Origin: an uncultured Gammaproteobacteria bacterium
GTDB lineage: Bacteria > Patescibacteriota > Patescibacteriia > JACQRZ01
Length of the DNA stretch: 64,000 bases
Assembly (NCBI GenBank): GCA_964621085.1
Contig: CAZUKY010000001.1
Coordinates: 100,937-164,936 of the forward strand
Reading direction: 5' to 3'
A model generated the notes under the pieces. The model made no database searches. It was given only the letters and a program-made list of their open reading frames with translations, and was not told the origin of the DNA. The translations under genes were made by a program, and so were the position numbers. Below are positions 1 through 64,000 of the stretch, one piece after another (position 1 is the first letter of the stretch; the number at the start of each line of letters is the position of its first letter).

Positions 1-160
1 GCTGCACCCAGCCCCCCGCTCGCTAAAAAACTCGCTTCAGGAGAAAAGCACATAGTAAAAAACTTTCATGATATTAGTAGTATATATGATAAAGGCTGGC
101 CGCGCGATGTGCACAGCCAGCCAGAACTCGTATTAAGGAATGTTGGAGGAATTGAAGGAA

Positions 161-523
161 CTATAGGAGAATATCGAGCCCCACGATCAGCTTCGGCTCC
201 GATTGCGTTTTCTCCGGATCCCAAAGCGGCGTCCAACTCCAGAGCCTTGCCGTCGGACTCGTAGGGATGAGGTTCAGGCCATCGCTGACCGGAACCTTGA
301 GCAGAGTGACTTGTGGCCCAATTCCGGAGAATCGGCGGTACTCCACGCCGATACTCAACCATTCCACCGCCTTCCAGGACGCAAGCGATCTGCCCCACCA
401 CCCCGATCCTCCATACTCCAGATCGGCATTCTTCGCGATATCTATCACAAGATAACGATTGCCCCGGTAGTGCTCGTACACCCGATTGCGCTGTACGGAG
501 GTTTCAAGTTTTGTATGTTGCAT
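161..523 (-). CDS. hypothetical protein, possibly DUF1653-like
   Basis: ORF 161..547; segment RVYEHYRGNRYLVIDIAKNAD resembles the DUF1653 core; the track start is a TTG, internal ATG at 523; weak. Confidence 0.3.
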   Translation of the reverse strand: MQHTKLETSVQRNRVYEHYRGNRYLVIDIAKNADLEYGGSGWWGRSLASWKAVEWLSIGVEYRRFSGIGPQVTLLKVPVSDGLNLIPTSPTARLWSWTPLWDPEKTQSEPKLIVGLDILL

Positions 524-586
524 ATAACTCAATAGTATCAGGGACAACTATACTGGTCTAGGGGGATTATTTTTTATATCCTATCG

Positions 587-1090
587 CTATTTCGACTCTC
601 CATGAAGCTCATCCCTGATCTCCATCCAAATCTTTCCTACCTCATTCCGGCCGCGCCCGTCTGTGCCATCGTCCCAGAATCCGTCTGCCTTCGGTCCGGT
701 GGTGATATGTTTGACGATGATACTGTCTCGTGACTCAAGCAATGCGCGGCGCACGTCCTCATGCTGCTCAAATTTTGTGCGACACAGTGCCTTCATCACC
801 TCGCGCTTGCGATCGGAAAAGTTTTGCAGCTGCCTCTGCTTATATGTCTGAGATATTTCCCATGCGCGATAAGGACTTCGCGCATTTTGAATCTCAGCGA
901 CTATATCCTGATCAACATATCGCTGGCAGTGATATGCATGTTCGACAGTCGGATACACCGATCCCTTATATTCGATCGCATGCGCCGAATAGGCGGAAAA
1001 GTATATCGCAAAAATTTCTACAGGGAGCGTACTCATATCAGATGTCGCCATTATGCCGTGTACCTTATGACTAGTCATATGCATAGTCAT
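587..1090 (-). CDS. NADAR-family protein (YbiA-like N-glycosidase, DUF1768)
   Basis: 167 aa; motifs YPTVEHAYHCQRY...SPYRAWEISQ...DGFWDDGTDGRGRNEVGKIWMEIRDEL match the NADAR/YbiA fold signature. Confidence 0.6.
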   Translation of the reverse strand: MTMHMTSHKVHGIMATSDMSTLPVEIFAIYFSAYSAHAIEYKGSVYPTVEHAYHCQRYVDQDIVAEIQNARSPYRAWEISQTYKQRQLQNFSDRKREVMKALCRTKFEQHEDVRRALLESRDSIIVKHITTGPKADGFWDDGTDGRGRNEVGKIWMEIRDELHGESK

Positions 1091-1165
1091 TCTATCGTTC
1101 GTATCATTTCGCGCAAGCCAATACTGAACAACGAATAGGAAATCATTTAAATATGTTCCTGGAAT

Positions 1166-1208
1166 TTTAAAAACACAAAACCCACCAAACGGTGGGTTCT
1201 ATGTTCTG
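1166..1208 (-). terminator. GC hairpin (cccacc-aaac-ggtggg) with T-rich tail on minus strand; near-copy of the hairpin found directly 3' of tRNA-Gln(CTG) at 41 kb
   Basis: about 45 nt, roughly 85% identical to 41004..41047 including the flanking gttctgc; no tRNA adjacent here. Confidence 0.4.
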
Positions 1209-1365
1209 CCTTTCCGATGGTTCAGCGACCTTCGAAATGCTGCTGCCGAACATAGTCCATCAATCGAAGAAGCTGAACCTCGACGAATTTAGTCGGCAAG
1301 CGACCCCTTGACCGCTTGCTAATTTTTTGCAAAGGTCATGTCGGACTACGGATGAGCTAGGGAAA

Positions 1366-1409
1366 TTTGCTAGTGACGCCGCTAGTGACGACTGGGAATC
1401 ACTAGCAAA
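1366..1409. repeat. inverted repeat ttgctagtga/tcactagcaa enclosing tandem 12-mers gctagtgacgcc-gctagtgacgac
   Basis: read directly from sequence; non-coding context. Confidence 0.55.
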
Positions 1410-1526
1410 AGATCTATTTCCCTTTATTCTACGATCCTTTCACCTGCCAAAAAACCGTGATTACTACGTTCACCAGAACAACACCTGAGCGCCAGTAGTA
1501 GTACTTTCGATATATTCAGCCATACC

Positions 1527-1650
1527 ATTCCCATACCTCCCAAGAACGGTTTTTTGGTCACCAAACCACCATCCTCATCCAACCCAAACCAAACACCACA
1601 TCCCAAAACCCCCAAACCCAGGAAACACCCCATCCATCCAGACCAACCCT
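1527..1650. repeat. C/A-rich low-complexity tract (ccaaacc/acccc units) followed by a G/A-rich tract to about 1700
   Basis: composition strikingly unlike the rest of the window; no credible ORF. Confidence 0.5.
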
Positions 1651-1798
1651 AGAGGAGTCCGGCAGACGGGAGAGGAGGACGGAGGTGAAAGGGGTTTTGA
1701 TGAACTGTTATTTAGAATCCATTCTTACCCCTCCCTGCCCGTGCGCGAATGGATAGCTAAGGTATTTTTACTCCCTGGATTGAAAAAACCGGGCAATC

Positions 1799-2122
1799 GT
1801 GACTAAATACATTTGGCAATGGTTGAGAAATGGAGGTGTTTCAATGACCGTAGCCTGGAATCCCAAACTCGCAGCCCGACTGACTGGATTCCTCGCCGCC
1901 ATCGCGTTCATGTTCGTCGCCCCAATCGTCATGCTCTATTCCTTCAACGTTTTGGGCGTGACGGGTGCCGCCCTTTTGGGTGGTGCCATGGGTAAGTATG
2001 CCGAAGAGGCAAACGAGCATGATCCAGGCTTCGAGGTCTTCAACTGGATATGCTGCCTGTCGGCAACGGCCGGCACGGGCTTCGCTCTGGCTAGCCCACA
2101 TCTACGGCAGCTTCCCACCTAG
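1799..2122 (+). CDS. hypothetical small membrane protein (2 predicted TM helices)
   Basis: 107-aa ORF, hydrophobic segments LTGFLAAIAFMFVAPIVMLY and GVTGAALLGGAMG; inside the anomalous insert. Confidence 0.3.
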   Translation: MTKYIWQWLRNGGVSMTVAWNPKLAARLTGFLAAIAFMFVAPIVMLYSFNVLGVTGAALLGGAMGKYAEEANEHDPGFEVFNWICCLSATAGTGFALASPHLRQLPT

Positions 2123-2226
2123 TCAGCCGTCATGGGCGGAAAACCCACTTCTCGGACTTGCAGTGATCCCTCTCTACATGGCGTTTTACAGGCTGGCACG
2201 ATACTTCAATTCGCAGGAGGTCTGAA

Positions 2227-2553
2227 ATGAAGCTGAAGTTCTTAGCGGGAGCGCTTGGGCTCCTCTGCTACTCTGTAGTGATCCTCTTCTGTGGGGTTGG
2301 CATCGGGATGATCGACGGAATCGTCCGGATGGAAGGTCGCCCCATGGATCTCACCAGTATGCCATCGATTACCAACTTCAAGGAGCGAGACTTCATCGTT
2401 AATCGTGCCGATTGCGCTCGCGGCGAGGCGTTGATCTCGCGGAAGACAAAGCCAAACGAGTGGATTTACGTCAAGCTACCGAAAGACTTGGCGTGCGTCC
2501 CTCAGGCGCGGCTCGTGACCGTTCGTTCGAATACCGATATCCGTATGCAATGA
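2227..2553 (+). CDS. hypothetical small secreted/membrane-anchored protein
   Basis: 108-aa ORF with N-terminal hydrophobic signal-like segment; 104 nt after the previous ORF. Confidence 0.3.
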   Translation: MKLKFLAGALGLLCYSVVILFCGVGIGMIDGIVRMEGRPMDLTSMPSITNFKERDFIVNRADCARGEALISRKTKPNEWIYVKLPKDLACVPQARLVTVRSNTDIRMQ

Positions 2554-2657
2554 GTTACGAGATCCACGCAACTGCTCTTTGGCCGCCCAAACTTTCAAAG
2601 CCGGGCGGCCACTTTATTTTCAAAAATCTGGCCTGGACTCGAACCAAAAAAATCTCG

Positions 2658-2987
2658 CTAGCTTTTATACACTGAGCGCTTATTCGCTCTTCCTGCTAAA
2701 ATCCAGATTTTCATCTCAACAACCACAGAAAGAAAAACGCCGGGAACGGAACTATCAATTCTCAATTTGGTATTCTGTGAATGATACCAAATGCAATTAT
2801 ATTTTTCGTCAATCTCAATTTGAGTATTTTTCTTTACATACACATCATTTCCCATGCCGCCATAGAAACTCACAAAAAGATCGGCATTTTGAGTAATTCG
2901 CTCAGACACGACATTGAAGACTTGTTCATCTAATTCGATATTGGTTTCATGGGTAATCAAAGTATTTTCATTCTTTAGTGTATACAT
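2658..2987 (-). CDS. AT-rich hypothetical ORF, possible gene remnant
   Basis: the frame stays open upstream to a stop at 3096..3098 with no alternative start codon, so this may be a truncated or decayed gene; AT-rich unlike its neighbours. Confidence 0.25.
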   Translation of the reverse strand: MYTLKNENTLITHETNIELDEQVFNVVSERITQNADLFVSFYGGMGNDVYVKKNTQIEIDEKYNCIWYHSQNTKLRIDSSVPGVFLSVVVEMKIWILAGRANKRSVYKS

Positions 2988-3232
2988 AAGAATTCCGCCC
3001 TCAAAACGCGGAAAGGCATCGAGAAGAATATTTTCGCCAAAGGAGCCGTTGAAAAAATAGTATATGCCCCCGACGTTATTAAAATTTCCTTTTTGTTAAA
3101 AGATAATTCAGCGCTTGCGCTCGACGGAAAAAATTATGCCCCCGATCGTGCGATTGGTAAAAATGGGGATTTGTCCGAATACGAAAATCCGCCCCTTTTG
3201 AGAGAGACGGAAGTTCGTTCTTGTTTCCAATC

Positions 3233-3303
3233 CTGCGGGACTAGGATTCGAACCTAGATAGGGAGCTTCAAAGGCTCCTGTCCTGCCATTAGACGATCCC
3301 GCA
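3233..3303 (-). tRNA. tRNA-Gln (anticodon TTG)
   Basis: manual fold: acceptor TGCGGGA/TCCCGCA, U8, D-arm with GG, anticodon stem GGAGC/GCTCC, loop CTTTGAA, T-arm CTAGG-TTCGAAT-CCTAG, discriminator G. Confidence 0.85.
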
Positions 3304-3355
3304 TTAAAAAAAGAATGGCTCATACACCACTCTTCTTTTGTTGGTGCGGTAGCTA

Positions 3356-4276
3356 TTATACCCTCAAATACCGCCCCATGGCAAGGGTTGTCGAGAGCAT
3401 AGAAAGCACGACTGCAGCCATGAGTTGGTACCCGAAAATTCTAATGAAATTATCATTGAAGTAGCCGAGCACATCAAGCCCTTGTCCGGCAAAAAAAGTG
3501 CTGGCAAACGGTTGAATGAAGCTGAGAATCGGGAAGAAGATCAAAATAGTCAGTCCGATGGCGCAGACACTGTAGAGCACTCCCTCGATCAAGAGTGGCC
3601 AGCGGATAAACGAGTTTGTTGCGCCCACAAGTTTCATAATCCCAATCTCCCGCCGGCGCGAGTAAATGGTTACCCGGATTGTATTGAAAATGATGAGCAC
3701 GGCAATGATTGCGAAAACCCCGTTGACGGCCAGTCCGGCTGCCTGCACATTTTCTTTCAAGCGATTGATCTTTGCGATAAGAATATCGCGATCCTTTACG
3801 TCTTTTTTTTCGATGATATTCGCATATTGCGATGCATCAATGAGGCGGTTGAGTGCCGGATAGTCTTCTATCGAGCGGGCGCGGAGCGTGAGCGAGGCGG
3901 CAAGCGGATTCGACTCAAGCTCTGCCAAGGACTCCTTAATCAGCGGGTTGCCCTCTCGATCATAGCGCTCTTTCAGCCGCTCGAGTGCGGCGTCGCGTGT
4001 AATGTATTCTGATTCCGTAACAAGTCCGGATTTGGATAGATCGTCCTTAAGCGCGAGAATGTCTTTTTCCGCTGCGTTTTGCTTGAAATAAATCGTGATA
4101 TTGACTCGCTCTTCGATTGCCGCAAGGGAGGTGTCTAAGAAAAGATTGCCGAGCAGAAAAACATTCACAGACAAAAAAGCAAGCATGATGATAAAAATAG
4201 TCACCATGGAAAGCCAGAAGTTGCGCCAAAAGTTCTGGAACGCGAAGTGAAAAACGCGAAAAAACGAGTGAAGCAT
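3356..4276 (-). CDS. ftsX: cell division permease FtsX
   Basis: 306 aa, 4 TM topology with a large periplasmic loop; directly downstream of ftsE. Confidence 0.85.
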   Translation of the reverse strand: MLHSFFRVFHFAFQNFWRNFWLSMVTIFIIMLAFLSVNVFLLGNLFLDTSLAAIEERVNITIYFKQNAAEKDILALKDDLSKSGLVTESEYITRDAALERLKERYDREGNPLIKESLAELESNPLAASLTLRARSIEDYPALNRLIDASQYANIIEKKDVKDRDILIAKINRLKENVQAAGLAVNGVFAIIAVLIIFNTIRVTIYSRRREIGIMKLVGATNSFIRWPLLIEGVLYSVCAIGLTILIFFPILSFIQPFASTFFAGQGLDVLGYFNDNFIRIFGYQLMAAVVLSMLSTTLAMGRYLRV

Positions 4277-4291
4277 GGGTCGAAAAATAAG

Positions 4292-4972
4292 CTAGATGAA
4301 ATATTTTCCGTGATGCCGATCAGCGGTTACGGTGCCGTCCTTGAGCGTGACGACGCGGCGCTTCATCATGTTCACAACCTCCCGGTTGTGCGTAACGCAT
4401 AGGATCGTCGTGCCGAGACTATTGATCTTCTCCAAGATATCGACGATACTCTTTGTCGTTATCGAATCCAGGTCACCCGTCGGCTCGTCTGCGATCAGAA
4501 TCTTCGGGCGATGAACCAGGGCGCGGGCGATCGCTGCGCGCTGCTGCTCGCCGCCGGAAAGCTGGCGCGGATAGCGGTCGGCCATCTCTTCCAGGCCGAC
4601 AATCGAGAGCACTTGCGGGACGACTTCCCTCACCTTGCGCCCCGACTCTCCGCACACCTCAAGCGCAAATGCCACGTTTTCGCCAACCGTTTTTTTGTCG
4701 AGCAGTTTGAAGTCCTGATACACGACACCGATCTGACGGCGCAGCTGAGGTATCTCGCGTCGGCGAATGCGCGCGATGTCCCAATCGCCAATGAGGACCT
4801 TGCCATCCGACGGCCGTTCCTCGGCGGTCAAGAGGCGGACGATCGTGCTTTTGCCTGCACCGCTCTGGCCAACAAGAAAAACGAACTCGCCGGCGGGAAT
4901 GTGCAGACTGACGTCTTTCAACGCCTCGATCGACGGATGGTACTGCTTTGAAACATTCTCAAGCGTGATCAT
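4292..4972 (-). CDS. ftsE: cell division ATP-binding protein FtsE (ABC ATPase)
   Basis: Walker A GQSGAGKST, ABC signature LSGGEQQR, Walker B ILIADEPT. Confidence 0.9.
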   Translation of the reverse strand: MITLENVSKQYHPSIEALKDVSLHIPAGEFVFLVGQSGAGKSTIVRLLTAEERPSDGKVLIGDWDIARIRRREIPQLRRQIGVVYQDFKLLDKKTVGENVAFALEVCGESGRKVREVVPQVLSIVGLEEMADRYPRQLSGGEQQRAAIARALVHRPKILIADEPTGDLDSITTKSIVDILEKINSLGTTILCVTHNREVVNMMKRRVVTLKDGTVTADRHHGKYFI

Positions 4973-5622
4973 TTTGATTTCTCATCAAGCATCTCTAGTG
5001 TAACACGAATCAATCCCGCTCTCAAATTGCCAAGCTGTGCAAATCCCTGCTTCTCGATATCGACGATCCGGCGCGGATCCGTCTGCGTCCAGGTTGAGGT
5101 GATTTTCGTCTGAAGCGTCTTGCCGTTTTCGATATTCGTTATCTTTACGGGCGTGCCGAGTGGAAAGAGGTTCGTTGCCGCTCCGGCCGGAGTTTTCGGA
5201 TGCGCATACCAGCTACCGATGCCTTCATACACGACACTGTCTTCGGTAAGCACAGTCACAATTTCAGCCTGATGAATATCGAGTTCAAAGGTCTTTGCCA
5301 CGCGGTTCATAACGCTTTGGCGTTTTTCCCATTCGCGAGCCTCTTCGTTCCAAACATACGCGAATGGACGGTAACGGGTATCTTTATACGGCAGACGAAC
5401 AGTTACTTTTCCGCTTCCGCGATACTGGCAGGCGGCGCTCAGACGGAGAAAGCCATTCGGAACGGGCAAAAATGCGTCCACCAAGATATCGTCAATGACA
5501 TATACTTCATAGCCGCTGCCTTTCGAGACAAAGTCGCAGGAACCGCTGCCCCTCTCTTGCGCAGACGCAGCAGATGGTATAAGGAGGAACGCAAGAGCGA
5601 TTGACACGGCGATTTTTTGCAT
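4969..5622 (-). CDS. secreted RlpA-like double-psi beta-barrel (DPBB) protein
   Basis: true start MQKIAVSIALAFLL (signal peptide) at 5622; C-terminal GSWY...PLGTPVKITNIENGK...RIVDI matches the RlpA DPBB; overlaps ftsE by 4 nt (ATGA). The track ORF extends to 5808 only by reading through the antisense of tRNA-Gly. Confidence 0.55.
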   Translation of the reverse strand: MQKIAVSIALAFLLIPSAASAQERGSGSCDFVSKGSGYEVYVIDDILVDAFLPVPNGFLRLSAACQYRGSGKVTVRLPYKDTRYRPFAYVWNEEAREWEKRQSVMNRVAKTFELDIHQAEIVTVLTEDSVVYEGIGSWYAHPKTPAGAATNLFPLGTPVKITNIENGKTLQTKITSTWTQTDPRRIVDIEKQGFAQLGNLRAGLIRVTLEMLDEKSK

Positions 5623-5643
5623 ATATGGTGGGTAATGAAATTC

Positions 5644-5714
5644 GCGGGTATAGTATAATGGCAGTACATTTGCTTCCCAAGCAAAGGGCACGGGTTCGAT
5701 TCCCGTTACCCGCT
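5644..5714 (+). tRNA. tRNA-Gly (anticodon CCC)
   Basis: manual fold: acceptor GCGGGTA/TACCCGC, anticodon stem TTTGC/GCAAA, loop TTCCCAA, T-arm ACGGG-TTCGATT-CCCGT. Confidence 0.85.
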
Positions 5715-5838
5715 TTTGAAAAGTGGGTTCGATAGCCGAGGATAGCGAGAGAAATGCGAGCCATCGCATTTCCGAGCGACGCAGGACTGCCCAGAGGGCT
5801 ATTCCCATCGTCCGCTTTGAAAAAGTGGGTTCGCTGGA
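5710..5838 (+). repeat. direct repeat of the tRNA-Gly 3' end plus flank (ccgcttttgaaaagtgggttcgatag / ccgctttgaaaaagtgggttcgctgg) about 100 bp apart, with palindrome gaaatgcg-agccat-cgcatttc (5751..5772) between
   Basis: read directly from sequence. Confidence 0.5.
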
Positions 5839-5861
5839 TAGTTTAGCATATTTTTGAAACT

Positions 5862-5889
5862 CAAAAAACTCCCTTTGCGGAGTTTTTTG
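5862..5889. terminator. bidirectional rho-independent terminator (A6-actcc-ctttgc-ggagt-T6) between tRNA-Gly(+) and pyrG(-)
   Basis: stem-loop flanked by A-run and T-run. Confidence 0.6.
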
Positions 5890-5901
5890 ATTGTTGGAGG
5901 T

Positions 5902-7611
5902 CTACGGACTTTTTTGCGTTACGGCCATGTGCGTCGAGATAGTGTCTGCCCAGGCGCTGCGCTCGATGGCCGCTTTTACAAACGCAAGGAAGAGAGGATG
6001 CGGGTCGTGCGGTCGGGAAAGAAATTCCGGATGAAACTGCGTTCCCACAAACCACGGATGGTTTTCAAGCTCGATGATTTCAACGAGATTGTCGCGCTCG
6101 TTTATGCCAGCAAAACGCATACCGGCCTTCTCTAACGGATCACGATAGGCATTATTGAACTCGAACCGGTGGCGATGCCGCTCCATCACCGTATCGCGCT
6201 TATACGCGCGGTAGCTGAGCGAGTCTCGGCGCAGTGCGCACGGGTATGCGCCCAGACGCATTGTCGCTCCCATTTTTTTGTTCTTGATGTTCTGCTGCTG
6301 CTTCGGATTCGCGCAAATGACAAGGTCGGGTGCGTTCGGATTTATTTCTGCCGTGTGCGCGCCCGTGAATCCGGCAACAGTGCGGGCGAACTCGATTGTC
6401 GCTAACTGCATGCCGTAACAGAGGCCGAAAAACGGAATGCGGTTTTCGCGGACAAAACGGATCGCTTCCAGGACGCCGTCGATTCCCCGCGAGCCAAAGC
6501 CGCCAGGTACAATGATGCCGTCGAAAGCGGATAATTCTGAGAGTCGCTGCGGATGTTTCTCAAAATTTTCCGAGTCGATCCATGTCAGGTGCGGCTTGAC
6601 GCCAAGTGCCCATGCGGCGTGTTTTGCGGCCTCGATAACGGAAATGTAGGAGTCGGCAAGGGTGAAATCGCCAGTGCCGAAGTATTTGCCGACAATGCCG
6701 ATATCCAGCGTCTGTTCGCACTTTCGTATGCGACGCGACAATGCCCGCCAGGGACGCATATTGCTCTTGCGCGCGCGCAAACCGAGCGCTGCCAATACAT
6801 GGGCGTCGAATTTCTGCTCGTGAAACAGAAGCGGCACATGGTAAATCGATTCCTGGTCCGGCGCAGCGACGACCGTCTCGGGACGGAGATTGCAAACGGT
6901 CGCCAGAATCTCCCGGCGACGGTTGTCGAGCGCGCGCTCTCCGCGCGCAACGATGAAATCGGCCTGGATACCTGCCGCGTTCAGCGTACGCATGGCATAC
7001 TGGGTCGGTTTTGTTTTCATCTCGCCGATGTGTCCGGGCAGCGGCAGATAACTTACAAGGACAAATGCGACGTCATCGGGTTGCCGTACCTTCATAATGC
7101 GCGCAGCCTCCAAAAACAAGAGGACCTGGTACTCCCCGACCGTCCCGCCGAACTCGACAACCGTTACTTCCGCATCGCTTTTTTGCTGGGCACGCCTGAT
7201 GCGGCGAATGATTTCATCCGGGACATCGGGCACCACCTCGACATCTTCCCCGCCGTATTCCAGATTCCGCTCACGCCGAATAACCTCTTGATAGACCTGG
7301 CCGGTCGTCACGTAATTGACCGCGGTCATCGCGTTGCCGGTGAACCGTTCGTAATTGCCAAGATCCTGGTCGGCCTCGATGCCGTCATCGCCAATAAACA
7401 CCTCTCCATGCTCAGTCGGCCGAATTGTGCCGGCGTCGATATTCACATACATGTCACACTTGATATTCGTCACCCGAAACCCGGCAGCCTGCACAATCGC
7501 TGCAATGGAGGCTGAGGTGATACCCTTGCCGACTGATGACATGACGCCGCCGATTACAAAGATGTATTTCGGTCGCTTTCGCTTCGAGCGCATTTTCTCC
7601 CTTGCATTCAT
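5902..7611 (-). CDS. pyrG: CTP synthase
   Basis: 569 aa; N-terminal KYIFVIGGVMSSVGKGI, C-terminal glutamine amidotransferase domain (GLCYGMQ, HRHRFEFN). Confidence 0.9.
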   Translation of the reverse strand: MNAREKMRSKRKRPKYIFVIGGVMSSVGKGITSASIAAIVQAAGFRVTNIKCDMYVNIDAGTIRPTEHGEVFIGDDGIEADQDLGNYERFTGNAMTAVNYVTTGQVYQEVIRRERNLEYGGEDVEVVPDVPDEIIRRIRRAQQKSDAEVTVVEFGGTVGEYQVLLFLEAARIMKVRQPDDVAFVLVSYLPLPGHIGEMKTKPTQYAMRTLNAAGIQADFIVARGERALDNRRREILATVCNLRPETVVAAPDQESIYHVPLLFHEQKFDAHVLAALGLRARKSNMRPWRALSRRIRKCEQTLDIGIVGKYFGTGDFTLADSYISVIEAAKHAAWALGVKPHLTWIDSENFEKHPQRLSELSAFDGIIVPGGFGSRGIDGVLEAIRFVRENRIPFFGLCYGMQLATIEFARTVAGFTGAHTAEINPNAPDLVICANPKQQQNIKNKKMGATMRLGAYPCALRRDSLSYRAYKRDTVMERHRHRFEFNNAYRDPLEKAGMRFAGINERDNLVEIIELENHPWFVGTQFHPEFLSRPHDPHPLFLAFVKAAIERSAWADTISTHMAVTQKSP

Positions 7612-7622
7612 GGAAAAATTTG

Positions 7623-7871
7623 CTAAAATCCGGGATACCCTTTTGTTTTGAGATATGCCGCGATCTGATCTGCATCGGAGTCGGCAAGGATTTCTCCGTC
7701 AATATCGAGTGTTGGCGTCAGAGTTTGGCCGGATTTGCTAACCAACTCGTCGAAATAGGCGGGATTGCTCCGCACTTCCCGCTCATCAAAAGGAACATTC
7801 TTTGCAACGAGAAGTGCGCGCGCCTCATCGCACCATGGACAACCCGACTTGGTATACATGATAATCGCCAT
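7623..7871 (-). CDS. glutaredoxin-like protein (NrdH/Grx family)
   Basis: 82 aa with CPWC active-site motif near the N-terminus, thioredoxin-fold length. Confidence 0.7.
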   Translation of the reverse strand: MAIIMYTKSGCPWCDEARALLVAKNVPFDEREVRSNPAYFDELVSKSGQTLTPTLDIDGEILADSDADQIAAYLKTKGYPGF

Positions 7872-7883
7872 ACGTAAGAATTT

Positions 7884-7910
7884 GCCAGCGTAGCTGAGTT
7901 GGTAGCTCGC
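7884..7910 (+). pseudogene. tRNA-Thr 5'-half remnant (acceptor plus D-arm only)
   Basis: gccagcgtagctgagttggtagctcgc is 24/27 identical to the 5' end of the intact tRNA-Thr 87 bp downstream; no anticodon or T arm follows. Confidence 0.4.
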
Positions 7911-7970
7911 ACCACCAGGTGCTCACGCGTGCTCTATTAACATCTGATCGTTTTTCCCAAGCCTCCTTGC

Positions 7971-8043
7971 GCCAGCGTAGCTCAGTTGGTAGAGCAATGC
8001 TTTCGTAAAGCAGAGGTCGTGGGTTCGAGTCCCACCGTTGGCT
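7971..8043 (+). tRNA. tRNA-Thr (anticodon CGT)
   Basis: manual fold: acceptor GCCAGCG/CGTTGGC, D-arm GCTC-AGTTGGTA-GAGC, anticodon loop TTCGTAA, T-arm GTGGG-TTCGAGT-CCCAC. Confidence 0.85.
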
Positions 8044-8117
8044 TGGGAAAAACGCTCAGATGGGGCTAACGTACGCGCAGAGGCTGCCCGCAGGACCAAT
8101 CTCGCCGTTGGCTCCAG

Positions 8118-8150
8118 GAAAAAAGTCATTCGCACGAATGACTTTTTTCT
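8118..8150. terminator. bidirectional terminator (A-run, agtcattcg-cac-cgaatgact, T-run)
   Basis: between tRNA-Thr(+) and the ftsB-like gene(-). Confidence 0.6.
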
Positions 8151-8173
8151 ATTGCGCTATGTCCACTCTACCA

Positions 8174-8581
8174 CTAAAACTTCCGGTGAGCAAAAAAGTA
8201 ATCCCACCACTGCTGCGTATTTGACGCCCCTTCGGATACTGCTGCTGAAATCGCTTTCTGTGGGGTGGCATTTTTGGCTACCGGCTTTTCCGCGCTCTCG
8301 GGCGGCGCGCCCTCGATAATGACCGCTTGCTCCCCTTTCTTTTGCATACCCAGCTTGATGCGCGCCTCGCGTTCCGCGAAATAGTCCGTCTCAAGAAATT
8401 GGCTAAGTTCTTTGAGTTTTTGCTGGTTCGTCTCCAGAGAGCGGATCTCTTCTTCAAGATTCGCAATATTCTGATGGGTTCCGTAATTCACATACACGAT
8501 CTTGCTGAACGCAACAAAGAGCAACGCGAGAACCGCGATGCCGACAAGAAAAAACCAACGGGATGAAATTGCAGTACGCAT
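8174..8581 (-). CDS. septum formation initiator family protein (FtsB/DivIC-like)
   Basis: short cytoplasmic N-terminus, one TM helix (WFFLVGIAVLALLFVAF), coiled coil (IANLEEEIRSLETNQQKLKELSQF); start placed at MRTAISS (8581) to avoid a 64-nt overlap with the upstream gene; the track ORF extends to 8671. Confidence 0.6.
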   Translation of the reverse strand: MRTAISSRWFFLVGIAVLALLFVAFSKIVYVNYGTHQNIANLEEEIRSLETNQQKLKELSQFLETDYFAEREARIKLGMQKKGEQAVIIEGAPPESAEKPVAKNATPQKAISAAVSEGASNTQQWWDYFFAHRKF

Positions 8582-8606
8582 AGGAAAACGGGGGCGCTTT
8601 GGAGTG

Positions 8607-9206
8607 CTATGACCAATTCGGAGGATCCTGTTGCTTAAGCGGTAATATTTTCCGTTCAAAATTTTCAGCATCCGAACATCCCTCAGACGTCTCTCCTGTC
8701 GCGCGCCGCGCAGTCTTTGCCGAGGAGACGCATCGCGAAACCACGCTCAGCAATTCCTGGGGCCGGAAAACGGCGGTTATCGTGAACGACCCGCGCGTTG
8801 TAAACAACGAACAATGGATATCGCCGTAGCCGAAAAGCGTCGGGAACACGCCCTTTGCGTCATAGGAAAGCTCGTTGATGTTTTCAAGAAGCACTTCATG
8901 GACTTTTTTCCGGAAAATGCCCAGGCGGTGAATACCGAGAAGACGCCGATCCGTCAGAAGATAGACGCTTCCGTACCATCGCGAGAGGATCGAAAGAAGA
9001 AAAAGCGAATCAAGCGCCGCCACCCCCAAGAAAAAACCGACGCCGAGCGGCCCAAGCGAAACGAGCGGAAAGAGAAATAAAAAGAGAGCGACAAGAATAA
9101 GCATGGCCGGCGTCGCGAGCACGAGTGAACGGACCGTACGGGTGCGAATCGCGGCAACTATTTTTTCATCCGCATCAAGGGATATTTTTTCGGTAAAAAA
9201 CGGCAT
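8607..9206 (-). CDS. membrane protein with bacterial PH (YdbT/DUF304-like) domain
   Basis: two TM helices followed by a PH-like beta-rich domain; 199 aa. Confidence 0.45.
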   Translation of the reverse strand: MPFFTEKISLDADEKIVAAIRTRTVRSLVLATPAMLILVALFLFLFPLVSLGPLGVGFFLGVAALDSLFLLSILSRWYGSVYLLTDRRLLGIHRLGIFRKKVHEVLLENINELSYDAKGVFPTLFGYGDIHCSLFTTRGSFTITAVFRPQELLSVVSRCVSSAKTARRATGETSEGCSDAENFERKILPLKQQDPPNWS

Positions 9207-9290
9207 GGGCTAAAAGATGCATTCTCGGAAAAACAAAATCCCGACATTTCAGTCTAGCATGAAATGTCGGGAAATCGAAGAGAAAAAATG

Positions 9291-9953
9291 CTACAGGGCT
9301 GCGCTTGTGCTTCGCTGCGCGATGCGATCGACGACGACGACCTTTTTTCCCTCGAGCAGCTTGAAAAGAAACATGTCAGCAAGACTTTTGCGGTACACGA
9401 ACTCATCGGTTGGCATAATCGCAAAGTTTATCTCGCGCTCAAGATCTTTTTCGAATTGCGCGATAAGCTTTGACAGCTTCGCTTTTGGAACGGTGCCGAC
9501 AATGAGCAAATCGACATTCACATCTTCGCGATCGGCAAAAAATCCGCTCAGAAGCGCGTAATCGATCGTCTCAACAGCGCGCAATTCCTTTATGAGGTTA
9601 TTCTGAAACATGAGCGGACTTTTCAAAAAAAGATTCCGCAACTCATTATAGAGAACAAAATTTTTATTCAAACGAAAAAATTTCTTTGGCTGGCTGTCTT
9701 TTTTTGCTCGCGTACGCGGTGTGGTGTCTTCGGTATCATCGCTATCCGATTGCTCGCGCGCAGAGGAATTCGGAGCATCAACCACCTCAACAATCGAACA
9801 GTCCAGCAGGTTCTGAAGCTCGCGGCGAACCGAGTTGATCTGCGTGTCGATCTTTCTGGTCAGCTCGCGAATAAAAAACGCCTCGCTTGGATTCAAAAGA
9901 AAAAGCTTGAGAAGCCGGGTGCGTGTCTTTGATCCAAATAATTGTTCAAGCAT
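9291..9953 (-). CDS. putative winged-helix transcriptional regulator
   Basis: N-terminal HTH-like segment (TRLLKLFLLNPSEAFFIRELTRKIDTQINSVRRELQNL), acidic linker, C-terminal alpha/beta domain; divergent from the 789-aa gene. Confidence 0.4.
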   Translation of the reverse strand: MLEQLFGSKTRTRLLKLFLLNPSEAFFIRELTRKIDTQINSVRRELQNLLDCSIVEVVDAPNSSAREQSDSDDTEDTTPRTRAKKDSQPKKFFRLNKNFVLYNELRNLFLKSPLMFQNNLIKELRAVETIDYALLSGFFADREDVNVDLLIVGTVPKAKLSKLIAQFEKDLEREINFAIMPTDEFVYRKSLADMFLFKLLEGKKVVVVDRIAQRSTSAAL

Positions 9954-10008
9954 AGATTCGCTCCAGATGATTTGAGCAAAAATGTATTCAATGCGGCCCT
10001 GGAAACTG

Positions 10009-10078
10009 CTTGCGATTTTTTCAAGCTGTAGTATAATACAGCCGCGTAATATGTAAACCCCCCGCGTTAAATACGCGG
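10009..10078 (+). promoter_or_regulatory. sigma70-type promoter TTGCGA-17nt-TATAAT (10009..10037) plus 5'UTR palindrome ccgcg-ttaaata-cgcgg (10062..10078) and a direct half-site repeat ccgcgtaatat
   Basis: read from sequence upstream of the 10092 start. Confidence 0.45.
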
Positions 10079-10091
10079 CACATTAAGCCGT

Positions 10092-12461
10092 ATGGGTAGG
10101 CATCCGCAGGTATTCATCGACAAGCTTTCGCTCCCGGGAAAATTGAACAACGAGCTATCATACGTGTTCACGAATGATCCGATAGATCACAAAAATGGCT
10201 CAATTACCCTTTTTGGCTTGTTTCTCTGCACCTCTGCGCGCGATCTGTATCATTCTGCCATTAAGGCAACGGTAAAACATTATCTCGATTTTTTTCATCG
10301 GACCGACTTCTCTGTTGCGGAGAGCTTTGAAAACTCGCTGCACGACAGCGGAGAATTCATTTTTGAAAACGCGATCCAGTATACGGGGGAAAAAGTTTCG
10401 CAATCCATTGCGGCCGCTCGGGAAAGCGCGGGGAGCGACGAGACGTTCGAGATCAAGAACATGCACTGCATCCTCGGCGCACTCATCAATGATACGCTCT
10501 TTTTGAGCGTGAGCGGCAGAGCGCTCTGGGCGTACTACATGCATCCTGTCCATCGGGATAACAATTTTTCCCACTATACGCTCGTGCCTATCGTTTCCGG
10601 TTCAGACGCACCCGATGGGTCCCAGCGCCTCTTTGCCAATATTGTCAGCGGCAAGGTCGGGATCAAGGGCGGAACGATTTTTTTGTGCAACGACGCCTTT
10701 CTTGAATACATTGATGATGATCAACTCAAGCAGTCCCTGACAACTCGCCCCATTGAAACCCTGCTCGACTCTTTCCACACCTCGCTCTCCAAAGTCTCGT
10801 CAAAGAAGGATTTTAGCGCGATCGTTATCCAGCCGAACTACACTCCCTCTCCGCATGCGAGCAAGAGCGGTGCGGCACGGCATCAGACGGCATCGAATCG
10901 CTCGATGCAAAGCTTGATATCGACCGAGCGCGGGACCGATAGCGTCATGTCTCCCCAAATTGCGCGCTCCATCGCATCGATCCTCCGTTCGTTTCTTTTT
11001 TCACTCATTCTGCCGGCAATCCGATTGTGCATTCAAACATTGCGCAACGTCCCCTGGAAATCGTATACGGATGGTCTCGCTCGCGTCCTTCGCACTGCTC
11101 CCGGACACGTGCGCACGCTCGCTTCGCGCATCCGTGCCCTGAAACGCGACAACAGCGCTTCGCCTTCGCCGCTTTCGTTTTCAAACGCACAGTCAGCACT
11201 TGCAGGCATGGTGCAGCGATTGGAGCCCCTGCCCCTCGTCCAACGCTTGGCAGGATATGCCTCCCGCATCCCACGCGCATTCGTTGAGCAGGTTCGGCAG
11301 ATTATCGTTGCCCATCGCGAGAAAGGACTACTCGCGTTTCGCGAACTTCCCATGGCATCAAAGGGGTTCCTTGTTCTCGCGATCATCTTCTTGCTTCTCT
11401 TCGTGCAAAGCGTTTTTGTGACCGCCAGCAACAAGGCGTCGGCAAAACGCAACGCCGAGTATGCGCAGAAGTTGAGCGCAATTGACGAGCGCATCGATGC
11501 GGCTGAAGCGAGTATCCTCTACAACGACGAAGCCCGCGCGAGCGGTCTACTTGCTGAAACAGAGGCCCTTCTTGCGGACTTCCCGCCGTCAATGCCCGAT
11601 GCGGATTCCCTCCGCTCATCGCGAGAGCAACGCATCGAGAGCATTCGCATGCGCATTAGCAAAGTAATCTCCATCGTAAACCCCAGCAAACTTGGAGATC
11701 TGTCCGGACAACTACCGAATGCTCGCGAAACAACGATTGCCGTCCTGCCGGGAATGATAGCGCTCGTTTCGCCTGACGGCATATACGAATTTGCCAACGG
11801 CAGCGCAGTGCGCATCGATACCCAGGCAAAAATCCCATCTGCGAGTTGCGCGACACCGCTCTCTGACGAACTTCTTATCTGCAGCAAGGAAGGAGATCGC
11901 CTCTATGCGCTCGCGGCAAAAGAAAAGACCGTCCGGCCGGTTTCTTTTGATCGCGGTGAGGGGCAAGGCGTCCCCGCAGCGATCGGGACATATAATGGTA
12001 ACGCATATGTCCTTGATGCATCATCCGGCAAAGTCTTCCGCCATTCGAAGGCCGGTGACGGTTTCCAGAAAGGATCCTCGTGGGTACGCGACGGCGAGCG
12101 CCTCCTCGCGCCTGCCGCCTCGCTCGCAATTGATGGGAATATTTACGTGGCATCGGCAAACGGGTCTATCATCCGCTATGCCGCCGGCCGAGCGGAGCCT
12201 CTTGCGATCCCTGCACTCGAACCGCCGCTTGCATCGATCAAAAAAATAGTGACACTTCCCGAAACAGACCTTCTGTTCGTTTTGGATGGCCAGAGCGGAC
12301 GAGTTATCATTCTTGAGAAAAAAACGCTTCAGCTTCGCGGCCAACTCATGTCCGAGACGTTTGGCGCGCTTGCTGATATCGCGCTGACCCCTGACGGCAA
12401 GGACATCCTTATTCTGAGCGAGAACGGCGCCCTGTACCGCGTGCCGGCAGATATCAAGTAG
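10092..12461 (+). CDS. large hypothetical membrane protein (789 aa; N-terminal cytoplasmic domain, central TM, C-terminal beta-propeller-like region)
   Basis: long ORF in a high-coding frame; TM segment FLVLAIIFLLLFVQSVFV near residue 430; C-terminal repeated GxxYV(L/A)D and DG motifs. Confidence 0.5.
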   Translation: MGRHPQVFIDKLSLPGKLNNELSYVFTNDPIDHKNGSITLFGLFLCTSARDLYHSAIKATVKHYLDFFHRTDFSVAESFENSLHDSGEFIFENAIQYTGEKVSQSIAAARESAGSDETFEIKNMHCILGALINDTLFLSVSGRALWAYYMHPVHRDNNFSHYTLVPIVSGSDAPDGSQRLFANIVSGKVGIKGGTIFLCNDAFLEYIDDDQLKQSLTTRPIETLLDSFHTSLSKVSSKKDFSAIVIQPNYTPSPHASKSGAARHQTASNRSMQSLISTERGTDSVMSPQIARSIASILRSFLFSLILPAIRLCIQTLRNVPWKSYTDGLARVLRTAPGHVRTLASRIRALKRDNSASPSPLSFSNAQSALAGMVQRLEPLPLVQRLAGYASRIPRAFVEQVRQIIVAHREKGLLAFRELPMASKGFLVLAIIFLLLFVQSVFVTASNKASAKRNAEYAQKLSAIDERIDAAEASILYNDEARASGLLAETEALLADFPPSMPDADSLRSSREQRIESIRMRISKVISIVNPSKLGDLSGQLPNARETTIAVLPGMIALVSPDGIYEFANGSAVRIDTQAKIPSASCATPLSDELLICSKEGDRLYALAAKEKTVRPVSFDRGEGQGVPAAIGTYNGNAYVLDASSGKVFRHSKAGDGFQKGSSWVRDGERLLAPAASLAIDGNIYVASANGSIIRYAAGRAEPLAIPALEPPLASIKKIVTLPETDLLFVLDGQSGRVIILEKKTLQLRGQLMSETFGALADIALTPDGKDILILSENGALYRVPADIK

Positions 12462-12486
12462 TACGAAGGATAATTGGGGGGATAAT

Positions 12487-12515
12487 AAAAACCCGGCGCA
12501 AAGCCGGGTTTTTTT
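12487..12515. terminator. bidirectional terminator aaaaa-cccggc-gcaaa-gccggg-ttttttt
   Basis: between the convergent 789-aa gene(+) and rplL(-). Confidence 0.65.
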
Positions 12516-12532
12516 GAACTATCGTGCCTTTC

Positions 12533-12937
12533 TTATTTGAGCGTCACTTTTGCGCCTGCTTCTTCGAGCTTCTTTTTCATCTCTTCCGCATCCGCCTTTG
12601 AGACGCCTTCCTTTACAACCTTTGGTGCCGCATCGACGAGATCCTTTGCCTCTTTCAGGCCAAGCTGCGTGATCTCGCGGACCGCCTTGATGACATTGAT
12701 CTTGTTGGCGCCGGAATCTGTGATTTCGACGTCGAATGCGCTCTTCTCTTCCGCTGCCTCAGCAGGGGCTGCTCCTGCGCCTGCAGCAACCGCCATCACT
12801 GGCGCGGCCGCCGAAACGCCGAACTTTTCCTCGAGTACTTTTACCAGCTCAGCCAAGTCGAGGACGGAAAGGGATTCTATCTTTGAGACGAGTTCCTGGA
12901 ATTTTTCCGGAACGGTCACTGCCTTCTCTTCTGACAT
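12533..12937 (-). CDS. rplL: 50S ribosomal protein L7/L12
   Basis: 134 aa; Ala-rich hinge, C-terminal [24 protein letters not shown]...[23 protein letters not shown]. Confidence 0.95.
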
Positions 12938-12968
12938 ATGATATGCGTTATATGGTATTATTTTTTAT

Positions 12969-13508
12969 CTATTTTTTTGCTTCTGCAATTGCGTTTAGGG
13001 CGTAGACGAGGCCGCGCAAGTTTCCCTGCAGTACGCCAACCATGCCGCGCATGGGCTGTGCAAGCGATCCGACCGCTTTTGCGAGAAGCTCATCGCGGGA
13101 TGGCAAGCTGGCAAGCGATTTCACCGAACGCGCATCGAGCGCGCGCGAACCTGCCGGTGCGGAAAGGATAAGTCCGGAGAGAATGCCAAGCGCCTCATGG
13201 CTTTTTCCAAAATTTGCCAAGAGCCGCGCAGGCGCAACCTCATCCCCATAGCCGAATACTGCCGCCACCTCACCCTCTAGGGAACGGGGGTCGATTTCAT
13301 CCAGACCGCGCTCCTTCAAAGCAATCGAAAATAGCGTTTTCTTTGCCATGATGCACTCACTGTTTTCCGCGGCGCATATCTTGCGCAATTCCTCGGTTTC
13401 CTTGACCTTCAACCCCTGGAAATTCGCAAAGATAACGGATTTGCTCCTGTCCAACCGCTCTGCCAAACTTGCAGTAACTGCCTTTTTGCTCTCTTTTGAT
13501 CGAGCCAT
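12969..13508 (-). CDS. rplJ: 50S ribosomal protein L10
   Basis: start at MARSKESKK (13508); L10 family similarity; immediately upstream of rplL. Confidence 0.9.
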   Translation of the reverse strand: MARSKESKKAVTASLAERLDRSKSVIFANFQGLKVKETEELRKICAAENSECIMAKKTLFSIALKERGLDEIDPRSLEGEVAAVFGYGDEVAPARLLANFGKSHEALGILSGLILSAPAGSRALDARSVKSLASLPSRDELLAKAVGSLAQPMRGMVGVLQGNLRGLVYALNAIAEAKK

Positions 13509-13703
13509 ATTCTTTGTAAAAAAGAAAAATCTGTGTGTGCACACAGACTGATATTCGAGAAAATCGACCATTGATCGGCCATGATGCCGACATTTCCTCT
13601 CTCGATAGGCGGATAGAATCCATTAAATCTGGGATGTCCCGATACCTATTGTCTGTGAGATGGTCTGACTATACCAAAATACGCCCATCCTTGTCAAGTG
13701 TGC

Positions 13704-14378
13704 CTACTGGCGAATACAGAAAAGGAAAATGGAGAGCGCGTGGCCGACATTCAGGGACTCAAGGCTCTTGCTATGCGGGAGGAAGAGAGAAGTGCCAGGG
13801 ACAGCGAGCTGAATGCCCGATCCCTCAGACCCGGCGATACATACGCAGGGCTTCTCTACTTGAGCAGCTTGAAAAGCTCTTGCCCCCTTCCGCTTTTCAA
13901 GACGGTAGACGGGCCGGCCGTATCCACGGATGGCATCGGTCGCACGCACTCGCGAGAGCGATTGCCAGGGAACTGAAAAAATGGAACCGGCAGACGATCG
14001 CACAACCTTCGGACTCGTCGGATCCGCCGCATCAACAAGGACAAGACTCGCGTCAAAACCAAGACAAGCCCGCTGTATCGCGCCCACATTGCCGGGGTCC
14101 TGCACGCCGTCCAAAACGACGATGATATCGCGTGCAGTGATATCCGAATCGCTCCATACCGGGATGCGCGCAACAGCAGCTCGGGGCTGCGGCGTCTCGG
14201 TCGTTACTAACCGGTGAAAATTCGGGGTATCTTTGGAGCCAAAGGTGAATACCACCGCACTGCCGGCGGCCTCGATCGCCTTTTCTCCCTCTACCAAACA
14301 AAGGCCGCTTACATCGCGGCCTTTTTTCGTATGAAGCGATCGGATCAGTTTTTCTTGCGCCCGAGTGAGCATAATCAA
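13704..14378 (-). CDS. TrmH/SpoU-family RNA 2'-O-methyltransferase (RlmB-like)
   Basis: SPOUT motifs VLDGVQDPGNVGAIQRAC and CIAGSEGSGI. Confidence 0.8.
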   Translation of the reverse strand: MIMLTRAQEKLIRSLHTKKGRDVSGLCLVEGEKAIEAAGSAVVFTFGSKDTPNFHRLVTTETPQPRAAVARIPVWSDSDITARDIIVVLDGVQDPGNVGAIQRACLGFDASLVLVDAADPTSPKVVRSSAGSIFSVPWQSLSRVRATDAIRGYGRPVYRLEKRKGARAFQAAQVEKPCVCIAGSEGSGIQLAVPGTSLFLPHSKSLESLNVGHALSIFLFCIRQ

Positions 14379-14427
14379 ATCTGAAAAATCAGGCTATTGA
14401 GTACCTGATTTTTCGACCTATATCGTT

Positions 14428-16047
14428 TTACCGGTGGTTTCCTGTAATGAAGCAGTATTCATTTTTTTTCATCTCTTCTTCTCTCAATTCTCTAAGCACC
14501 CTATACCGTTCAAATAACGCTGTATCCGCCTTCCCGGAACCTAGCGGATTATAGCCGTTTTCCAATTCCTCAAAATCAGTGTATCCATCGCCATCCGAAT
14601 CCTTTTTGTTCAGTTGTGTCCCAAGTTCAGATTCCATCCAGTCAGGCAATACATCTGAATCAGTATCCCGAGTCCGCTCTGCGTACTCATCACAAGAATA
14701 TTCATTTTTGGGAGCATTTGTCACCTCATCCATTTCTGGTATCTCATCACTGCCGCCGATCGAGAGGCCGCCACCGAATAACGAACCCATGACCTCTTCG
14801 ATACTTTTTGCGCCTTCCGGAGCATCGATAGTTACCGGTGTATTGAACTTGCTATTGGTCTGCCGCAACGAAATATCCGCGGTTACGGGAAACTCCTCTG
14901 TCTTTGGAACGATGAATGAAACCTTATACTGGTACGGATAGTAATCGCGCTTGCCGACCCAGAGCTCAACGCGGATCGGCTTGTCAGCAGGCATGTACTC
15001 CTTGATGAACTTTTCAATCGCCTGCCGTTCGTCGGGTTTCAGCTCCTCTTCCGAGAGGATCTGCTTGATCCGCTCGAAATACTTCAGCACTCCTTCCTGA
15101 TACAGCTCGAATACCAAGTGGTGCGTGGAGACGCCGGAGAGCTTTTCGTTGCCGCGGCTTAATGCATAATACCGCTCTTTCAGAAAGAGTTCGCGGATCT
15201 GCTTTTCCTTCTCTTCCGGGAGCCCTTCGATGCGCGAATCAAGTTCGCCCTCACCGAGTTTTTCCGCCTCCTTATCCAGATCGTCAAGATCGCCGAGTCT
15301 GATCCAGATATTTTCAAGAACACTCAGGTCAAAAAAACCAAAACTTGGAAGCTGCTTTGCGCTCGCATAAGCCACATTCTCGACAAGGCGAAACTCGATG
15401 CCAAGAAGGACATTGAGCGACGTCTCGCCTTCCGAGCGCAACTCGGGCTGCTTTGCCGACTGATCCTCCGCAAAGTTCATGTTCATTGTAAATTTCGGCT
15501 TTTCGCGATCGGTCGCATCGACAACACCTGCACTTCTGACCAGAAATGTCTTGCTTTTGCTCTCTTTCTCCTTTTCAGCGCCTTCTTGAGCTTCTTCTGC
15601 ATCTTCCAGGCCGCCGAGTGCGAGAAGAGAAAGCTCGTCAAGGCCGGTGACGACGGCGCGAATCTCCCCGTTGTACTCGTACGTCTTGATAGAATCCGCC
15701 CGCTCGACAACAGATGCTAAGATGCGCTCCGGTGTAAGGTAAAAATATCCGTAGGCAAAGTATCCCCCCACACCGATAGCGGCAAGACCGACGACGATCG
15801 CTGTAATAATACCGATGAGTTTTCCGGGCGACCGCCTTTCTTCCTGCTGATCGAATGTCGACAAAATATCGTGGCGATTTTCTGTCAACGGAGCGTCGTA
15901 ACTCGGTTCGGCTTCCTGCCCGGAACCGTACTGATACGTATCACCGGCTGGCGTACTTGGCTCGGACGGATTTTGCGACGCGTCTGACGCATCGGACGAA
16001 TATTCTTCGTTCATATTAAAAACAATACATACTATCCTTTTTCCCAA
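14428..16047 (-). CDS. hypothetical surface protein with N-terminal TM anchor and C-terminal thrombospondin type-3-like Asp-rich calcium-binding motif
   Basis: TM LIGIITAIVVGLAAIGVGGYFAY; C-terminal DSDGDGYTDFEELENGYNP. Confidence 0.5.
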   Translation of the reverse strand: MGKRIVCIVFNMNEEYSSDASDASQNPSEPSTPAGDTYQYGSGQEAEPSYDAPLTENRHDILSTFDQQEERRSPGKLIGIITAIVVGLAAIGVGGYFAYGYFYLTPERILASVVERADSIKTYEYNGEIRAVVTGLDELSLLALGGLEDAEEAQEGAEKEKESKSKTFLVRSAGVVDATDREKPKFTMNMNFAEDQSAKQPELRSEGETSLNVLLGIEFRLVENVAYASAKQLPSFGFFDLSVLENIWIRLGDLDDLDKEAEKLGEGELDSRIEGLPEEKEKQIRELFLKERYYALSRGNEKLSGVSTHHLVFELYQEGVLKYFERIKQILSEEELKPDERQAIEKFIKEYMPADKPIRVELWVGKRDYYPYQYKVSFIVPKTEEFPVTADISLRQTNSKFNTPVTIDAPEGAKSIEEVMGSLFGGGLSIGGSDEIPEMDEVTNAPKNEYSCDEYAERTRDTDSDVLPDWMESELGTQLNKKDSDGDGYTDFEELENGYNPLGSGKADTALFERYRVLRELREEEMKKNEYCFITGNHR

Positions 16048-16250
16048 GGATATTAAAGTCTCTCTCTAGTATAGACCTTTTATGATTTTTTTCCAGAAAA
16101 TCCGTCCATGCCCTTTTGAGCTGCTTTTATGCGCCGGGCACGCATGTGTACGCCAGAAAGATATCTGCTTGGCGTCCGATAGCTGGTTTTTCCGGATTTT
16201 CCGCGCGTTCGAGCGTAATTTTTCATAGCTGTCGCGTATGAGCCCAAGGA

Positions 16251-17249
16251 CTATGATTTGGAGAGATATGTATGTTTGTTTCGGACATGCTCTTCAAACG
16301 TTGTGCTGTAGATGACCTTTCCTTCGGGAGTCGTAAGAAAATACCAGTAGGTATTTGGGCGCGGATTCAAAGCTGCTTTGAGCGCGCTCAGGCCGGGGTT
16401 GCTGATCGGTCCGGGCGGCAAGCCTCGGTATCTGTAGGTATTATACGGCGAATTGATGGCCGTGTCGCGCAACAGCGCTTGCGAATCCTTCTTGCCGGTT
16501 ATGTAATTGACCGTCGAGTCCGCCTGCAGCGGCATGCCAACAGAGAGCCGGCGGTAAAAAATATCGGCGACCATCTCGCGGTCAATTTGGCTTTGCACCT
16601 CCCGCTCGATAATGCTTGCCAGGACGAGTGATTTATCTAGAGAAAGACGCCGGGAAGCAGAATCGGCAAATAACGCATCAGTCTTCTTCCCAAAGGTCGC
16701 AAGCATCTTTTGGGGCAGTTCCCGCTTGCGCTCATCAAGGAAAATGCGATAAGTGTCGGGAAAAAGATATCCCTCAAAACCCGTTGCGTTTTCCAAAAAG
16801 GGGTACTGAGTACGATCGACTGCCGCAAGTGCGGCGCGAAACTCCTCGGAACTCATGATCTTCTCCTGTTCGAGATACTGTCCAATATCGGAAATCGTCC
16901 ATCCTTCGACGATTCGCACGCTTCTCTCGTTCGGCCGCCCGGCGACAAGGGCATCTGCAAGGCCGTAAGCATTCATCGGGAAGTCGAAGTCATAGGATCC
17001 GGCTTTGAGAGAACCGCTCTTCCCGCTTGTAATCAGGTACAGCTTGAAGGCAATTGGATTGACAACCAGGCCCTCGCGTGCCAACCGATCGACAATCTGA
17101 TCCGTTCCCTCCCCCTGCGCGATAACGAAACGCGTCGGCTGATGCGAGGGGGCCGTCTCTAAAGCGCTATGCGCTGAACGGAAAAAAAACACGACAAACG
17201 AGGCGAGGGCGATGCAGACAATGGCAAATAATAACGGCTGCTTTCTCAT
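16251..17249 (-). CDS. mltG: endolytic murein transglycosylase MltG (YceG-like)
   Basis: start MRKQPLLFAIV (TM), YceG-like domain; 4-nt overlap with the upstream PAP2 gene. Confidence 0.8.
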   Translation of the reverse strand: MRKQPLLFAIVCIALASFVVFFFRSAHSALETAPSHQPTRFVIAQGEGTDQIVDRLAREGLVVNPIAFKLYLITSGKSGSLKAGSYDFDFPMNAYGLADALVAGRPNERSVRIVEGWTISDIGQYLEQEKIMSSEEFRAALAAVDRTQYPFLENATGFEGYLFPDTYRIFLDERKRELPQKMLATFGKKTDALFADSASRRLSLDKSLVLASIIEREVQSQIDREMVADIFYRRLSVGMPLQADSTVNYITGKKDSQALLRDTAINSPYNTYRYRGLPPGPISNPGLSALKAALNPRPNTYWYFLTTPEGKVIYSTTFEEHVRNKHTYLSKS

Positions 17250-17782
17250 ATGCGTACTCCGCGTAACCGCAAACGAGCTATGACGGCGCATACTAGCAAC
17301 GCCGAGCCGATGCCAGTGACAATGCCCGCCAGCACATCGGCCGGAAAATGGATTCCGGCAAAAACACGGCCGAGTCCGATTAGAAATGCAAGTGGATATG
17401 CCCACAGCGCATGGCGCCTGTCGAGAACCGTAAGCGCCGTTGCGATAGCGAAGGAAACGCCGGTATGGTCCGAGGGAAATGATTTTGTCGCCGAGTGCTC
17501 CAGGAGCGGAACTATATCATACACGACAAACGGCCGATCGCGGTAGACGAACGCGCCAATCAGGGCATTCAGCCCGTAGGCGGCAACCGCGCTGAGGACA
17601 AGGGAAACGAATGATCGCGACCGGAGAGCAATCACGGCAGCAATGCCGCCCAGTATGAATATGGCGTATTGCGCAAAAAAAATACTGATCGCATCGAGAA
17701 CGGGCCAGCGATGCGAAAGATCAAACAGCCAGTAAAATACCTGCTGATTGAGAAATAACTGATCATCAGCCAACATATGCAA
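17246..17782 (-). CDS. PAP2-family phosphatase (undecaprenyl-diphosphatase-like)
   Basis: PAP2 motifs KSFPSDHT, GRVFAGIHFPADV. Confidence 0.75.
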   Translation of the reverse strand: MHMLADDQLFLNQQVFYWLFDLSHRWPVLDAISIFFAQYAIFILGGIAAVIALRSRSFVSLVLSAVAAYGLNALIGAFVYRDRPFVVYDIVPLLEHSATKSFPSDHTGVSFAIATALTVLDRRHALWAYPLAFLIGLGRVFAGIHFPADVLAGIVTGIGSALLVCAVIARLRLRGVRI

Positions 17783-17793
17783 TTCACTAGGGC

Positions 17794-18864
17794 TCAGCCC
17801 GCCAACCAGCGGACGATATCATGATACGTAACAAGCGCGATCAGGCCAAGCAGAAGCGCAAAACCGATCAGATGAATAATATTTTCGATCTCTTCCCGCA
17901 GTCGTTTGCGATGGATGAGCTCCAGGAGCACAAAAGCCGCCCGGCCGCCGTCCAGCGCCGGAATGGGCAGGACGTTGAGGATTGCCAAACTGACAGACAG
18001 CTGGGCAGCAAGCGCCAAAAAAGTCGCGATGCCGAAATTCCAGGCGGTTGCTGCATGCTTTGCGATGCCGACCGGACCCGCGACATTGGAGAAATCCTGC
18101 TTTCCGATCATCTGTCCCAGCACCAGAAACATCGAACGAGCAGTATCTTTGACATCAATGCCGGCCTGGACAAGTGCCCCTACTGGATCCAGTTTCACAA
18201 ATGCGAGTCGCTGCATTCTGATCCCAACCATCGGCTGTCCCTCTTCATTGCGCTGCGGGCGTACCGAACGAGTAACAACATCATCTCCGCGTTTGAGTCG
18301 AAACTCGATTTCCTGATCCGCATTTTTCCGTACCTGGTCCTGGACGGCATGCGTCGTTTCAACGGATGCGCCATTGATCGAAAGAATGACATCTCCCGCT
18401 TCTATGCCTGCGCGATCCGCTGGCGAATCTTTTGTCGCCTCAAAAATATGGACTGCGGGATTGGAAACCCCTCGCGTCGCATCATCCGTGACCGACCTGG
18501 TCACGCCGATCATGGAGACCAGCGAGAACAGGAGTACGGCTGTCGCAAGATTCATGAAAACACCGGCCAATAGGATCGCCAAACGACGGGGCATGGACTG
18601 GGACGCGAAACTATCCGGATCCGTGCGGGACTCTCCCTGCTCGCCTTTGAGCCGAACAAAGCCGCCAAACGGAAGCCAGTTGAGCGTATACACTGTCGAT
18701 CCGATGCGGATGCCTGCGGCGCGCGGCGGAAATCCGATGCCGAATTCATCGACGCGGACCCCGAAAAAACGGGCGGTAAAAAAATGTCCGGCCTCATGAA
18801 CAAGCACGAGGACACTGACAATGATGACAAATAAAAAAAATGTCCAAAGGAATGCCTCGATCAT
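17794..18864 (-). CDS. rseP: RIP site-2 zinc metalloprotease RseP (M50) with PDZ domain
   Basis: HEAGHF zinc site in the first TM helix, central PDZ domain, NVLPIPALDGG motif. Confidence 0.85.
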   Translation of the reverse strand: MIEAFLWTFFLFVIIVSVLVLVHEAGHFFTARFFGVRVDEFGIGFPPRAAGIRIGSTVYTLNWLPFGGFVRLKGEQGESRTDPDSFASQSMPRRLAILLAGVFMNLATAVLLFSLVSMIGVTRSVTDDATRGVSNPAVHIFEATKDSPADRAGIEAGDVILSINGASVETTHAVQDQVRKNADQEIEFRLKRGDDVVTRSVRPQRNEEGQPMVGIRMQRLAFVKLDPVGALVQAGIDVKDTARSMFLVLGQMIGKQDFSNVAGPVGIAKHAATAWNFGIATFLALAAQLSVSLAILNVLPIPALDGGRAAFVLLELIHRKRLREEIENIIHLIGFALLLGLIALVTYHDIVRWLAG

Positions 18865-18871
18865 AGCGAAC

Positions 18872-19423
18872 TCACACGGTCATGATATCTTTTTCTTTTG
18901 CCGCGCCGAGCTCGTCGATGCGTGAGGAATACTCGCGCGTGAGATCATCGAGCTCCTTTACAAGCGCATACCGGTCGTCTTCCGTGATCTCTTTTGCCTT
19001 TTCCGCCTTCTGGATCGCATCTTTAATCTCATCGCGGAGCCCGCGGATGGCGACGCGCGACTGTTCCATTTTCTGGTGAAGTGTTTTTACGAGCGCCTTC
19101 CGGTTTTCTTCGGTGAGATTGGGCATAATGACGCGGATCACCGCGCCGTCATTGACCGGATTCACGCCGATATTCGCGTTGACAATCGCCTTTTCGATTT
19201 CTTTCAGGAGCGACTTGTCCCACGGCGAGATGACGATTGTTTTTGCGTCTGTCACGCTGATGGATGCCGTATGCTGCAATGGCGTGGGCGTACCGTACGA
19301 ATCGACAGTGATATGTTCAACAAGCGCGGCATTCGCTCTGCCGGTCCGCAATGTCTTCATTTCCTGCGTAAAAAAATCGACATGTTTTTCGAAATCGCCC
19401 CGTCTGCTTTTTAAGTCTATCAT
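18872..19423 (-). CDS. frr: ribosome recycling factor
   Basis: 183 aa; full-length similarity to Frr. Confidence 0.95.
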   Translation of the reverse strand: MIDLKSRRGDFEKHVDFFTQEMKTLRTGRANAALVEHITVDSYGTPTPLQHTASISVTDAKTIVISPWDKSLLKEIEKAIVNANIGVNPVNDGAVIRVIMPNLTEENRKALVKTLHQKMEQSRVAIRGLRDEIKDAIQKAEKAKEITEDDRYALVKELDDLTREYSSRIDELGAAKEKDIMTV

Positions 19424-19437
19424 ATGGAGGTTACAGA

Positions 19438-20508
19438 TTAACGTGAAAAGCGCAGAAACGCATCGCCTGGCGCGCGGGTGAGTGTCCGCTCGCCAAGATA
19501 CAGGATGCGCGGATTATTCGGATCGATGGCCAGTGCGCCGGGCGTGCGCGTTCCCGGCACGGGTGTGACGCGCCAGTTTGCGCCGTTATCATCGGAAAAG
19601 TACAGCGTATTCGTTGTTGCGTAGTGGATTTCGCGCTCGTTGAGCGGATTCATTTCTACGGCTGTGATCCGCGTCTCGTCTCGAGGCAAAAGCGTTGCAA
19701 TGCGCTCCCACGTCTCACCGCCGTTAACGGTACGGAAAATTGCGTCGCGCGAGGCGTAGAGCACACTATTTGTCCGCGGCATACTCTTGAAAGATGCGTA
19801 TGCGAGCGTGCCGTTGTTCAGCGCCTCGAGTCCCTGTCCGACTTCTGCCCATGACTCGCCGCGCGTCGTGCTCTTAAAAATTTTTCCCCGATTCGTAGCA
19901 AGAAATGCGATCACGGAATCGAACGGGTCGATCACGATGCGCGCGACACCTTCTGCGTGCCGGAATACGCTCGTCCAGGTCTTGCCCGCATCCGCGCTCC
20001 GAAACACATCCCCTGCCGACGTGGAAAACATCAGCACATGAGGCAGATACGGGTCAACAGCGATACTTGTCAAAGCAGTATTGGCGCGCGCCTCATTATA
20101 CATGATGTGCCATTCTTCTGCGCAATTGAGGGTCTTAAGCACGCGCGTTGCTGTCGTCACATAGACGGTACACCGCGCTGTCGGATCAAGCGCAATATCG
20201 GTGATGGATTCCTTTGGGATCAGTTGCACCCAGTTCTCGCCGCCGCTATCAGAAACAAAGAGGCCGTTTTTTGCCGTGCCAAGGAAGATGAGATTTGATT
20301 TCCGTGGATCGATGACAATACGCGTCACGTCAAGGGACGAGAGTCGCACCTTTTTCTTTTCGGTCGTCATCATCGATACCGAACGCCACTCGGCGCCCGA
20401 ATTTTCCGACTTGAAGATCGCTCCTGATTTCGTCCCTCCAAACGTGCAACTCGCGCCAATGAGCAAGAAAGCGATAAAGACTCCTGATACGATTCCAAAT
20501 CGCCTCAT
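19438..20508 (-). CDS. secreted BNR/Ycf48-like beta-propeller repeat protein
   Basis: signal peptide; repeated S-x-D-x-G-x-(T/N)-W sialidase-type blades (SENSGAEW, SDSGGENW, SADAGKTW, TVNGGETW, SDDNGANW). Confidence 0.55.
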   Translation of the reverse strand: MRRFGIVSGVFIAFLLIGASCTFGGTKSGAIFKSENSGAEWRSVSMMTTEKKKVRLSSLDVTRIVIDPRKSNLIFLGTAKNGLFVSDSGGENWVQLIPKESITDIALDPTARCTVYVTTATRVLKTLNCAEEWHIMYNEARANTALTSIAVDPYLPHVLMFSTSAGDVFRSADAGKTWTSVFRHAEGVARIVIDPFDSVIAFLATNRGKIFKSTTRGESWAEVGQGLEALNNGTLAYASFKSMPRTNSVLYASRDAIFRTVNGGETWERIATLLPRDETRITAVEMNPLNEREIHYATTNTLYFSDDNGANWRVTPVPGTRTPGALAIDPNNPRILYLGERTLTRAPGDAFLRFSR

Positions 20509-21314
20509 ACGTGCCGAACGATCATATATTCGAACGCGGCGCCGAGCTGCCCATCCGAACGCATCCGGCCGGCTCTCAGCGACTCGTACAGTCGCCGGGA
20601 AACATCGAGTGATTGCGTCGTATCATGAAGCATATCTCGGATCAGCGCCTCAAGATGTGTGGAGTCTGATTCAGGGATATCGTCTGAAGCGCGCAGGGCT
20701 ATGGGCAGAGAGGATGAAAGGAGTTGGGCAAGCCGCTCTCGCCGTGACTCCAGATCCGCAAGCGCACCGTCGTGAGCAAGCGTCAGCGCAATGCCGGGTC
20801 GTCCGGCGCTGCAGTGCGCGATACGCGCCGCATCAGGATGATTGATTGCTGCGGCGATCTTATCTTCCGGAACAAGTCCGAATGAAATCCCCATGCACCG
20901 GGACCGAATCGTCCCGAGAACAGCAGACGCATCGTGAGCAATAAGAAAAAAATGTGTTCTCGCCGGGGGTTCCTCAAGACTCTTGAGAAGCGCGTTGCTT
21001 GCCGCATCAGTCAAACGTTCAGCCTCATCGATAAGGATCACGCGCACACCGCCGTCAAACGTTGTCTGATTGAGACTTGTTATAGCATCGCGCACCTGCT
21101 CGACTGAGATTGCCGCCGCGCGTACGCCCTTCTCACTGACCAGTCGCTCTAAGGTGGTGTGTTCGGACGGTTTCAAAAGACGAATAATCCAATCGGCAAC
21201 TGTCCGCTTTCCAACTCCGTTCGGCCCGCAAAACAAGTACGCGTGCGAAAGAGTGTCGCGCGCAATTGCGTCTTCCAGGTGATTCCGGATCTTCTCGTGC
21301 CCGATAATATTCAT
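20505..21314 (-). CDS. holB: DNA polymerase III delta-prime subunit
   Basis: AAA+ clamp-loader motifs HAYLFCGPNGVGKRT, ILIDEAERL; start chosen at MNIIGH (21314), which has a GGAG 9 nt upstream; the track ORF extends to 21440. Confidence 0.8.
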   Translation of the reverse strand: MNIIGHEKIRNHLEDAIARDTLSHAYLFCGPNGVGKRTVADWIIRLLKPSEHTTLERLVSEKGVRAAAISVEQVRDAITSLNQTTFDGGVRVILIDEAERLTDAASNALLKSLEEPPARTHFFLIAHDASAVLGTIRSRCMGISFGLVPEDKIAAAINHPDAARIAHCSAGRPGIALTLAHDGALADLESRRERLAQLLSSSLPIALRASDDIPESDSTHLEALIRDMLHDTTQSLDVSRRLYESLRAGRMRSDGQLGAAFEYMIVRHV

Positions 21315-21345
21315 ACGATAGTGCTCCATTGCACTAGTTAGGATA

Positions 21346-22431
21346 TCATACATTTTTGAGGCATTCCAGCGTTTGAGAAATCGTCTTCTCCCACGAAAAA
21401 CGCCGACAGTTACCCGCTCCAGCGGCAACAAGCGCCGCACGAAGCGAAGAGTCTGAAATGATACGCGTCAACGCATCCGCAATATCTTCCGGACGTGACG
21501 GATCAATAAACAGGGCTGCGTCTCCTGCAACTTCCGGAAGGCTGCCGGCACGGGAGGAGACGACCGGAATACCACATGCTTGCGCCTCAATAACCGGCAG
21601 TCCGAAACCCTCGTACAGACTCGGCTGAACAAGACACAGTGCGCCTTGAAGAAGTCGCACCTTCTCGGTCTCGGGAAGCCAGTCGGACACGCGGATGCGC
21701 GCCTGCGCCGAACTTGCCGCGATCGCGTGATCGATCTCGGCTGCATGGTGGCCCGGCGGACCCTGCAGTACAAGGTAAGGCGTTTCCGTGCCGAGCTTTT
21801 CAGAAAGCATCTCATACGCCCGAACGAGTGCGATCAGGTTTTTGCGGCGCTCCCTCCGACCGATACATAGGATATACGGCGCTCCTCCTGTCGGTACTGT
21901 GGCAGGGAGATACTTTTCCGCATCGTATCCCAAATGCGTCACAAGGATTTTTTCCGGATCAACGCCGCACAGCTCAACGATCTCTCGCTTTGAAAACTCG
22001 GAAACCGTCACAATGCGCGTCACCCGATGCGCCGCCCTACGCGATGTCAGTGCCAGATACGCGCTCGAGAGTGGTTTCCGCTCCTCGGGAAAACGCAGGA
22101 ATCCCACATCATGAATCGTTGTTACCGATTTTTTCGGCAACGCGAGCGGTAGTGCGCGCGCCGGCACAAAAAGCACGTCCGGCGGCCCGGCGAGCATTTC
22201 TGCCGAAAGCCGGATTTCGGACCAGAAGTACCGTGTCGGCCACGAGAGCACGCGCGGGTACACGCCCGGGATCTGCTCGACCGGCGGTTGGTCCGTATAT
22301 GCGCGAATCTCGACGCCTTCTGAGCGCATAGCGGAAAGCCCGGCGGTCATGCGCCACGCATACCACTCGATCCCCGTCTTTGCCCGCCGATACGCCGGCG
22401 AGGCGTCAATACCGATAATCATACCGCTCAA
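21346..22431 (-). CDS. glycosyltransferase family 4 (GT-B, group 1)
   Basis: C-terminal EGFGLPVIEAQACGIPVV motif typical of GT4. Confidence 0.8.
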   Translation of the reverse strand: MSGMIIGIDASPAYRRAKTGIEWYAWRMTAGLSAMRSEGVEIRAYTDQPPVEQIPGVYPRVLSWPTRYFWSEIRLSAEMLAGPPDVLFVPARALPLALPKKSVTTIHDVGFLRFPEERKPLSSAYLALTSRRAAHRVTRIVTVSEFSKREIVELCGVDPEKILVTHLGYDAEKYLPATVPTGGAPYILCIGRRERRKNLIALVRAYEMLSEKLGTETPYLVLQGPPGHHAAEIDHAIAASSAQARIRVSDWLPETEKVRLLQGALCLVQPSLYEGFGLPVIEAQACGIPVVSSRAGSLPEVAGDAALFIDPSRPEDIADALTRIISDSSLRAALVAAGAGNCRRFSWEKTISQTLECLKNV

Positions 22432-22523
22432 ACGTACTACAATATCGCATTTTTTTCAAAACCTCAACCTTGACATTTTTTATCTTGCACTCGAGAACGA
22501 AATACAAGAAAGGGGTGAACGGC

Positions 22524-23021
22524 ATGGAAAAGACGGTATCTCCTTCCCTGGGCAGTTTCTGGCGGGCGACGCGCCACACGCGCGTCATTATGCTCCCAAT
22601 AATCCTCGCTGTCAGCGGACTTGACGCCTGGCGCAGCAACTACTCCCTCGAACTTTCCGTCATTGTATTTGCCGCGCACGCATCGACTCTGATTGCCTGC
22701 GAGCTCTTCGTCTCGAGTCTCTACGTCAGACTCATGCACAAGGGCGAAAGCGACTTCGAGAACTTCTACCGCATCGCGATGCTTCTCGCGTTTGTGAGCG
22801 GGGCGACCTTCATGTGGGTCATCGAACCGCTTCCGCGCCACTTTCTCGCCGGACCGGTTCCGCGACTTGTCTGCGAAGCCCTGGCAATCATGACCTTCTC
22901 GACCATGGCGCATATTTCCAGGCACGACTTCGGGAACCCATTCGCATACAAGATCAACGCGGATGTCTTCAAGTACGGCTTCCTCCTCTGGGCATTCTGC
23001 CTGGCAGCACTTCATCCCTAA
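22524..23021 (+). CDS. hypothetical membrane protein
   Basis: start MEKTVS preceded by AGGGG RBS; 4 hydrophobic helices; the antisense ORF is highly charged and less protein-like. Confidence 0.35.
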   Translation: MEKTVSPSLGSFWRATRHTRVIMLPIILAVSGLDAWRSNYSLELSVIVFAAHASTLIACELFVSSLYVRLMHKGESDFENFYRIAMLLAFVSGATFMWVIEPLPRHFLAGPVPRLVCEALAIMTFSTMAHISRHDFGNPFAYKINADVFKYGFLLWAFCLAALHP

Positions 23022-23058
23022 GCCGTACACGCGTGTATCCCCCCCTTTTTTTCATAAC

Positions 23059-23090
23059 GGCAGCCCCTACCCGGCTGCCGATATTTTTTT
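23059..23090 (+). terminator. rho-independent terminator ggcagcc-cctaccc-ggctgcc-T8
   Basis: downstream of the 22524..23021 gene. Confidence 0.5.
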
Positions 23091-23109
23091 AAAAACTTCT
23101 TGTTTGTTT

Positions 23110-24129
23110 TTAAGAACCCGTTCCGCTTTCTGCGGCGGAACGACCCTTTTTATTGTAAGCGGTTTCCATAACCTGGCTTCCGGCAATGGCGAGCGCGAGC
23201 AGCAGCGCGTAGCATGCGAGAAATACCCCGACGGAGATCGGTATGCCGCGAAGCGTGCCGAGAATGAATGCCGTATACCACGACGTGATCGAGATTGCGC
23301 CGAGTGCGAACGCGAGGCGGCGCATGCGGCGCGGAGCGCCCGTCTCCTGGCGCGAAGAAAGGAACGAAAACTTCAAGAGCTGCGGCGCGATTATGATGTT
23401 CAGAAAGGCGCCGTTTATGATAATGACCGCAACGACTACCATCTTGCCCACAAACTTCGATGACGCAAGAAGCGCATCGGGATTTTGAAGAAAAAGGCCG
23501 GCACCCGTTGCAACCAGCAGGGCGAGCGCAAACCAAATGACATTGGAAAGCGTATTCAAAATGCCCGTCTCCCATGCGGAAAAACGAAAATCTTTCAAAA
23601 ATTTAAAAAAGAAAACATCCGCAACCGTTGCGCCGCCAAGCCCGATGGCAGCCGCGATGGCGTGCACGGTCACGATGGCCTGCCGATATTCGGACAAGAG
23701 GAAGATCGGATCCCATCGCATCGCGTGTACTGATGCGAAAAAAATAACAAGGCACGCAATCGCCGATCCAATGCACCACGTGCACCACTGGCGCAATACT
23801 GCCGCCTGAATGAAAATCAAATATGCCGAAAAAAGCGTTGCAAGCGCTGTTGCCGCCAAGAGGACGAACGACGTTGCTGGCTGCTGCACTGCCGGAATGA
23901 ACGCATACGCCGCGTATCCCACAACGATACAGGCGTAATAGGCCATTCCAAGCACTTCTACGGGCACATGCAAAAACCGCGAGTAATCACTCCGAACAAC
24001 AGTATCGCAGTCCGAGCCAAGAGGGCATGTGAGTTTTTTTTCCTTGCGCTTATTCGAATGGATGCTCGCAGCAATCGCAAACCCGGCACATCCCGCGGCA
24101 ATCACGACAAGTTCAAGACTCAATGACAT
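23110..24129 (-). CDS. vitamin K epoxide reductase (VKOR) family membrane protein with C-terminal membrane extension
   Basis: VKOR active-site pairs CPLGSDC and WCTWC within TM helices. Confidence 0.7.
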   Translation of the reverse strand: MSLSLELVVIAAGCAGFAIAASIHSNKRKEKKLTCPLGSDCDTVVRSDYSRFLHVPVEVLGMAYYACIVVGYAAYAFIPAVQQPATSFVLLAATALATLFSAYLIFIQAAVLRQWCTWCIGSAIACLVIFFASVHAMRWDPIFLLSEYRQAIVTVHAIAAAIGLGGATVADVFFFKFLKDFRFSAWETGILNTLSNVIWFALALLVATGAGLFLQNPDALLASSKFVGKMVVVAVIIINGAFLNIIIAPQLLKFSFLSSRQETGAPRRMRRLAFALGAISITSWYTAFILGTLRGIPISVGVFLACYALLLALAIAGSQVMETAYNKKGRSAAESGTGS

Positions 24130-24162
24130 GGTCGTTTGATTACGATTCGAGGGGTTGCGACC

Positions 24163-25179
24163 CTACTTTGTCGCTAAAATACTTCGTTTGTACGCCTCAA
24201 GATTTTCCAGAACGATACCGGTCCCCTTCGCGACGCAGAGCAGCGCCTCATCGGCAATATAGGCCGGAATGCCGGTTGCGCGCGTGATGAGCTGATCGAG
24301 GTTGCGTAACAGGCAGCTGCCGCCGGACATGATGATTCCTCGATCGATAATATCTGCCGCCAGCTCGGGCGGCGTATTCTGAAGCACCGCCTTTACGGCG
24401 GAAATAATGCCGTCAAGCTCGTCGGATACCGCATCCGTAACATCGTCAGAGGTTGCCGTAATTGTTTTCGGGAGACCGGAAAGGACATCGCGTCCGCGCA
24501 CATCCATGGTGAGTTTTTCCTCCAGGTATAGCGAGGATCCGATCGTGATCTTGATCTCTTCTGCGGTTCGGTCGCCGATCGCAAGGCCATAGCGCTTGCG
24601 GATGTGCTCGGTGATAGCGGCATCGAACTTGTTTCCACCAATCCGAACTGAGGTGGAATGAACCACGCCGCCCAAGCTGATGACCGCCATCTCGGCCGTG
24701 CCGCCGCCGATGTCGATGATCATGTGGCCCGACGCGTTTCCGATCGGAATATTCGCGCCAATGGCAGCGGCGACCGGTTCCTTGATAATATAGGCTGCCT
24801 TTGCGCCGGCCGCCAGTGTTGCATCGATAACGGCACGCCGCTCGGTCGAGGTAATGCCGGCAGGAACGGACACCATGACCTCCGGACGAAACAAACGCAA
24901 GCCGCCCAGCGCCTTGTTAATGAAATACCGAAGCATCGCCTCGGTTGTCCGGTAGTCGGCAATCACGCCATCTTTCAGCGGACGGTATGCAACGATCGTA
25001 TCCGGGGTACGGCCCAACATTTCTTTTGCCTCGCGTCCGACGGCGAGCACTTTTTTGTCGATAATGGAAACAGCGACAACGGACGGCTCATTGATGACGA
25101 TGCCCCGCTTGGGCGCATGCACGAGCACGTTCGTTGTTCCAAGATCAATGCCGAGTTTTCTCGTTAAAAATAATCCCAT
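24163..25179 (-). CDS. mreB: rod shape-determining protein MreB
   Basis: 338 aa actin-like ATPase; IDLGTTN phosphate-1 motif, full-length similarity. Confidence 0.95.
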   Translation of the reverse strand: MGLFLTRKLGIDLGTTNVLVHAPKRGIVINEPSVVAVSIIDKKVLAVGREAKEMLGRTPDTIVAYRPLKDGVIADYRTTEAMLRYFINKALGGLRLFRPEVMVSVPAGITSTERRAVIDATLAAGAKAAYIIKEPVAAAIGANIPIGNASGHMIIDIGGGTAEMAVISLGGVVHSTSVRIGGNKFDAAITEHIRKRYGLAIGDRTAEEIKITIGSSLYLEEKLTMDVRGRDVLSGLPKTITATSDDVTDAVSDELDGIISAVKAVLQNTPPELAADIIDRGIIMSGGSCLLRNLDQLITRATGIPAYIADEALLCVAKGTGIVLENLEAYKRSILATK

Positions 25180-25224
25180 AGGAGCCTTTGCGTAACGGAC
25201 GGCGAATGTGCGTTTGCGAATGCG

Positions 25225-27129
25225 TTAAAATCTGATCTCGAACTTTCTGTCGAGCCGCAAGTCGGCAATGAACTGTGCACTGGTAAGACCGATCTTTCCA
25301 TTGAAGAACCCTCGCGGCGAGACGTCACGAATCGGGCTCTTGAATCCGAAGTCTCCGGCAAATCGCTGATTCGCGACACCCGACTGCTTTTGAACAAATA
25401 ATGTATACAACCCATTTTTCTTGCGCTCGGCTATCCAGCTGGGAAGACGATATTCGATAACAAACCGATGCGCCGCGCGAGGCTCGACGACAAAATAGGC
25501 GCCGACCTCCATCTTACCATGCGCGCGCGAAAGCTCAAGCTGGCCCTCTTCATCCGACAACTCGCGCACCATCGCCCCCTCCCAACGCACAATCTCGCTG
25601 CCGTCCGGTATGTAGATGCGGACATAATTCCGGTAGCGGGTCGTATCCCAGGAGAACATGCCGTTGTTGCGATACAGGAGTTCAACGCGCGACACGAGAC
25701 TGCCGTCATCCTGCTCAACGACCGAGTAACGGATATCCTTATCCATCACCGCATCCGTTTTCATGCTCCCCATATTGCTGTCAACGACCATGAGGAAATC
25801 TTCCCTTCCCTGCGAAATCGCGCCGCCCCAGTACCGCGAGAGAATCTGCTGTTGAAGCTGCGGATCGTTCGCGTACAGCAGGATGTGTTTTTCATTCAGC
25901 TTGGTCTCGAATGTCTTTGCCAGCTCAAGAAGGGTCTCGCCAGACAGCGAATTGATCTTTCCGAGAATCGCGCTTCCGATCTTTCCGACGATTTGCTTTC
26001 GCTGCGACTCCTCGATGCCCTGGTCTACATACCCCTTTTCCACATGGTACTGCAGCTCTTTCGTAAACGTATCTGCAGAGAATTCGATTCCGTCGATGCG
26101 TACCGGGCCCACAACGCGCAGCAGCGACTCCATAACATCGGGGGTCATAGCGATGACGCCGTCCAGATGTTCCTTGCCGCCCTGTTTTTGGTAAAACCAC
26201 TGCGCCTGAGAAGCGGCCTCGCGGAAGTCGGCAGACCAGTTGGAGTCGCGAAGAAACCATTTTTGCAGTGAACCGGGGAAATACCGCACGAACGGCTCGG
26301 GCGGACGCACCGACAGTGATGCGGCTGCGGGATAATCAAAATTATAGATATTATCCGTCATGAACGAGACGACGCTGCCATTTTTGATTTTCATGATGCC
26401 GTAATTGCCGATGAACCCCCCGGTACCCCGCACCTCGCTGTTGTTTTGAAGGAGGAAAAGATAGGTCTTCTCCTCAGGAAAACCGGTAAACGCAGGCAAA
26501 AAGGATACATAGGGTATCGTATGATCCAGAATATCCAGCAGTTGCTCGTCGTATTCGCGGAGCTGATTGCGTACGGAGTGCAATTGCGGCAGCAAGCGCG
26601 CATCAGGGATCCGCTCCATTGATTGCAGAGCCAGAGCGATATTCGCGCGTGCTGCAACAAGATCGGTTTCGGACCGAGAGAGGGCCTGAAGGAGGCGGTA
26701 TTTCCCTTCAGCCGAGATGCGTTCGGGCGCAAACGATCCTCCGTCTTCGCCGCCGAGCGCCTGGAATGCGCGCTTCGCAACGATCACAAGATCGCTTGCC
26801 GCATTCATGCTTTGCATTCCCGATTGCAAAAGAGCATCAACGCCTTTGATATGCGCCCCGACAATCGGAGTGCTGTGCAAGACCATTGCATATTCAAAGA
26901 GCTCGTCGATGCGGGCAAGCCGTTTTTCTGACTCCGCGATGGAAGCCTCAAGCTTCGCGATGTCCTTTTCCGCCGCTGCCGCGCGAACCGCAATCAGCGA
27001 CTGCTTGAGCGCGACGCCTTCGCGGGCAATCATCCAGCCCCACACCACAAACGGCGCAAGTGCGAATACAAGCGCGAACGTCGCACCGATAATAATTATC
27101 CGTCTCTTTTTTCCCGACAGGCGCGCCAT
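25225..27129 (-). CDS. hypothetical membrane-anchored protein (DUF4012-like) heading the glycosyltransferase cluster
   Basis: N-terminal TM, coiled coil, large extracytoplasmic domain; start uncertain (27129, 27174 or 27207); the longer forms overlap the upstream GT2. Confidence 0.5.
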   Translation of the reverse strand: MARLSGKKRRIIIIGATFALVFALAPFVVWGWMIAREGVALKQSLIAVRAAAAEKDIAKLEASIAESEKRLARIDELFEYAMVLHSTPIVGAHIKGVDALLQSGMQSMNAASDLVIVAKRAFQALGGEDGGSFAPERISAEGKYRLLQALSRSETDLVAARANIALALQSMERIPDARLLPQLHSVRNQLREYDEQLLDILDHTIPYVSFLPAFTGFPEEKTYLFLLQNNSEVRGTGGFIGNYGIMKIKNGSVVSFMTDNIYNFDYPAAASLSVRPPEPFVRYFPGSLQKWFLRDSNWSADFREAASQAQWFYQKQGGKEHLDGVIAMTPDVMESLLRVVGPVRIDGIEFSADTFTKELQYHVEKGYVDQGIEESQRKQIVGKIGSAILGKINSLSGETLLELAKTFETKLNEKHILLYANDPQLQQQILSRYWGGAISQGREDFLMVVDSNMGSMKTDAVMDKDIRYSVVEQDDGSLVSRVELLYRNNGMFSWDTTRYRNYVRIYIPDGSEIVRWEGAMVRELSDEEGQLELSRAHGKMEVGAYFVVEPRAAHRFVIEYRLPSWIAERKKNGLYTLFVQKQSGVANQRFAGDFGFKSPIRDVSPRGFFNGKIGLTSAQFIADLRLDRKFEIRF

Positions 27130-27136
27130 TGCCGTG

Positions 27137-27970
27137 TCATGCGCGACTGCCGCTTCCAAAGGGCTTTGGGACATAGTCTTTCCGATGTTTGATAAAGAAT
27201 CGTACACCGCTTGCCATATGCGCGCGCGCCGCGCGATCGAACAGGCCTTTAAAAAAACCTTTTTGCGCCGAGTCCCGCTTATAGAGATGGATCATCTGCG
27301 CCTGCGGGACATAGCAGACACGAAAGCCCGCCTGCCAGAACCTCTTGCACCAGTCAGTATCCTCGAAATAAAGAAAAAACCGCTCGCTGTCCATCATGCC
27401 GACACGCTCTATTGCGGATCGTCGAACAAACAGCGCAGCTCCCAAGAGCCAGTCAACCTCCATACCGCGCGTAGGATCGGCGTCCTTCATAAGAAAATGA
27501 TCCAGATGCGCACGGCCGGCCTTCCATCTGCCGATCGGCAACCGCCGGAAAAAGGGCGTAAGCGGACGGTAAAAGCGGTAGTACGATTGTTGGATGCTCC
27601 GATCCGGATTCAGAAGCTGCGGCCCCGCGATACCGACGTCGGGATGCGCTTCCATATACTCGAACAAGCGATCCAAGACGCCGGGCAGCGCTGTCGCGTC
27701 CGGATTCAAGACGAAGACGTATGTTCCCCGCGCAAGCGAGATTCCCGTATTCACCCCGGCAGAAAAACCCCTGTTTTCGCGCAACGGAATATAGGCCGCA
27801 TGTGCGAAATTCGAACGCAGCATTTCTTTCAGTCCCGGATCGCGGCCGTTATCGACCACGATGCACTCAAAACGGATCGAGTGACTGAGTGCGGCAAAAC
27901 TGCGAAGACACTCGCGCACCAAGTGCTTCGTCCGATAATTCACGATGACAATGGAAACATCCATACGCAT
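27137..27970 (-). CDS. glycosyltransferase family 2
   Basis: VSIVIVNYRT start; GT-A fold with DxD. Confidence 0.8.
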   Translation of the reverse strand: MRMDVSIVIVNYRTKHLVRECLRSFAALSHSIRFECIVVDNGRDPGLKEMLRSNFAHAAYIPLRENRGFSAGVNTGISLARGTYVFVLNPDATALPGVLDRLFEYMEAHPDVGIAGPQLLNPDRSIQQSYYRFYRPLTPFFRRLPIGRWKAGRAHLDHFLMKDADPTRGMEVDWLLGAALFVRRSAIERVGMMDSERFFLYFEDTDWCKRFWQAGFRVCYVPQAQMIHLYKRDSAQKGFFKGLFDRAARAHMASGVRFFIKHRKDYVPKPFGSGSRA

Positions 27971-27980
27971 TCACGTGTCT

Positions 27981-28979
27981 TTAGGAAAACCGCGAAATCA
28001 TTTCCGCGTCTGTTATGCGTCTGCCGGCCATGATGGCACGCCGTTTTTCACTGACGCTTCGGCGCAATCGGAAAAGTCCTGCAAGCGCAGCGAAAAAATT
28101 TCCTGGCTCGCGGAACACGCTATAGACCGCTTTGCCGAATTCATACCAGAGAATTCGATACCAACAGGCGCGAAAAATACCCGGGCTCACATTTTTGAAA
28201 AGAAGAAGCGCGTGGTTGCGGTACGACCAGAGGTTGATGCGAGCACTCGGCCGCGACAGGAGGGCTGCGTGCGTGGATCCGACATGAAATCCTCGCGCCT
28301 CGGGAACGGCTGCCGCGTGCCACCCACGCCATGCAAGCCGATACGCAAGATCGCAATCTTCCTTATACATGAAAAAATCTTCGTCGAAAAACTCCGGCTT
28401 CCCATCGCGAACATACGCGACATCTTCCAGCGCCGAACGGCGATACAGTGCGGCCGCTCCCGGTGCGCCAAAGATCTCGCGGGGCGCATCAGGTATGGTT
28501 GGAAAAGCTTTCGATCCTCCCAGCGCGCCGATATAGTGATTCGCCCGTATGCAGAGTCCGCAGGTGTCAACTCTAGCGGCAGCGGTTGTTTGTGTCAAGT
28601 CAGAGACCTTGTGCAGGCAGCCAGTTACGCTTGCGCAATTCGGATGCGCATCGAGATACGCAGCGCAATGCTCGATATAGTCCGGCAGCAGAAAAATATC
28701 CTGGTTCAAGACAAGTACGTAATCGGCGGCCTGACACTCCTGCAGAATGCGGTTATGCCCTGCTGCGAATCCGAGATTCGTCGGCGAGATTTCAAGACGG
28801 CAGTCTGGCGCGGAGGCGCGCACGGCAGCGACGGTTGCGTCGGATGACGCATTATCTAAAACGCAGAGGCTCACATCGACGCGCGTTTGACTCCGTATCC
28901 CTTCCAGACATCGCTGGATGTGGCGTTCCCCGTTGTACGTGACCAGGCTGATGACGACAGACGACATAAAGGCATTCAA
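27981..28979 (-). CDS. glycosyltransferase family 2
   Basis: ISLVTYNGERHI...VLDNASSD GT2 N-terminus. Confidence 0.8.
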   Translation of the reverse strand: MNAFMSSVVISLVTYNGERHIQRCLEGIRSQTRVDVSLCVLDNASSDATVAAVRASAPDCRLEISPTNLGFAAGHNRILQECQAADYVLVLNQDIFLLPDYIEHCAAYLDAHPNCASVTGCLHKVSDLTQTTAAARVDTCGLCIRANHYIGALGGSKAFPTIPDAPREIFGAPGAAALYRRSALEDVAYVRDGKPEFFDEDFFMYKEDCDLAYRLAWRGWHAAAVPEARGFHVGSTHAALLSRPSARINLWSYRNHALLLFKNVSPGIFRACWYRILWYEFGKAVYSVFREPGNFFAALAGLFRLRRSVSEKRRAIMAGRRITDAEMISRFS

Positions 28980-30488
28980 TCACTCTTCCCGCCGCTTCTG
29001 TGTCACATTGAATCCCAGCGGCCGACCCAGCATCAATCGGGTCTGCGCATCGATCGCGGGCAGCGCCGAAAATGCAATGATCGATATCGGCAAGAGAAGC
29101 CATTGCGCGACCATAAACAGGCGACGCCTGATCGAACGGGCCGCCGGTACGCTTGGGAGAAGAAAAAACGACAAAAAACCGATGATAAAGATTCCCGCCA
29201 TACTCACATTCAAAAGCGTCTCGAGTATGAAGGGGGCGTTCTGAACCAGGAGGGAGACGTGTTCCCCCTTTTCGGCAAACAAAAGCGGCAGACGGCCAAG
29301 AACAAGGATCAATAGAGGCGCGGTTGCCCACGTGTACATGCCTTCCGCCTGATTCCACAAAAGACGAATCTTCTTATGAAGAGGCATGAGGGGATCTTTC
29401 AAGAACGAACGTATCATGTACGGAAAGTGTTCCACCCCCCAGGCCCAGCGACGCTGTTGCTTATACAAATTTGCGAGACTCTGCGCAAGCGTATCGCCGA
29501 CGACCGTGTCCATCGAGAGAGGGATATACAGCGGCGTCACGGAATAGTCCCCGTGATAGTGCATGAAACACTGGAGAAAAATTCTGGAATCTTCGCTGAC
29601 AATATCCTTCTGCCAATACCCGACGTCGACAAGCGCGCGAAAGCTCATGCTGTGAGAAGAAAACGTAAAGAGCCGATCCGGACGCGCAAGCTCGCTCATC
29701 AGCCAGAATGTCGTGGAAAACGCGGCAAGGCGCATGGGTGCCGGTGAGGTCCAAATGTTATTGTTGTACAATACCACCGGCTGATAGCTTGTGCGCGTTG
29801 GGTTCGGATGCGACAGATACGCATCAGTCAGACAGGCAAAATAATCCGGGTGAACGACCGTATCGATATCGAACGCCGAAACGATCACGTTTTCGTACGG
29901 GATGCCCTTCTCATCGATGTATTCTCTCGCACGCTGTCCGGCATAGTTGAGATTCGCTCCTTTCGAGCGGATCTCTCCCGGCACATCGGCCGGATGAAGA
30001 GTCGAAAGAAATCCGGAAAAAATGGCGGCGAATTTTTTTTGCATCTCACTCGCGACGCGCGTGCAGTGCTCGGCAGCACGCTCTTCGCCAGCAAGAACGA
30101 CAATGCAGCGATCCATCGGATAACGCGATGCAACAAGCGCGCGGAGCGTGTGCTCGACAATCGCCGCATCTTCGTTGACCATGGGGAGAAAAATCAGATG
30201 ATAGATGTCACGCCAGGTCGGGTGCCGCTGCACACGGGCAGTCCAGTCGGTTTTTTGCGCCCGTCTATACTGCTGCCATGAAAACAAAAGAACACAGACA
30301 AAATAAAAAACCCTGCACAGCCAGTACAGGTCAAAAAGGATAATGAAAACAATGACGGCGAATGGATTGAAAATCGAAAAAACGATACCAGCGCCGAAAG
30401 TGAGCCAAACAAGCCCTCCAGGAAGAATCTCGAGAAACCGCTGAAAAAACGGCTGCGCGAGATCATGGCGCGCCACACTGGTTATCAT
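28980..30488 (-). CDS. membrane-bound processive GT2 synthase (cellulose/chitin-synthase-like)
   Basis: DxD motifs and QQRRWAWG (QxxRW) between TM helices; start chosen at MITSVARH (30488) to avoid a 128-nt overlap with archease. Confidence 0.75.
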   Translation of the reverse strand: MITSVARHDLAQPFFQRFLEILPGGLVWLTFGAGIVFSIFNPFAVIVFIILFDLYWLCRVFYFVCVLLFSWQQYRRAQKTDWTARVQRHPTWRDIYHLIFLPMVNEDAAIVEHTLRALVASRYPMDRCIVVLAGEERAAEHCTRVASEMQKKFAAIFSGFLSTLHPADVPGEIRSKGANLNYAGQRAREYIDEKGIPYENVIVSAFDIDTVVHPDYFACLTDAYLSHPNPTRTSYQPVVLYNNNIWTSPAPMRLAAFSTTFWLMSELARPDRLFTFSSHSMSFRALVDVGYWQKDIVSEDSRIFLQCFMHYHGDYSVTPLYIPLSMDTVVGDTLAQSLANLYKQQRRWAWGVEHFPYMIRSFLKDPLMPLHKKIRLLWNQAEGMYTWATAPLLILVLGRLPLLFAEKGEHVSLLVQNAPFILETLLNVSMAGIFIIGFLSFFLLPSVPAARSIRRRLFMVAQWLLLPISIIAFSALPAIDAQTRLMLGRPLGFNVTQKRREE

Positions 30489-30504
30489 ACAACTCGAGGT
30501 GCGG

Positions 30505-30936
30505 CTAACGTGTTGGAAGTGAAATGTCGCAGGAACAGGTTGCTCCGTCGCGCGACTCGGAACAGGGACCTTTCTTGATGCGCGGCTTTCCGAAAACGCC
30601 CGAGTGGCGCTGCGGATCAAAAGGCTCGCCATACGCTTCGCCGGTCAGGAGGTATTGGTTATCGTTGACCTTTTGAACCGAAGCGACGCGGAAATCACCC
30701 AAAACAAGCTGTCCCTCATCCTGGCGCACAATCAGCTCCTCAAGCCATGCGGCAAAGAGCGAGGCAATATCCGGAGCATCGATCACGATCTTGATGCGCT
30801 CGCCATCACTTACTCGCTCGCTGTCGCGCTGGAGGGAAAATAAGCCGAGCGCACCCTGGAGAAAAGCGTCTTTCACATCGCTGCCCTGTGCCGTGAGCGT
30901 ATAGGCATCCTTTTTTTGTTCGAGCGAAAACGGCAT
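30505..30936 (-). CDS. archease
   Basis: 143 aa; ALGLF, WLEELIV and LVLGDFRV...GEAYGEPFDPQRH segments parallel archaeal/bacterial archease. Confidence 0.55.
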   Translation of the reverse strand: MPFSLEQKKDAYTLTAQGSDVKDAFLQGALGLFSLQRDSERVSDGERIKIVIDAPDIASLFAAWLEELIVRQDEGQLVLGDFRVASVQKVNDNQYLLTGEAYGEPFDPQRHSGVFGKPRIKKGPCSESRDGATCSCDISLPTR

Positions 30937-31011
30937 ATCAAACGAGATAACAAAAACGAAAGAGGCGGCTGATCGCCTCTTTGCAGAATATCAAATCTCG
31001 CGCGCCCGGTC

Positions 31012-31039
31012 AAAACAAAAAAGGAGGCTTTCCGCCTCC
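31012..31039 (-). terminator. terminator (aggaggc-tttcc-gcctcct with T-run on minus strand); a second hairpin lies at 30952..30980
   Basis: downstream of the YtxH-like gene. Confidence 0.5.
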
Positions 31040-31046
31040 TTTCCGC

Positions 31047-31367
31047 TTACTTTTTCTTGATCTCCTTTTGGATATCCTTCCAGCTGCCCTTTAAAATGCC
31101 TGTCACCTCATCGATGAATTCTTTCGTCAAGCGCTTTCCGCGCGCATACTCGGCCACCGTTTTTCCCACAAGCTCGTCATAGGCTTCTTTTGAAACCTCG
31201 GTAAGCTGGTCAAGTTGTTTACTCAACCGCTTCGTCAAGCTGCTGACAAGTTTTTGAACGTCGGCACGGGTTTTCTTCCCGGACTTCGGCGCCAGCAAGA
31301 GCGTCGCGACGGATGCGAGAAGCGCGCCGATGGCAGCTCCCCGCAGGAAATGGTTATCTTTTCCCAT
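31047..31367 (-). CDS. YtxH-like general stress membrane protein
   Basis: 106 aa; N-terminal TM plus amphipathic helices. Confidence 0.5.
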   Translation of the reverse strand: MGKDNHFLRGAAIGALLASVATLLLAPKSGKKTRADVQKLVSSLTKRLSKQLDQLTEVSKEAYDELVGKTVAEYARGKRLTKEFIDEVTGILKGSWKDIQKEIKKK

Positions 31368-31439
31368 AATGAGTATTTAAAAAATAATGGATGGGTTCAG
31401 TATAGCAGAGTAAGAGAACGGTGAGAAGACGAATTATTC

Positions 31440-32399
31440 TTAAAGCGAGCGGAATCCCCAATCAACCTTCAGCGCCCTCGCCCCTTTTAATGCGCACACA
31501 TATGCTGATGCTGCCAGTGCGGCTTTCGCTCCCTCTCCGGCAGAGATGACAATCTGCTGATAAGGCAGCTGAGTTACGTCACCCGCTGCGTAGAGCCCGG
31601 GGGTCTTCGTCTCGCACCGCTCATTGACAAGAAGAGCGCCGTCCGGACTCCGCTCAACCCAATCGCCAAGGAAGTTAGTTTGCGTTTCGAACCCGACAGC
31701 AATGCACAGCGCGTCAACGACCAGATCAGTTTGCGCGCCGTTTGCGTCCTGCATAGTAAGAGACTGCAATTGGCTGTCGCCGCTTACAGATGTGACTGTC
31801 GCTGAAAGGCGCTTTTCGATATTCTGAAAGCCCGAAAGCCTATCAAGAATGATCTTTTCCGCACGAAACTCTTCGCGGCGATGAATAAGATACACGCGAC
31901 TCGCATACTGCGCTGCGGCCCCGACTGCCTGTACGGCCGAATTTCCGCCGCCGACGACAGCGACGCTTTTTCCGATGAGATTCTGCGGTTCGCGGAAGGA
32001 ACTATATTCGATGCCATTTCCCAAAAAATTCTCTTCGCCGTCAACCCCCAGACTCTTGGGTGCCTTACCGGCGGCACAGATAACGGCATGCGTATAGTAG
32101 GATTGCACATGGGTCACGACGCAAAAGCGCTCGCCGTCTTTTTCGATGCGCCTGACCGATTCGTACCGGATATCACAGCCGAAACGTGCTGCTTGCTCTT
32201 CGAACAGCGCCATCAGCGCCGTTCCTTCGATCCTGCCGAATCCCGGATAGTTTTCAATTTCCGCCGTCGATGCCGTCTGTCCGCCGAAGTCCCGTGTCAG
32301 AATCAATACGCTGCATCCCCGCCGCACGGCAAACATGCCGGCGGTCAGTCCCGCCGCTCCGCCGCCGATGATTACGATGTCACACTCATTGAGAGCCAT
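31440..32399 (-). CDS. thioredoxin-reductase-like FAD/NAD(P) oxidoreductase lacking the CxxC redox motif
   Basis: GGGAAG FAD site and GGGNSA NAD(P) site, LYAAGDV motif; no CATC-type disulfide found. Confidence 0.7.
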   Translation of the reverse strand: MALNECDIVIIGGGAAGLTAGMFAVRRGCSVLILTRDFGGQTASTAEIENYPGFGRIEGTALMALFEEQAARFGCDIRYESVRRIEKDGERFCVVTHVQSYYTHAVICAAGKAPKSLGVDGEENFLGNGIEYSSFREPQNLIGKSVAVVGGGNSAVQAVGAAAQYASRVYLIHRREEFRAEKIILDRLSGFQNIEKRLSATVTSVSGDSQLQSLTMQDANGAQTDLVVDALCIAVGFETQTNFLGDWVERSPDGALLVNERCETKTPGLYAAGDVTQLPYQQIVISAGEGAKAALAASAYVCALKGARALKVDWGFRSL

Positions 32400-32438
32400 A
32401 CACTCAAAAGGGCCGCCGCTGCGGCCCCTTTGTTCTCT

Positions 32439-32750
32439 TTAATACTCGTCCTCCTCTTCTGTTTCCTCGTGAAAACCGCTTTCTTCATCACCGAAACCCT
32501 CTTCGTCGAGATCTTCGTCATCGAACAGGTCTTCGTCGTCTTCGTCTTCTTCTTCTCCTCCTTCATCCTCCTCATCCCCGAAATCTTCATCTTCCTCATT
32601 ATCCTCTTCATCATCTTCATCAAGACCGAGACCGTAGTCTCCCAACTCATCCTCCTCGCTTGCGGGCACGAGATCTATCTGGCAGTTTTCGCAGATACCC
32701 GGCGCTGCGTATTCTTCCCCGCAGACCGTGCACACATATAACTGTGGCAT
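32439..32750 (-). CDS. zinc-ribbon (CxxC-x13-CxxC) protein with about 70-aa poly-Asp/Glu tail
   Basis: CTVCGEEYAAPGICENC followed by a low-complexity acidic tail; 40 nt upstream of the TrxB-like gene. Confidence 0.45.
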   Translation of the reverse strand: MPQLYVCTVCGEEYAAPGICENCQIDLVPASEEDELGDYGLGLDEDDEEDNEEDEDFGDEEDEGGEEEDEDDEDLFDDEDLDEEGFGDEESGFHEETEEEDEY

Positions 32751-32845
32751 AGTGGAATTCCTCTATGATATGAATATGGCATTAAGAATACGAAATGGGA
32801 ATTCGTTGTCAATGTGAATAACCTTCGATGGTGAGTCAGGTACTT

Positions 32846-34402
32846 CTATACTCTGCCGTAGTTGCGCCCCACCTCGATAAGGAGACGCGTGCCCGAGCCG
32901 CTTGCGCCCTTGCTCAAGTACTGATCGGAAGATGTCACCATAGTTGACGCAATGTCCAGGTGCGCCCATCGCGGGAATTTTTTTGCGAATTGATACAAAA
33001 ACATTCCGCCGTTGATCGCTCCCGCGTCGCGGCTCTTGAGAGCATTGGCAATATCGCCGACCGTGCCCTTCACGTCCGCCTCATACTCCGCCCACATCGG
33101 CAGCGGCCAGGCGTAATCGCCGCTGGATTCCCCCAGATTGCCCAGACGGGAAGCGAACTCCTCATCGGGAGAAAGAATAGCAAACGCATGACGGCCGAGC
33201 GCCACGCAACACGCCCCCGTCAGTGTGGCAACATCTAGCACAATACTCGGTTCATACCGCGTGGCATACGTAAGCGCATCTGCGACCACGATCCTTCCCT
33301 CAGCGTCAGTATTGGCAACCTCGACCGTTGTGCCCGACATCATTTTGAGCACATCCCCGGGGCGATACGACTCTCCGGACGGCATGTTTTCTGCCGCAGC
33401 TATGATACCGATGATATTGGCCTTCGCCTTCATGCGCGACAGCGCCGCAAGCGCAGAGATCACTGCCGCACCGCCGCTCATATCCATGTGCATCTCGTCC
33501 ATTCCCGCCGTTGGTTTCAGGTTAATTCCGCCGGTGTCAAACGTAATGCCTTTGCCGACAAAGACATACGGCTTTTTCGAAGCGGCCGCATTGCGGTATT
33601 CGCACACGATCAGCTGTGCTTCTTCCTTGCTGCCGCATGAAACGCCCAAGATACCGCCCATGCCCATCTTTTTCATTTCCGCCTCCCCGATAACCTTCAC
33701 CGTAAATCCGCAGTGGGCTCCCCTGCGCTTTGCCGCTTGGGCAAGCAGACGAGGCGTCATGTCTCCGCCGGGAGTATTGGCAAGTTCCCGCGCCGCATTC
33801 ACCTCTTGACCGATAATCGCGCCTGTTTCGACTGCGCGCTGAATCGCGCGCTTCCGTGCGGAATCTTTGATGCCATAAGAAACGCTTTCAATAGCGTTCC
33901 ACCCTTCTTTCGGAGCGCTGCGATATGACACAAACTCGTAGACGGCCATTTCCGCATTCGAAGCGATGGTTTCTGCTATCGTCTCGAGCGATTGCCGTGT
34001 GGTAGTAAAGTCATCCACATGCAGGGCGATTTCGGCGCAGTGCGCACCTTTGAGCGCCTGGAAGATCTTCCTGACAGCCAGACGCAGTCGTCGGAATCCC
34101 CACATATCCCGCTGTCCAAGGCAAAGAAGGCAGACTTTTTTCTGCGCATCCGGCAGCAGTGCAATCGTAAACTCTCCCTCGCCGGTCAGTTTTTTAGAAA
34201 GGGCGGTCGCGTATTTTTTGTCGAGCGAAGAAAAAAGGTCAAGGATCGGATGCTGTCGGGGAAATGCGTTTGAAAAGTATGCGATAACATACGCGTCGGC
34301 CTTTGGCGCCTGGAGAAAGATAGCATGTTTCATATTTTTACACATGAGTATAAGGGGAAGAATAGTAAAGCGCCAACCTCTTGTAAAGAATCGGCAAAGC
34401 AA
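32846..34402 (-). CDS. pepA: leucyl aminopeptidase (M17)
   Basis: NTDAEGR motif, M17 catalytic-domain similarity. Confidence 0.9.
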   Translation of the reverse strand: MLCRFFTRGWRFTILPLILMCKNMKHAIFLQAPKADAYVIAYFSNAFPRQHPILDLFSSLDKKYATALSKKLTGEGEFTIALLPDAQKKVCLLCLGQRDMWGFRRLRLAVRKIFQALKGAHCAEIALHVDDFTTTRQSLETIAETIASNAEMAVYEFVSYRSAPKEGWNAIESVSYGIKDSARKRAIQRAVETGAIIGQEVNAARELANTPGGDMTPRLLAQAAKRRGAHCGFTVKVIGEAEMKKMGMGGILGVSCGSKEEAQLIVCEYRNAAASKKPYVFVGKGITFDTGGINLKPTAGMDEMHMDMSGGAAVISALAALSRMKAKANIIGIIAAAENMPSGESYRPGDVLKMMSGTTVEVANTDAEGRIVVADALTYATRYEPSIVLDVATLTGACCVALGRHAFAILSPDEEFASRLGNLGESSGDYAWPLPMWAEYEADVKGTVGDIANALKSRDAGAINGGMFLYQFAKKFPRWAHLDIASTMVTSSDQYLSKGASGSGTRLLIEVGRNYGRV

Positions 34403-34470
34403 AATCGCTCAAAATAAAGCGGCAGTGAGAAATCACTGCCACCCCTTCGCTTTCCTTTGTGACCTCCTCG

Positions 34471-34716
34471 TTATCGTTGGGACGACTTGCGGCGAGCTTC
34501 GCCTCCTTTCCGTCCCGCCTCGCGGGCCTCTTCCGACGTAAACTCATGCGCCGTTCCCTTGGCATGCGCTGCCTTGCCGCCTTTGCTGGCAATTTCGCGC
34601 TGCTTTTGGGGATCCATGGCAGCAAAGCCGCGAAGCTCTTTTCCACCCCCCTTTGCAGGGCTCAAAGTGAACATATGTTTGTTTGGGTGTTTACAGACTA
34701 AGGTTCCAACCTCCAC
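34471..34716 (-). CDS. KGG-repeat stress-induced protein
   Basis: GFAAMDPQKQREIASKGGKAAH and KGG repeats. Confidence 0.6.
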   Translation of the reverse strand: MEVGTLVCKHPNKHMFTLSPAKGGGKELRGFAAMDPQKQREIASKGGKAAHAKGTAHEFTSEEAREAGRKGGEARRKSSQR

Positions 34717-34790
34717 GGGATTCCGCTATCTGGAAACCTACGAACCCGATCGATCTTGTGCACTGCTCATGCGGTGCGCAAAATCGTAGT

Positions 34791-34828
34791 GAGGGCATAG
34801 AATGCGAATATTCGCGTCCTATGCCCTC
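34791..34828. promoter_or_regulatory. nested palindrome gagggcatag-aatGCGAATATTCGCgtc-ctatgccctc upstream of the KGG gene
   Basis: 10-bp outer arms with an inner 12-bp perfect palindrome. Confidence 0.35.
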
Positions 34829-34925
34829 TTTTCGCCCTCGTCCATAATAGACGCCGTTCTTCAGAAATCCTTACCTCGCGCGCCCTCTGTGTACCTTTGT
34901 TCGACTCTGTACCTGTATACGGAAT

Positions 34926-34960
34926 ACAAAAAGACCGGCAGAACGAGAGGTCCTGCCGGC
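34926..34960 (-). terminator. rho-independent terminator of prs (ccggcag...ctgccgg with T-run on minus strand)
   Basis: immediately downstream of the prs stop. Confidence 0.55.
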
Positions 34961-34982
34961 AGCGCGAGGGCGTGCCGCGCGC

Positions 34983-36053
34983 TTACTTGATCTGCTTGAG
35001 GAAGCCGACCATATCGGAGAGCTCCTCTGCGTTGAAAATCCGCCTTATCGCCTCGGCGAAGAACGGCGCGGTCGAGAGTACCTGGATCTTGTCCGGAAGC
35101 TTTTCGCGCGGATGTGCGATGGTATCCGTCACCGCGATCGCCGTGATCGCATTCGAGCCAAGCTTCGCGATCGCCTCGCCCGAAAGAAGCGCATGAGTTG
35201 CGGCGACATTCACCTTCACCGCTCCCTTTTCGAGAAGGAACTCGGCCGCCGCCTTGATGGTGCCGGCAGTATCGATCATGTCATCGATGATGATGACTGA
35301 CTTGTCCTTCACTCGGCCGACCAGCTTCTTGGCTTCCGCACGGCTGTGGGCAGTGCGGAGCTTGTCGACGATGACGTAGGGCACGTCAAGCCGCTTGGCG
35401 TATGCGCGGGCCCGTTCCACTCCACCGACGTCCGGAGACGCGATCGCGATCCTGCGGCGCCCGCCATCCATCCAGTGCTGGCGGATCCAGTCCGTCATGG
35501 GGATGGTGGAATAGAAGTGGTCGCCCGGAATCGGATCGAAGAATCCCTGGATTTTGGGCGTGTGCAGATCGAGCGTCACGATGCGGTCGACGCGTCCGGA
35601 GTTGCAGATGGTCCGTGCCGCCCATGCGGCGGAATTCGCCTCCCGGCCGCTTGCGATCTGGTCTTGTCTGCCGTACCCGAAGTACGGCATGACAAGCGTC
35701 AGTTCCCGTGCGCTTGCACGCGTGATCGCGTCGATCATCAGGCACAGCCGAACGAAGTTGTCATTCACGGGCGGACAGGTCGGCTGCACCAGGAAGACGT
35801 CCTTGCCGCGTACCGTTTGCTTTAGACGAACGTAAATCTCCCCGTCGGCAAACTGCTTGTTTCCGAGTTCGAGCGGGGCAGTATCGAGGACGTCGGCAAT
35901 CGCACGCACGAGCGTGTCGTTGCCGCCGCCGCTCACCAGAACAGGGGTATACACCGGCTGCCGTGGCGCAAACGGCTTTCGCTCGCTCGCCGCTGGCGCC
36001 GATTGAGCTACCGAGACATTCAACATCGTCACCGCGGGACTCTCCTCTCTCAA
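34983..36053 (-). CDS. prs: ribose-phosphate pyrophosphokinase
   Basis: PRPP synthase motifs DGEIYVRL, VIIIDDMIDTAGT. Confidence 0.9.
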   Translation of the reverse strand: MREESPAVTMLNVSVAQSAPAASERKPFAPRQPVYTPVLVSGGGNDTLVRAIADVLDTAPLELGNKQFADGEIYVRLKQTVRGKDVFLVQPTCPPVNDNFVRLCLMIDAITRASARELTLVMPYFGYGRQDQIASGREANSAAWAARTICNSGRVDRIVTLDLHTPKIQGFFDPIPGDHFYSTIPMTDWIRQHWMDGGRRRIAIASPDVGGVERARAYAKRLDVPYVIVDKLRTAHSRAEAKKLVGRVKDKSVIIIDDMIDTAGTIKAAAEFLLEKGAVKVNVAATHALLSGEAIAKLGSNAITAIAVTDTIAHPREKLPDKIQVLSTAPFFAEAIRRIFNAEELSDMVGFLKQIK

Positions 36054-36119
36054 GGGACAGGCTCTAAAACTGACTATGGGGAATACTCAACAAAAAGTCA
36101 AACGTTCGACTGTATTTCA

Positions 36120-36881
36120 CTACTCCCCGCCATGAGCCACGGAGACGAGCGCTCCGATCGATACGAGTCCAAGGAGGAATGCGATCAGAATTCGATATGT
36201 TTGGCTGTGTTTTGCGCGATCCTGCAGCTCAGGAATGAGATTCGAGGCTGCGATATAGACAAAAATACCCGCCGTTCCCGCCAAGAGAAACGGCAACGTG
36301 TTTTCAAACATGCGAGCTCCGAAATATCCGATAATTGCTCCGATGACGGCAAGCAGCGATTGCCCCACATTCACGGCCAATACCTTCATCTTGGACCATC
36401 CCCGATCCAGGAGAATGATGAAATCACCGATTTCCTGGGGAACCTCGTGCGCAGCAACCGCAAAAGCGGTCACGAGCCCCAAGGAAGGGTCTGCGACAAA
36501 CGCCAACGCTATCGCAACGCCGTCGAGGAAGTTATGGATGCTGTCGCCCAGGATGACAAGGCTTGGCAGAGAGGCGGTATGCTCGCTATGCGAATCTTCT
36601 GTCCGATGCAGGGAATGGAAATGGCGCATGATCAGCCGTTCCAATACAAAAAAGAGGAAAAAACCCACGAGAAAAGCGATGAAAATGTCGTGCGGCTCGT
36701 CGACCGCCTCTACGGCTTCCGGAAGCAAGTCCAAGAAACTGACGCCCAAAAAAGCGCCGGCCGCAAACGCGATCAGCGGAATAACAATCTTCATCGCAAG
36801 CTGATAGCGCCACAGCACAAGAATGCCTCCAATAAGCGCGAAAAATCCGGAAATAAGACTATAGAGAATAATCTGACCCAT
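36120..36881 (-). CDS. ZIP-family zinc transporter (ZupT-like)
   Basis: 8 TM helices, HEVPQEIGDF motif. Confidence 0.85.
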   Translation of the reverse strand: MGQIILYSLISGFFALIGGILVLWRYQLAMKIVIPLIAFAAGAFLGVSFLDLLPEAVEAVDEPHDIFIAFLVGFFLFFVLERLIMRHFHSLHRTEDSHSEHTASLPSLVILGDSIHNFLDGVAIALAFVADPSLGLVTAFAVAAHEVPQEIGDFIILLDRGWSKMKVLAVNVGQSLLAVIGAIIGYFGARMFENTLPFLLAGTAGIFVYIAASNLIPELQDRAKHSQTYRILIAFLLGLVSIGALVSVAHGGE

Positions 36882-37095
36882 ATGCGTATTTTATTTATAT
36901 AACCATAGATACTAATCAATTATACTGAAGAGTACAGTAAATGCAAACTTATTGCAATAGTATTTTGTGAAAAAAACAATTCTGCGCTTACCAGCAGCGT
37001 AACCGCCGTCAGCGGGATCGCGTATAAGACTGAAACGACTGCCTTTAAATTTCAAAGAATCAAATATATAACTTATACGCATAAGTGAATTACCT

Positions 37096-37704
37096 ATGAA
37101 GCGCCACGCAATCTTGCGTACAATAAGCGTCTTCTGTTGCATCTGTGTCGCAGTAGCAGCAACTCCCGGCACGACTCTTGCCCAAACATGGAGCACATCT
37201 GGACCATCGATCATCCAGTCAAATAAGCCGCTGTACGTGTATTGCGAGAGCTGCCCTCCATCAGCGCCGCTTACCGCTCCTGTAGCGCCGCCATCAGTGC
37301 GCATGCTTCCATCGCAATATTATCCATCGCCAACACCTCCTTCACAGGATCCATCCCCTTACTACCCTTTATATCCGTCGCCAACGCCGGCTCCCTCATA
37401 CCCCGCCCCGACTCCGCCCGCACGCTACATCCAAACGATCACTTCTGCACACAACAGTGCGACCGTCACCATCAATCCGGGCGACGAGATTCGACTTCAG
37501 CTTGACCCAGTCCCAATGTGGAGCATACGCGCGTATGACGCGGGCATTTTGAGAAAAATTGAGGGCGGCGACGGCCGCGAGACGCACGGAACATTTCGCG
37601 CGCTCCGCTCTGGCGCGACAGATCTCGTTCTTCACGGTTTCCAGCAGTGCTTTGCGCCGCCGTGTCCGCGGCAGATCTTTCAAATCCGAGTGATCGTCCG
37701 ATAA
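37096..37704 (+). CDS. secreted Pro-rich protein with C-terminal chagasin-like (I42) beta-domain
   Basis: signal peptide, PSPTPP linker, C-terminal TVTINPGDEIRLQLDPVP...W...GATDLVL pattern. Confidence 0.4.
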   Translation: MKRHAILRTISVFCCICVAVAATPGTTLAQTWSTSGPSIIQSNKPLYVYCESCPPSAPLTAPVAPPSVRMLPSQYYPSPTPPSQDPSPYYPLYPSPTPAPSYPAPTPPARYIQTITSAHNSATVTINPGDEIRLQLDPVPMWSIRAYDAGILRKIEGGDGRETHGTFRALRSGATDLVLHGFQQCFAPPCPRQIFQIRVIVR

Positions 37705-37755
37705 TCATCCGGTCAGTCACTCGAGGGCGGTTGGATTGTTTAGAAAGGGGGCGTC

Positions 37756-38391
37756 ATGCGACGCGCATTGAAAATCCTTGCAGTCGCAACACTGTTTGGG
37801 ATACCGACTGGGGCCTTCGACGCGCCTGTCGCCTCTGCGCAACAACAGCAGTCGCGGGACGATCTGCTTCGCACCCTCATTGCAACCCATCCGACACCCG
37901 ACATTCGAACACTGGATACCTGGTTGCGCACCGGGACCGTCAGTCTCATCTATGAGCCGCGGGTTCGCGAAATGGTCGTGCAGCTTTTGAACGCAGGACC
38001 CGCGCTTCTGGTCAACGAGCACTTTCTCAGGACGGCGGATATCCGGTATCAGTACCTTGCGCTCACCCACGCGTACCGCCGGCTGCAGGAGCACTTCTTC
38101 GGAAATTTTCCGCTTCTGGCGCAACGGCCGACAACTGCCCCGGAAGCCACAGAGCATGCGCGCATCATCTGGAACTCGGAACTGATTGCCACCCGCGCGC
38201 AATGGCAACTTGCCAAGCAGCTCGGCGTTCCTCACTTCCTCCCGATCCTCGTACGCAATGCGCAAACGTACGGTGACACGGAGCGTGCGCTGATCCATAG
38301 CGTCTATGAGATGCGCCGCCAAGACGTACCCGCCGAGCTACAGGCGGAGTTCAGCCGGCAGTATACTCAAAGCCTTGCCGGGGTCCGCTAG
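37756..38391 (+). CDS. hypothetical secreted protein
   Basis: signal peptide MRRALKILAVATLFGIPTGAFDAPVASA; the antisense ORF is less plausible. Confidence 0.4.
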   Translation: MRRALKILAVATLFGIPTGAFDAPVASAQQQQSRDDLLRTLIATHPTPDIRTLDTWLRTGTVSLIYEPRVREMVVQLLNAGPALLVNEHFLRTADIRYQYLALTHAYRRLQEHFFGNFPLLAQRPTTAPEATEHARIIWNSELIATRAQWQLAKQLGVPHFLPILVRNAQTYGDTERALIHSVYEMRRQDVPAELQAEFSRQYTQSLAGVR

Positions 38392-38440
38392 ACGACGTAC
38401 CGGTATGAGCATCTCCACATATTCGCATGTGCGCGGCTGA

Positions 38441-38480
38441 AAAAATAACGCCCGGGAACACAAACCCGGGCGATCTTTAT
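38441..38480 (+). terminator. hairpin cgcccggg-aacacaaa-cccgggcg
   Basis: downstream of the 37756..38391 gene. Confidence 0.45.
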
Positions 38481-38552
38481 TAGATTTCCAGGGGTAACAT
38501 GCTACACGGATGCTCGACATCCGTTCTCTCATCGCTTAAATGGAAGATGTAC

Positions 38553-38585
38553 GGGTTCGCACATGTGCGGACCCCTTTCTTTTTA
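38553..38585 (+). terminator. rho-independent terminator gggttcgcaca-tg-tgcggaccc followed by ctttcttttt
   Basis: strong hairpin plus T-run. Confidence 0.55.
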
Positions 38586-38645
38586 AAAAATTGAAGCTTG
38601 TACTACACTAAAAACAATATTTTTTGACGCTGAAAACTCTGCGCC

Positions 38646-39338
38646 ATGAAAATCTCGCGGAAAAAATGGCTCGGTGTCGCAATAGGTTTTGTTGTTCTTT
38701 TCTTGATCTTTTTTGATTTGCGTCATCTCTCCGATCCCATGCATGCGCTGGGCCATGGCTTGGTACGGTTGGGCATTCCGTTCGAACATGCGATGCGCTT
38801 GTGTCCCGCATTCCTCAAGTATGGCTGCGCACATGGCGCTATCATGCAACATATCGAGTCGGAGAGCCTCGAAATTTCTGCAGCATTTGCCACGTGCGAT
38901 GACCTGGAGGATAACCGCACACTTTATCGCAACTGCATTCACGGCGCCGGGCATATCGCATATCTCGCACAGAAATTACCGCCCGAAAAGGGCGTTCATA
39001 TATGCCATCAGTTTGAGAGCGATACGGCGCATGCGTGCGCGAGCGGCGTCTTTATGGAATATGCACTTAGTATGCACGCGCATGATTCGCAGTCACACTA
39101 CCGGCAGCTGCCCTGCAAGCGCATCGAGTGGCAGTATCAAGAAACATGCTATGCAAGCGAGGGATCATATCGGCAGTACCAGCCGGGCATCGAGTCATTT
39201 GCCGAGACGTTCGCATATTGCAACAGTATTCCGGCAGCATATCGTCTTAGTTGTCGCGCTGCAGCAGAAGAGCGCATGCGACTCTCATCTCTGTATCATC
39301 TATTTAATCATTTTATAAAACAGGACCTGCTGCCGTGA
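38646..39338 (+). CDS. membrane-anchored Cys/His-rich hypothetical protein
   Basis: N-terminal TM; repeated C-x-H-G-A motifs (CAHGAIMQH, CIHGAGHIAY, CASGVFMEY). Confidence 0.45.
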   Translation: MKISRKKWLGVAIGFVVLFLIFFDLRHLSDPMHALGHGLVRLGIPFEHAMRLCPAFLKYGCAHGAIMQHIESESLEISAAFATCDDLEDNRTLYRNCIHGAGHIAYLAQKLPPEKGVHICHQFESDTAHACASGVFMEYALSMHAHDSQSHYRQLPCKRIEWQYQETCYASEGSYRQYQPGIESFAETFAYCNSIPAAYRLSCRAAAEERMRLSSLYHLFNHFIKQDLLP

Positions 39339-39374
39339 CAACGGGTCCTTATAGTAGCCAGGTTGTGCCGCGTA

Positions 39375-39806
39375 TTATTCGGCGTTCGGGTAATGGTAAT
39401 TGATCATCCACTGAACGCCGAACTTGTCCTTCAGACTGCCGTAGTAATCGCCCCATGGCTGGTCGGCAATCGGCATTTCAACGACACCGCCATCACAGAG
39501 TGCATTGAATAGACGGTCCGCCTCTTCCTTACTATCCGGATGAATCGAAATGTAGGAGTGATTGCCAAAGCTCACCTTAAAACCCATGCTTTCCAGCGCA
39601 TCGGATGCCATAAGCATGTCACTGCCAATGGGAAGCGCGATGTGCATGATCTTATCCTGATCCGCCTCGGGAAGACTGACCCCTTCGATCGGCATATCCT
39701 TGAACCGAACCAAAGAGCGGAACTCGCCGCCGAAGACCGATTTATAAAAATTGAATGCCTCCTCGGCATTTCCAGGAAAATTCAGGTAGGTATTGAGTTT
39801 TGGCAT
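39375..39806 (-). CDS. VOC/glyoxalase-family protein (PhnB-like)
   Basis: 143 aa paired beta-alpha-beta-beta-beta modules. Confidence 0.65.
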   Translation of the reverse strand: MPKLNTYLNFPGNAEEAFNFYKSVFGGEFRSLVRFKDMPIEGVSLPEADQDKIMHIALPIGSDMLMASDALESMGFKVSFGNHSYISIHPDSKEEADRLFNALCDGGVVEMPIADQPWGDYYGSLKDKFGVQWMINYHYPNAE

Positions 39807-39878
39807 AGCAATCTCTGTCTATGAATGAGATTTCGTTAGTATACCGCGCCATTTCGCATACAGTCAATTCAAGATTGC

Positions 39879-40349
39879 TTGCGGGACGGCCCATCCCTAA
39901 TCTCTCCCTCGAGCGGAAGTAATACCAACCCGCTCAGAGCGTCCTTTATTGTACGACGATGTGGAGGACGTGCAGTGGCTCAATGCGAGATTTACGATAG
40001 CCCCGGAATGCGAGATACCTTGCAAACGGTCCTTGGTACTACCGAGGGTATTTGCGACGCTATCCTTATCAATGCCCACTATACTGCCAGCGGCACGCGA
40101 AGAATTTCCAGTCTTCATGGATTAGACATCGCCCTCAAGCTGCTTGAAAATAAAAGGGATGATCGCGTCATTATCATTTACAGCTTCTTCAGGCCAAGTG
40201 ACCACACCCTTATGGAAGATTCCAGATATAAGCAACTCCAAAAATGCAGCCGGGTTATTTTTACGGAGTTTCCCCTTATTACCGAGGCATTCGTCCCTAT
40301 CCTCAAAGAGGCGAAAAAGCGTCGGGCAAGGCGTTCATCCTCTAAGTAG
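39879..40349 (+). CDS. hypothetical protein
   Basis: ORF only; start uncertain (internal M at MRDTLQ). Confidence 0.3.
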   Translation: MRDGPSLISPSSGSNTNPLRASFIVRRCGGRAVAQCEIYDSPGMRDTLQTVLGTTEGICDAILINAHYTASGTRRISSLHGLDIALKLLENKRDDRVIIIYSFFRPSDHTLMEDSRYKQLQKCSRVIFTEFPLITEAFVPILKEAKKRRARRSSSK

Positions 40350-40423
40350 GTTACTTCAGTGCCGTCCGGCGGTTCTTGCCGGCGGCGCTTTTTACACTCC
40401 ATCGCATCGATACGATAAAATTT

Positions 40424-40975
40424 TTATAAACAAATCCTTCTTAGCGCCTTTCTCAATTCGCCGTGATGTGGGAGTGTATGTTCGACGAGCTTCCAGAACC
40501 TTTGCGAGTGGTTGAATTCTTTCAAATGACAGAGTTCATGCACGACGATGTAATCGATAAGTTGAAGCGAGAGATGGACGATGCGATAGTTGAAGTTCAA
40601 ATTTCCGCTCCGCGAGCAGCTACCCCACCGCGTGCGCTGGTTTCTAATCGCAATCCTGCCGATCGCAAAACCGTAAAAACCGTTGAAGTACTCAATGCGC
40701 GAGCGCACTAAGGAAAGAGCATCATGACGCAGATGTTCATACTCTTCTCGAGATCTCTGCGATAGTCCCAGTGCCTTGAAAAAATTGATTTTGCTGACAA
40801 TCCAATCGATTTTCTTTGCGACAATTTCCTCTATACGCATAGCAGGCACGCGAGTCGGTTGCGTGACAAAAACAGCCCCATCGCAACTCACCGAAATGCG
40901 CACATGCTTTGCCCTTGCATTCTTGCGAACCGTATAGGAAATAGTCTGATCATGCGCTTGGATCGTTTTTTTCAT
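40424..40975 (-). CDS. YgjP-like (DUF45/M48-related) metal-dependent hydrolase
   Basis: C-terminal HELCHL zinc motif. Confidence 0.7.
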   Translation of the reverse strand: MKKTIQAHDQTISYTVRKNARAKHVRISVSCDGAVFVTQPTRVPAMRIEEIVAKKIDWIVSKINFFKALGLSQRSREEYEHLRHDALSLVRSRIEYFNGFYGFAIGRIAIRNQRTRWGSCSRSGNLNFNYRIVHLSLQLIDYIVVHELCHLKEFNHSQRFWKLVEHTLPHHGELRKALRRICL

Positions 40976-41003
40976 ACCATTTCAGAATATCATCGAAAGC
41001 ATA

Positions 41004-41047
41004 TTTTTTTAAACACAAAACCCAACCTTCCGGTTGGGTTTCGCGTT
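41004..41047 (-). terminator. terminator hairpin cccaacc-ttcc-ggttggg with T-rich tail directly 3' of tRNA-Gln(CTG)
   Basis: near-copy at 1166..1208. Confidence 0.55.
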
Positions 41048-41118
41048 CTGCGGGACTAGGATTCGAACCTAGATAGCGTGATTCAGAGTCACGAGTCCTG
41101 CCATTAGACGATCCCGCA
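41048..41118 (-). tRNA. tRNA-Gln (anticodon CTG)
   Basis: identical to tRNA-Gln(TTG) outside the anticodon arm (stem CGTGA/TCACG, loop CTCTGAA). Confidence 0.85.
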
Positions 41119-41162
41119 TCGCTTGGATAGTATACTCTTTTTCTTGGAAAAAATCAAGGGGC

Positions 41163-42272
41163 TTATACGTTCGCTTCTTTCACATCCGGCTTGACCGCTT
41201 GGCAACTGCGTACGATTGCCATCTCAAGCGGCAGCTGGGGTATGGTGAACCATCGGGCATCCCTCTGTGCCGTCGCAAAGGCGTCGATAATACGAAGAAT
41301 ATGCTCTTCACTCAAGCGTTCGGCCAGCGCCGCCGTTCGCTGACGCGACTGCTCGCCGCTCTCCCCGACCGCCTCTAACCCGTTTTTGATAAGTAATATA
41401 TCACGAAAGTAATCGATGAGGTCTGTCGTAAAGACGCCGAAATCAATCCCGTTTTCAATCAGGGCAGATACGGCAGCCAGGGCTTCCTGCTGCCGTCCCG
41501 CGACAATATCTTCGGCAAGCTGTAGCACGTACTCCCGATTCGATAGCGGAAGAATAAGCGAGGCAAGCTCCCGGTCGATCTTTTTCTCATGAAGCGCAAG
41601 CACTTGGCCCAGGAGACTTTCCGCATCGCGCTCGCATCCGCCAGAGAGGCTAATGATCTCATTGAGCACATCCGCGTCAACGTCTTTTTTCTCGGCGACA
41701 ATTATTTTTGCCAGCCGGGCGCGCATATCCTCCGGCTTGATCTTCTTAAAATCGAACCGCTGGCAGCGGGAAACGATTGTTGCCGGAACTTTGTGCAGCT
41801 CGGTTGTTGCAAGAATGAAGAGCACATGCGACGGCGGCTCTTCGAGCACTTTCAACAAGGCGTTGAATGCCGAGATCGAGAGCATGTGCACCTCATCGAT
41901 GATAAATACTTTGTACCGCAAGCCGCTGCTTGCGACGCGCGAGGCAGCGATGATGTTTTCGCGGACGTTATCAACCCCGGTGTGCGATGCGGCATCGATC
42001 TCGATGATATCCATGGATCGCCCGTCCAAAATCATTGCGCAGACATCGCAATCATTGCATGGCTCGCTTTCGGCCTCGCTGCGCTTGAGGCAGTTGACTG
42101 CGCGCGACAGGATCCGCGCCGTAGTGGTCTTGCCGACGGCTCGCGGTCCGGAAAAAAGATACGCATGCGTAAGCACTCCGCGTGCAATCTCGTTTTGCAA
42201 CGTCGTTTTGACGTGCTCTTGCCCTGCAATATCCGCAAAGGTGAGCGGACGATACTTTCGATACAATGACAT
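41163..42272 (-). CDS. dnaX: DNA polymerase III gamma/tau subunit (short form)
   Basis: HAYLFSGPRAVGKTT, FIIDEVHML, SRCQRF sensor. Confidence 0.85.
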   Translation of the reverse strand: MSLYRKYRPLTFADIAGQEHVKTTLQNEIARGVLTHAYLFSGPRAVGKTTTARILSRAVNCLKRSEAESEPCNDCDVCAMILDGRSMDIIEIDAASHTGVDNVRENIIAASRVASSGLRYKVFIIDEVHMLSISAFNALLKVLEEPPSHVLFILATTELHKVPATIVSRCQRFDFKKIKPEDMRARLAKIIVAEKKDVDADVLNEIISLSGGCERDAESLLGQVLALHEKKIDRELASLILPLSNREYVLQLAEDIVAGRQQEALAAVSALIENGIDFGVFTTDLIDYFRDILLIKNGLEAVGESGEQSRQRTAALAERLSEEHILRIIDAFATAQRDARWFTIPQLPLEMAIVRSCQAVKPDVKEANV

Positions 42273-42288
42273 ACTGCTCGCGCGTGTC

Positions 42289-43149
42289 CTAATATTTCTT
42301 GATGATATTTTCTACGGCGCCCCATCGGCTCGCCCGTCCGGCAGGCACCAACAGCACGACCTCATCTCCCGGCAAGCCCTTGTAATACGTGACGCTTGCC
42401 GTCAGAACGCGCCATCGATGATCCGATGACCGGACAAAGTACTCGCCGCTGCCCTCCACTTCCAAGTATCCGATGGCGCGACGGCGCTCGATCGGATGAA
42501 TCTGCTTGTAGATAAACGAGCCATTATGCGCGATCGTCAACTTCATCCCATCACCCTCCACAAGCTTTGACTTTGAAGCGTAATTCGGTGGTATACTGTA
42601 CTGTTTGCCTGCCGTGTCGCGCATATGCTGCCCATCAAAAATACCCTCGACAACCGTTTCAGATGGCGCGTATGGCAGTGATTGATTCGATACCGCATCG
42701 GATGCGCGCGCTGCCGCATGCTGCTCTATAGGCATATGCGTACTACCCCCTCCGGTCTGCGTGCGCGTAAGGATTCCCAGGACACGCTCGCATGCGGACT
42801 TGAGCGACTCGACGGCTGTTTTCAGTTCGTGTGATGTTTGGTCGGAATCTGACGATACCGCACGATCGCCTTCCCTCTGAGCGGAATCCGCTTCGGGATC
42901 TTTTTTTTCAGGCTGTACGGTTCTGATTGCCGTGTCAAAAAGCGTCGATGCGAGCATTTCGAGAGAGTCGTCGGCTTTTTGCGTCGAATCGCGGGACGGC
43001 ATGCCCTGCGCCCCGTGAGGGTGCGGATACAAGTATGACATAGCGTTGCCGAAACCCGCGGCCATGCGGGTTTCGCTTTTTATTTTCGTTTTCCTTTTGA
43101 TTTTTTCTTTTTCTTTCCCTACCGTACCACCTTTCGCTGTCGATTTCAA
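42289..43149 (-). CDS. hypothetical protein with conserved C-terminal beta-rich domain
   Basis: 286 aa; Lys-rich N-terminus, low-complexity middle; 3-nt gap to the ATPase gene upstream. Confidence 0.45.
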   Translation of the reverse strand: MKSTAKGGTVGKEKEKIKRKTKIKSETRMAAGFGNAMSYLYPHPHGAQGMPSRDSTQKADDSLEMLASTLFDTAIRTVQPEKKDPEADSAQREGDRAVSSDSDQTSHELKTAVESLKSACERVLGILTRTQTGGGSTHMPIEQHAAARASDAVSNQSLPYAPSETVVEGIFDGQHMRDTAGKQYSIPPNYASKSKLVEGDGMKLTIAHNGSFIYKQIHPIERRRAIGYLEVEGSGEYFVRSSDHRWRVLTASVTYYKGLPGDEVVLLVPAGRASRWGAVENIIKKY

Positions 43150-43152
43150 GCC

Positions 43153-45666
43153 TTACCAACTCTCGCCGCCGAGCTTTGAACGTTCGAGAATCTCAGCCTC
43201 CACGAGCGACCGATCGCGGCCGTATTTCAAGCGGGAAAGCTGCCGGATTGCTGCTGCGATCTTCGGATCGCCAATAGGCGGCGGCAGCGTCGCCATGTTA
43301 AAGGGTCGTGCAGCGGCATTATCGATCATGAGGCGGATATACGCTGTCCGCTGGGCAATATTCATCACATCAAACTCGTTGAAGACCGGCGCCATCTGCT
43401 TTGCGATGATTTCCGAATCATCGACGCCAACGCGGAACGCTATAATGCTGCCGACGTTTCCAAAAACCGCATCGCGCACCTTGGTATCGCCGGCCTTTGG
43501 CATCAGCTGCGCGACGAACTGATGTCCCAAAATAAGATTAAGCCGGTACTTGCGCGCTTCAGACAGGATAGTCGCGATGCTGTCGGTGATGAAGTTCTGG
43601 AACTCGTCGATATAGAGAAAGAAGTCGTGCCGATCTTTTTCATGCATGTCGGCCCGCGCTAAGGCGGCCATCTGAAGCTTTGTCACAATAATAAGACCCA
43701 AAAGATTGCTGTTCATCTCGCCGATCTGGCCCTTGGACAGATTTACCAAGAGAATCTTTTTCTTGTCCATGATCTCGCGGAAATTGAACCCGGAACGCGC
43801 CTGGCCGATGATATTGCGGATCATGTTGTTCTCAATGAAGCGACCGATTTTTGACACCAAATACGGCAGCATCTCGCCTTTGGTCTGGCCCGATGTCTGC
43901 GGTAGCTCCTTTTCCCAAAATGCCCGAATGATCGGATCGGTCACTTTTTGCAGCATGTGCTGCTGGAACTCCTTGTCGGTCAGAATGCGCGGTATCTCGA
44001 CGATGGTATTCGGATCATCCGGATGTGCCATGAGCGTGAGCATGGCGTTTCTCATGTAGTGCTCGAACATCGGCCCGATCATGGACGGGTCGGTCACCAG
44101 ACGGTAAAAAATCGCGATCATCTCTTGCGCGACGAAGTCCTTCTCCTCCTCCGTGCTCGCCTCGAGCATGTTCAACCCGACCGGACGCTCAACATCTGCG
44201 GGCTCGAACAGAATCACGTCATCGGCGCGTTCCGGCGGAATATTTTCCAAAATGGTCTGCAAATCCTGGCCGTGCGGATCGATATAGCAGCAGCCATGCC
44301 CGTTTCGAATATCTTGGACCATCATATTGAGCATGATGGTCGACTTTCCGACGCCGGTCATACCGATGACATAGACGTGACGCCGCCGGTCGGCCGGAAG
44401 CATGCGCACCAACTGCTTCTTGCCGCGGTAATTCGTCTCGCCGAGAATGATGCCCTCGGACGGCAGGTTGTGCGGCGGCGGTGCCGATCGCGCCTTGAGC
44501 CAGTCGATATTCGGCGTTTCCGTACTGGAAAGCGGCATATGATACAGGCTCGCGAGTTCTTCCGTATTCAGAACGATCACGCGCTTCTCATCGAAATTGC
44601 GATACAGCGCGTTGCGGATCATCTTGGACGCAGAAAAGTACTTCTGCTTTCGAAAATTAATGCCGGATTCTGGCCCCATGTACTGTGCAAAGGCGTTGGT
44701 AATATTGAAAAGATGCATCTTTGCGACATGCGCGTCATCCGCGACTGCGAGGATGCGGATATTCGTCTCAAAACCGACCTTCGAGCTTTTTTCCTCCATT
44801 GCCTTTATCAGCTCTTGCTCGAATGGCGAAAGCTTCGGCGAGCTGGCCGCCTCTTGCTGCTCTTTCAGTTTTTCCTTCTGGCCGGAAAAAACCGCCTTCC
44901 CGATCCAGCTGAACATGCTTTTGCCGTGCATCGCCTCTTCGAGACTCTTGCCTTTTTGCATATCGCGCGCAACCTTCTGCCCTCGCGCGCGCCAGCCCTT
45001 TTTCGCCGTCCGTATCATAATCTGGATCGCCGCTCCTTGCGATTCCTCGACCTTGCTGAGCGCATTGGTAAGTCCATTCAGAGGATCGGAATCCATTTTT
45101 TTATAGGATTTCAACGGAAAGATCCATGATTTTGTCAGAAGCAGCGGAGCGATCTCGATGACCCCGCGCGGACGGAAGATGTTATAATCGTCAACGACAG
45201 ACAGCTCGGCAGACGGGTATTGCGCGTGAAGCTGCTGCTCGAAAAATGCATGCAGATGCTCAGGGACGACCGCATAAAACTTGATCAGTCCCCCGCTTGC
45301 GACAATTTCAAGCGCGATCTGGTCGTCGCGCCCCAGAAAAAAAGAGCGCAGCTTGTTGCGGGATTTGACGTTCCCCAGCGTCATGTAAAACGCCTCAGCC
45401 ACGGCAATGAGTTCTTTGTAGTTTTTCTGGGATGATTTTTCCTCTTCTTCTTTTTTTGCGCCTTCCTTGGGCACGCGGATTTGGATAATCTTTTTATTGA
45501 GCGCAAGCGGAATCGCGAAGATGCGATGCAGCGCCGTTCGGACAATAATAAGCAAAAGCCACACCGCTGCAATACTTACCGTGCCGGCGAATGCAAAGAA
45601 AAAAAGCTCATTTTGCGCAATGAACTCAGCAAAGCTCGGCAGATTTTCCACAATCTGCTCATCCAT
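43153..45666 (-). CDS. FtsK/HerA-superfamily ATPase, type IV secretion VirB4/VirD4 (coupling protein)-like, with N-terminal TM
   Basis: 837 aa; Walker A GMTGVGKST, DPHGQ, Walker B FFLYIDEFQNF, C-terminal all-alpha region; N-terminal TM helix. Confidence 0.55.
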   Translation of the reverse strand: MDEQIVENLPSFAEFIAQNELFFFAFAGTVSIAAVWLLLIIVRTALHRIFAIPLALNKKIIQIRVPKEGAKKEEEEKSSQKNYKELIAVAEAFYMTLGNVKSRNKLRSFFLGRDDQIALEIVASGGLIKFYAVVPEHLHAFFEQQLHAQYPSAELSVVDDYNIFRPRGVIEIAPLLLTKSWIFPLKSYKKMDSDPLNGLTNALSKVEESQGAAIQIMIRTAKKGWRARGQKVARDMQKGKSLEEAMHGKSMFSWIGKAVFSGQKEKLKEQQEAASSPKLSPFEQELIKAMEEKSSKVGFETNIRILAVADDAHVAKMHLFNITNAFAQYMGPESGINFRKQKYFSASKMIRNALYRNFDEKRVIVLNTEELASLYHMPLSSTETPNIDWLKARSAPPPHNLPSEGIILGETNYRGKKQLVRMLPADRRRHVYVIGMTGVGKSTIMLNMMVQDIRNGHGCCYIDPHGQDLQTILENIPPERADDVILFEPADVERPVGLNMLEASTEEEKDFVAQEMIAIFYRLVTDPSMIGPMFEHYMRNAMLTLMAHPDDPNTIVEIPRILTDKEFQQHMLQKVTDPIIRAFWEKELPQTSGQTKGEMLPYLVSKIGRFIENNMIRNIIGQARSGFNFREIMDKKKILLVNLSKGQIGEMNSNLLGLIIVTKLQMAALARADMHEKDRHDFFLYIDEFQNFITDSIATILSEARKYRLNLILGHQFVAQLMPKAGDTKVRDAVFGNVGSIIAFRVGVDDSEIIAKQMAPVFNEFDVMNIAQRTAYIRLMIDNAAARPFNMATLPPPIGDPKIAAAIRQLSRLKYGRDRSLVEAEILERSKLGGESW

Positions 45667-45677
45667 ATCTTAGAGCG

Positions 45678-46199
45678 CTAAATATCGAGATCTTTAAGGC
45701 TGAGGATCTTTTCTGCCTTGATTTTTGCCGCGCGCTCGACAAAAAATTTATTGATGCCCGGCACCAGCAAAAGCCACTCGCGAATCATGAGAATAACTGT
45801 GCGCAGTTTTATTTTTGCGCTTGCGACCATTGTTTCAAGCTTTCCGGCAAGGCGCTCCCCCTCGTCTCGAAACTGTTTGCGCTGTTCGGAGGAAAGCTGG
45901 CTGTACATATAAGAAAGGTCTTCCTCAAGCACCCGCTCGATATCAAGGCGCAGCTCTGTCTTTTCTTGAGTGACGGGTCGGGGCAAGGTTTGGGCCAGTG
46001 GCGAAATAGCTGGCGCAGATCCGTCTTCTTTTTCGGTTGGCGTACTCGAGTGCCGCTCAGGCACTGGACGGACCTCCCCCTTCTCTGGCGGCAATGGTTC
46101 TGCTGTCTCAAGAAAGTGCTCGGCTTCCTGCTGGGGAATGGAAAGCTTTTCGTTTTCGTCTGACATAGATGAAGTCTTACTGAGCAGGTCCGGCTGCAC
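45678..46199 (-). CDS. hypothetical protein
   Basis: 173 aa; overlaps the upstream membrane-protein gene by 23 nt, suggesting co-translation. Confidence 0.4.
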   Translation of the reverse strand: MQPDLLSKTSSMSDENEKLSIPQQEAEHFLETAEPLPPEKGEVRPVPERHSSTPTEKEDGSAPAISPLAQTLPRPVTQEKTELRLDIERVLEEDLSYMYSQLSSEQRKQFRDEGERLAGKLETMVASAKIKLRTVILMIREWLLLVPGINKFFVERAAKIKAEKILSLKDLDI

Positions 46200-46734
46200 G
46201 CCGCCGAACCAGCGCCATCGCGAAAAGCGGTGCGATCATCCAAAATGTCCGCGCAATATCGCCGGAAAAATAGTTTATCGAAAAATCGCTTGTATAAACC
46301 GTCGGCCCGATCAAGAGAAGAATGCTACTGATAAAAAGTCCGACTTGCACAAAACTCAAAAGAAACGAGTGCAGATACGAGTGGCCGACCTCAGCACGGA
46401 GAGACATCCGGTGGGACAGAAGCCCGTAGAGGACGAGAAATATACCGACAAAAATGCCGATGCGCCATTTGTAGACATCGTCCGCGCTCAGCGTAGCGAG
46501 GGCATTCGTTATCATCGGAGTAGCCAAAACGATCGCCAATGACGTATAGACAGACAACAGCACGACGGCGATCCGCTCGCGGCTGACAAAAAAGGAGTAC
46601 GCGATCGTCGCAAAGAGAAAGGAAAGAATCAAAAATGCATCCCAGGAAGGCGTCGCGATGGCGCCCTGCAAGGATGACGGATCAAAAGAAATGCTTACAA
46701 GTGAAAACATAGGGAACATAAAACAACCCTTCAT
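46177..46734 (-). CDS. polytopic membrane protein (5-6 TM)
   Basis: 185 aa, hydrophobic throughout. Confidence 0.5.
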   Translation of the reverse strand: MKGCFMFPMFSLVSISFDPSSLQGAIATPSWDAFLILSFLFATIAYSFFVSRERIAVVLLSVYTSLAIVLATPMITNALATLSADDVYKWRIGIFVGIFLVLYGLLSHRMSLRAEVGHSYLHSFLLSFVQVGLFISSILLLIGPTVYTSDFSINYFSGDIARTFWMIAPLFAMALVRRRAAGPAQ

Positions 46735-46842
46735 GCTCTAGTATACCATAGCACGGTGGCGCAGTGAATGAGACAAAAGTGCGCATGCTCGCTGCGGCGA
46801 GCATGCGCACTGCAGATTGAAATGCGGCAGGGCTCTTTCCTC

Positions 46843-47724
46843 CTACTTCCCCTTCTGTGCGACAATTGTGCCGCTCAACAGTACGCTATCATCAACACTG
46901 GCAACAAAGGGTACATCTGGGATGCCGATACCGAAGTCTTTTCGGGAGACGGTCGCGGACACGGTTGCCGTAAGTCTCTCCAGCGACTCGAGTCGCAGAT
47001 CTCCGCGAAACGCAGCCGGCCGCGTGACGCCGGCAATGGTAAGCTGCCCGCGAATCGTTACCGGAACCGAAACACCCACTGAGAGCGTCTCTGAAAGACC
47101 CTCGATAGCCTGCATGCGGAAGGTAATCATCCGATTTGCCTCGTTGTTTGTCTTGAGGATAAAAAGCCGAATTGCATTATCGCGTCCCCCGCTATCGGTT
47201 GCAAGAGTACTCGCGTCAATTGCAATGTTTTTTAGGGATGCCGTGCGTGCGGCATTCGCAAGGTCAACAGAGACCTCGCCGGTGATTTTTCCTGTCGTGC
47301 CAACCGCGGTGAAGTCCTCGCCGCGCAAGACCTCTTTGACAGCGAACTGCACGCGCGACTCGTCCGAGACGATTGTAAAACGCGAAATTTCTGATTTCGG
47401 CAGTGAAGGTGCCGACTGCGGCTGCAAGGACGCCGTAGGCGAAGATGATGCCGGCTGATTTTTTGCTGGCGCTTGTAAAGGCTCATCAGTGCTTGGTTTT
47501 TCCGAAATGGTTTCAGAAGGGGTGCTCGTCTCCTCCTCAGCAATCTCGACCTGCTGAGTCGCACTCTCACCTGCACTTTCCCCATTTTCCAAGCCTCCGG
47601 TAATGGCAGTCTCGCCTTTTTGAGGTACCGCCGGTTTCACAGCGTTGTTATAGAAGAGTCCAGCACCAATCAAAACGCCGATAACCGCGATCACACCGCC
47701 TACGAGATTTTTATTCATACGCAA
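46843..47724 (-). CDS. YceI-like domain protein with N-terminal TM and Ser/Pro-rich linker
   Basis: C-terminal 170 aa: FTIVSDESRVQFAVKEV...GGRDNAIR...FGI pattern typical of YceI. Confidence 0.55.
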   Translation of the reverse strand: MRMNKNLVGGVIAVIGVLIGAGLFYNNAVKPAVPQKGETAITGGLENGESAGESATQQVEIAEEETSTPSETISEKPSTDEPLQAPAKNQPASSSPTASLQPQSAPSLPKSEISRFTIVSDESRVQFAVKEVLRGEDFTAVGTTGKITGEVSVDLANAARTASLKNIAIDASTLATDSGGRDNAIRLFILKTNNEANRMITFRMQAIEGLSETLSVGVSVPVTIRGQLTIAGVTRPAAFRGDLRLESLERLTATVSATVSRKDFGIGIPDVPFVASVDDSVLLSGTIVAQKGK

Positions 47725-47871
47725 ATATTATGAATCATCGCTCATGTATAGTACGCGATTCCCGAATACTGAACAAGTCAAAAATCAAGAACGGCCGAAC
47801 GGCCGTTCCTTTTGAATTAATTTGGAATTATCCTCCGATTGCCCTAGTCTTTCCTCCTCCTCTGCTCGGCC

Positions 47872-49980
47872 TCATTGGCACTGCGTTCCCGCCGTTTTCT
47901 TCGTATAGATAGCGAAGTTCGGATAGGGCGATGTCATCTCAAACCCGCCGAAGGAGATCCAGCGCGCTCGATACTCGTCATAACACTTTTCAGGATCGTT
48001 CTGCTGGGCCGGTGTCTGCGTTTCCACATATCCTTTCCATGGCGCCACGTCCCATCTGCTCGGATCCCTGTCGCTAGGACAGCGCGCAAGGTTCGGCTGC
48101 CAACTCGTCAGTGTTGTCTTATCGGCCGGATTCGTTTCATATACGTACAGCGGTTCGCACTTCTGCTGCGAAAGCGTCGCAGGTTTTTCGATGCGGTATG
48201 ACTGAAGCTGTACGGCGCCTTCGTACCCATAATACCTGTACAACTGCTTATCAGCCAAGTTTCCGTTATCGGCTCGTATATAATTAAGTGTCAATCTGCC
48301 GTTTGCCGGAAGCGAAGCGAGCCCCTTCTCGTCCACTCGTCCGAATACGTAAACAATTAGAGGTACACCCGTTGGCAGATCAGAAAAAATCGACTCTCCG
48401 ACTTTCTCAAATGCAAGACGGTTCCCAGTCGGGCGCTCATATTTTCGGAATGTTCCAACTTCTCTATTTCCCTCATAAACCGTAATTGCGACCTCCTCGA
48501 ACGCCGCTAATTCTTTCGCCTCGGATTCAGTAAAGAACATGCCGCGTACATTGCGCGCATCCTTTGGTAGCGTCATAGTAAAGGATCCGAACATCACGGT
48601 TAGCGGCACCGAGTCAACCCGGGCACTGATTGTGCCTGAGGTATCGACGCTGACGGAGATCCGCTCAGGTAAAGATGCGGTCGGAGAATCCTTCAGACTC
48701 ACGCGATACTGCTGCAAGAGCACCGGTTGTTCAAGTGTATATTTTTTACGATCTCCCAACGCGTATATGCCGCTCAACTGAAGTCTTCCTGCCGACGGAA
48801 GGGACTTTGCTATAGCAGGACTTGTTGATGCGACAACCTCAAAAAGAAGCTGAGTTTGCGTCGGAAGTCCTTTCAGTATTTCATTAACTTTTTGGCCGGC
48901 GATGGTGTCGAAGTGCAGCTTGCCGGAATCTGCCTGCCGCGTCCATATGGCACTGCTTCCGATGCGCTCCCCAGTTTTAGCGTTTTTCACATTCAGGGTA
49001 AAGTACTGGAAAGCGGAAGGAAAAGCGGTCTTTGTTTCCGGTTCAAAGGTTACGTCTACTACCCGATCGACTGAGCCTGGAAGCGTGACCAGTGCGCGCG
49101 CAAGCGGCACGGATGCGCCTTCCTTGCCCTTCAGTTCAATCTCGGTAGTCAGATCTTCTTCGGTTTTCGGCTTGACGCTGATGCGCTCATCTCGGGAAAT
49201 AGTTACCGTGAAATCCTGATTCGGACGATCCTTAGTCTGGAATTTTTGCGATTGGTTGGAGCCAAGGATGCTGAATACTGTCGACTTGCCCTCGAACGAA
49301 CCCGACTTACTGTACACGTCGGCGATCAAACTGAATGTCAGTGGCGTTTCCGTTGGAAGGCCCTTGTAGAGCACTTCCTTTTTCGTAGTCGTATAATCGA
49401 AAATGACATCCGCTTCAGTGTTTTTCAGGGCAGAAATCGGCTGGATAACGATATCCTCTCCTATTATTTCTCCGAACTGATTCTGTGCGCGCAGCCGATA
49501 TCCTGTGACATATGGCAGCTGAAGCGGGCTCGATCCGGAGCTGTCATGGAGCTGAAAGATGACTGAGTTGATGAAGTAGACGCCGGCCGGCAGTGTTACT
49601 TCCGTGCGCGCAAGAGTTGCGGAGGATAGATCGCCAAGAAAATTTTCCGGCCTTAAGGTAGTGTCAATAGAACGCTCCTTCGCAATAACCCTGATCGGTT
49701 CAACAGTTTTTACGCATTGTTTGAGTTTCTCTTGGTACTCGTACCCAGTTTCGCACGTACAGGTTCGGGTATCACTGACGATCAATGACTCCTTGCACGG
49801 CAGGCAGATGGACTGGCCGTACTCCCCGCAGACATCGGCTATTTTGCTTGGCATCGTAGAATTCATGGCAGACGAGAGAAGCGCAGCGGCAACGCCCGCC
49901 GCGCCAAACCCGACAATCGCAAGGGTCTTTACCCGCGTCCCGGAGAGTATTCCGACCTTGGTGGCCGTTCGTTCGCTCAT
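47872..49980 (-). CDS. large secreted multidomain hypothetical protein (702 aa) with N-terminal Cys-rich module
   Basis: TM/signal anchor; CGEYGQSICLPCK...CTCETGY...C EGF-like spacing; C-terminal Cys pairs. Confidence 0.5.
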   Translation of the reverse strand: MSERTATKVGILSGTRVKTLAIVGFGAAGVAAALLSSAMNSTMPSKIADVCGEYGQSICLPCKESLIVSDTRTCTCETGYEYQEKLKQCVKTVEPIRVIAKERSIDTTLRPENFLGDLSSATLARTEVTLPAGVYFINSVIFQLHDSSGSSPLQLPYVTGYRLRAQNQFGEIIGEDIVIQPISALKNTEADVIFDYTTTKKEVLYKGLPTETPLTFSLIADVYSKSGSFEGKSTVFSILGSNQSQKFQTKDRPNQDFTVTISRDERISVKPKTEEDLTTEIELKGKEGASVPLARALVTLPGSVDRVVDVTFEPETKTAFPSAFQYFTLNVKNAKTGERIGSSAIWTRQADSGKLHFDTIAGQKVNEILKGLPTQTQLLFEVVASTSPAIAKSLPSAGRLQLSGIYALGDRKKYTLEQPVLLQQYRVSLKDSPTASLPERISVSVDTSGTISARVDSVPLTVMFGSFTMTLPKDARNVRGMFFTESEAKELAAFEEVAITVYEGNREVGTFRKYERPTGNRLAFEKVGESIFSDLPTGVPLIVYVFGRVDEKGLASLPANGRLTLNYIRADNGNLADKQLYRYYGYEGAVQLQSYRIEKPATLSQQKCEPLYVYETNPADKTTLTSWQPNLARCPSDRDPSRWDVAPWKGYVETQTPAQQNDPEKCYDEYRARWISFGGFEMTSPYPNFAIYTKKTAGTQCQ

Positions 49981-50082
49981 ATCTTTTTAAAAAATGGGAA
50001 AAACATGTATAAAATTATCCACATGCATTAAGGGTATCATACTGCTCAGTTTGCCGCACTATCATTCTGAAGAACTCTCTAT

Positions 50083-51111
50083 CTAGTGGATATCCTTCGG
50101 ATCCATGTCTACCCATTCGGCGACGACCTCCTTAATGTGCGCAACGCCGACGAGGGGTTCTTGATCCGGCGGACAGGTTTTGCACGCCCGCTTGGCTGCA
50201 TGATGTAAAATGGCTGCCGCATGCTCGTGACGCGAACCGCGCTGGACATTCACTTTTGCCGCCGCCTCGTCCATCACATCGATCGCTTTGTCGGGCAGGC
50301 GACGGCCTTTTATGTATTCTTGGGATAGCCGTACCGCAGCACGGATCGCCTCGTCTGCGATTTTCACCCCATGATACTCCTCGTAGTTCCCTTTCAGGCC
50401 TTGCAGGATATTGATTGACTCATCAACAGTCGGCTCATCAACCAGCACAACCTGAAACCGTCGATCCCAGCTTTCGTCCGGCTGAATATAGGACTCGTAC
50501 TCCTTCTGGGTCGTAGCGCCCACAAGCTGCAAATCACCACGCGAGAGCGCCGGTTTGAGAATATCCGAAAGATTCACGGCGCCTTCCGCCCCTTTTGCCT
50601 GAGTAACCGTATGGATTTCATCAATAAAAAGGATGATTGTGCGTCCGCTTTTGCGAATGTCGCTCACGATCGCTTTGATGCGCTGCTCAAAATCCCCTCG
50701 ATACTTCGTCCCGGCAAGCAGCTCGGAGACCTGGAGCAAGAGCACGCGTTTATGACTCAGGAGCTCCGGAATGTCCCCGTCGGCGATGCGCTGCGCAAGA
50801 CCCTCGACGATCGCCGTCTTCCCGACGCCGGGCTGACCAAGCAAGATAACGTTATTTTTCGTGCGCCGGGAAAGGATCTGAATGACGCGGGTTATCTCCT
50901 CCTCGCGCCCGATGACCGGATCAACGCCGCCTTCGCGCGCAAGTGCTGTGAGGTCGGTCGCATACAGGTCGAGCGTTTGCGTCGCCGAGCCGCCGATCCG
51001 GAATGCGGATGGGGACGGTGACTTTTTGAAATATAAAAAAGCCGCTGTTCCGATGCTAATGACAGCGACCCATTTGAGAATGTCCGCCAAAGCCCACGGT
51101 GCTTCTGCCAT
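50083..51111 (-). CDS. membrane-anchored Clp/Hsp100 D1-only AAA+ ATPase
   Basis: N-terminal TM; ClpA/B D1 motifs IGREEEITRVIQILSRRTKNNVILLGQPGVGKT, ILFIDEIHTV, sensor; ends where the D1 small domain ends; no middle domain or D2. Confidence 0.65.
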   Translation of the reverse strand: MAEAPWALADILKWVAVISIGTAAFLYFKKSPSPSAFRIGGSATQTLDLYATDLTALAREGGVDPVIGREEEITRVIQILSRRTKNNVILLGQPGVGKTAIVEGLAQRIADGDIPELLSHKRVLLLQVSELLAGTKYRGDFEQRIKAIVSDIRKSGRTIILFIDEIHTVTQAKGAEGAVNLSDILKPALSRGDLQLVGATTQKEYESYIQPDESWDRRFQVVLVDEPTVDESINILQGLKGNYEEYHGVKIADEAIRAAVRLSQEYIKGRRLPDKAIDVMDEAAAKVNVQRGSRHEHAAAILHHAAKRACKTCPPDQEPLVGVAHIKEVVAEWVDMDPKDIH

Positions 51112-51248
51112 ATACTTTAAATATATATTTCAACTCTTCTTTAATTCTAGGGGAAGGTTGTAAATGAGGCAACTCATGTTTGGATATGCTATACTGGGGG
51201 CATAGTCCAAATCACGATTAATCATAAACAATAACGAATCCGCGTTTT

Positions 51249-53252
51249 ATGCGAGCAAAAATATCGGCGCTGCTGATTGCGGCGCTGTTGGTGCCGCAGG
51301 GCACCGCGTTTTCGGCAGAACATGCTGTCGAGACAACCCAGACACCTCCGGCAGAGAATGCTGCACCGCCGCAAGAGAGCATAGAAACCATAGAGAATAG
51401 TAAAGAGGATCACAGCCGCCTCAAAGAACAGGAACAGCGGCGATTTGATGACAAGCGCTTTGAGGGCGAACGGCGCCACGAAGACGATCGCCGGCGATCC
51501 GAAGAGCAAGAGCGGCAGCGCTTTGAACAAGACGAACAGCGTCGTGCCGAGGACGAACAACGCATGAACGAACGGCGATTTGAGGATATGAAGCGCAACG
51601 TGGAGCGTTTCATGCGCGATATTTCACGCATGGAACGGGAGGCAGAGCGAACGGCAAAACGCCTTGAGCGGTGCGAGTTCGGCATTCCGGCGGAACTGAC
51701 GAAGACGCTTGATACTGCAAAAGGCCTTGCCGAAAAGGTCAAAACGGCCAACTCGGCTGATGAGCTTGAGGATATCATGTTTGAGTTTGAGGATGTCGGC
51801 TACCTTATGGGAGAATGGGGGCGTCAGATGGGCCCCTTACAGCAGGTCTGTGAGATGCTAGGAAACGCCGATCGCGAGGTTCAACGACTCCTTCGCGAAC
51901 AGGATCGCATGGAGCAGCGAGCGAAACAGCAAAAAATCGATGCGTCTCTGATGCTTGGAAAACTGCGGGAATTATCTCGAAAAATGGAGGAAACGCTCGA
52001 GCGCGCCCGCTCACTGGCGCAAAAGAGCCCTGAGGATGCGGTATTTTTAATACAAGATGAGATATTTTTCCGAATGGAAGAGTATCACAACGCGCAACGC
52101 GGTCTGGAGATGGCCCTTGACCTGCGCCGCGGACTGCAAGATGCCGGAGGGGAGATCTGGGAGTTTAAAGCGCTCATTAAAGAATTGAAAGCGAAGAAAA
52201 AAGACACGACGCGCCTTGAGCGTCTTCTAGGACAAATGGAAGGAATCAAAGGAAAGCTTGATGGGATGGCACAGCGCTCAGTCGATCCAGACAGCGTCCA
52301 GCCCCTCATCGAAGAAGCCTTCGACCTCCGTGAGGAATTTGTCCGCCTGGCAAGCCACCTTGGCGGAGGAGCACGGTTCATGGACGAGAAGTCTGAAAAT
52401 GCAGATGAAGAGGACTTTCGCGTAGATCTGCCGTCAGGGTTTAAACCGTCTGCAAAAGCCCGTGCGTCGCGTGACGCGGAGCGATCGGGCGGTGGCGGTG
52501 GTGGAGCAGACGCCCAAGTTCAAGAAATCAAGGCAAAAGCCGAACTCCTTGCCGACAACCGCCTCGATGCGATTCTTTCGGAGCTGAAGCAGTTGCGTGA
52601 TCAAGTAAAGGAGCAGCAAGCGGAAATCAAATACCTGCGCACACTTACACAGGATTTCGCGCAGCTCAATGAACAAATGCAGACACAGCTGAATACATTT
52701 ATCACCTACGGTGTCGATGAGAACTCCAAGCGCCTTGGCGAGGGCGAGCGCGCCGCGGTGCTGCACTCGTACAAATCGGCATTCCAAGCATTGCCCGAAG
52801 ACGAGCGCGGTATCGAAGATGTCATTAAAATTGTCAACGGACGCTTTCCAAGTCAACGAAGCGGCGTAGCGGAAAAGCAGGCGAAGAAGTTTTTCCGGGA
52901 GATTTACAAGCGCGTCGCAAATATGGAAAACGAAAACGACAAGGCGGCCATCATGGTTATGGCGTACGGGTTGCGCCAAGCGGCGCAAAACCGTAACCTC
53001 GAGAGCGAAAAACGAGGCATTGAGACGTTCAAAAACATCTTCGGATACCTGCCCACCACGACCGAGGAATGGAACGCCATGCAGGCCATCACCTACTCCG
53101 GCGCCGTGCGGCGGCCGGATAGTGACAAGGACGGCCTGTCCGATGCTGATGAAAAGCTCATCGGGACCAACTCAGACAAACCCGATACCGACGGCGATGG
53201 CATTCCAGACGGCGACGAGGTCGATGAAGAATTCGATCCGCTCAAGAAATAA
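51249..53252 (+). CDS. secreted coiled-coil protein with C-terminal thrombospondin type-3-like calcium-binding repeats
   Basis: signal peptide, long E/R/Q-rich heptad region, C-terminal DSDKDGLSDADE...DTDGDGIPDGDE. Confidence 0.5.
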   Translation: MRAKISALLIAALLVPQGTAFSAEHAVETTQTPPAENAAPPQESIETIENSKEDHSRLKEQEQRRFDDKRFEGERRHEDDRRRSEEQERQRFEQDEQRRAEDEQRMNERRFEDMKRNVERFMRDISRMEREAERTAKRLERCEFGIPAELTKTLDTAKGLAEKVKTANSADELEDIMFEFEDVGYLMGEWGRQMGPLQQVCEMLGNADREVQRLLREQDRMEQRAKQQKIDASLMLGKLRELSRKMEETLERARSLAQKSPEDAVFLIQDEIFFRMEEYHNAQRGLEMALDLRRGLQDAGGEIWEFKALIKELKAKKKDTTRLERLLGQMEGIKGKLDGMAQRSVDPDSVQPLIEEAFDLREEFVRLASHLGGGARFMDEKSENADEEDFRVDLPSGFKPSAKARASRDAERSGGGGGGADAQVQEIKAKAELLADNRLDAILSELKQLRDQVKEQQAEIKYLRTLTQDFAQLNEQMQTQLNTFITYGVDENSKRLGEGERAAVLHSYKSAFQALPEDERGIEDVIKIVNGRFPSQRSGVAEKQAKKFFREIYKRVANMENENDKAAIMVMAYGLRQAAQNRNLESEKRGIETFKNIFGYLPTTTEEWNAMQAITYSGAVRRPDSDKDGLSDADEKLIGTNSDKPDTDGDGIPDGDEVDEEFDPLKK

Positions 53253-53265
53253 ATCACACAAACAT

Positions 53266-53294
53266 CAAAAACCCGGCCTTCCCGCCGGGTTTTT
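53266..53294. terminator. bidirectional terminator aaaaa-cccggc-cttcc-gccggg-ttttt
   Basis: between the convergent coiled-coil gene(+) and dnaJ(-). Confidence 0.6.
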
Positions 53295-53318
53295 GATGTA
53301 TGAATTCTAGCTGAAACG

Positions 53319-54401
53319 CTACAGTCCCTCCTTTCGAAGCTCTTCAAGCAGCTGGCGCTGACGCTTCGAGAGATTTTTTGGAGAAGCCACCTGAATGACA
53401 ACAAGCAAATTGCCTCTGCCATGGCGCCGCACATGAGGCACACCAAGGTTGGCCAAGCGCAACACCTGGCCCGATTGCGTCCCGGGCGGAATTTTGAGAT
53501 CAACAGGCCCGTCATGAGTATCAATTCGGATGGTATCTCCCAATACGCTTTGGCTATATGCGATCGACTGCTGCAAGATAAGATCGTCCCCTTCTCGCGC
53601 AAAATGCGGATCCGCCTTGACATGCACGCGAATGAAGAGATCGCCGGGCGTTCCGCCGAGCTGGGCGGACTCGCCTTGCCCCGTCACCCGAAGCGTTTCG
53701 CCATTGCCAATTCCAGCGGGAATCGCAACCTCGAGCTCGCTCTGCCCTTTTTCAACGCCGGTTCCGCGGCATATTTTGCACGGCTTCTCGATTGTCTTTC
53801 CAACTCCTTTGCATGCGGGGCATTGCACAGTGGTCTGGATGTTTCCCAATATGGTTTGGCGCACCGACATCGTCTGTCCTCTGCCGCCGCACGTTGGACA
53901 AGTGGTCACCGGCGTGCCCGGTTCTGCGCCTCCGCCGCCGCAGTGTTTGCACGAGATTGATTTGTAGAGCGAGATCGTTTTCTTTGTTCCGAAAAGCGCC
54001 TCCTTGAATTCAAGCGTCACATCGACAGCGATATTCGCGCCCCTGCGCTGCGCGCTTGAGCCGGCCCGAGATCCGCCAAAACCAAAAAAGTCGCCGAACA
54101 CATCGCCCAGATCTCCGAAATCGAACTGCGCGCCGCCCCCGGTTGCGCCTTGCGCAAAATCCTGCCACGAAAAACCGCCGCCCCCCGGCATTCCCTGCTC
54201 GAAGGTGCGTCCGAACTGATCGTACTGTCGGCGCTTTTCCGGATCGGACAAGACCTGGTAGGCCTCGTTCACTTCCTTAAACTTCTTCTCATCGCCCCCT
54301 TTTTTATCGGGATGGTACTGATGCGCGAGCTTGCGAAAGGCGCGTTTAATCTCATCGGCCCCGGCGCCACGGGAAACGCCGAGTATCTGGTAATAGTCCA
54401 T
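53319..54401 (-). CDS. dnaJ: chaperone DnaJ
   Basis: J-domain with HPD, G/F region, four CxxCxGxG zinc-finger repeats. Confidence 0.95.
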
Positions 54402-54481
54402 GTCAATAGCTTCTTAGCTTGTAGCTGATTAGCTCATGAGCTTCCTAAGAAGCTACAAGCTAATCAGCTAAGAAGCTCGCA
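54402..54481 (-). other. structured dnaK-dnaJ intergenic element built of NNNAGCT heptamers forming overlapping inverted repeats
   Basis: units tcttagct/tgtagct/gattagct/catgagct ... agctacaagctaatcagctaagaagct. Confidence 0.4.
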
Positions 54482-56398
54482 TTAATCTTTCTTTGTAAAC
54501 TCAGCGTCGATCGGCCCCTCGTCAGACTGAGACTCCTGGCTGCCCGGCTGCTGTGCTTCGCCTGCGCCGCTGGCAGCGCCCGGTGCCGCTGAGGCGTCCG
54601 GCTGCTGATACATGGCACTGCCGATTTTTGAGATGCTCGCATTCAGATCCTCCAATGAGCGCTTAATCGCCTCGATGTCATCGCCGTCTTTCACCGCTTT
54701 CAGAGCTGCGAGCTTACCCTCCACCTCAGACTTCACATCTGCAGACAACTTATCCCCGTATTCCTTCACCGTTTTTTCCGTCTGATACAATGTCGCCTCG
54801 GCGGTATTTTTCACCTCTATCATCTCACGCTTTTTCTTGTCTTCGTCCGCGTGCAGCTCCGCATCAGTGCGCATGCGCTCGATTTCTTCCTGCGTAAGGC
54901 CAGTTGAGGCCGTAATGACGATTTTTTGCTCCTTGCCGCTTGCCTTATCTTTTGCCGAAACATTCAAGATGCCATTCGCATCAATATCGAACGTAACCTC
55001 GACCTGCGGCACCCCGCGCGGAGCGGGCGGAATGCCGTCAAGGATGAACCGACCCAGCGACTTGTTGTCCGATGCCATCTCGCGCTCTCCTTGCAGCACA
55101 TGGATCTCGACAGAGGTCTGGTTATCCGCCGCTGTTGAAAAAATCTGACTCTTTGAGGTTGGGATTGTCGTATTGCGATCGATCAGCCGCGTCATGACGC
55201 CGCCAAGCGTTTCAAGACCCAGCGAGAGCGGCGTGACATCCAAAAGAAGGACGTCCTTGACCTCGCCCCGCAAAACGCCAGCCTGAACAGCTGCCCCCAT
55301 GGCGACTACTTCATCAGGATTGACGGAAATGTTCGGCTTTTTGCCGAAGAACTTCTCGACCGTCTGCTGCACCAGCGGCATGCGCGTCATGCCCCCCACC
55401 AAGATCACCTCATTGATATCCGAGACCGACAGCCCCGCATCGGCAAGCGCCTTGCGGCAGGGTTCCAACGTCCGTTCGACAAGGCCCCCGACCAACTCCT
55501 CGAGGTTGGCGCGCGTCAGCTTGAGAATCAAGTGCTTCGGACCGGCCGCATCAGAGGTGATAAATGGCTGATTGATTTCTGTTTCGATACTTGAGGAAAG
55601 CTCGTGCTTTGCCTTTTCCGCAGACTCCTTCAGGCGCTGCAAGGCAAGCTGATCCTTGGAAAGATCGATGCCTTCCTGTTTTTTAAACTCAGCGATAATC
55701 CAACCGATGATCAGCTGGTCAAAGTCGTCTCCGCCCAAATGGGTATCGCCGTTTGTCGCCTTTACCTCGACCGTATCCTCGGCAACTTCAAGAACTGAGA
55801 CGTCAAACGTCCCGCCGCCAAGGTCGTACACGACGATTTTCTCATCTTTCTTTTTATTGAAACCATAGGCGAGCGCGGCAGCAGTCGGCTCGTTGATGAT
55901 ACGCTTTACCTCAAGTCCCGCGATGCGGCCCGCATCCTTTGTCGCTTGGCGCTGCGAGTCGTCAAAATATGCCGGAACCGTAATAACCGCCTCGGTGATT
56001 TTTTCGCCGAGCCGCTCCTCTGCGTCGCTCTTCAGCTTCTGTAGAACCATTGCGGAAATCTCCTGCGGCGCGTACTCGTTGCCGCCCATTAAAACCTTGA
56101 CGCCGCTGTCTGACTGCACAATCTTGTATGGCATCAACGTCACGTCGCGCTGCACTTCCGGATCGTCGTACCGGCGGCCGATGAGTCGCTTTACCGAATA
56201 AATGGTGTTTTCCGGATTTGTCACCGCTTGGCGCTTCGCCAGTACGCCGACGAGACGCTCGCCGCTTTTGCTTGTCGCGACAACGGACGGCGTGGTTCGG
56301 TTTCCCTCTTTATTTTCAAGGACTTTTGGCGTGCCGCCCTCAATAACTGCCATGCATGAGTTTGTCGTACCAAGATCGATACCAAGTATTTTTGCCAT
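54482..56398 (-). CDS. dnaK: chaperone DnaK (Hsp70)
   Basis: [16 protein letters not shown], full-length Hsp70 similarity. Confidence 0.97.
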
Positions 56399-56409
56399 AG
56401 GTTTCCAAA

Positions 56410-56982
56410 TTATTTTTTCTCGTTCGAATCACCTTCGCCCGCTGGTTGCGGTTTTTTATTGACAATGACCTTTGCCGGAACGATAAGCGTGCCGTTGTGC
56501 CGATATCCCGCGCTTATCTCTTGCGTTATCACACCCTCGTCCATGTCCTCGCGCCACTCATGACCGACGGCCTCGTGTACGCTGGGGTCAAATGGTGTTC
56601 CTGCCGCATCGGCGATTTCCTCAACACCCGTGCTGCGCAAAATATCCTTCATCTGGCGGTAGATATGTTCGATGCCCTTGATCCATTCGGAGGCCTTCAG
56701 TTCGTCGGGAACGTGCTGAAATGCCTTGCGAAAATTCTCAACAACCGGCAGATACTGCATCAGGGATGCCATCCGCGCAAATGTCGCGAGTTCCGCGGAT
56801 CTTTTTTCCTGCTCGTTTTTAAAGTTTACGTAATCTGCTTTTGCGCGCTTCCACCCATTCAGATACTCATCGCGTTCCTTTTCAAGTGCGCTCTTTTGCT
56901 CTTTGAGGTCTTCTATTTCCTTGAAGGCCCCTTCAAGGGTCATCGTATTCTCATCAGACATAGAGATACCAAACATTAACAA
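56410..56982 (-). CDS. grpE: nucleotide exchange factor GrpE
   Basis: coiled-coil N-terminus plus GrpE C-terminal beta domain. Confidence 0.9.
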
Positions 56983-57677
56983 ACTTCGTGTGTCGCTGCG
57001 AGTGCGTTTTTCAACGTATTCATGAGGGCGATGTTACGGGAATAATTCATGCGCATCGGTCCCAAAATTCCGGCAATGCACTCTTGGCGATTGAATGGGA
57101 AGCGCATGAGAACAGCGCTGCATTGGGGGGAAAAACGGCTTTCCTGGCCGATCCACACCTGCGGCTCGCGCGTTACCGATACTGCAATCCGAGCGACGAG
57201 GGTATCAAGAGTGTCAATGATTCGGGCAAGCGTGCGTCGAAAATCAGCATCCTCGTATTCGGGTTTTTCCGCTGCATAGGAAAGGCCAAAAAAAACTGCT
57301 CCGCTCTTGCGATGCACGAATGCGATCTCCTCGGCATATGCCGAAAGAGTTTGCGCAAGCGTGCGCAGTGCCGCTTCTTCGCTTTCCTGGTCCAACGCGG
57401 CTGCAAGATCCGCGTGCGCGCGTGCGGGAAGACGCGACGGGCGGACATACTGGAGATAAATCCGATATCCCGTCTCTGTCGGAATCCGTCCGGCGGAAAG
57501 ATGCGGCTGATACATGTAGCCCAATTCTTCAAGGGCCGCCATACAGTTTCTGATCGTCGCAGAACTGCATCCCAGCCGGTATTTTTCGACCAGGGTAACC
57601 GATCCGATCGGATGCGCAGATGCGATATACTGCTCGATAATGCGGGTGAGAATATCCCGCTTTCGCTGATCAATCAT
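56976..57677 (-). CDS. hrcA: heat-inducible transcription repressor HrcA
   Basis: N-terminal wHTH RKRDILTRIIEQYIASAHPIGS; operon order hrcA-grpE-dnaK-dnaJ. Confidence 0.9.
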   Translation of the reverse strand: MIDQRKRDILTRIIEQYIASAHPIGSVTLVEKYRLGCSSATIRNCMAALEELGYMYQPHLSAGRIPTETGYRIYLQYVRPSRLPARAHADLAAALDQESEEAALRTLAQTLSAYAEEIAFVHRKSGAVFFGLSYAAEKPEYEDADFRRTLARIIDTLDTLVARIAVSVTREPQVWIGQESRFSPQCSAVLMRFPFNRQECIAGILGPMRMNYSRNIALMNTLKNALAATHEVC

Positions 57678-57693
57678 GCGAGGAGTAGGTGCA

Positions 57694-57720
57694 TTAGCAC
57701 TCTATTATTTTGACTGCTAA
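57694..57720. promoter_or_regulatory. CIRCE operator TTAGCACTC-N9-GACTGCTAA
   Basis: 8/9 + 9/9 match to the CIRCE consensus TTAGCACTC-N9-GAGTGCTAA, 17 nt upstream of the hrcA start. Confidence 0.75.
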
Positions 57721-57729
57721 GCAGCAGTA

Positions 57730-57750
57730 TAAAAAAGCCCGTCCGGGCTG
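57730..57750 (-). terminator. terminator of the upstream TPR-like gene (agccc-gtcc-gggct with T-run on minus strand)
   Basis: located between that gene's stop and CIRCE. Confidence 0.5.
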
Positions 57751-57777
57751 TCAAGAGGAGTATCGATAAGGCGCCCC

Positions 57778-58308
57778 TTATACCGGGCAGCTGTTGTGAG
57801 GAAAGGGCCTGCCGTTTGTAAGCGCCTCGAGAAATTCGGCCGTGCCGAGCCGGTCGTCGGTATCTGCCTGCTGCAGCATGCGATACAGATCCAGTGCCTC
57901 GTCTGTCTTGCCGCGCGCATAGGCGCAATGCGCAAGCCCGATCAGCGTGCGCATGACGCACCGATCATGATAGCTATGCCATCGAAGCCGTTTCGGAAAC
58001 CCGTCCGCGTAATGGCGGGAGAGCTCGTACCGCGCCTCGCCGTACCAGCGGTGCGCTTCCGGAATATCACACGCGCGTAACGCGATCGCACCGAGTCCGG
58101 CATGCGCCTCGGCGATATCAAAAACGGTATGCGCCCCATCGTGCTGCGCTTCCGCAAGAACATCGGTAAAATGCTCTCGGGCCGTCGCATATGCGCCAAT
58201 CTCGAACGCGCCCCACGCTTCTTCGATGCGGCGGCGGTATTTTGTGTTGAGAAAATCAAGAAGCATATGTGGAAAGATTATCTTTCCCTGCCTCCCAGTA
58301 TAGCACAA
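57778..58308 (-). CDS. TPR-like repeat hypothetical protein
   Basis: helical-repeat pattern (AHAGLGAIALRA..., LIGLAHCAYARGKTDEALDLY). Confidence 0.4.
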   Translation of the reverse strand: MCYTGRQGKIIFPHMLLDFLNTKYRRRIEEAWGAFEIGAYATAREHFTDVLAEAQHDGAHTVFDIAEAHAGLGAIALRACDIPEAHRWYGEARYELSRHYADGFPKRLRWHSYHDRCVMRTLIGLAHCAYARGKTDEALDLYRMLQQADTDDRLGTAEFLEALTNGRPFPHNSCPV

Positions 58309-58347
58309 AGAGGGCCCTGCGCCCTCTTGTGTGTGAAAAAATTCGTT

Positions 58348-58695
58348 TTAGGAAACACCGATACCAAACTCAAGCTTTTCTATGCGCTGATCCTGTATAT
58401 CATTTCGCGCCTTCTCATCAAGAGCTATCCGTTCCGTTCTTCGCAGCCACTCAGTGAGAGATGCCTGCTCCGTATCCATTCGCTTCAGAATGACCATCAT
58501 CGCATCTTGAGTTTCGACAAACTTGCGAAACTCAGTCTTTGTCACCATCTGCTCCTCAATGCGCTCAAATCGCTCGTCATGTTCGATCAGTTTCGAGATA
58601 ATCCTATCAAATCTGGCGTCATGATCCTTGAGCTTGGCATTTATGCTTTCGATCACTTCATCATGCGATGCAAGTTTTTGGAGCACGTCAGACAT
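58348..58695 (-). CDS. hypothetical coiled-coil protein
   Basis: 115 aa heptad-rich; the antisense ORF is Arg-rich junk. Confidence 0.4.
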   Translation of the reverse strand: MSDVLQKLASHDEVIESINAKLKDHDARFDRIISKLIEHDERFERIEEQMVTKTEFRKFVETQDAMMVILKRMDTEQASLTEWLRRTERIALDEKARNDIQDQRIEKLEFGIGVS

Positions 58696-58856
58696 AGAAT
58701 ACTACTCATGAGCGAGGAGATTTTCATTGTACGCCTTCACGAACGAAGGGTCAATCGCGCCATACGAATGAAATTCGCTTTAATTAGAGGCTTCTACTGC
58801 GTTATCCACAGACAAAGGAACATACGACTCAAACCATAAAGGAAAATTCAGCATAA

Positions 58857-59648
<792 letters not shown>

Positions 59649-59697
59649 TTCCTCCGCCGACAAAGAGGGGCTCATCCAGATGGGCCCCTCTCTTTTT

Positions 59698-60867
59698 TTA
59701 AATATTTACGGATGTGCACTCGCGCACGGCTTGAGCAACGCGAAGTGCAACGGTTCGGTCCAACGTGCTTGGCATAAATGCTTCCGGAGAAGGATTCGGG
59801 CAACAACCGGCTATAGCTGCGGCTGCGCGCACCTTCATGTCGTCGGTAATTGCGGAAACGCGTGCGTCGAGCGCGCCGCGAAAGATTCCGGGAAACGCAA
59901 GGACATTATTTATTTGATTCGGATAATCGCTGCGGCCCGTTGCCATGATTCGTACCCCGGCCTTCGCCGCCTCTTCCGGCATGATCTCGGGTACAGGATT
60001 TGCCAGTGCGAAAATAATCGGATCGTCTGCCATTGTTGCGATATGTTCTGCCGTCATGATATGAGGCGCGCTGACTCCGATAAAAACATCCCGTCCTCTC
60101 ACGGCGTCCGCAAGACTCCCGCGTATCCCGTCGGGATTGGTAATAAGCGCTAACGCGCGCTTGGCATCCGAAAGGTCCTCGCGGGTCTGCGCAAGAATCC
60201 CCTGCGAGTCAAGAACAACAATATCATTGACTCCTTCTCGCAAAAGAAGGCGCGTAATCGCCGTGCCTGCCGCCCCCGCGCCATTGATGGCAACTTTTAT
60301 TTCCGACAAATTTCTGCCACTTACCGCACAGGCATTGATGAGGCCGGCAAGCACGACGATCGCTGTGCCATGCTGATCGTCGTGAAATACCGGTATGTCC
60401 AATTCCCGCTTGAGCCGCTCCTCGATCTCGAAACAGCGAGGCGCACTGATGTCTTCCAAGTTGATGCCGCCGAAATTCGGGGCAAGCGCTTTGACAATCG
60501 CGATAATCTCATCCGCGCTTTGCGTCGCAAGACAGATCGGAAAAGCATCGACATTGGCGAACTCCTTAAAAAGTACGGCCTTGCCTTCCATAACCGGCAA
60601 TGCCGCCTCCGGTCCGATATTTCCAAGACCCAACACCGCCGAACCGTCGCTGACGACCGCTACCCAATTCCCTCGCGCGGTATAGCGCCATACATTTTCC
60701 CTCTCCTGTGCGATAGCGGAACTGACGGCAGCGACTCCCGGAGTATAGGCAAGCGAAAGATCATCCCTGCTGCCGATCGGCACTTTTGCATACAGCGCGA
60801 TCTTGCCCTTCTTTTGCTCGTGAAGATCAAGCGATCGCTGTGCGGTATCGCTACTCTGATGACTCAT
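59698..60867 (-). CDS. NAD(P)-dependent malic enzyme
   Basis: 389 aa; malic-enzyme N-terminal and NAD-binding domains (VINGAGAAG). Confidence 0.85.
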   Translation of the reverse strand: MSHQSSDTAQRSLDLHEQKKGKIALYAKVPIGSRDDLSLAYTPGVAAVSSAIAQERENVWRYTARGNWVAVVSDGSAVLGLGNIGPEAALPVMEGKAVLFKEFANVDAFPICLATQSADEIIAIVKALAPNFGGINLEDISAPRCFEIEERLKRELDIPVFHDDQHGTAIVVLAGLINACAVSGRNLSEIKVAINGAGAAGTAITRLLLREGVNDIVVLDSQGILAQTREDLSDAKRALALITNPDGIRGSLADAVRGRDVFIGVSAPHIMTAEHIATMADDPIIFALANPVPEIMPEEAAKAGVRIMATGRSDYPNQINNVLAFPGIFRGALDARVSAITDDMKVRAAAAIAGCCPNPSPEAFMPSTLDRTVALRVAQAVRECTSVNI

Positions 60868-60887
60868 AGTTGCAGCAGGCGAAATTA

Positions 60888-61361
60888 TTACACAAGCGGT
60901 TTCTGCGCTTTCGACGCGAAGAATTTTTCTTTCAGTGGGCGCGGAAAAGCAAACATCTCCGGATGCATCGCGTAGGCGATCAAAACAAACAAATAGACGA
61001 CATGGTCATCAACGAACGGATTGCTCTTGATGGGCAAGACCGCAAGCCACATGAGAAGCATCAGAACAGCTCCGCTCCAACCGGCAATGCGCGCATACCG
61101 TCCGATCGCAAGACTCATCCCGATGCCGAACAATCCTGCCAAAAAAAGAAGTTCGACCATGGGATTTCCTGCAAGCCCATTGAACAGCCAAGCGAACGGA
61201 CCCGAGACCTTGGCAAGAAATCCCGCGGTCGCCGAACCGCCCGCAAGCACCGCGCGCTCGGCAGGCGTCGAGATGCCCAAGCCCAAGAGCTTATCCGCAA
61301 ATGCCCAGAGAAAAATGAAGGCCAGCGATATCCGAGCCAGAAAAAGAGGGAGCGTATTCAT
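60888..61361 (-). CDS. DoxX-family membrane protein
   Basis: 157 aa, 4 TM, FADKLLGLG start typical of DoxX. Confidence 0.55.
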   Translation of the reverse strand: MNTLPLFLARISLAFIFLWAFADKLLGLGISTPAERAVLAGGSATAGFLAKVSGPFAWLFNGLAGNPMVELLFLAGLFGIGMSLAIGRYARIAGWSGAVLMLLMWLAVLPIKSNPFVDDHVVYLFVLIAYAMHPEMFAFPRPLKEKFFASKAQKPLV

Positions 61362-62062
61362 AATCGAATAGATACGTTAGTTATATCTTTTTGGAAAAGA
61401 GGAACCATGTCGCTCATTTCCTCTATAGAAAACGGGGTATATGACGCGAAAACCGGATCAAGCGTAATCTCCGGCCGGAATTGCTGAAGATAGAGCGTGT
61501 CAGCACCCGCCAAAGACTTCGCCATCCGCGCAAGCGTCTCAGGCGAGTGGAGCTCCCGCACCAGCGTTACCCGAAATTCGGAGGGGATAGAAGATTGCTT
61601 AATAAGCTCGACACTTTCCGCTACCTTCTCATAGCGAACAGTTAGCCCCATAAGGTCAGTATACCCCATCTCATCGGTTTTGAAATCCATCGCAATATAA
61701 TCAATAAGCTCTTTGTCAAAAAGCGTCCGAACAATCTCGGGACGGGAGCCGTTGGTATCCAACTTGACCAAAAAACCACGGGTCTTGATCTCGCTGACAA
61801 ACTGCTCAAGTCTGGGCTGGAGCGTTGGCTCACCGCCCGAAACCACCACGCCGTCCAACAACCCCTGCCGCTTCTCCAAAAAAGAGAAAAACGTATCCGG
61901 ATGAATGAAGCTCGGCGCATTTTCTCGGATGATTTTCGGATCGACAAGTTCGGGGTTGTGACAGAACCCGCACCGAAAATTGCACCCGGCCGTAAAAACG
62001 ATGCAGGCGATCTTGCCGGGATAATCGATCATCGAATATTGTTGGACGCCTCCGATGAGCAT
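61358..62062 (-). CDS. nrdG: anaerobic ribonucleotide reductase activating protein (radical SAM)
   Basis: CNFRCGFCHN radical-SAM cluster motif; adjacent to nrdD. Confidence 0.85.
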   Translation of the reverse strand: MLIGGVQQYSMIDYPGKIACIVFTAGCNFRCGFCHNPELVDPKIIRENAPSFIHPDTFFSFLEKRQGLLDGVVVSGGEPTLQPRLEQFVSEIKTRGFLVKLDTNGSRPEIVRTLFDKELIDYIAMDFKTDEMGYTDLMGLTVRYEKVAESVELIKQSSIPSEFRVTLVRELHSPETLARMAKSLAGADTLYLQQFRPEITLDPVFASYTPFSIEEMSDMVPLFQKDITNVSIRL

Positions 62063-62286
62063 ACCGTACCCGATTCGATGTCTTCTCTCGTTCCATACCG
62101 CTCGGAAAACGTCTTGTTTGCCGCAACACTTTCCTTAAAATGCGTCCGCGAGACGTGTTCTGACTTCTTCCCGATATTGAAATGGGAGACCGGCCGATGA
62201 TAGCCCATCACCCGCGTCCAGACCTCGCAGCGCGTGCGCCGCGGCATTTTTTGCTCGTGCATATACGTGAATATTAATTTATTCAT
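62029..62286 (-). CDS. nrdD: NrdD C-terminal glycyl-radical segment encoded as a separate ORF
   Basis: RCEVWTRVMGYHRPVSHFNIGKKSE matches the NrdD Gly-radical loop (RVxGY...N.GK..E); overlaps the nrdG start; the homologous part may start at MPRRTR (62247). Confidence 0.55.
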   Translation of the reverse strand: MNKLIFTYMHEQKMPRRTRCEVWTRVMGYHRPVSHFNIGKKSEHVSRTHFKESVAANKTFSERYGTREDIESGTVCSSEASNNIR

Positions 62287-62295
62287 AACAAATTA

Positions 62296-62444
62296 ATGTG
62301 GCTGAGCTTGCGTTTTCGGCGACTTTCGAAGCAAGCGAGCATGGTTTTTCGCCGAAGGCGAAAATCGCGCAGCAGAGACGAGGTGTGCTTCGCGCTGGCG
62401 AAGCACACCGTTCGCCGAAAGCGCAAGCTCAACCACTCACTCTC
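62296..62444. repeat. GC-rich nested inverted repeats between the two nrdD pieces
   Basis: gaggtgtgcttcgc-gctg-gcgaagcacacc (12-bp stem), ttttcgcc-gaag-gcgaaaa, and outer arms gagcttgcgttttcggcga / tcgccgaaagcgcaagctc. Confidence 0.55.
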
Positions 62445-64000
62445 TCACCGCGCCGCTGCCGCACTACGATGCTTTACGCGAAACACCTCATCAAACTGCG
62501 GAGCGCCGATAATGCCATTTTCCGTATCGCAACGGGGACAGAAGTCATACTCGCCAGCCAGATAGCCATGGATCGGGCAGATGGAAAACGTCGGCGTTAT
62601 CGTGATATACGGCAAACGGAAATTCGAGAGGATTTTTCGCACCAGATTCCGGCAGACCTGCGCACTCGAGATCCGCTCGGTCATGTAACAGTGGAGGACC
62701 GTGCCGCCCGTGTATTTTTTCTGCAAGTCATCCTGAAGCGAGAGCGCCTCAAAGACATCATCCGTGTAGCCGACCGGTATTTGAGACGAGTTGGTATAAT
62801 ACGGGGCTTCCTGCGTTCCCGCCTGTATGATTCCCTCAAACCGCTTCTGGTCTTCTTTTGCAAACCGATACGTCGTACCCTCTGCAGGAGTCGCTTCGAG
62901 ATTATACAAATTGCCCGTTTCTTCCTGATACGAAATTAGCCGCTCCCGCATAAAGTCCAAAATTTTTGCCGCGAACTGCTGGCCCCAGTGCGATGTGATG
63001 CTGTCCCGATCGCCCGTAAAATTACGGATCGCCTCGTTTATGCCATTAATCCCGATTGTCGAAAAATGGTTGTGGAGGCTTCCCAGGTACCGGCGTGTAT
63101 AGGGAAATAGCCCGGCATCGATCCATTTTTGAATCTCTTTGCGCTTGATCTCCAGCGAGGCCCGTCCCGCATCCATCAGATAGGAAAGCCGATCGAAAAA
63201 CGCCTCCGGCTTCCCTGCCGTCAGATGACCGATGCGCGCTGCATTGATTGTCACAACACCGATCGACCCGGTCATCTCGGCAGATCCGAACAGTCCGCCG
63301 CCGCGCTTGCGCAACTCCTTCAGATCGAGCTGGAGTCGGCAGCACATCGACCGGACATCGCCCGGATTGAGGTCGGAGTTGATAAAATTCTGAAAGTACG
63401 GCGTCCCGTATTTTGCCGCCATTTCGAAGAGTGGAAGGTTCTTCGGATCCTCCCATCTGAAATCTTTGCCGATATTGTATGTCGGGATCGGGAAGGTAAA
63501 CGCGCGCCCGTGCGCATCGCCGCGCGTCATCACCTCGATGAACGTCTGATTGATCACGTCCATTTCTTTCTGCAGTTCCCCAAAGGTATGCGCAAACTCG
63601 ACGCCGCCGAGCAGCAGCCGGCGGTCTTTCAGATCCTCTGGACAGTCCCAGTCGAGCGTAATATTCGTAAATGGTGTCTGGGTGCCCCAGCGCGATGGAA
63701 TATTGAGATTGAAGGCAAACGACTGCATATTCTGATACACGTAGCGATAGACCTTCTGCTCAACATACCGCTCGCGCGCCTCCTCGCTCCCGAACTGCAC
63801 CCCTGCCGCGCGCAGATCCTCGCGCGTCTCGATCTCGTACTTTTTCACAAACGGCGCCAAATACGTATCAAAACTGGAGAACGCCTGTGCGCCCGCCCAC
63901 TCGTTTTGGAGTGTTCCCAAAAAATTCACCATCTGCGCGACCGCCGACGATAGATGCCGCGGAGCGGTTGACTCGATCTTGTCTGGGACGCCGTTGAATC
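62445..64000 (-). CDS. nrdD: anaerobic ribonucleoside-triphosphate reductase, catalytic body (5' partial; truncated after the Zn ribbon)
   Basis: SMCCRL, C-terminal CPIHG...CPRC Zn ribbon then stop; the frame is open to the window edge (first ATG at 63932). Confidence 0.85.
   Translation of the reverse strand, partial: FNGVPDKIESTAPRHLSSAVAQMVNFLGTLQNEWAGAQAFSSFDTYLAPFVKKYEIETREDLRAAGVQFGSEEARERYVEQKVYRYVYQNMQSFAFNLNIPSRWGTQTPFTNITLDWDCPEDLKDRRLLLGGVEFAHTFGELQKEMDVINQTFIEVMTRGDAHGRAFTFPIPTYNIGKDFRWEDPKNLPLFEMAAKYGTPYFQNFINSDLNPGDVRSMCCRLQLDLKELRKRGGGLFGSAEMTGSIGVVTINAARIGHLTAGKPEAFFDRLSYLMDAGRASLEIKRKEIQKWIDAGLFPYTRRYLGSLHNHFSTIGINGINEAIRNFTGDRDSITSHWGQQFAAKILDFMRERLISYQEETGNLYNLEATPAEGTTYRFAKEDQKRFEGIIQAGTQEAPYYTNSSQIPVGYTDDVFEALSLQDDLQKKYTGGTVLHCYMTERISSAQVCRNLVRKILSNFRLPYITITPTFSICPIHGYLAGEYDFCPRCDTENGIIGAPQFDEVFRVKHRSAAAAR

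Follow-up and report, generated by a model that had tools for sequence, protein, structure and literature searches.

The window, i.e. the whole 64,000-nucleotide stretch of DNA that was analysed, carries an intact tRNA-Gln(TTG) gene preceded by ftsE-ftsX, and between the 3' end of this tRNA and a NADAR-domain gene lies an interval (1210-3232) that an earlier note had read as a decayed insertion of about 2 kb. The features at this locus, together with a second tRNA-Gln gene used for comparison, are as follows.

587-1090, minus strand: NADAR-domain gene bordering the interval (Pfam E 2e-21; PHROG and NCBIfam hits)
1165-1209 (stem 1170-1207), minus strand: predicted intrinsic-terminator hairpin upstream of the NADAR gene (alignment, fold)
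1210-1798, no strand: non-coding or decayed stretch (composition, repeats, frames)
1844-2122 (107 aa if read from a GTG at 1799), plus strand: 92-aa hydrophobic ORF with a GGAGG Shine-Dalgarno motif (ORF list)
2227-2553, plus strand: 108-aa ORF that has a hydrophobic segment at its N-terminus and is preceded by an AGGAGG Shine-Dalgarno motif (one homologue)
2580-2611, plus strand: predicted terminator of the small-ORF operon, a hairpin and then ACTTTATTTTC (fold dG -19.3 kcal/mol, z -3.5)
2624-2709 (tRNA-Gln-like 2632-2658), minus strand: tRNA-like unit at the left edge of an AT-rich block (motif, ARAGORN at 90%, alignment)
2658-3003 (homology 2709-3003; 109-aa ORF 2658-2987), minus strand: 5'-truncated copy of a conserved Patescibacteria accessory gene of ~150 aa (homologues, nucleotide identity)
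2979-3257 (homology 2994-3143), plus strand: putative large serine recombinase (LSR) gene relic, 3' end only (BLASTP, tblastn, alignment)
3178-3211 (hairpin 3188-3211), minus strand: hairpin and T-run, predicted terminator of tRNA-Gln(TTG) (terminator scan, fold)
3233-3303, minus strand: tRNA-Gln(TTG), intact (ARAGORN and Rfam, 61 bits; paralogue alignment; FtsX-tRNA-Gln synteny)
41005-41118 (tRNA 41048-41118), minus strand: tRNA-Gln(CTG) with a directly adjoining terminator hairpin, comparison copy (ARAGORN, Rfam, alignment, fold)

An intact target tRNA gene is thus present at one end of the interval. In the alignment, tRNA-Gln(TTG) and its paralogue tRNA-Gln(CTG) differ in the anticodon arm only, and the FtsX-tRNA-Gln synteny is kept in related Patescibacteria. 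[quoted passage not shown] It is one of four predicted intrinsic terminators considered here, each a G+C-rich hairpin followed by a T-run, the others being 1170-1207 (minus strand), 41012-41047 (minus strand) and 2580-2611 (plus strand). The arrangement tRNA, spacer, hairpin and T-run was found both in relatives that carry an LSR gene at this place and in LSR-free relatives, and a counterpart of the hairpin sits within the 3' end of an LSR gene on a viral contig (L175), so such a hairpin can be element-borne. A search for an empty site using FtsX as anchor against 185k species genomes and the JGI metagenomes yielded none, the best match having 55% identity, no intact element was recovered with both of its ends, and with these nearest relatives no synteny was detected past tRNA-Gln(TTG). 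At the family level, tRNA-Gln loci with and without an LSR both exist. In the comparison of the interval with phage DNA, the tRNA alone matched.

The earlier note held that no integrase remains in the interval; our data suggest otherwise, since the C-terminal stub of an LSR at 2994-3143 (plus strand) adjoins the tRNA. In a BLASTP comparison, 50 aa of the frame in the window aligned at 42% identity (E 2e-10) with residues 390-439 of the LSR in L047, a Magasanikbacteria MAG, and tblastn of the LSR against the whole window gave E 1.2e-6. The relic aligned in register with the conserved C-terminal block of seven LSRs, and a profile built from these seven C-termini gave a weak match (E 0.039). The similarity comes mainly from the one relative L047, which is a point against assigning the DNA to an LSR element. 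The open frame extends into the T-arm of tRNA-Gln(TTG). The Resolvase, Recombinase and Zn_ribbon_recom domains gave no hit on this frame, no further LSR similarity was present within 1-3400, and inverted repeats like those that border the LSR in L002 and in L047, where they appear to be perfect over 151 nt, are absent from the window. The window copy, as judged from its reading frame, would be a non-functional relic that has lost its catalytic domain. Pfam and ORF scans identified no tyrosine-integrase relic in the window.

Next to the LSR stub lies a gene fragment with a GC content of 35% that lacks its first ~50 codons. Of the invariant YCExSPxGAMGNEGG block the YCExSPxGAMGN part is missing and EGG alone is left at the start of the homology, and there is no start codon before 2987. 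The fragment has 37 homologues with up to 76% amino acid identity and is 81% identical at the nucleotide level to L161-163, with a dN/dS of 0.19. The contigs of these putative donors belong to genomes with 33-40% GC, while the housekeeping FtsX encoded in the window is at most 55% identical at the amino acid level to anything. Together this supports an imported, unameliorated gene fragment from a low-GC donor. Its homologues are located in defence islands of low-GC Patescibacteria, with restriction-modification, Thoeris TIR, SMODS-SLATT, GmrSD and PDDEXK genes as neighbours; in the interval itself no intact defence gene was found and the PADLOC library gave no hit. The family also occurs away from LSRs, and one locus has a tyrosine integrase (Phage_integrase) 2 kb off, so the two relics in the window could stem from different events. 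The start-less ORF also gave an arsenate-reductase-like match (E 0.009) that falls well short of the cut-off and was dismissed once the actual family was known. The ~150-aa family corresponds to no Pfam family; it is an uncharacterised protein family that moves between Patescibacteria lineages in defence islands.

On the other side of the truncated gene, the unit at 2624-2709 has a closing stem of 7-10 bp and a perfect T-loop motif at 2635-2645, and it holds the sole GGTTCGANTCC outside tRNAs in the 64 kb. ARAGORN calls it at the 90% threshold only, where the false-positive rate is ~0.9 per 64 kb, and Rfam gave no tRNA match at E up to 10; the unit is tRNA-like and not a tRNA gene. The best matches of 2632-2658 are to tRNA-Gln in 26 of the top 30 (empirical p ~0.004). 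This fragment is in direct orientation, has a T-arm of the CTTGG/CCAGG type, which is foreign to this genome, and is without the acceptor strand. Moreover, the 23-mer at 2639-2661 matches L164 and L165 at 22 of 23 positions, near their homologues of the truncated gene, and by our own calculation ~4e-6 such matches are expected in 2 Mb of loci. We consider 2632-2658 likely to be an att scar. Points against the involvement of an LSR element here are that the scar is no clean displaced copy of the 3' end of the resident tRNA, that ARAGORN needs a relaxed threshold for it and Rfam misses it, and that tRNA-Gln(TTG) is fully host-type.

The interval had been described as unlike the rest of the window. 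As a whole it is: its GC content is 48.0% vs 53.2%, in the lowest 2.6% of windows of the same size, and its 3-mer distance is in the top 0.8%. This deviation, however, stems only from ~2610-3190, where GC drops to 32-43%, and from a C/A-rich tract, while the ORF operon at 1799-2558 is normal in GC (54.9%) and 3-mer content. The lowest GC in the 64 kb falls exactly between the hairpins at 2611 and 3188, with sharp GC steps at ~2610 and ~3190. Given the LSR stub, the truncated gene and the scar at the left edge, the demonstrable relic is ~0.6 kb (~2620-3185) and not 2 kb. Hence, of the proposed decayed site-specific insertion on the 3' side of tRNA-Gln(TTG), the insertion is borne out by the integrase stub, the imported fragment, the tRNA-like fragment and the relatives described below; its extent of ~2 kb is not. 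The NADAR gene itself has a GC content of 43-44%, so the foreign region may reach further left.

The C/A-rich tract, an inverted/tandem repeat (1366-1409), the two small ORFs and the AT-rich start-less ORF at 2658-3095, all listed in the earlier note, are present. Among 1.84 billion representatives a single homologue of the 108-aa ORF was found (63% identity, E 2e-32), and this ORF is predicted to be a real but rare gene. No homologue of the 92-aa ORF was found besides itself; a frameshift may join it to the frame ending at 2225. The suggested comparison of both ORFs with toxin, bacteriocin, phage and defence proteins gave no family hits in Pfam, PHROGs, NCBIfam or PADLOC and none on viral contigs. 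Within 1210-1798, the 44-bp site at 1366-1409 has perfect 11-nt inverted arms, TRF reported no tandem repeats, and the C/A-rich tract (~1556-1650) has a GC skew of -0.77. The 3-mer distance of this stretch is in the top 1.9%. Its frame +1 contains only 2 stops in ~200 codons, and Pfam gave no hit on the conceptual frame +1 product of 1192-1805.

The hairpin at 1165-1209 had been taken for a displaced copy of the tRNA-Gln(TTG) terminator, ~85% identical to that of tRNA-Gln(CTG). Aligned to 41005-41051 it matches in 36 of 47 columns (77%), with two 1-nt gaps that compensate each other within the stem, and a 16-mer from this match occurs at these two sites only (expected 0.12). Both hairpins (1170-1207 and 41012-41047) have stems of 16-17 bp, with dG of -28.5 and -25.1 kcal/mol, respectively, and z of ~-6.5, and the alignment terminates in CTGC, the 4 nt with which tRNA-Gln itself ends (GCAG on the other strand at 1165-1209). 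Hairpins of the form AAACCC-stem-GGGTT(T) are found at five sites in the window vs 0.05 expected, and part of the likeness is a genome-wide terminator style. GCAG and an unusual GTG-interrupted T-tract tail, TTTTGTGTTT, are common to these two terminators and missing from the other three; homology between the 1165-1209 hairpin and the terminator of tRNA-Gln(CTG) is probable. That it was displaced from tRNA-Gln(TTG) is not established, this tRNA having a terminator in place at 3188-3211. The weak resemblance to a tRNA 3' end reported near 1210 is not significant: as a tRNA pseudogene beside the hairpin it was rejected, since its alignment score was reached by 1.4% (own tRNAs) and 7% (85 tRNA-Gln) of background windows, and ARAGORN predicted no tRNA there even at the 85% threshold. 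A far boundary at ~1210 is therefore not established, and 2632-2658 is the sole significant tRNA-like scar.

Comparison with other genomes provides some insight into how the LSR stub came to lie at this tRNA. In L047 an intact LSR gene lies beside tRNA-Gln(TTG) just where the stub does in the window, and points the same way. L047, L002 and L059 all have intact LSRs (Resolvase, Recombinase and Zn ribbon) that overlap tRNA-Gln(TTG) in antisense orientation. In L081 and L025 the LSR genes are truncated by contig ends, and L082 has a stub with upstream stops; in total, an LSR gene or stub is present in 6 of the 59 loci whose sequence extends 300 nt or more past the tRNA on its downstream side. These LSRs, adjoining tRNA-Gln(TTG) in several Patescibacteria, are 25-59% identical to one another. 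On viral contig L175 (GC 63%) a 55-nt tRNA-Gln 3' fragment lies inside the 3' end of an LSR gene, together with a hairpin and a T-run; the top 30 matches of the fragment are all tRNA-Gln, and the full tRNA is absent. Queries with the L047 and L002 LSRs retrieved no relatives from IMG/VR. A direct copy of the tRNA 3' end (18-20 of 20 nt) is present downstream in 9 of 82 related loci and upstream in none, and relatives also have tandem att scars. The putative LSR hit in L153 turned out to be a duplicated tRNA fragment, a perfect 38-nt copy of the tRNA 3' end. On sequence grounds, the related genomes show tRNA-Gln(TTG) as an apparent repeated landing site for serine-integrase elements.

Large serine integrases of the phiC31, Bxb1, A118 and TnpX type mostly target protein-coding genes, and their attP and attB share only a short core. 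The proteins of the relatives have the same Resolvase, Recombinase and Zn-ribbon composition, and the stub in the window aligns to their C-terminal block; unlike that type, the gene overlaps a tRNA, L175 carries its tRNA fragment and the window copy is without the catalytic parts. Small serine recombinase integrases of the phiRSM type target a tRNA gene and are in this respect similar, but these enzymes of Ralstonia filamentous phages are resolvase-like and without the Recombinase and Zn-ribbon domains, unlike the LSRs of the relatives. As in defence islands and other hot spots by tRNA genes, homologues of the truncated gene lie amid defence genes and a NADAR gene borders the interval, whereas the interval itself has no intact defence gene. 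The Islander signature consists of a tDNA, an island, a displaced tDNA fragment and an integrase gene beside the att site (PMC4383910). Similarly, in the window a putative integrase relic adjoins an intact tRNA at one end, the opposite edge bears a directly oriented, putatively tRNA-derived fragment and the composition is foreign, and the relatives vary in presence/absence and have duplicated tRNA 3' ends. The differences are that the relic and its intact relatives are large serine recombinases, that the fragment departs from the resident tRNA's own 3' end and that the island is down to ~0.6 kb. Islands at tRNA genes have been described with tyrosine integrases, and for serine integrases no targeting of tRNA genes was known (PMC4383910). 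A later in silico study placed S-Int elements at t(m)RNA genes only rarely, in 14 of 297 cases, with "experimental proof required" (PMC7192596).

Taken together, we consider it likely that an integrative element dependent on an LSR left its inert remains beside tRNA-Gln(TTG). As in the relatives, the LSR gene would have been antisense to the tRNA with its 3' end reaching into it, and the tRNA fragment, hairpin and T-run in the LSR 3' end of L175 suggest that attP lies there and that integration would regenerate the tRNA. In the window, ~90 codons from the end of the LSR frame would remain, joined head-to-head at ~2994-3003 to the 5'-truncated cargo gene from a low-GC donor; a single deletion probably took the divergent promoter region together with ~390 codons of the LSR gene and ~50 of the cargo gene. 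The foreign-type scar at 2632-2658 would be the other edge of the AT-rich block of ~0.6 kb. Today the locus appears to hold nothing mobile, with no catalytic domain left in the element. tRNA-Gln(TTG) is probably transcribed from a promoter-like sequence at 3355-3384 and ended at 3188-3211, the small-ORF operon (1844-2553) would end at 2580-2611 and the 1170-1207 hairpin would insulate the NADAR gene. The DNA at 1210-2620 may be older element DNA (tandem integration) or native variable DNA.

How much of the interval is foreign can be viewed in two ways. All of 1210-3232 might have been inserted, as one element or as a tandem pile-up of two, with the original terminator now at 1165-1209 and the hairpins at 3188-3211 and 2580-2611 supplied by the element. 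The GCAG, the TTTTGTGTTT tail and the compensatory stem indel shared by the 1165-1209 and tRNA-Gln(CTG) terminators go beyond a generic style and fit this, as do L175, which shows that an LSR element can bring its own tRNA 3' fragment and hairpin, the tandem att scars of the relatives and the three units in the same orientation in which a tRNA(-like) end is followed by a hairpin (3303-3188, 2709-2580 and 1209-1170). It has to be set against the normal GC and 3-mer content of 1799-2558, an apparently intact operon with one gene that has a conserved homologue, and a region near 1210 with neither an integrase relic nor a significant tRNA fragment. Moreover, the LSR-free L001 and L003 share the post-tRNA spacer and hairpin with the LSR-bearing L002 and L082, which suggests that the tRNA-proximal hairpin is host DNA; we regard full insertion as a serious possibility that falls somewhat short of an even chance. 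Alternatively, foreign DNA would be confined to ~2620-3185, with native DNA specific to the lineage at 1210-2620, and the 1165-1209 hairpin would simply act as a terminator ahead of the NADAR gene, resembling that of tRNA-Gln(CTG) through one terminator family of the genome. The excess of AAACCC...GGGTT(T) terminators, the sharp GC steps, the tRNA-like scar at the left GC edge and the normal composition of the operon agree with this, while the GCAG and GTG-interrupted T-tract missing from the other three terminators, the non-coding, decayed-looking 1210-1798 with its odd 3-mers and the low GC of the NADAR gene to the left do not; this, too, is plausible at slightly below even probability.

The agent is a separate matter. 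The AT-rich block could be a defence-type island moved by something other than an LSR, e.g. a tyrosine integrase acting at the tRNA T-loop, a classic crossover region of these enzymes, with the LSR stub as an unrelated earlier or later visitor. The LSR-free restriction-modification, Thoeris, SMODS and GmrSD islands that house homologues of the truncated gene, the one Phage_integrase gene and the 23-mer common with L164, which ends inside the T-loop, are in keeping with such a route. We consider it unlikely: the window has no tyrosine-integrase relic, LSR genes recur at tRNA-Gln(TTG), and both relics lie within 10 nt of each other, for which one deletion inside one element is the simplest account. 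That no mobile element was involved, the interval being native intergenic DNA with pseudogenes and chance similarities, could draw on the fact that no close relative was found to show presence/absence, but it appears highly improbable given a 35% GC fragment so similar in nucleotide sequence to distant low-GC genomes, LSR similarity collinear with the tRNA and the 23-mer match.

Returning to the remnant of an LSR-using element, the relic in the window is in itself ordinary genome debris, and the comparison that it prompted matters more. The locus contributes the finding that LSR genes of several Patescibacteria all adjoin tRNA-Gln(TTG) and that a tRNA fragment lies within a viral integrase gene. 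We see an even chance that a widespread LSR clade, from Patescibacteria to a viral contig with 63% GC, specifically targets tRNA-Gln genes, with an attP in the 3' end of the integrase gene that includes a tRNA-Gln 3' fragment and a replacement terminator, and that the window holds one or two stacked wrecks of such elements. With such an attP, integration would regenerate the tRNA, as tyrosine-integrase islands do. The outcome is a testable set of integrase, attP and attB candidates, and tRNA-Gln(TTG) is a likely hot spot of gene flow in these very small, host-dependent genomes.

The window derives from a Patescibacteria (CPR) genome and carries tRNA-Gln(TTG) in the following setting:

4292-4972, minus strand, ftsE, upstream of tRNA-Gln(TTG)
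3356-4276, minus strand, ftsX, upstream of tRNA-Gln(TTG)
3233-3303, minus strand, tRNA-Gln(TTG), after ftsE and ftsX

Species genomes and metagenomes supplied 160 related loci, of which 73 share the FtsX-tRNA-Gln(TTG) order. FtsX is only 50-55% identical to its nearest relatives, all window proteins tested are singletons at 90% identity, and synteny with the relatives is absent beyond tRNA-Gln(TTG).

An earlier note had proposed that the approximately 2 kb between the tRNA 3' end and a displaced terminator hairpin (1165-1209) is a decayed insertion in which no integrase remains; the latter proved wrong. Comparing the interval (approximately 1210-3232) with the fetched loci using tblastx identified L047, a Magasanikbacteria MAG locus encoding a 470-aa large serine recombinase (LSR) with Resolvase, Recombinase and zinc-ribbon domains; its gene immediately follows tRNA-Gln(TTG) in antisense orientation and has its 3' end within the tRNA. 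The peptide encoded by 2994-3143 (plus strand) matches positions 390-439 of this LSR with 42% identity across 50 residues (BLASTP E 2e-10; tblastn against the whole window, E 1.2e-6), and the open frame 2979-3257 (plus strand) ends within the tRNA T-arm, as the L047 gene ends in its tRNA. When aligned with seven LSRs, the peptide falls in register on the C-terminal block that they conserve; its profile match is weak (E 0.039). No further LSR remnant was found in window positions 1-3400. By sequence, 2994-3143 is an integrase relic of the serine class, which is unusual.

The "start-less AT-rich ORF" is a chimera of a truncated gene and the antisense of this LSR stub. Positions 2709-3003 (minus strand) correspond to the C-terminal two-thirds of an approximately 150-aa protein family (37 homologues, ≤76% identity); the first ≈50 residues are gone, including the YCExSPxGAMGN part of an invariant block, and the apparent N-terminal extension (3003-3095) is LSR-stub antisense. 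The DNA is 81% identical to contigs L161-163 and 77% to L164-166, and its GC content of 35% fits their genomes (33-40%), not the host (53%). The dN/dS of 0.19 is similar to that of intact pairs; the gene is therefore a recent import, and its truncation is recent as well. Homologues (contigs L161-L174) are found in defence islands, where the gene follows a PDDEXK_1 or Macro-domain gene after 3-12 nt and has restriction-modification, Thoeris, SMODS-SLATT and GmrSD genes around it. The family is uncharacterised, with 60-79% identity across distant Patescibacteria lineages and a predicted, weakly LytTR-like fold. The ends of the two relics, which are oriented head-to-head, fall within 10 nt of each other, and the simplest account would be that a single internal deletion joined them.

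At the left edge of the AT-rich block, GGTTCGANTCC occurs at 2635-2645 on the tRNA strand, its only occurrence outside the four tRNA genes, inside an 86-nt tRNA-like unit (2624-2709) that is closed by a stem of 7-10 bp. ARAGORN called this unit only at the 90% threshold (≈0.9 false hits expected per 64 kb) and Rfam gave no tRNA call for it. The best matches of 2632-2658 are tRNA-Gln genes from other Patescibacteria, in the part that spans the variable loop and T-arm (26 of the 30 top matches among 321 tRNAs), a score equalled in 5 of 1354 background windows, and its T-arm is of the CTTGG/CCAGG type versus CTAGG/CCTAG in the host. The 23-mer at 2639-2661 recurs with 22 positions matching in L164/L165; there it lies downstream of the truncated-gene homologue, at a distance of 1.6 kb, and similarity ends inside the T-loop. 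We read this region as a putative att scar of the imported element. A second relaxed-threshold call, "tRNA-Lys" (13983-14074, minus strand, 92 nt), is probably a false positive.

That the interval is compositionally unlike its surroundings holds for the interval as a whole, driven by the C/A tract and ≈2610-3190 (GC 32-43%, the minimum of the 64 kb), but not for the small-ORF operon (1799-2558), where composition is normal; the remaining features listed in that note are present. Another low-GC patch (≈42%) is located near 36.7 kb (about 36600-36900). The operon, within 1210-2620, has normal GC, good Shine-Dalgarno sites and its own terminator, and one of its genes has a homologue at 63% identity. 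After the stop of the 92-aa ORF at 2122, the +1 frame runs on with a hydrophobic helix and contains AGGAGG; it ends at 2225, 1 nt short of the start codon (ATG) of the 108-aa ORF (ORF108). A 127-aa gene that suffered a frameshift may lie in 1844-2225, and its translation may formerly have been coupled to that of ORF108. Between the hairpin and the operon, frame +1 of 1192-1805 has two stops in ≈200 codons and may be a decayed gene; a family search of it gave no match. A 44-bp site at 1366-1409 has perfect 11-nt inverted arms (TTTGCTAGTGA / TCACTAGCAAA), an internal GCTAGTGACG tandem and a fold of -27.8 kcal/mol (z -4.5), and does not recur within the window; its size and symmetry would be compatible with a recombinase or repressor site. 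The flanking NADAR-domain gene (587-1090, minus strand; GC 43-44% vs 53%) matches phage family PHROG 1017 and, weakly, the NCBIfam "NADAR family anti-phage protein", so the foreign region may reach left of the hairpin.

The hairpin at 1165-1209 with its flanks matches 41005-41051, directly adjoining tRNA-Gln(CTG), in 36 of 47 columns with a compensatory 1-bp stem indel; both fold as hairpins of 16-17 bp, after which the minus strand reads TTTTGTGTTT, and a 16-mer from the matching stretch is found at these two sites only. Five AAACCC-stem-loop-GGGTT(T) hairpins (1178, 12489, 41018, 43052 and 53269; 0.05 expected by chance), in which the A- and T-tracts lengthen the stem, appear to represent a genome-wide bidirectional terminator style, and given these the likeness is partly generic. 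Among the five, only these two have in common a T-tract interrupted by GTG and the tetranucleotide GCAG, with which tRNA-Gln ends, and we therefore think that they are homologous.

The extent of the insertion depends on the hairpin and T-run of tRNA-Gln(TTG) itself (3188-3211). If element-borne, as its equivalent is in the viral contig L175, the native terminator would have been displaced to 1165-1209, probably through tandem pile-up, and the picture in the earlier note becomes plausible; against this, no stretch near 1210 is significantly tRNA-like, and we give this reading somewhat less than an even chance. Conversely, LSR-free loci (L001, L003) and LSR-bearing loci (L002, L082) share spacer and hairpin after the tRNA and diverge only past the T-run, which favours host DNA; only ≈0.6 kb would then be demonstrably foreign, a possibility that we rate as equally likely. 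The proposed insertion was right in kind: the locus probably holds the decayed remains of an integrative element, of a generally familiar type. Its extent and far boundary are unproven.

In relatives, LSR genes are encoded on the strand opposite tRNA-Gln(TTG) and extend into the tRNA gene:

L002, intact LSR
L059, intact LSR
L081, contig-truncated LSR
L025, contig-truncated LSR
L082, LSR C-terminal stub with stop codons upstream

These tRNA-Gln-adjoining LSRs are only 25-59% identical to each other, and the association is therefore old. The L047 gene is flanked by a perfect 151-nt inverted repeat (2512-2662 and 3939-4094), one copy of which begins with the final 7 nt of tRNA-Gln and takes in the last ≈50 LSR codons; L002, from a different study, has a like repeat of at least 55 nt up to the contig end (11811-11866 and 13314-13373). 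These could represent an invertible cassette, an IS-like unit or an assembly artefact.

In L175 (IMGVR_UViG_3300021167_000734, 63% GC) the last LSR codons overlap, on the opposite strand, a 55-nt fragment from the 3' part of tRNA-Gln whose anticodon loop is CTG-type; next come a hairpin and a T-run (7040-7110, a candidate attP). No complete tRNA was found in this contig. Moreover, a direct copy (18-20 of 20 nt) of the tRNA 3' end is present within 4 kb downstream, with none upstream, at 9 of 82 related loci (L153, L004, L042, L067, L072, L096, L120, L121 and L160), 25-1400 nt from the gene; in L153 the copy is perfect over 38 nt and lies at a distance of 60 nt (10389-10426 and 10487-10524). 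These copies are footprints of past integrations. Targeting of tRNA genes by serine integrases has been described as unknown (PMC4383910) or as rare and unproven (PMC7192596). Together, the LSR genes, L175 and the tRNA 3' copies single out tRNA-Gln(TTG) as a site of repeated integration, for which these LSRs are likely the integrases.

Follow-up and report, generated by a model that had tools for sequence, protein, structure and literature searches.

A large part of bacterial diversity belongs to the Patescibacteria, which are unable to synthesise nucleotides themselves. Type IV coupling proteins (T4CPs) usually carry a two-helix transmembrane (TM) anchor, and in the structures of the R388 system the N-terminal domain of VirB4 contacts both VirB3 and VirB8. 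VirB4 and VirD4, the two ATPases of conjugation, go back to one ancestral protein (PMC3548315). Orphan T4CP homologues of the Patescibacteria were reported in 2025 (Quinonero-Coronel et al., PMC12102498); the searched text of that report gives T4CP homologues for 2,918 of 3,035 genomes (96%) as against 2,417 (80%) with VirB4, places only 148 of the 5,713 Patescibacterial T4CP homologues near virB4, and has nearly every Patescibacteria genome carrying about two orphan coupling-type ATPases. The ATPase described here belongs to the same family, as both the annotation names and the Pfam content agree; this family thus already has an entry in Pfam, DUF8128, besides its description as an orphan T4CP in Patescibacteria (PMC12102498). 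The VirB4-like N-domain, the linkage with an OB protein and dnaX, and the phage homologues are not described in the searched text. New here are that the front half of the orphan T4CP family is a VirB4-like domain, that in one large lineage the ATPase gene travels with dnaX and the gene for a probable single-strand-binding protein, and that relatives without a TM helix are found beside a plasmid relaxase and inside phage replication modules.

The locus occupies the minus strand of a 64-kb stretch of DNA (the window, meaning the whole stretch analysed), in which the four ORFs of the original prediction were confirmed at 42289-46734. That prediction had the four genes uniformly coupled at distances of 3-12 nt; the ORFs are real, but the uniform coupling arises in part from reading the ORFs at their maximal length, and the real gaps are 10-87 nt. 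Translation of the 173-aa ORF most likely begins at the ATG at 46166, which leaves a protein of 162 aa, identical in sequence and length to one already recorded (P0409); for the 286-aa ORF the likeliest start is the ATG at 43065, giving 258 aa (P0121). With the revised starts the successive spacings are 10-11 nt, 11 nt and 87 nt, followed by 16 nt to dnaX. The features of the unit and its surroundings are as follows.

46811-46778, minus strand: terminator with a 15-bp stem, belonging to the upstream YceI-like gene
46740-46768, minus strand: promoter-like site TTCACT-17-TATACT with TG upstream, a consensus match only, 6 nt before the first membrane-protein ATG
46177-46734, minus strand: polytopic membrane protein ORF, 185 aa
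45678-46166, minus strand: small partner protein gene, 162 aa, ATG at 46166 (maximal ORF 45678-46199, 173 aa)
43153-45666, minus strand: DUF8128 and TrwB_AAD_bind ATPase gene, 837 aa (PF26449 and PF10412)
43050-43075, no strand: perfect palindrome CGAAACCCGC..GCGGGTTTCG within the 87-nt A-rich spacer, enclosing the ATG of the OB-protein gene
42289-43065, minus strand: OB-protein gene, 258 aa, ATG at 43065 (maximal ORF 42289-43149, 286 aa)
41163-42272, minus strand: dnaX, a short 369-aa gamma/tau clamp-loader subunit (NCBIfam PRK05563 3e-132, TIGR02397 8e-120)
41048-41118, minus strand: tRNA-Gln(CTG), closing the same-strand run of genes

The unit extends past 42289 into dnaX and tRNA-Gln, no terminator-like site being seen ahead of either within the same-strand unit, and after the tRNA gene a 72-nt gap leads to the gene for a YgjP-like metallopeptidase. 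Upstream, the terminator at 46811-46778 and the promoter-like site at 46768-46740 mark the boundary of the unit; the latter would, on its match to the consensus, be a candidate promoter. An Rfam scan of 40000-48000 returned the tRNA alone, with no riboswitch and no leader. The palindrome is followed by a T-run on the plus strand, which makes it terminator-like for antisense transcripts. GC around the locus is 0.50-0.54, the same as in the rest of the window, and no integrase, relaxase, repeat or compositional anomaly was seen at the locus. The operon is chromosomal, and its host is a Patescibacterium of the Uhrbacteria-Magasanikbacteria-Falkowbacteria group, which we take to be GTDB class ABY1.

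Among the FtsK/HerA-type motors, the 837-aa ATPase falls in the coupling-protein (VirD4/TrwB) branch, as a domesticated member. Its placement in the HerA/FtsK/T4SS branch by the original prediction is borne out, the affinity being specifically to coupling proteins: PF10412 (TrwB_AAD_bind) matches residues 425-769 with E 5.8e-10 and 39 bits against a cutoff of 20.5, an alignment that runs across the stretch where T4CP motors carry an inserted all-alpha domain, and a profile of the family finds TrwB (1.8e-6) and DotL (1.3e-4) in the PDB. Four motifs line up with those of TrwB: Walker A, DPHG, Walker B and RK..L....HQ. The first three of these and the N-terminal TM helix are as that prediction had described them, and the parts of the protein are given below.

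45541-45597, minus strand: single N-terminal TM helix FAFAGTVSIAAVWLLLIIV, residues 24-42, hydropathy 2.5
44467-45498, minus strand: cytoplasmic N-domain (DUF8128), residues about 57-400, with a VirB4-N-terminal-domain-like fold
43156-44466, minus strand: T4CP-type P-loop motor domain, residues about 401-837, from profile matches and motifs
44341-44364, minus strand: Walker A GMTGVGKS, residue 435
Residue 463: DPHG motif
43600-43620, minus strand: Walker B FLYIDEF, residue 683
Residue 704: ARKYRLNLILGHQ, in the motor domain

Across 143 relatives, Walker A is present in all 143, Walker B in 141 and E-A-R-K-Y in 142. The TM helix is likewise found in 138 of the 143 Patescibacterial family members, and the AF2 model of the ATPase has a long helix at residues 20-56. 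The recorded protein of identical sequence (P0001) carries PF26449 (DUF8128), as does every one of the 120 homologues among the matches listed; the assignment of the window ATPase to DUF8128 rests on this precomputed annotation, the local Pfam scan having given no PF26449 match. More than 3,900 homologues of the ATPase were found, and together with syntenic neighbours in dozens of independent genomes this indicates that the locus is more than a chance arrangement.

The protein is chimeric, combining one TM anchor, a domain of about 340 aa with the fold of the VirB4 N-terminal domain, and a T4CP-type P-loop domain with intact motifs. The label "VirB4/VirD4-like" has thus proved literally apt, as the N-domain has a VirB4-type fold and the C-terminal half resembles VirD4/TrwB. 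The N-domain belongs with the VirB4-type N-terminal domains through a purely structural link, and no sequence-level match between it and VirB4 was found. By sequence, the ATPase is not a VirB4, nor is its C-terminal part a VirB4-type ATPase: neither CagE_TrbE_VirB nor AAA_10 matches it, TIGR00929 is not among the matches listed at E <= 0.1, the TrbE model reaches only E 0.054, and HHalign fails to align the family profile with TcpF/VirB4 from a Bacillus plasmid (probability 2%). No VirB3, VirB6 or VirB8 gene is found among its neighbours.

With the T4CPs the ATPase shares the motor sequence and an N-terminal membrane anchor. It differs from them in having one TM helix instead of the usual two, and the motor does not follow the anchor directly, as approximately 340 extra residues lie between them, placing Walker A at residue 435 compared with about 115 in TrwB. 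The NCBIfam T4CP models (TraD/VirD4) all score far below cutoff on it. Unlike a typical T4CP gene, it has no relaxase or mating-pair-formation genes as neighbours, and it is chromosomal and vertically conserved. HerA is a poor fit, with DUF87 at 20.5 bits (under the cutoff of 23.2), PADLOC HerA models matching the Walker A stretch only weakly (E 1e-4 to 5e-3), and no NurA-like neighbour. The PADLOC model mad8 gives 1.4e-16, on residues 427-758 only, and the three neighbouring proteins give no PADLOC match; a MADS/HerA-type defence system was rejected on the partial mad8 match and these partner proteins.

The proteins encoded around the ATPase differ in how far they are conserved. The 185-aa membrane protein has at least four strong hydrophobic helices and no match in Pfam, NCBIfam, PADLOC or PHROGs. 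With tblastn it turned up at no more than 9 of the 69 related genome loci, each from a close Uhrbacteria-like relative, and its profile does not match the GtrA-like membrane proteins at other loci; on both grounds it was rejected as a general channel partner. The 162-aa protein has an acidic, proline-rich and probably disordered N-terminal stretch of 65 aa, followed by a C-terminal domain, conserved and some 95 aa long, with the motif EWL.L.PG.N.FF.E.EAKIK.DKI. No TM helix is predicted in it (maximum 19-aa hydropathy 1.38), no Pfam family matches it, and a word-indexed homologue search returned six matches. One universal family of small upstream partners was rejected, since across clades this position is taken by at least three families that are unrelated by hmmsearch and hhalign; such diversity makes one conserved complex less likely.

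The 258-aa protein begins with a disordered acidic N-terminus and a single long helix at residues 73-104 (a coiled coil), and ends in two tandem OB-fold barrels predicted with high confidence at residues about 135-258 (nt 42292-42663), which carry invariant aromatic and basic residues. It has thousands of homologues, all Patescibacterial, while by sequence it matches no family in Pfam, NCBIfam or the PDB. In the predicted structure the barrels are small and five-stranded and resemble cold-shock/S1-type OB domains, and the best solved matches are the cold-shock (CSD)/S1 domains of RNase R/II, the Rho N-terminal domain, the OB domain of RsgA, IF1 and S17. Unlike the known cold-shock/S1 OB proteins, it has an invariant NYASKSKL motif, and its coiled-coil and acidic-tail architecture is restricted to Patescibacteria. 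On the predicted structure it is a probable single-strand-binding protein; because the closest solved matches (RNase R, Rho, IF1, S17) are RNA-binding domains, it might bind RNA.

The succession of small protein, ATPase, OB protein and dnaX holds across Uhrbacteria, Magasanikbacteria, Falkowbacteria and Kerfeldbacteria, and these four genes form the conserved core. Among 69 genome loci, the small gene directly precedes the ATPase gene in 62, the OB gene is present in 43, and dnaX follows on the same strand in 55. Overall, dnaX is found within 4.5 kb of the ATPase in 55 of 94 evaluable loci, and this linkage recurs in four separate ATPase clades. At 21 loci dnaX is retained but the OB gene is absent. 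The same gene order was recovered when starting from the OB-protein homologues of Kerfeldbacteria and "Parcubacteria". The original prediction had made conserved neighbours in related genomes a check on its reading, and such neighbours were found. Its four-gene module stood in part: the small protein, ATPase and OB protein are syntenic, whereas the membrane protein belongs to close relatives only and dnaX had been missed. It had rightly reported no pilin, VirB6-size or relaxase gene, none having turned up in the window or at the 149 related loci, but a minimal T4SS-like kit was an overstatement, as nothing channel-like is conserved. The 185-aa protein, which it had credited with 5-6 TM helices, is not a general part of the module. 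The OB gene could functionally belong to dnaX or to neither neighbour. It should be noted that housekeeping gene order can persist within one class through descent alone.

Homologues also occur on mobile elements. The DUF87/"TraM recognition" ATPases encoded on plasmids of Bacillus, Streptomyces and archaea show full-length homology including the N-domain (tblastn, 80-89% of the query covered, E down to 6e-58), and PHROG 5156 of Bacillus phages matches residues 78-830 with E 1e-80, although identity between the plasmid or phage homologues and the ATPase is only 20-30%. On a Tcp-like plasmid of Bacillus, a full-length homologue, alignable over 681 columns (HHalign E 1.3e-53), stands where the coupling protein is expected and is directly followed by a Replic_Relax (relaxase) protein in a TcpC/TcpF locus. 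The Bacillus phage homologues adjoin Gam-like, ERF and replisome-organizer genes, or partition and integrase genes. The three homologues inspected (one from the Bacillus plasmid and two from phages) have no TM helix, in contrast to the ATPase, and all are on mobile elements.

We tentatively favour the ATPase module as a domesticated, relaxase-independent nucleic-acid translocase. Beyond the architecture itself, we infer that the ATPase would form a membrane-tethered ring and drive the movement of nucleic acid with ATP, needing no relaxase; the likeliest substrate is single-stranded DNA. Docking or regulation may be the task of the VirB4-like domain and of the small protein encoded upstream, the tandem-OB protein would handle the single-stranded substrate on the cytoplasmic side, and co-transcription with dnaX might couple the activity of the ATPase to DNA synthesis. 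With these findings, what was a vague annotation yields testable hypotheses on DNA-stimulated ATPase activity and on binding by the OB protein. A bolder version, in which the DUF8128 ATPase has kept an ancestral VirB4/VirD4 plan and, with the OB partner and a clade-specific adaptor, forms a relaxase- and T4SS-independent device for import or export of single-stranded DNA (or RNA) in the Patescibacteria core gene set, seems to us improbable; if true, it could mean, for example, nucleic-acid acquisition from or exchange with a host cell, separate from ComEC-dependent competence.

A rather unlikely alternative is that the ATPase is a genuine coupling protein of a T4SS encoded elsewhere, with the N-domain docking on VirB3/VirB8/VirB4 for delivery of protein or DNA to a host cell, and with the 162-aa and 258-aa proteins as adaptors or chaperones. 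The motor is T4CP-type by sequence, the VirB4-like fold of the N-domain would suit docking given the contacts seen in R388, and the plasmid homologue, in the T4CP slot beside a relaxase and in a T4SS context, favours a classical coupling role. According to the searched text of PMC12102498, T4CP genes are often far from virB4, and VirB4 is found in 80% of Patescibacteria genomes; the same text, however, has T4CP homologues more common than VirB4, at 96%, which argues against the role. The inspected phage regions also contain no annotated T4SS gene, and T4SS genes, including virB4, were seen neither in the window nor in any of the 149 loci. A further argument against it comes from S. epibionticum. 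In Saccharibacteria the gene upstream of the ATPase encodes a sigma-70-region-4 protein and not a member of the 162-aa protein family, and the order of topA, sigma factor and ATPase around a Saccharibacterial 930-aa DUF8128 protein corresponds to SEML1_0296/0294/0293, so that orthology of SEML1_0293 to the DUF8128 ATPase was assigned by gene order. Tn-seq of S. epibionticum found the T4SS genes essential and SEML1_0293 dispensable (PMC10633639, supplements); the essential T4SS thus does not need this ATPase, and Wang et al. describe that T4SS as being without recognizable coupling or relaxase proteins. A pair of paralogues in this bacterium, SEML1_0141/0142, is essential. We lean towards a T4SS-independent role.

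Chromosome segregation, dimer resolution or division through an FtsK-like membrane pump would explain the neighbours of the ATPase, but we regard it as improbable too. Like FtsK/SpoIIIE, the ATPase belongs to the common motor superfamily, is membrane-anchored and has replication and recombination neighbours: beside the conserved dnaX linkage, one clade has dnaE upstream and another xerC/D (a Xer-type recombinase) and divIC downstream, and the family is chromosomal and near-universal. Nonetheless, no Pfam match to FtsK_SpoIIIE, FtsK_gamma or the 4TM domain was obtained at E <= 0.1, the profile-HMM outcome that would have turned the original prediction towards FtsK being absent. S. epibionticum also encodes a canonical FtsK, SEML1_0096, with motor, gamma and 4TM domains, which is essential (PMC10633639, supplements), whereas the DUF8128 orthologue is dispensable; identity with FtsK/SpoIIIE was rejected on the missing motor and gamma matches and on this coexistence. 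The plasmid and phage relatives point to the handling of mobile-element DNA and not to division.

That there is no functional module, the ATPase being a decaying conjugative-element remnant or a MADS-/HerA-like defence part and the OB protein, dnaX and membrane protein unrelated, would accommodate the mad8 and weak HerA matches, the abundance of the family on plasmids and phages, the poorly conserved membrane protein and the differing upstream partners, but is very improbable and largely refuted by the conservation data, with thousands of full-length homologues bearing intact motifs in a syntenic position among core genes across several candidate phyla and no other MADS gene matching, and a remnant of an integrated conjugative element was itself rejected on conservation, composition and the absence of integrase and relaxase. 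The union of a VirB4-type front with a VirD4-type motor in the domesticated ATPase bears on how VirB4 and VirD4 diverged.

The minus-strand genes around the ATPase follow one another in a tight run, which the ORF map extends from 46734 down to 41048:

46177-46734, minus strand: 185-aa membrane protein with at least four strongly hydrophobic helices
maximal ORF from GTG 46199, minus strand: small protein p162; the recorded 162-aa start is ATG 46166, with an identical protein (P0409) on record
43153-45666, minus strand: ORF of the 837-aa ATPase
maximal 286-aa ORF from TTG 43149, minus strand: OB protein; the recorded 258-aa start is ATG 43065 (identical protein P0121)
41163-42272, minus strand: dnaX (NCBIfam PRK05563, 3e-132)
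41048-41118, minus strand: tRNA-Gln(CTG), directly after dnaX

These ORFs, the recorded starts, their spacings, and a terminator and promoter-like site at the locus confirm the four-gene module of the original prediction, with starts corrected and the downstream boundary extended to dnaX and tRNA-Gln, which probably closes the dnaX transcription unit. The gaps of 3 to 12 nt proposed throughout hold among the first three genes (10-11 nt), but with its recorded start the 258-aa gene is preceded by an 87-nt A-rich spacer; a further 16 nt separate it from dnaX. A terminator with a 15-bp stem (46811-46778) ends the upstream YceI-like gene, and the -10 element of a promoter-like site (46768-46740) ends only 6 nt 5' of the first ATG of the membrane-protein gene, so that either the mRNA is leaderless or the true start lies among the ATGs 15-24 nt downstream. 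Within the 87-nt spacer, a perfect 10+10 palindrome (43050-43075) encloses the ATG of the 258-aa gene and may serve as a terminator of an antisense transcript or as a translational control hairpin. Read on the plus strand, it has the form of an intrinsic terminator (hairpin and T-run); no plus-strand gene converges there.

Judged by its sequence, the motor of the ATPase is of the type IV coupling protein (T4CP) type. Pfam TrwB_AAD_bind (PF10412) scores above cutoff on residues 425-769, TraG-D_C and DUF87 fall narrowly under theirs, and the Pfam scan returned no match to FtsK_SpoIIIE, FtsK_gamma, CagE_TrbE_VirB or AAA_10; NCBIfam gave TraD/VirD4-like matches only, far below threshold. Against the PDB, the family profile finds TrwB (1.8e-6) and DotL (1.3e-4), with HerA at merely 0.058 and VirB4 absent among the matches. 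The Walker A (residue 435), DPHG (463), Walker B (683), and ARKYRLNLILGHQ (704) motifs align with those of TrwB, the catalytic motifs are conserved in 141-143 of 143 relatives, and the motor looks catalytically competent. The HerA/FtsK/T4SS-type ATPase initially read from the Walker A, DPHG, and Walker B motifs is thus borne out by the PF10412 and TrwB/DotL matches.

The sole TM helix spans residues 24-42, and by the positive-inside rule the basic stretch that follows it points to a cytoplasmic location for the remainder of the protein. Behind this helix, the N-terminal domain of about 400 aa noted earlier corresponds to Pfam DUF8128 (PF26449) and is predicted to have a VirB4-like fold: with a confident AlphaFold2 model (residues 1-425, 61 input sequences, pLDDT 88, pTM 0.82), the top 14 chains retrieved by Foldseek were TrwK/VirB4 (E 7e-7 to 4e-4, probability 1.0), followed by EccE3. 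The family profile gave no alignment to plasmid TcpF/VirB4, and the likeness to VirB4 is, on this model, structural only. The N-domain matched 1,912 clusters (phmmer, 1.84 billion representatives); in every full-length protein (about 800-1,270 aa) among the matches listed DUF8128 is N-terminal, and shorter matches resemble fragments. Given its single TM helix, VirB4-like N-domain fold, and T4CP-type motor, the ATPase has a chimeric plan of TM anchor, VirB4-like N-domain, and VirD4-like motor, in agreement with the sister relationship between the VirB4 and VirD4 ATPases inferred in the literature (PMC3548315).

The 258-aa protein has at least 6,798 homologues, and those among the matches listed are all Patescibacterial, annotated as "hypothetical proteins", and assigned to no Pfam family. 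Their alignment shows an acidic, variable N-terminus, a conserved helix, and 120 nearly invariant C-terminal residues (EG.FDG..M...GK.Y..P.NYASKSKL..GD..KL...G.F.YKQ..P..R.R ... W...ASVTY.KG..GDE). In the AlphaFold2 model of its 258-aa form, residues 73-104 make one long helix, accompanied by a pair of small barrels (pLDDT about 97), a predicted tandem OB fold. The C-terminal domain is basic (pI 9.15) with many invariant aromatic residues, and binding of single-stranded nucleic acid, DNA or RNA, is a reasonable inference. In the p162 protein, an acidic, proline-rich N-terminal half is joined to a conserved C-terminal domain (about 95 aa). Neither a TM helix was predicted in it nor a family match found in Pfam, NCBIfam, PADLOC, or PHROGs, and the 185-aa membrane protein likewise lacks a family match.

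To what extent these genes travel together was examined in 69 genome loci from Uhrbacteria, Magasanikbacteria, Falkowbacteria, and other Patescibacteria (ATPase identity 44-70%). A p162-family gene lies directly upstream of the ATPase at 62 of the 69, dnaX downstream on the same strand at 55, and the OB-protein gene between ATPase and dnaX at 43. The 185-aa membrane protein is found at only nine and is not a general partner. The original interpretation is supported in part: its VirB4/VirD4-like ATPase with a TM helix stands. Starting instead from Kerfeldbacteria and "Parcubacteria" homologues of the OB protein, we recovered the identical order of small gene, DUF8128 ATPase, OB gene, and dnaX. 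The pattern is looser in a more distant set of 80 metagenome loci (39-51% identity). Of all loci, near and distant, 94 had at least 3 kb of downstream sequence; 55 of these have dnaX at most 4.5 kb away, 39 have the OB gene, and 34 have the two together.

When 143 ATPases were grouped by identity and their neighbors identified from Pfam, clade-specific neighborhoods emerged:

window's clade: p162 family upstream; OB gene and dnaX downstream
Falkowbacteria-like clade: 90-aa single-TM protein upstream; OB gene downstream, dnaX in some
third clade: a different small-protein family upstream; GtrA-like protein and dnaX downstream
fourth clade: yet another small-protein family upstream; Xer-type recombinase and DivIC downstream
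fifth clade: dnaE and aspS upstream; no recurrent gene downstream

A small same-strand gene immediately 5' of the ATPase is almost universal, and these genes fall into at least three families without detectable mutual homology. Two loci carry tandem DUF8128-type paralogues (L093 242-6143, with an OB-protein gene between the pair, and L103 5971-11021), in agreement with the roughly two copies per genome in the literature.

Candidatus Uhrbacteria and other Patescibacteria supply the closest homologues of the ATPase, and an identical protein lies on an NCBI contig. The remaining window is ordinary chromosome of even base composition, with ORFs resembling ftsEX, pyrG, mreB, frr, and dnaK/dnaJ/grpE by eye, and Pfam-confirmed PRPP synthetase, M17 peptidase, YceG, and glycosyltransferases. 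The 64 kb showed no gene for a relaxase, VirB4, VirB6, a pilin, or an integrase, in keeping with the earlier remark that pilin, VirB6-size, and relaxase genes are not evident. The ATPase might still be the classical coupling protein of a separately encoded T4SS. Quinonero-Coronel et al. (2025) found 5,713 VirD4-type T4CP homologues in 2,918 of 3,035 Patescibacteria genomes and VirB4 in 2,417 genomes of the same data set; only 148 of the homologues are near virB4, and the authors did not exclude exaptation for other functions (PMC12102498). In the cultivated relative S. epibionticum, the essential T4SS has no recognizable coupling or relaxase proteins (Wang et al. 2023; PMC10633639). We consider such a coupling role rather unlikely.

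Relatives do occur on plasmids: tblastn matched 493 in PLSDB, with hosts that include Bacillus (211), Streptomyces (89), Staphylococcus, haloarchaea, and Sulfolobus; for 41 of the plasmids, query coverage is at least 80% and takes in the N-domain. The 27.5-kb Bacillus subtilis plasmid NZ_CP154917.1 encodes an 885-aa homologue (681 aligned columns, HHalign E 1.3e-53) with a Replic_Relax protein directly downstream and after it TcpC, further conjugal-transfer proteins, and a TcpF/VirB4-type ATPase; the homologue occupies the coupling-protein slot of this Tcp-like conjugation locus. The plasmid is typed "non-mobilizable" despite that locus. Relatives also occur among phages: residues 78-830 match PHROG 5156, a family of no assigned function (E 1e-80), and tblastn found 48 records, mostly Bacillus phages (G gp156, CP-51, SPO1-like phages, 031MP002, D6E). 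In 031MP002, gp52 (L155 6866-9022) lies among Gam-like, ERF, replisome-organizer, and helicase-loader genes, and D6E ORF23 (L154 6806-9064) is flanked by a partition protein and an integrase. The TM helix is absent from the three inspected homologues (NZ_CP154917.1, 031MP002, D6E) and present in 138 of 143 Patescibacterial members. Some of the full-length homologues in Bacillus and Geobacillus phages are misannotated as "lipid A export ATP-binding/permease MsbA".

An FtsK-like role in segregation or division would suit a membrane-anchored motor, but the Pfam scan gave no FtsK_SpoIIIE or FtsK_gamma match, and S. epibionticum has an essential FtsK of canonical type (SEML1_0096; motor, gamma, alpha, and 4TM domains) beside the non-essential, 921-aa SEML1_0293 (PF10412, PF12696, PF01935 at residues 402-719; PMC10633639 supplementary tables). 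A DUF8128 protein of 930 aa, frequent among public run assemblies, follows topA and a sigma-70-region-4 protein; the S. epibionticum order is topoisomerase I (0296), hypothetical protein (0295), sigma factor (0294), ATPase (0293) (PMC10633639), and this match places the dispensable SEML1_0293 in the family of the window's ATPase. We therefore regard an FtsK-like role as improbable. That the genes form no functional module, as a remnant or defence gene, is the least probable explanation beside the conserved motifs and gene order. In L156 (4954-8793), whose order S. epibionticum shares, and L159 (2857-7397), a sigma-70-region-4 protein gene (about 330-350 aa; one with a HARE-HTH domain) directly precedes the DUF8128 ATPase, in the position of the small partner in Uhrbacteria-type lineages. 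The essential 1,019-aa "TraM recognition domain" protein SEML1_0142 (PMC10633639 supplementary tables) is a second, more divergent T4CP/FtsK-like ATPase, with gyrB and gyrA two genes downstream; SEML1_0141 (139 aa), just upstream, had zero insertions and was scored essential in Tn-seq (PMC10633639). These two genes may represent the functionally important paralogue and merit comparison with the window's operon, whose ATPase may be an orthologue of SEML1_0293 or stand nearer to SEML1_0142 in its role.

We tentatively favor, as a whole reading that could go either way, a ring-forming, membrane-tethered nucleic-acid translocase that would derive from mobile-element coupling proteins and work without a relaxase. 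The N-domain and small upstream partner would dock or regulate it, the OB protein would handle the single-stranded substrate, and co-transcription with dnaX would mirror a tie to DNA synthesis. As orphan T4CPs with a Pfam domain (DUF8128), the family is a known unknown and not categorically new. As far as literature searches show, three things are new: the predicted VirB4-like N-domain fold, the occurrence of ATPase, tandem-OB protein, and dnaX as a conserved trio, and the anchor-less phage and plasmid relatives.

Elsewhere in the window, a 342-aa protein (50083-51111, minus strand) has a single ClpA/B-type AAA domain, AAA_lid_9, and, by eye, a hydrophobic N-terminal stretch; homologues lie within a few kb of a DUF8128 ATPase at loci L008, L009, L042, L087, and L117. 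Three large ORFs lack a Pfam match: 10092-12461 (plus strand, 789 aa), 14428-16047 (minus strand, 539 aa), and 47872-49980 (minus strand, 702 aa), the last with an N-terminal hydrophobic segment and the appearance of a secreted or surface-exposed protein. The 667-aa protein at 51249-53252 (plus strand) combines a signal-like N-terminus with a very long region that is charged (E/R/K-rich) and helical-looking, and carries a bacterial TSP3 repeat at its C-terminus.

Follow-up and report, generated by a model that had tools for sequence, protein, structure and literature searches.

A membrane-anchored, D1-only relative of the Clp/Hsp100 ATPases belongs to a conserved protein family of Patescibacteria

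The window (the whole 64-kb stretch of DNA analysed here) encodes a TM-anchored Clp/Hsp100 protein of 342 aa that comprises the D1 module only (50083..51111). We give a probability of about 0.5 to the reading that it is a functional member of a Patescibacteria family of membrane-tethered, single-ring hexameric unfoldases or extractases, analogous to Msp1/ATAD1. Judged from its conservation, the gene is intact and represents a conserved, uncharacterised protein family of the Patescibacteria (CPR). The gene and all of its features given below lie on the minus strand. The open reading frame, taken from the ORF list, begins with ATG and ends with a TAG stop at 50083-50085, exactly at the position reported in a preliminary description of this DNA, and its product is identical to a protein (P0001) on a 239.6-kb NCBI contig. 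A tentative promoter-like site found by consensus scan only, TTGCCT-17-TAGAAT, is located 32 nt upstream of the ATG (51144..51172, minus strand). An AT-rich spacer separates the gene from the downstream one (49981..50082, minus strand). Sequence and scan show stops in all three frames, so that the gap is indeed noncoding as first described, but it measures 102 nt instead of 30 nt. The scan places a second promoter-like site in this spacer and shows no terminator there.

The Pfam, NCBIfam and PDB matches of the protein are all confined to D1. Pfam assigns residues 88-205 to AAA and residues 229-304 to the Clp-type AAA_lid_9 (E = 2.7e-28), and the scan of the 342-aa protein returned no Clp_N (PF02861), AAA_2 or ClpB_D2-small match. 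ClpB is the best-scoring NCBIfam model, with residues 43-297 matching positions 152-406 at 372 bits against a cut-off of 1232, and residues 43-340 match positions 164-439 of the ClpA model, again far under the full-length cut-off. The ClpB, ClpA and ClpV models are matched via their D1 part only, and the protein reaches the cut-off of no NCBIfam model. The best PDB sequence matches are to residues 151-405 of B. subtilis ClpC and 150-405 of T. thermophilus ClpB (E about 1e-92); the ClpB/ClpC alignment proposed in the preliminary description thus returns the boundaries of D1. The AF2 model has a pLDDT of 88.3 and superposes on the D1 of ClpC, ClpB and ClpA over ~290 columns at 2.0-2.8 Å (Foldseek). 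From Pfam AAA, the ClpC/ClpB D1 alignment and Foldseek, the large (α/β) subdomain spans residues 45-228 (50428..50979); the small (lid) subdomain, which carries the invariant LPDKAID, spans residues 229-291 and is identified by AAA_lid_9 (50239..50427). These Pfam, NCBIfam, PDB, AF2 and Foldseek results agree with the initial proposal of a TM helix followed by a complete ClpA/ClpB-type D1.

The class I Clp/Hsp100 trait of two AAA+ modules in one polypeptide is absent, with a single P-loop in the protein, as is the N-terminal Clp_N repeat domain, residues 1-44 being TM helix and linker. The ClpP-docking loop of ClpA and ClpC is located in D2. By Pfam and NCBIfam, D2 is missing from the 342-aa protein and the IGF/L-type docking loop is absent with it; no clpP was found among the window ORFs scanned. 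It had been claimed from the outset that the coiled-coil middle domain, D2 and the ClpP-binding loop are lacking, and none of the three occurs in the protein. The architecture had also been called non-standard, a fair statement given that no NCBIfam model is matched at cut-off and that literature searches on the TM-anchored D1-only family found no paper.

The motor motifs were compared over 76 family sequences, in which residue invariance was judged. In the Walker A motif GQPGVGKT (residues 92-99, 50815..50838), G92, G95, V96, K98 and T99 are invariant, and in the Walker B motif ILFIDEIHT (residues 160-168, 50608..50634) this holds for I160, L161, F162, D164, E165 and H167, with D164 and E165 as the acidic pair. 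Pore loop 1, KYRG (residues 136-139, 50695..50706), aligns to AGTKYRGEFE of ClpC; Y137, R138 and G139 are invariant, and Tyr137 corresponds to ClpB Tyr251. The sensor-1 residue T200 is invariant, as are the Arg fingers R217 and R218. The ClpC alignment and motif statistics place the latter directly after a family-specific DESWD (residues 212-218, 50458..50478), where ClpB and ClpC have DAALE-RR; the full interface motif reads PDESWDRRFQ in the D1-only family and EKDAALERRFQ in ClpC. The subunit interface of ClpB includes A328 and R331/R332 (PMC5319980). Within LPDKAID (residues 272-278), L272, P273, D274, K275, A276 and D278 are invariant. The D1 signature set (Walker A and B, KYRG, sensor-1, double Arg finger, LPDKAID) is complete in the window protein. 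The invariance of all the ATPase and pore-loop residues indicates that the motor is under purifying selection.

The protein does not stop at the end of the D1 C-terminal small domain, as had been stated, but retains a further strand and helix (residues 320-333, pLDDT about 96). In ClpB and ClpC these come after the M-domain and finish D1. The C-terminal β-strand and helix, residues 320-342 (VGVAHIKEVVAEWVDMDPKDIH, 50086..50154), are modelled at pLDDT 96-97 and contain the invariant W333; they form the last D1 element, which leads into D2 in two-ring Clps, and the alignment to the ClpA NCBIfam model extends through residue 340. The coiled-coil M-domain, an insert in the D1 small subdomain of the ClpB/ClpC subgroup, is absent from the window protein. 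Its site in ClpB, ClpC and the long forms of the family is occupied by a short low-confidence segment, residues 292-319 (50155..50238, pLDDT 53-77). A long subfamily of roughly 395 aa has a ~55-aa insert at this site, predicted to form a two-helix hairpin, and aligns to B. subtilis ClpC 142-487, M-domain included. The ClpC-length hairpin kept in this subfamily suggests that the family arose from a two-ring ancestor similar to ClpC and lost the M-domain repeatedly. Such an ancestor would have lost D2 and Clp_N, with the TM helix in the place of Clp_N, and the short subfamily, which includes the window protein, would have lost the M-domain afterwards.

The N-terminal TM helix comprises residues 5-30 and is followed by KK (51022..51099); AF2 models it as a helix with pLDDT up to 96. 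The top 19-aa Kyte-Doolittle window of the protein scores 1.74. Of 118 relatives, 98 reach at least 1.6, and the N-terminus is mis-called in most of the remainder. Mean flank charges in the relatives are +0.19/-1.19 on the N-side and +2.60/-0.34 on the C-side, an N-out/C-in pattern. This clear positive-inside bias indicates that the ATPase lies on the cytoplasmic side. A flexible linker, residues 31-44 (50980..51021, pLDDT about 50), connects the TM helix to D1; family members differ in its length and sequence.

We defined the family by an N-terminal TM helix, basic residues, a D1 and an end just past the hIKEVVAEWVGM..EIH helix, with [YF]I.P[DE]E...RRFQ as its interface motif; the window protein has every one of these elements. 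The family includes at least 120 clusters (90% identity) of 322-411 aa that are 50-72% identical and share the same architecture, on contigs of up to 310 kb, and forms ~10 clusters at 50% identity in a representative library of 1.84 billion proteins. A family-specific DNA motif retrieved 58 loci in species-representative genomes, which by title are Magasanik-, Kerfeld-, Falkow-, Uhrbacteria or Patescibacteria. The boundaries of the protein are equal in the at least 120 clusters and the 58 species-level loci, at 44-74% identity. The search of related genomes suggested in the preliminary description thus yields a genuine family, and this conservation rules out the concern, also voiced there, that the form is unique to the assembly.

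In an NJ tree the family is monophyletic with respect to 34 full-length Clp D1s and contains the window protein, which is 66-72% identical to its nearest members. The top full-length matches to the family profile, where named, are ClpC of Leptospira, Selenomonadaceae, Clostridiales and Ezakiella, those of Leptospira and Selenomonadaceae being the closest. No specific full-length sister group can be designated, since all sampled ClpC-like D1s lie at about the same distance from the family (0.385-0.42). A full-length Clp in CPR, considered from a paper on TM7x, was discarded, the clp genes there being those of the host and not of the CPR organism. A phage origin was rejected as well: the IMG/VR matches are generic Clp D1 over residues ~40-297, none with the TM helix or the C-terminal tail. 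So was a role in anti-phage defence, for which PADLOC gave only weak, generic P-loop matches to TRIP13 and IetA (26-27 bits over ~90 residues).

The downstream gene in the window encodes a 702-aa protein with an N-terminal hydrophobic segment and no Pfam or PADLOC match (47872..49980, minus strand). It is possibly co-transcribed with the D1-only gene (terminator at 47787-47810). This neighbour had been called Cys-rich, and contains 10 Cys only (1.4%). By tblastn, neither it nor the 667-aa protein on the other flank has a homologue by the gene at eight loci (L001-L008, four of them non-redundant); a conserved partnership with the two was therefore rejected, and the neighbour clustering reflects housekeeping synteny. 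The genes that recur beside the D1-only gene in a set of 56 non-redundant loci encode a methyltransferase (17), UPF0102 (13), an 81-aa protein (11), an EpsG-like protein (10), NusA (9), CARDB (8) and YidC (5). None is found in a majority, and the immediate downstream gene differs, without homology, at nearly every locus. An envelope role had been read from the two flanking secreted proteins; because neighbours are not conserved, this hint is unsupported, and the charge bias puts the ATPase on the cytoplasmic side, not in the envelope. The gene neighbourhoods point to no functional partner. YidC is encoded no more than a few kb away at some loci only, and its synteny may reflect common descent. 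A TrwB/VirD4-like ATPase is encoded ~4.4 kb away in the window and ~8 kb away at three other loci (L004-L006). The D1-only gene is located 2.2 kb from hrcA-grpE-dnaK-dnaJ, a proximity seen in the window and not at other loci. The single CIRCE element of the window, at 57694-57720, is upstream of hrcA. Heat-shock control by HrcA was rejected, since no CIRCE precedes the D1-only gene, which is thus not visibly in the adjacent HrcA regulon.

ClpC is among the closest known systems. The D1 is 45-52% identical to those of B. subtilis, S. aureus and M. tuberculosis ClpC/ClpC1, superposes at 2.0-2.8 Å and has all the D1 motifs, and the long-form relatives share with ClpC a single coiled-coil hairpin of equal length and insertion point, aligned through ClpC residue 487. 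In contrast to ClpC, the family lacks D2 and has a TM helix instead of Clp_N, and the window subfamily also lacks the M-domain. With D2, both the ClpP-binding loop and the main motor ring are missing. ClpB/Hsp104 are alike in D1 fold and motifs, ClpB being the top NCBIfam model, whereas the D1-only protein has no long M-domain, D2 or N-domain and scores far under the ClpB cut-off. Threading by ClpB is driven mainly by AAA-2, with AAA-1 as a regulated auxiliary ring (PMC6593972), so that an autonomous D1 motor is not a given. Walker A and Arg-finger mutants of ClpB AAA-1 have oligomerisation defects (PMC5319980), which implies that D1 can drive assembly.

The extractase Msp1 has an N-terminal anchor and a single AAA ring and threads its substrate by aromatic pore loops (PMC7018516). 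Msp1/ATAD1 and the D1-only protein share a design in which a lone TM anchor at the N-terminus is joined to one AAA ring that faces the cytosol. However, Msp1/ATAD1 belong to the classical AAA clade, whereas the D1-only protein has a Clp-type AAA_lid_9 and its nearest relatives are all Hsp100 D1; PDB sequence and fold searches placed no classical-AAA structure above Hsp100 D1. By these comparisons the resemblance is one of analogy, not of homology within a subfamily. FtsH is another membrane-anchored bacterial AAA+ hexamer, which faces the cytoplasm and acts on membrane proteins. The D1-only protein shares neither the two TM helices and the periplasmic domain of FtsH nor its classical AAA module and M41 zinc protease; the 342-aa chain ends after D1 and gives no Pfam match to Peptidase_M41. 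To our knowledge, every characterised single-ring Hsp100 relative (ClpX, HslU, Skd3/CLPB, torsins) has a D2-type module. Skd3/human CLPB and the torsins are described as natural Hsp100 derivatives with a single ring, in some cases associated with membranes (PMC7343390, PMC9934407), and they keep a D2-type module. On that description, the D1-only family, which keeps a D1-type module, would be a mirror-image reduction.

We infer by analogy a working principle nearest to that of Msp1/ATAD1, or of FtsH minus its protease. Six subunits would make up one ring, powered by ATP and held at the cytoplasmic side of the cell membrane, where tethering would raise the local concentration and ease ring assembly. 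The Tyr137 pore loops would grip a polypeptide, and the ring would pull or unfold membrane-proximal substrates. Candidates are membrane proteins that are damaged or misinserted, secretory precursors that have stalled, and membrane-associated aggregates. Freed substrates could then pass to DnaK/DnaJ/GrpE, FtsH, YidC or the like.

The unusual length of the protein, taken alone, could signal a recent truncation, a pseudogene or an assembly or frameshift artefact of a normal clpC or clpB. We regard this as practically ruled out by the recurrence of the boundaries across the family at 44-74% identity, the conservation of the TM helix, the monophyly of the family and the downstream DNA, which is closed by stops in every frame and shows no resemblance to D2; the frameshift into a downstream D2 envisaged in the preliminary description is thus not present. 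The protein could instead be one half of a split Hsp100, with a separate D2 (AAA-2) polypeptide encoded elsewhere and stacked non-covalently under the D1 ring. The end of the protein at the exact D1/D2 boundary would suit such a partner, as would the retained last D1 helix, which leads into D2 in ClpA, ClpB and ClpC. However, tblastn with two D2 queries gave no match in the 64-kb window, four 21-kb loci or 58 8-kb loci and hit full-length Clp genes of other phyla only; the window holds one Clp-type P-loop only, split genes mostly remain neighbours, and no TM-D1-D2 intermediate occurs among the best 150 representatives. A split machine is thus improbable.

Readings in which the intact D1 protein serves a larger assembly deserve somewhat more weight. 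The M-domain of ClpB and ClpC is a docking site for Hsp70 or adaptors. The protein could be a regulatory or tethering subunit that docks on or co-assembles with a two-ring ClpC or ClpB, or with DnaK via the M-domain of the long forms, and recruits or modulates that machine at the membrane while its own ring threads no substrate. The auxiliary, regulatory nature of ClpB AAA-1 beside its AAA-2 motor (PMC6593972), the M-domain hairpin kept in the long subfamily and the nearby dnaK operon of the window are all in line with this idea. A passive tether, however, needs none of the invariant pore-loop Tyr, Arg fingers, Walker B and sensor-1; the window subfamily has no M-domain at all, the dnaK operon is not close at other loci, and no full-length Clp was seen at any of the loci covered by the tblastn search. 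We consider a regulator unlikely, though worth keeping in mind. We rate a little lower the possibility of a dedicated remodeller of one envelope-associated assembly, comparable to ClpV on the T6SS sheath, instead of a general quality-control unfoldase. Its target could be the machinery for pili or competence, a type IV-like secretion system or a synthase of cell-surface polymers, and the CARDB, EpsG-like membrane protein and YidC genes at some loci, together with the TrwB/VirD4-like ATPase, point in that direction. But the first three are each found at a minority of the 56 loci, and the downstream gene is non-homologous at nearly every one. CPR genomes are generally rich in surface proteins such as CARDB and EpsG-like proteins, so that adjacency has little weight.

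The reading as a membrane-tethered unfoldase or extractase can be tentatively extended. In Magasanikbacteria-type CPR, the tethered D1 ring might be the sole Hsp100-class machine left, a bacterial equivalent of Msp1/ATAD1 that extracts or unfolds membrane proteins as a fully autonomous threading motor; its long forms would still be gated by a ClpC-like M-domain, which several lineages would later have dropped. The practical value of the family is modest pending a biochemical activity or a substrate. Its subfamilies with and without the M-domain provide a ready series on M-domain gating of D1, and the family as a whole, with every catalytic and pore-loop residue kept in hundreds of genomes, is a natural experiment on the assembly and threading of an AAA-1 ring without D2. 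It points to an unrecognised component of membrane proteostasis in CPR bacteria, in which genome reduction allows for little redundancy.

The D1-only gene corresponds to exactly one open reading frame at the position given in the preliminary description, and it lies on the minus strand, running from 51111 down to 50083 and encoding 342 residues between an ATG start and a TAG stop. Pfam assigns the AAA core to residues 88-205 and the Clp-specific lid AAA_lid_9 to residues 229-304, with no match to Clp_N, AAA_2 or ClpB_D2-small. The NCBIfam ClpB, ClpA, ClpV, ClpG and ClpK models are each matched only through D1, the first AAA+ module (AAA-1) of two-ring Clp/Hsp100 proteins; positions 152-406 of the ClpB model are matched with 372 bits against a cut-off of 1232, and positions 164-439 of the ClpA model correspond to residues 43-340. 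The top sequence matches among solved structures are residues 151-405 of B. subtilis ClpC and 150-405 of T. thermophilus ClpB (E ~1e-92).

The AlphaFold2 model, computed from an alignment of 76 family sequences (mean pLDDT 88.3), comprises a helix (residues 5-30), a low-confidence linker (31-44), the large and small D1 subdomains (45-291), a stretch modelled at low confidence (292-319), and a confidently placed β-strand and helix (320-333). It superposes on the D1 of ClpC, ClpB and ClpA over ~290 columns at 2.0-2.8 Å, with 45-52% identity. Pfam, NCBIfam, the PDB sequence matches and this model together bear out the transmembrane helix plus D1 architecture proposed earlier. The module was also said to be complete and to stop where the small domain ends; the model agrees that D1 is complete and not clipped, but the protein retains the last element of D1, located after the M-domain in ClpB and ClpC.

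Among the matches listed in a search of 5.8 billion proteins, at least 120 clusters belong to the family, all of 322-411 residues except for one 290-residue fragment and one mis-started protein of 492 residues. They are 50-72% identical to the window protein across ~95% of the query, and some lie on contigs of 100-310 kb. Named members are from Candidatus Magasanikbacteria or Patescibacteria and are labelled 'AAA family ATPase' or 'Clp protease ATP-binding subunit'. A representative library of 1.84 billion proteins gave ~10 clusters at 50% identity with the same layout, and no protein combining a transmembrane helix, D1 and D2 among its top 150. Four library proteins of 323-392 residues (P0151, P0230, P0247, P0266) begin directly at D1, without a transmembrane helix or N-domain, and may be fragments or soluble D1-only forms of other lineages.

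We also scanned one genome per GTDB species with a degenerate DNA pattern for the family-specific motif [YF]I.P[DE]E...RRFQ, at whose position ClpB and ClpC carry YIEKDAALERRFQ. Short D1-only ORFs (44-74% identity) were present in 58 of the 80 loci recovered and full-length Clp proteins of other phyla in 11, the rest being chance matches. Titles of the 58 name Magasanikbacteria (20), Patescibacteria group (8), Parcubacteria (3), Kerfeldbacteria (3), Falkowbacteria (1), Uhrbacteria (1) and Paceibacter (1). The other 21 (TPA_asm) bear the title 'uncultured Gammaproteobacteria bacterium' and include a 931-kb chromosome (L010, OZ246400.1); size and gene content resemble those of Patescibacteria, and the title therefore appears mistaken. 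One MAG carries a partial D1-only ORF on each of two contigs (L013, CAZHXK010000073.1; L027, CAZHXK010000069.1), and since the two overlap across query residues 163-302 they reflect either paralogy or a duplication introduced in assembly. Scanning of viral contigs returned ordinary Clp D1s only.

The recurrence of forms of like length in the at least 120 listed clusters and the 58 species-level loci rules out a truncation and answers the earlier question of whether related genomes share the shortened form. A frameshift into a downstream D2, also raised earlier, is countered by the spacer to the next gene, which is noncoding as described, with stops in every frame, though it measures 102 nt and not 30. 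In addition, tblastn with two D2 domains found none in the D1-only loci, the 21-kb loci or the 64-kb window, its matches being confined to the 11 full-length Clp loci. The window holds one Clp-type P-loop.

In every family sequence a hydrophobic helix comes first, with Lys/Arg after it. The best 19-residue Kyte-Doolittle window reaches at least 1.6 in 98 of 118 relatives, and several of the others are visibly mis-started within the helix. Mean flank charge in these 118 is +0.19/-1.19 on the N-terminal side of the helix and +2.60/-0.34 on its C-terminal side, which by the positive-inside rule places the predicted ATPase domain in the cytoplasm, as its need for ATP also demands.

Invariant across the 76 aligned sequences are Walker A residues G92, G95, V96, K98 and T99, pore-loop residues Y137, R138 and G139, Walker B residues D164 and E165, sensor-1 T200, both Arg fingers (R217, R218), the lid motif LPDKAID and W333 of the last helix. 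A family-specific change sits directly ahead of the Arg fingers, where Ser214/Trp215 align with ClpB Ala328/Leu329, a subunit-interface site that controls ATPase activity (PMC5319980). Taken together, the invariance and the changed interface position indicate a putatively functional ATPase ring whose interface has been retuned. A decaying remnant is at odds with the invariant motor residues.

The family contains two length classes, and members of the ~395-residue class carry a ~55-residue insertion at the window protein's low-confidence stretch. This long form can be aligned with residues 142-487 of B. subtilis ClpC, a span that includes the M-domain and reaches the end of D1, and its insertion is predicted to be a two-helix hairpin (321-337 and 343-371). 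A neighbour-joining tree of the D1 core (BLOSUM62, no bootstrap) that included 34 full-length Clp D1s recovers the family as monophyletic. Long forms branch deepest in it, and the short forms are spread over at least five distinct clades, the largest M-less one holding the window protein. The family's distance to all sampled ClpC-like D1s is about equal, and the closest named full-length proteins are ClpC of Leptospira and of Selenomonadaceae. We infer descent from a ClpC-like ancestor with two rings, after which Clp_N and D2 were lost a single time and the M-domain repeatedly thereafter; independent loss of the hairpin in at least five clades is tentative because the tree is unbootstrapped.

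The D1-only gene is flanked by a divergent plus-strand gene (51249-53252) and a gene on its own strand (47872-49980). The product of the former (667 residues) combines a signal peptide, a strongly charged coiled coil, a Gly run near residue 405 and two C-terminal bacterial TSP3 (calcium-binding) repeats, and no further domains were found. The latter encodes a 702-residue protein without Pfam or PADLOC matches, which has an N-terminal hydrophobic segment and 10 Cys (six in residues 51-89, four in 608-701). A strong terminator with a 10-bp stem follows it (47787-47810); none separates it from the D1-only gene. Just past the 667-residue gene lies a complete minus-strand hrcA-grpE-dnaK-dnaJ operon (53319-57677), with the window's only CIRCE element, TTAGCACTC-N9-GACTGCTAA (one mismatch), just upstream of hrcA at 57694-57720. 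The secreted neighbours had been taken to hint at an envelope-associated unfoldase or adaptor; this hint is not supported, as eight related loci (L001-L008) contain no homologue of either protein and the arrangement is not conserved.

Across 56 non-redundant D1-only loci, recurrent neighbours are a small methyltransferase (17), UPF0102/YraN (13), an 81-residue protein (11), an EpsG-like membrane protein (10), NusA (9), CARDB proteins (8) and YidC (5). The yidC gene lies 2.4-6 kb away in four of seven longer loci, which is suggestive of a link to membrane biogenesis; shared ancestry in one lineage would also explain it. PADLOC gave generic P-loop matches only and no defence-system membership. 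An 837-residue TrwB/VirD4-like coupling ATPase (43153-45666, minus; also a PADLOC mad8 match, 59 bits) lies ~4.4 kb from the D1-only gene, and a 703-residue TrwB-like gene (1-1915 in L004-L006, the loci of protein P0119) ~8 kb from it; this could be coincidence or loose synteny. Elsewhere in the window, a minus-strand run of envelope genes (21346-30632) encodes a GT4 glycosyltransferase, a VKOR-family protein, MreB, a DUF4012 protein and three GT2 glycosyltransferases, near an RseP-like M50 protease (17794-18864) and YceG (16251-17405). The anaerobic ribonucleotide reductase NrdD adjoins a radical-SAM activase (61358-63932, minus), consistent with an anaerobic lifestyle; the 495-residue NrdD ORF matches its Pfam model only from position 91, and its called start may be wrong.

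By sequence, the family thus presents a membrane-anchored, cytoplasm-facing D1 module with intact catalytic residues, under purifying selection and with no D2 in cis. Six copies would assemble into one ring on the cytoplasmic side of the membrane, with the flexible 14-residue linkers and six transmembrane helices tethering it and favouring assembly. Such assembly is plausible because Walker A and Arg-finger mutants of ClpB AAA-1 have oligomerisation defects (PMC5319980). The Tyr137 loops would then thread polypeptide. The N-terminal anchor and putative single AAA ring are shared with the extractase Msp1/ATAD1 (PMC7018516), and the layout is that of FtsH without the protease; by analogy with these designs, the protein likely extracts or unfolds membrane or membrane-proximal proteins.

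A serious rival, though an improbable one, is that the protein regulates or tethers another machine, since the AAA-2 ring, the principal motor of ClpB (PMC6593972), is missing here. Somewhat less probable still is a dedicated remodeller of one envelope complex. A split Hsp100, in which a distant D2 gene supplies the partner, is very unlikely. Genes for ClpP, an adaptor, a D2 or a protease do not accompany the D1-only genes in the loci examined.

We found no description of the D1-only architecture in the literature and no curated NCBIfam model capturing it, and the proteins are known in public databases under generic names only. The family mirrors Skd3/CLPB and the torsins, Hsp100 derivatives that keep D2 only. 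As a membrane-anchored Hsp100 of which D1 alone is left, it has a solid architecture that is unusual for the field, and a putative function.
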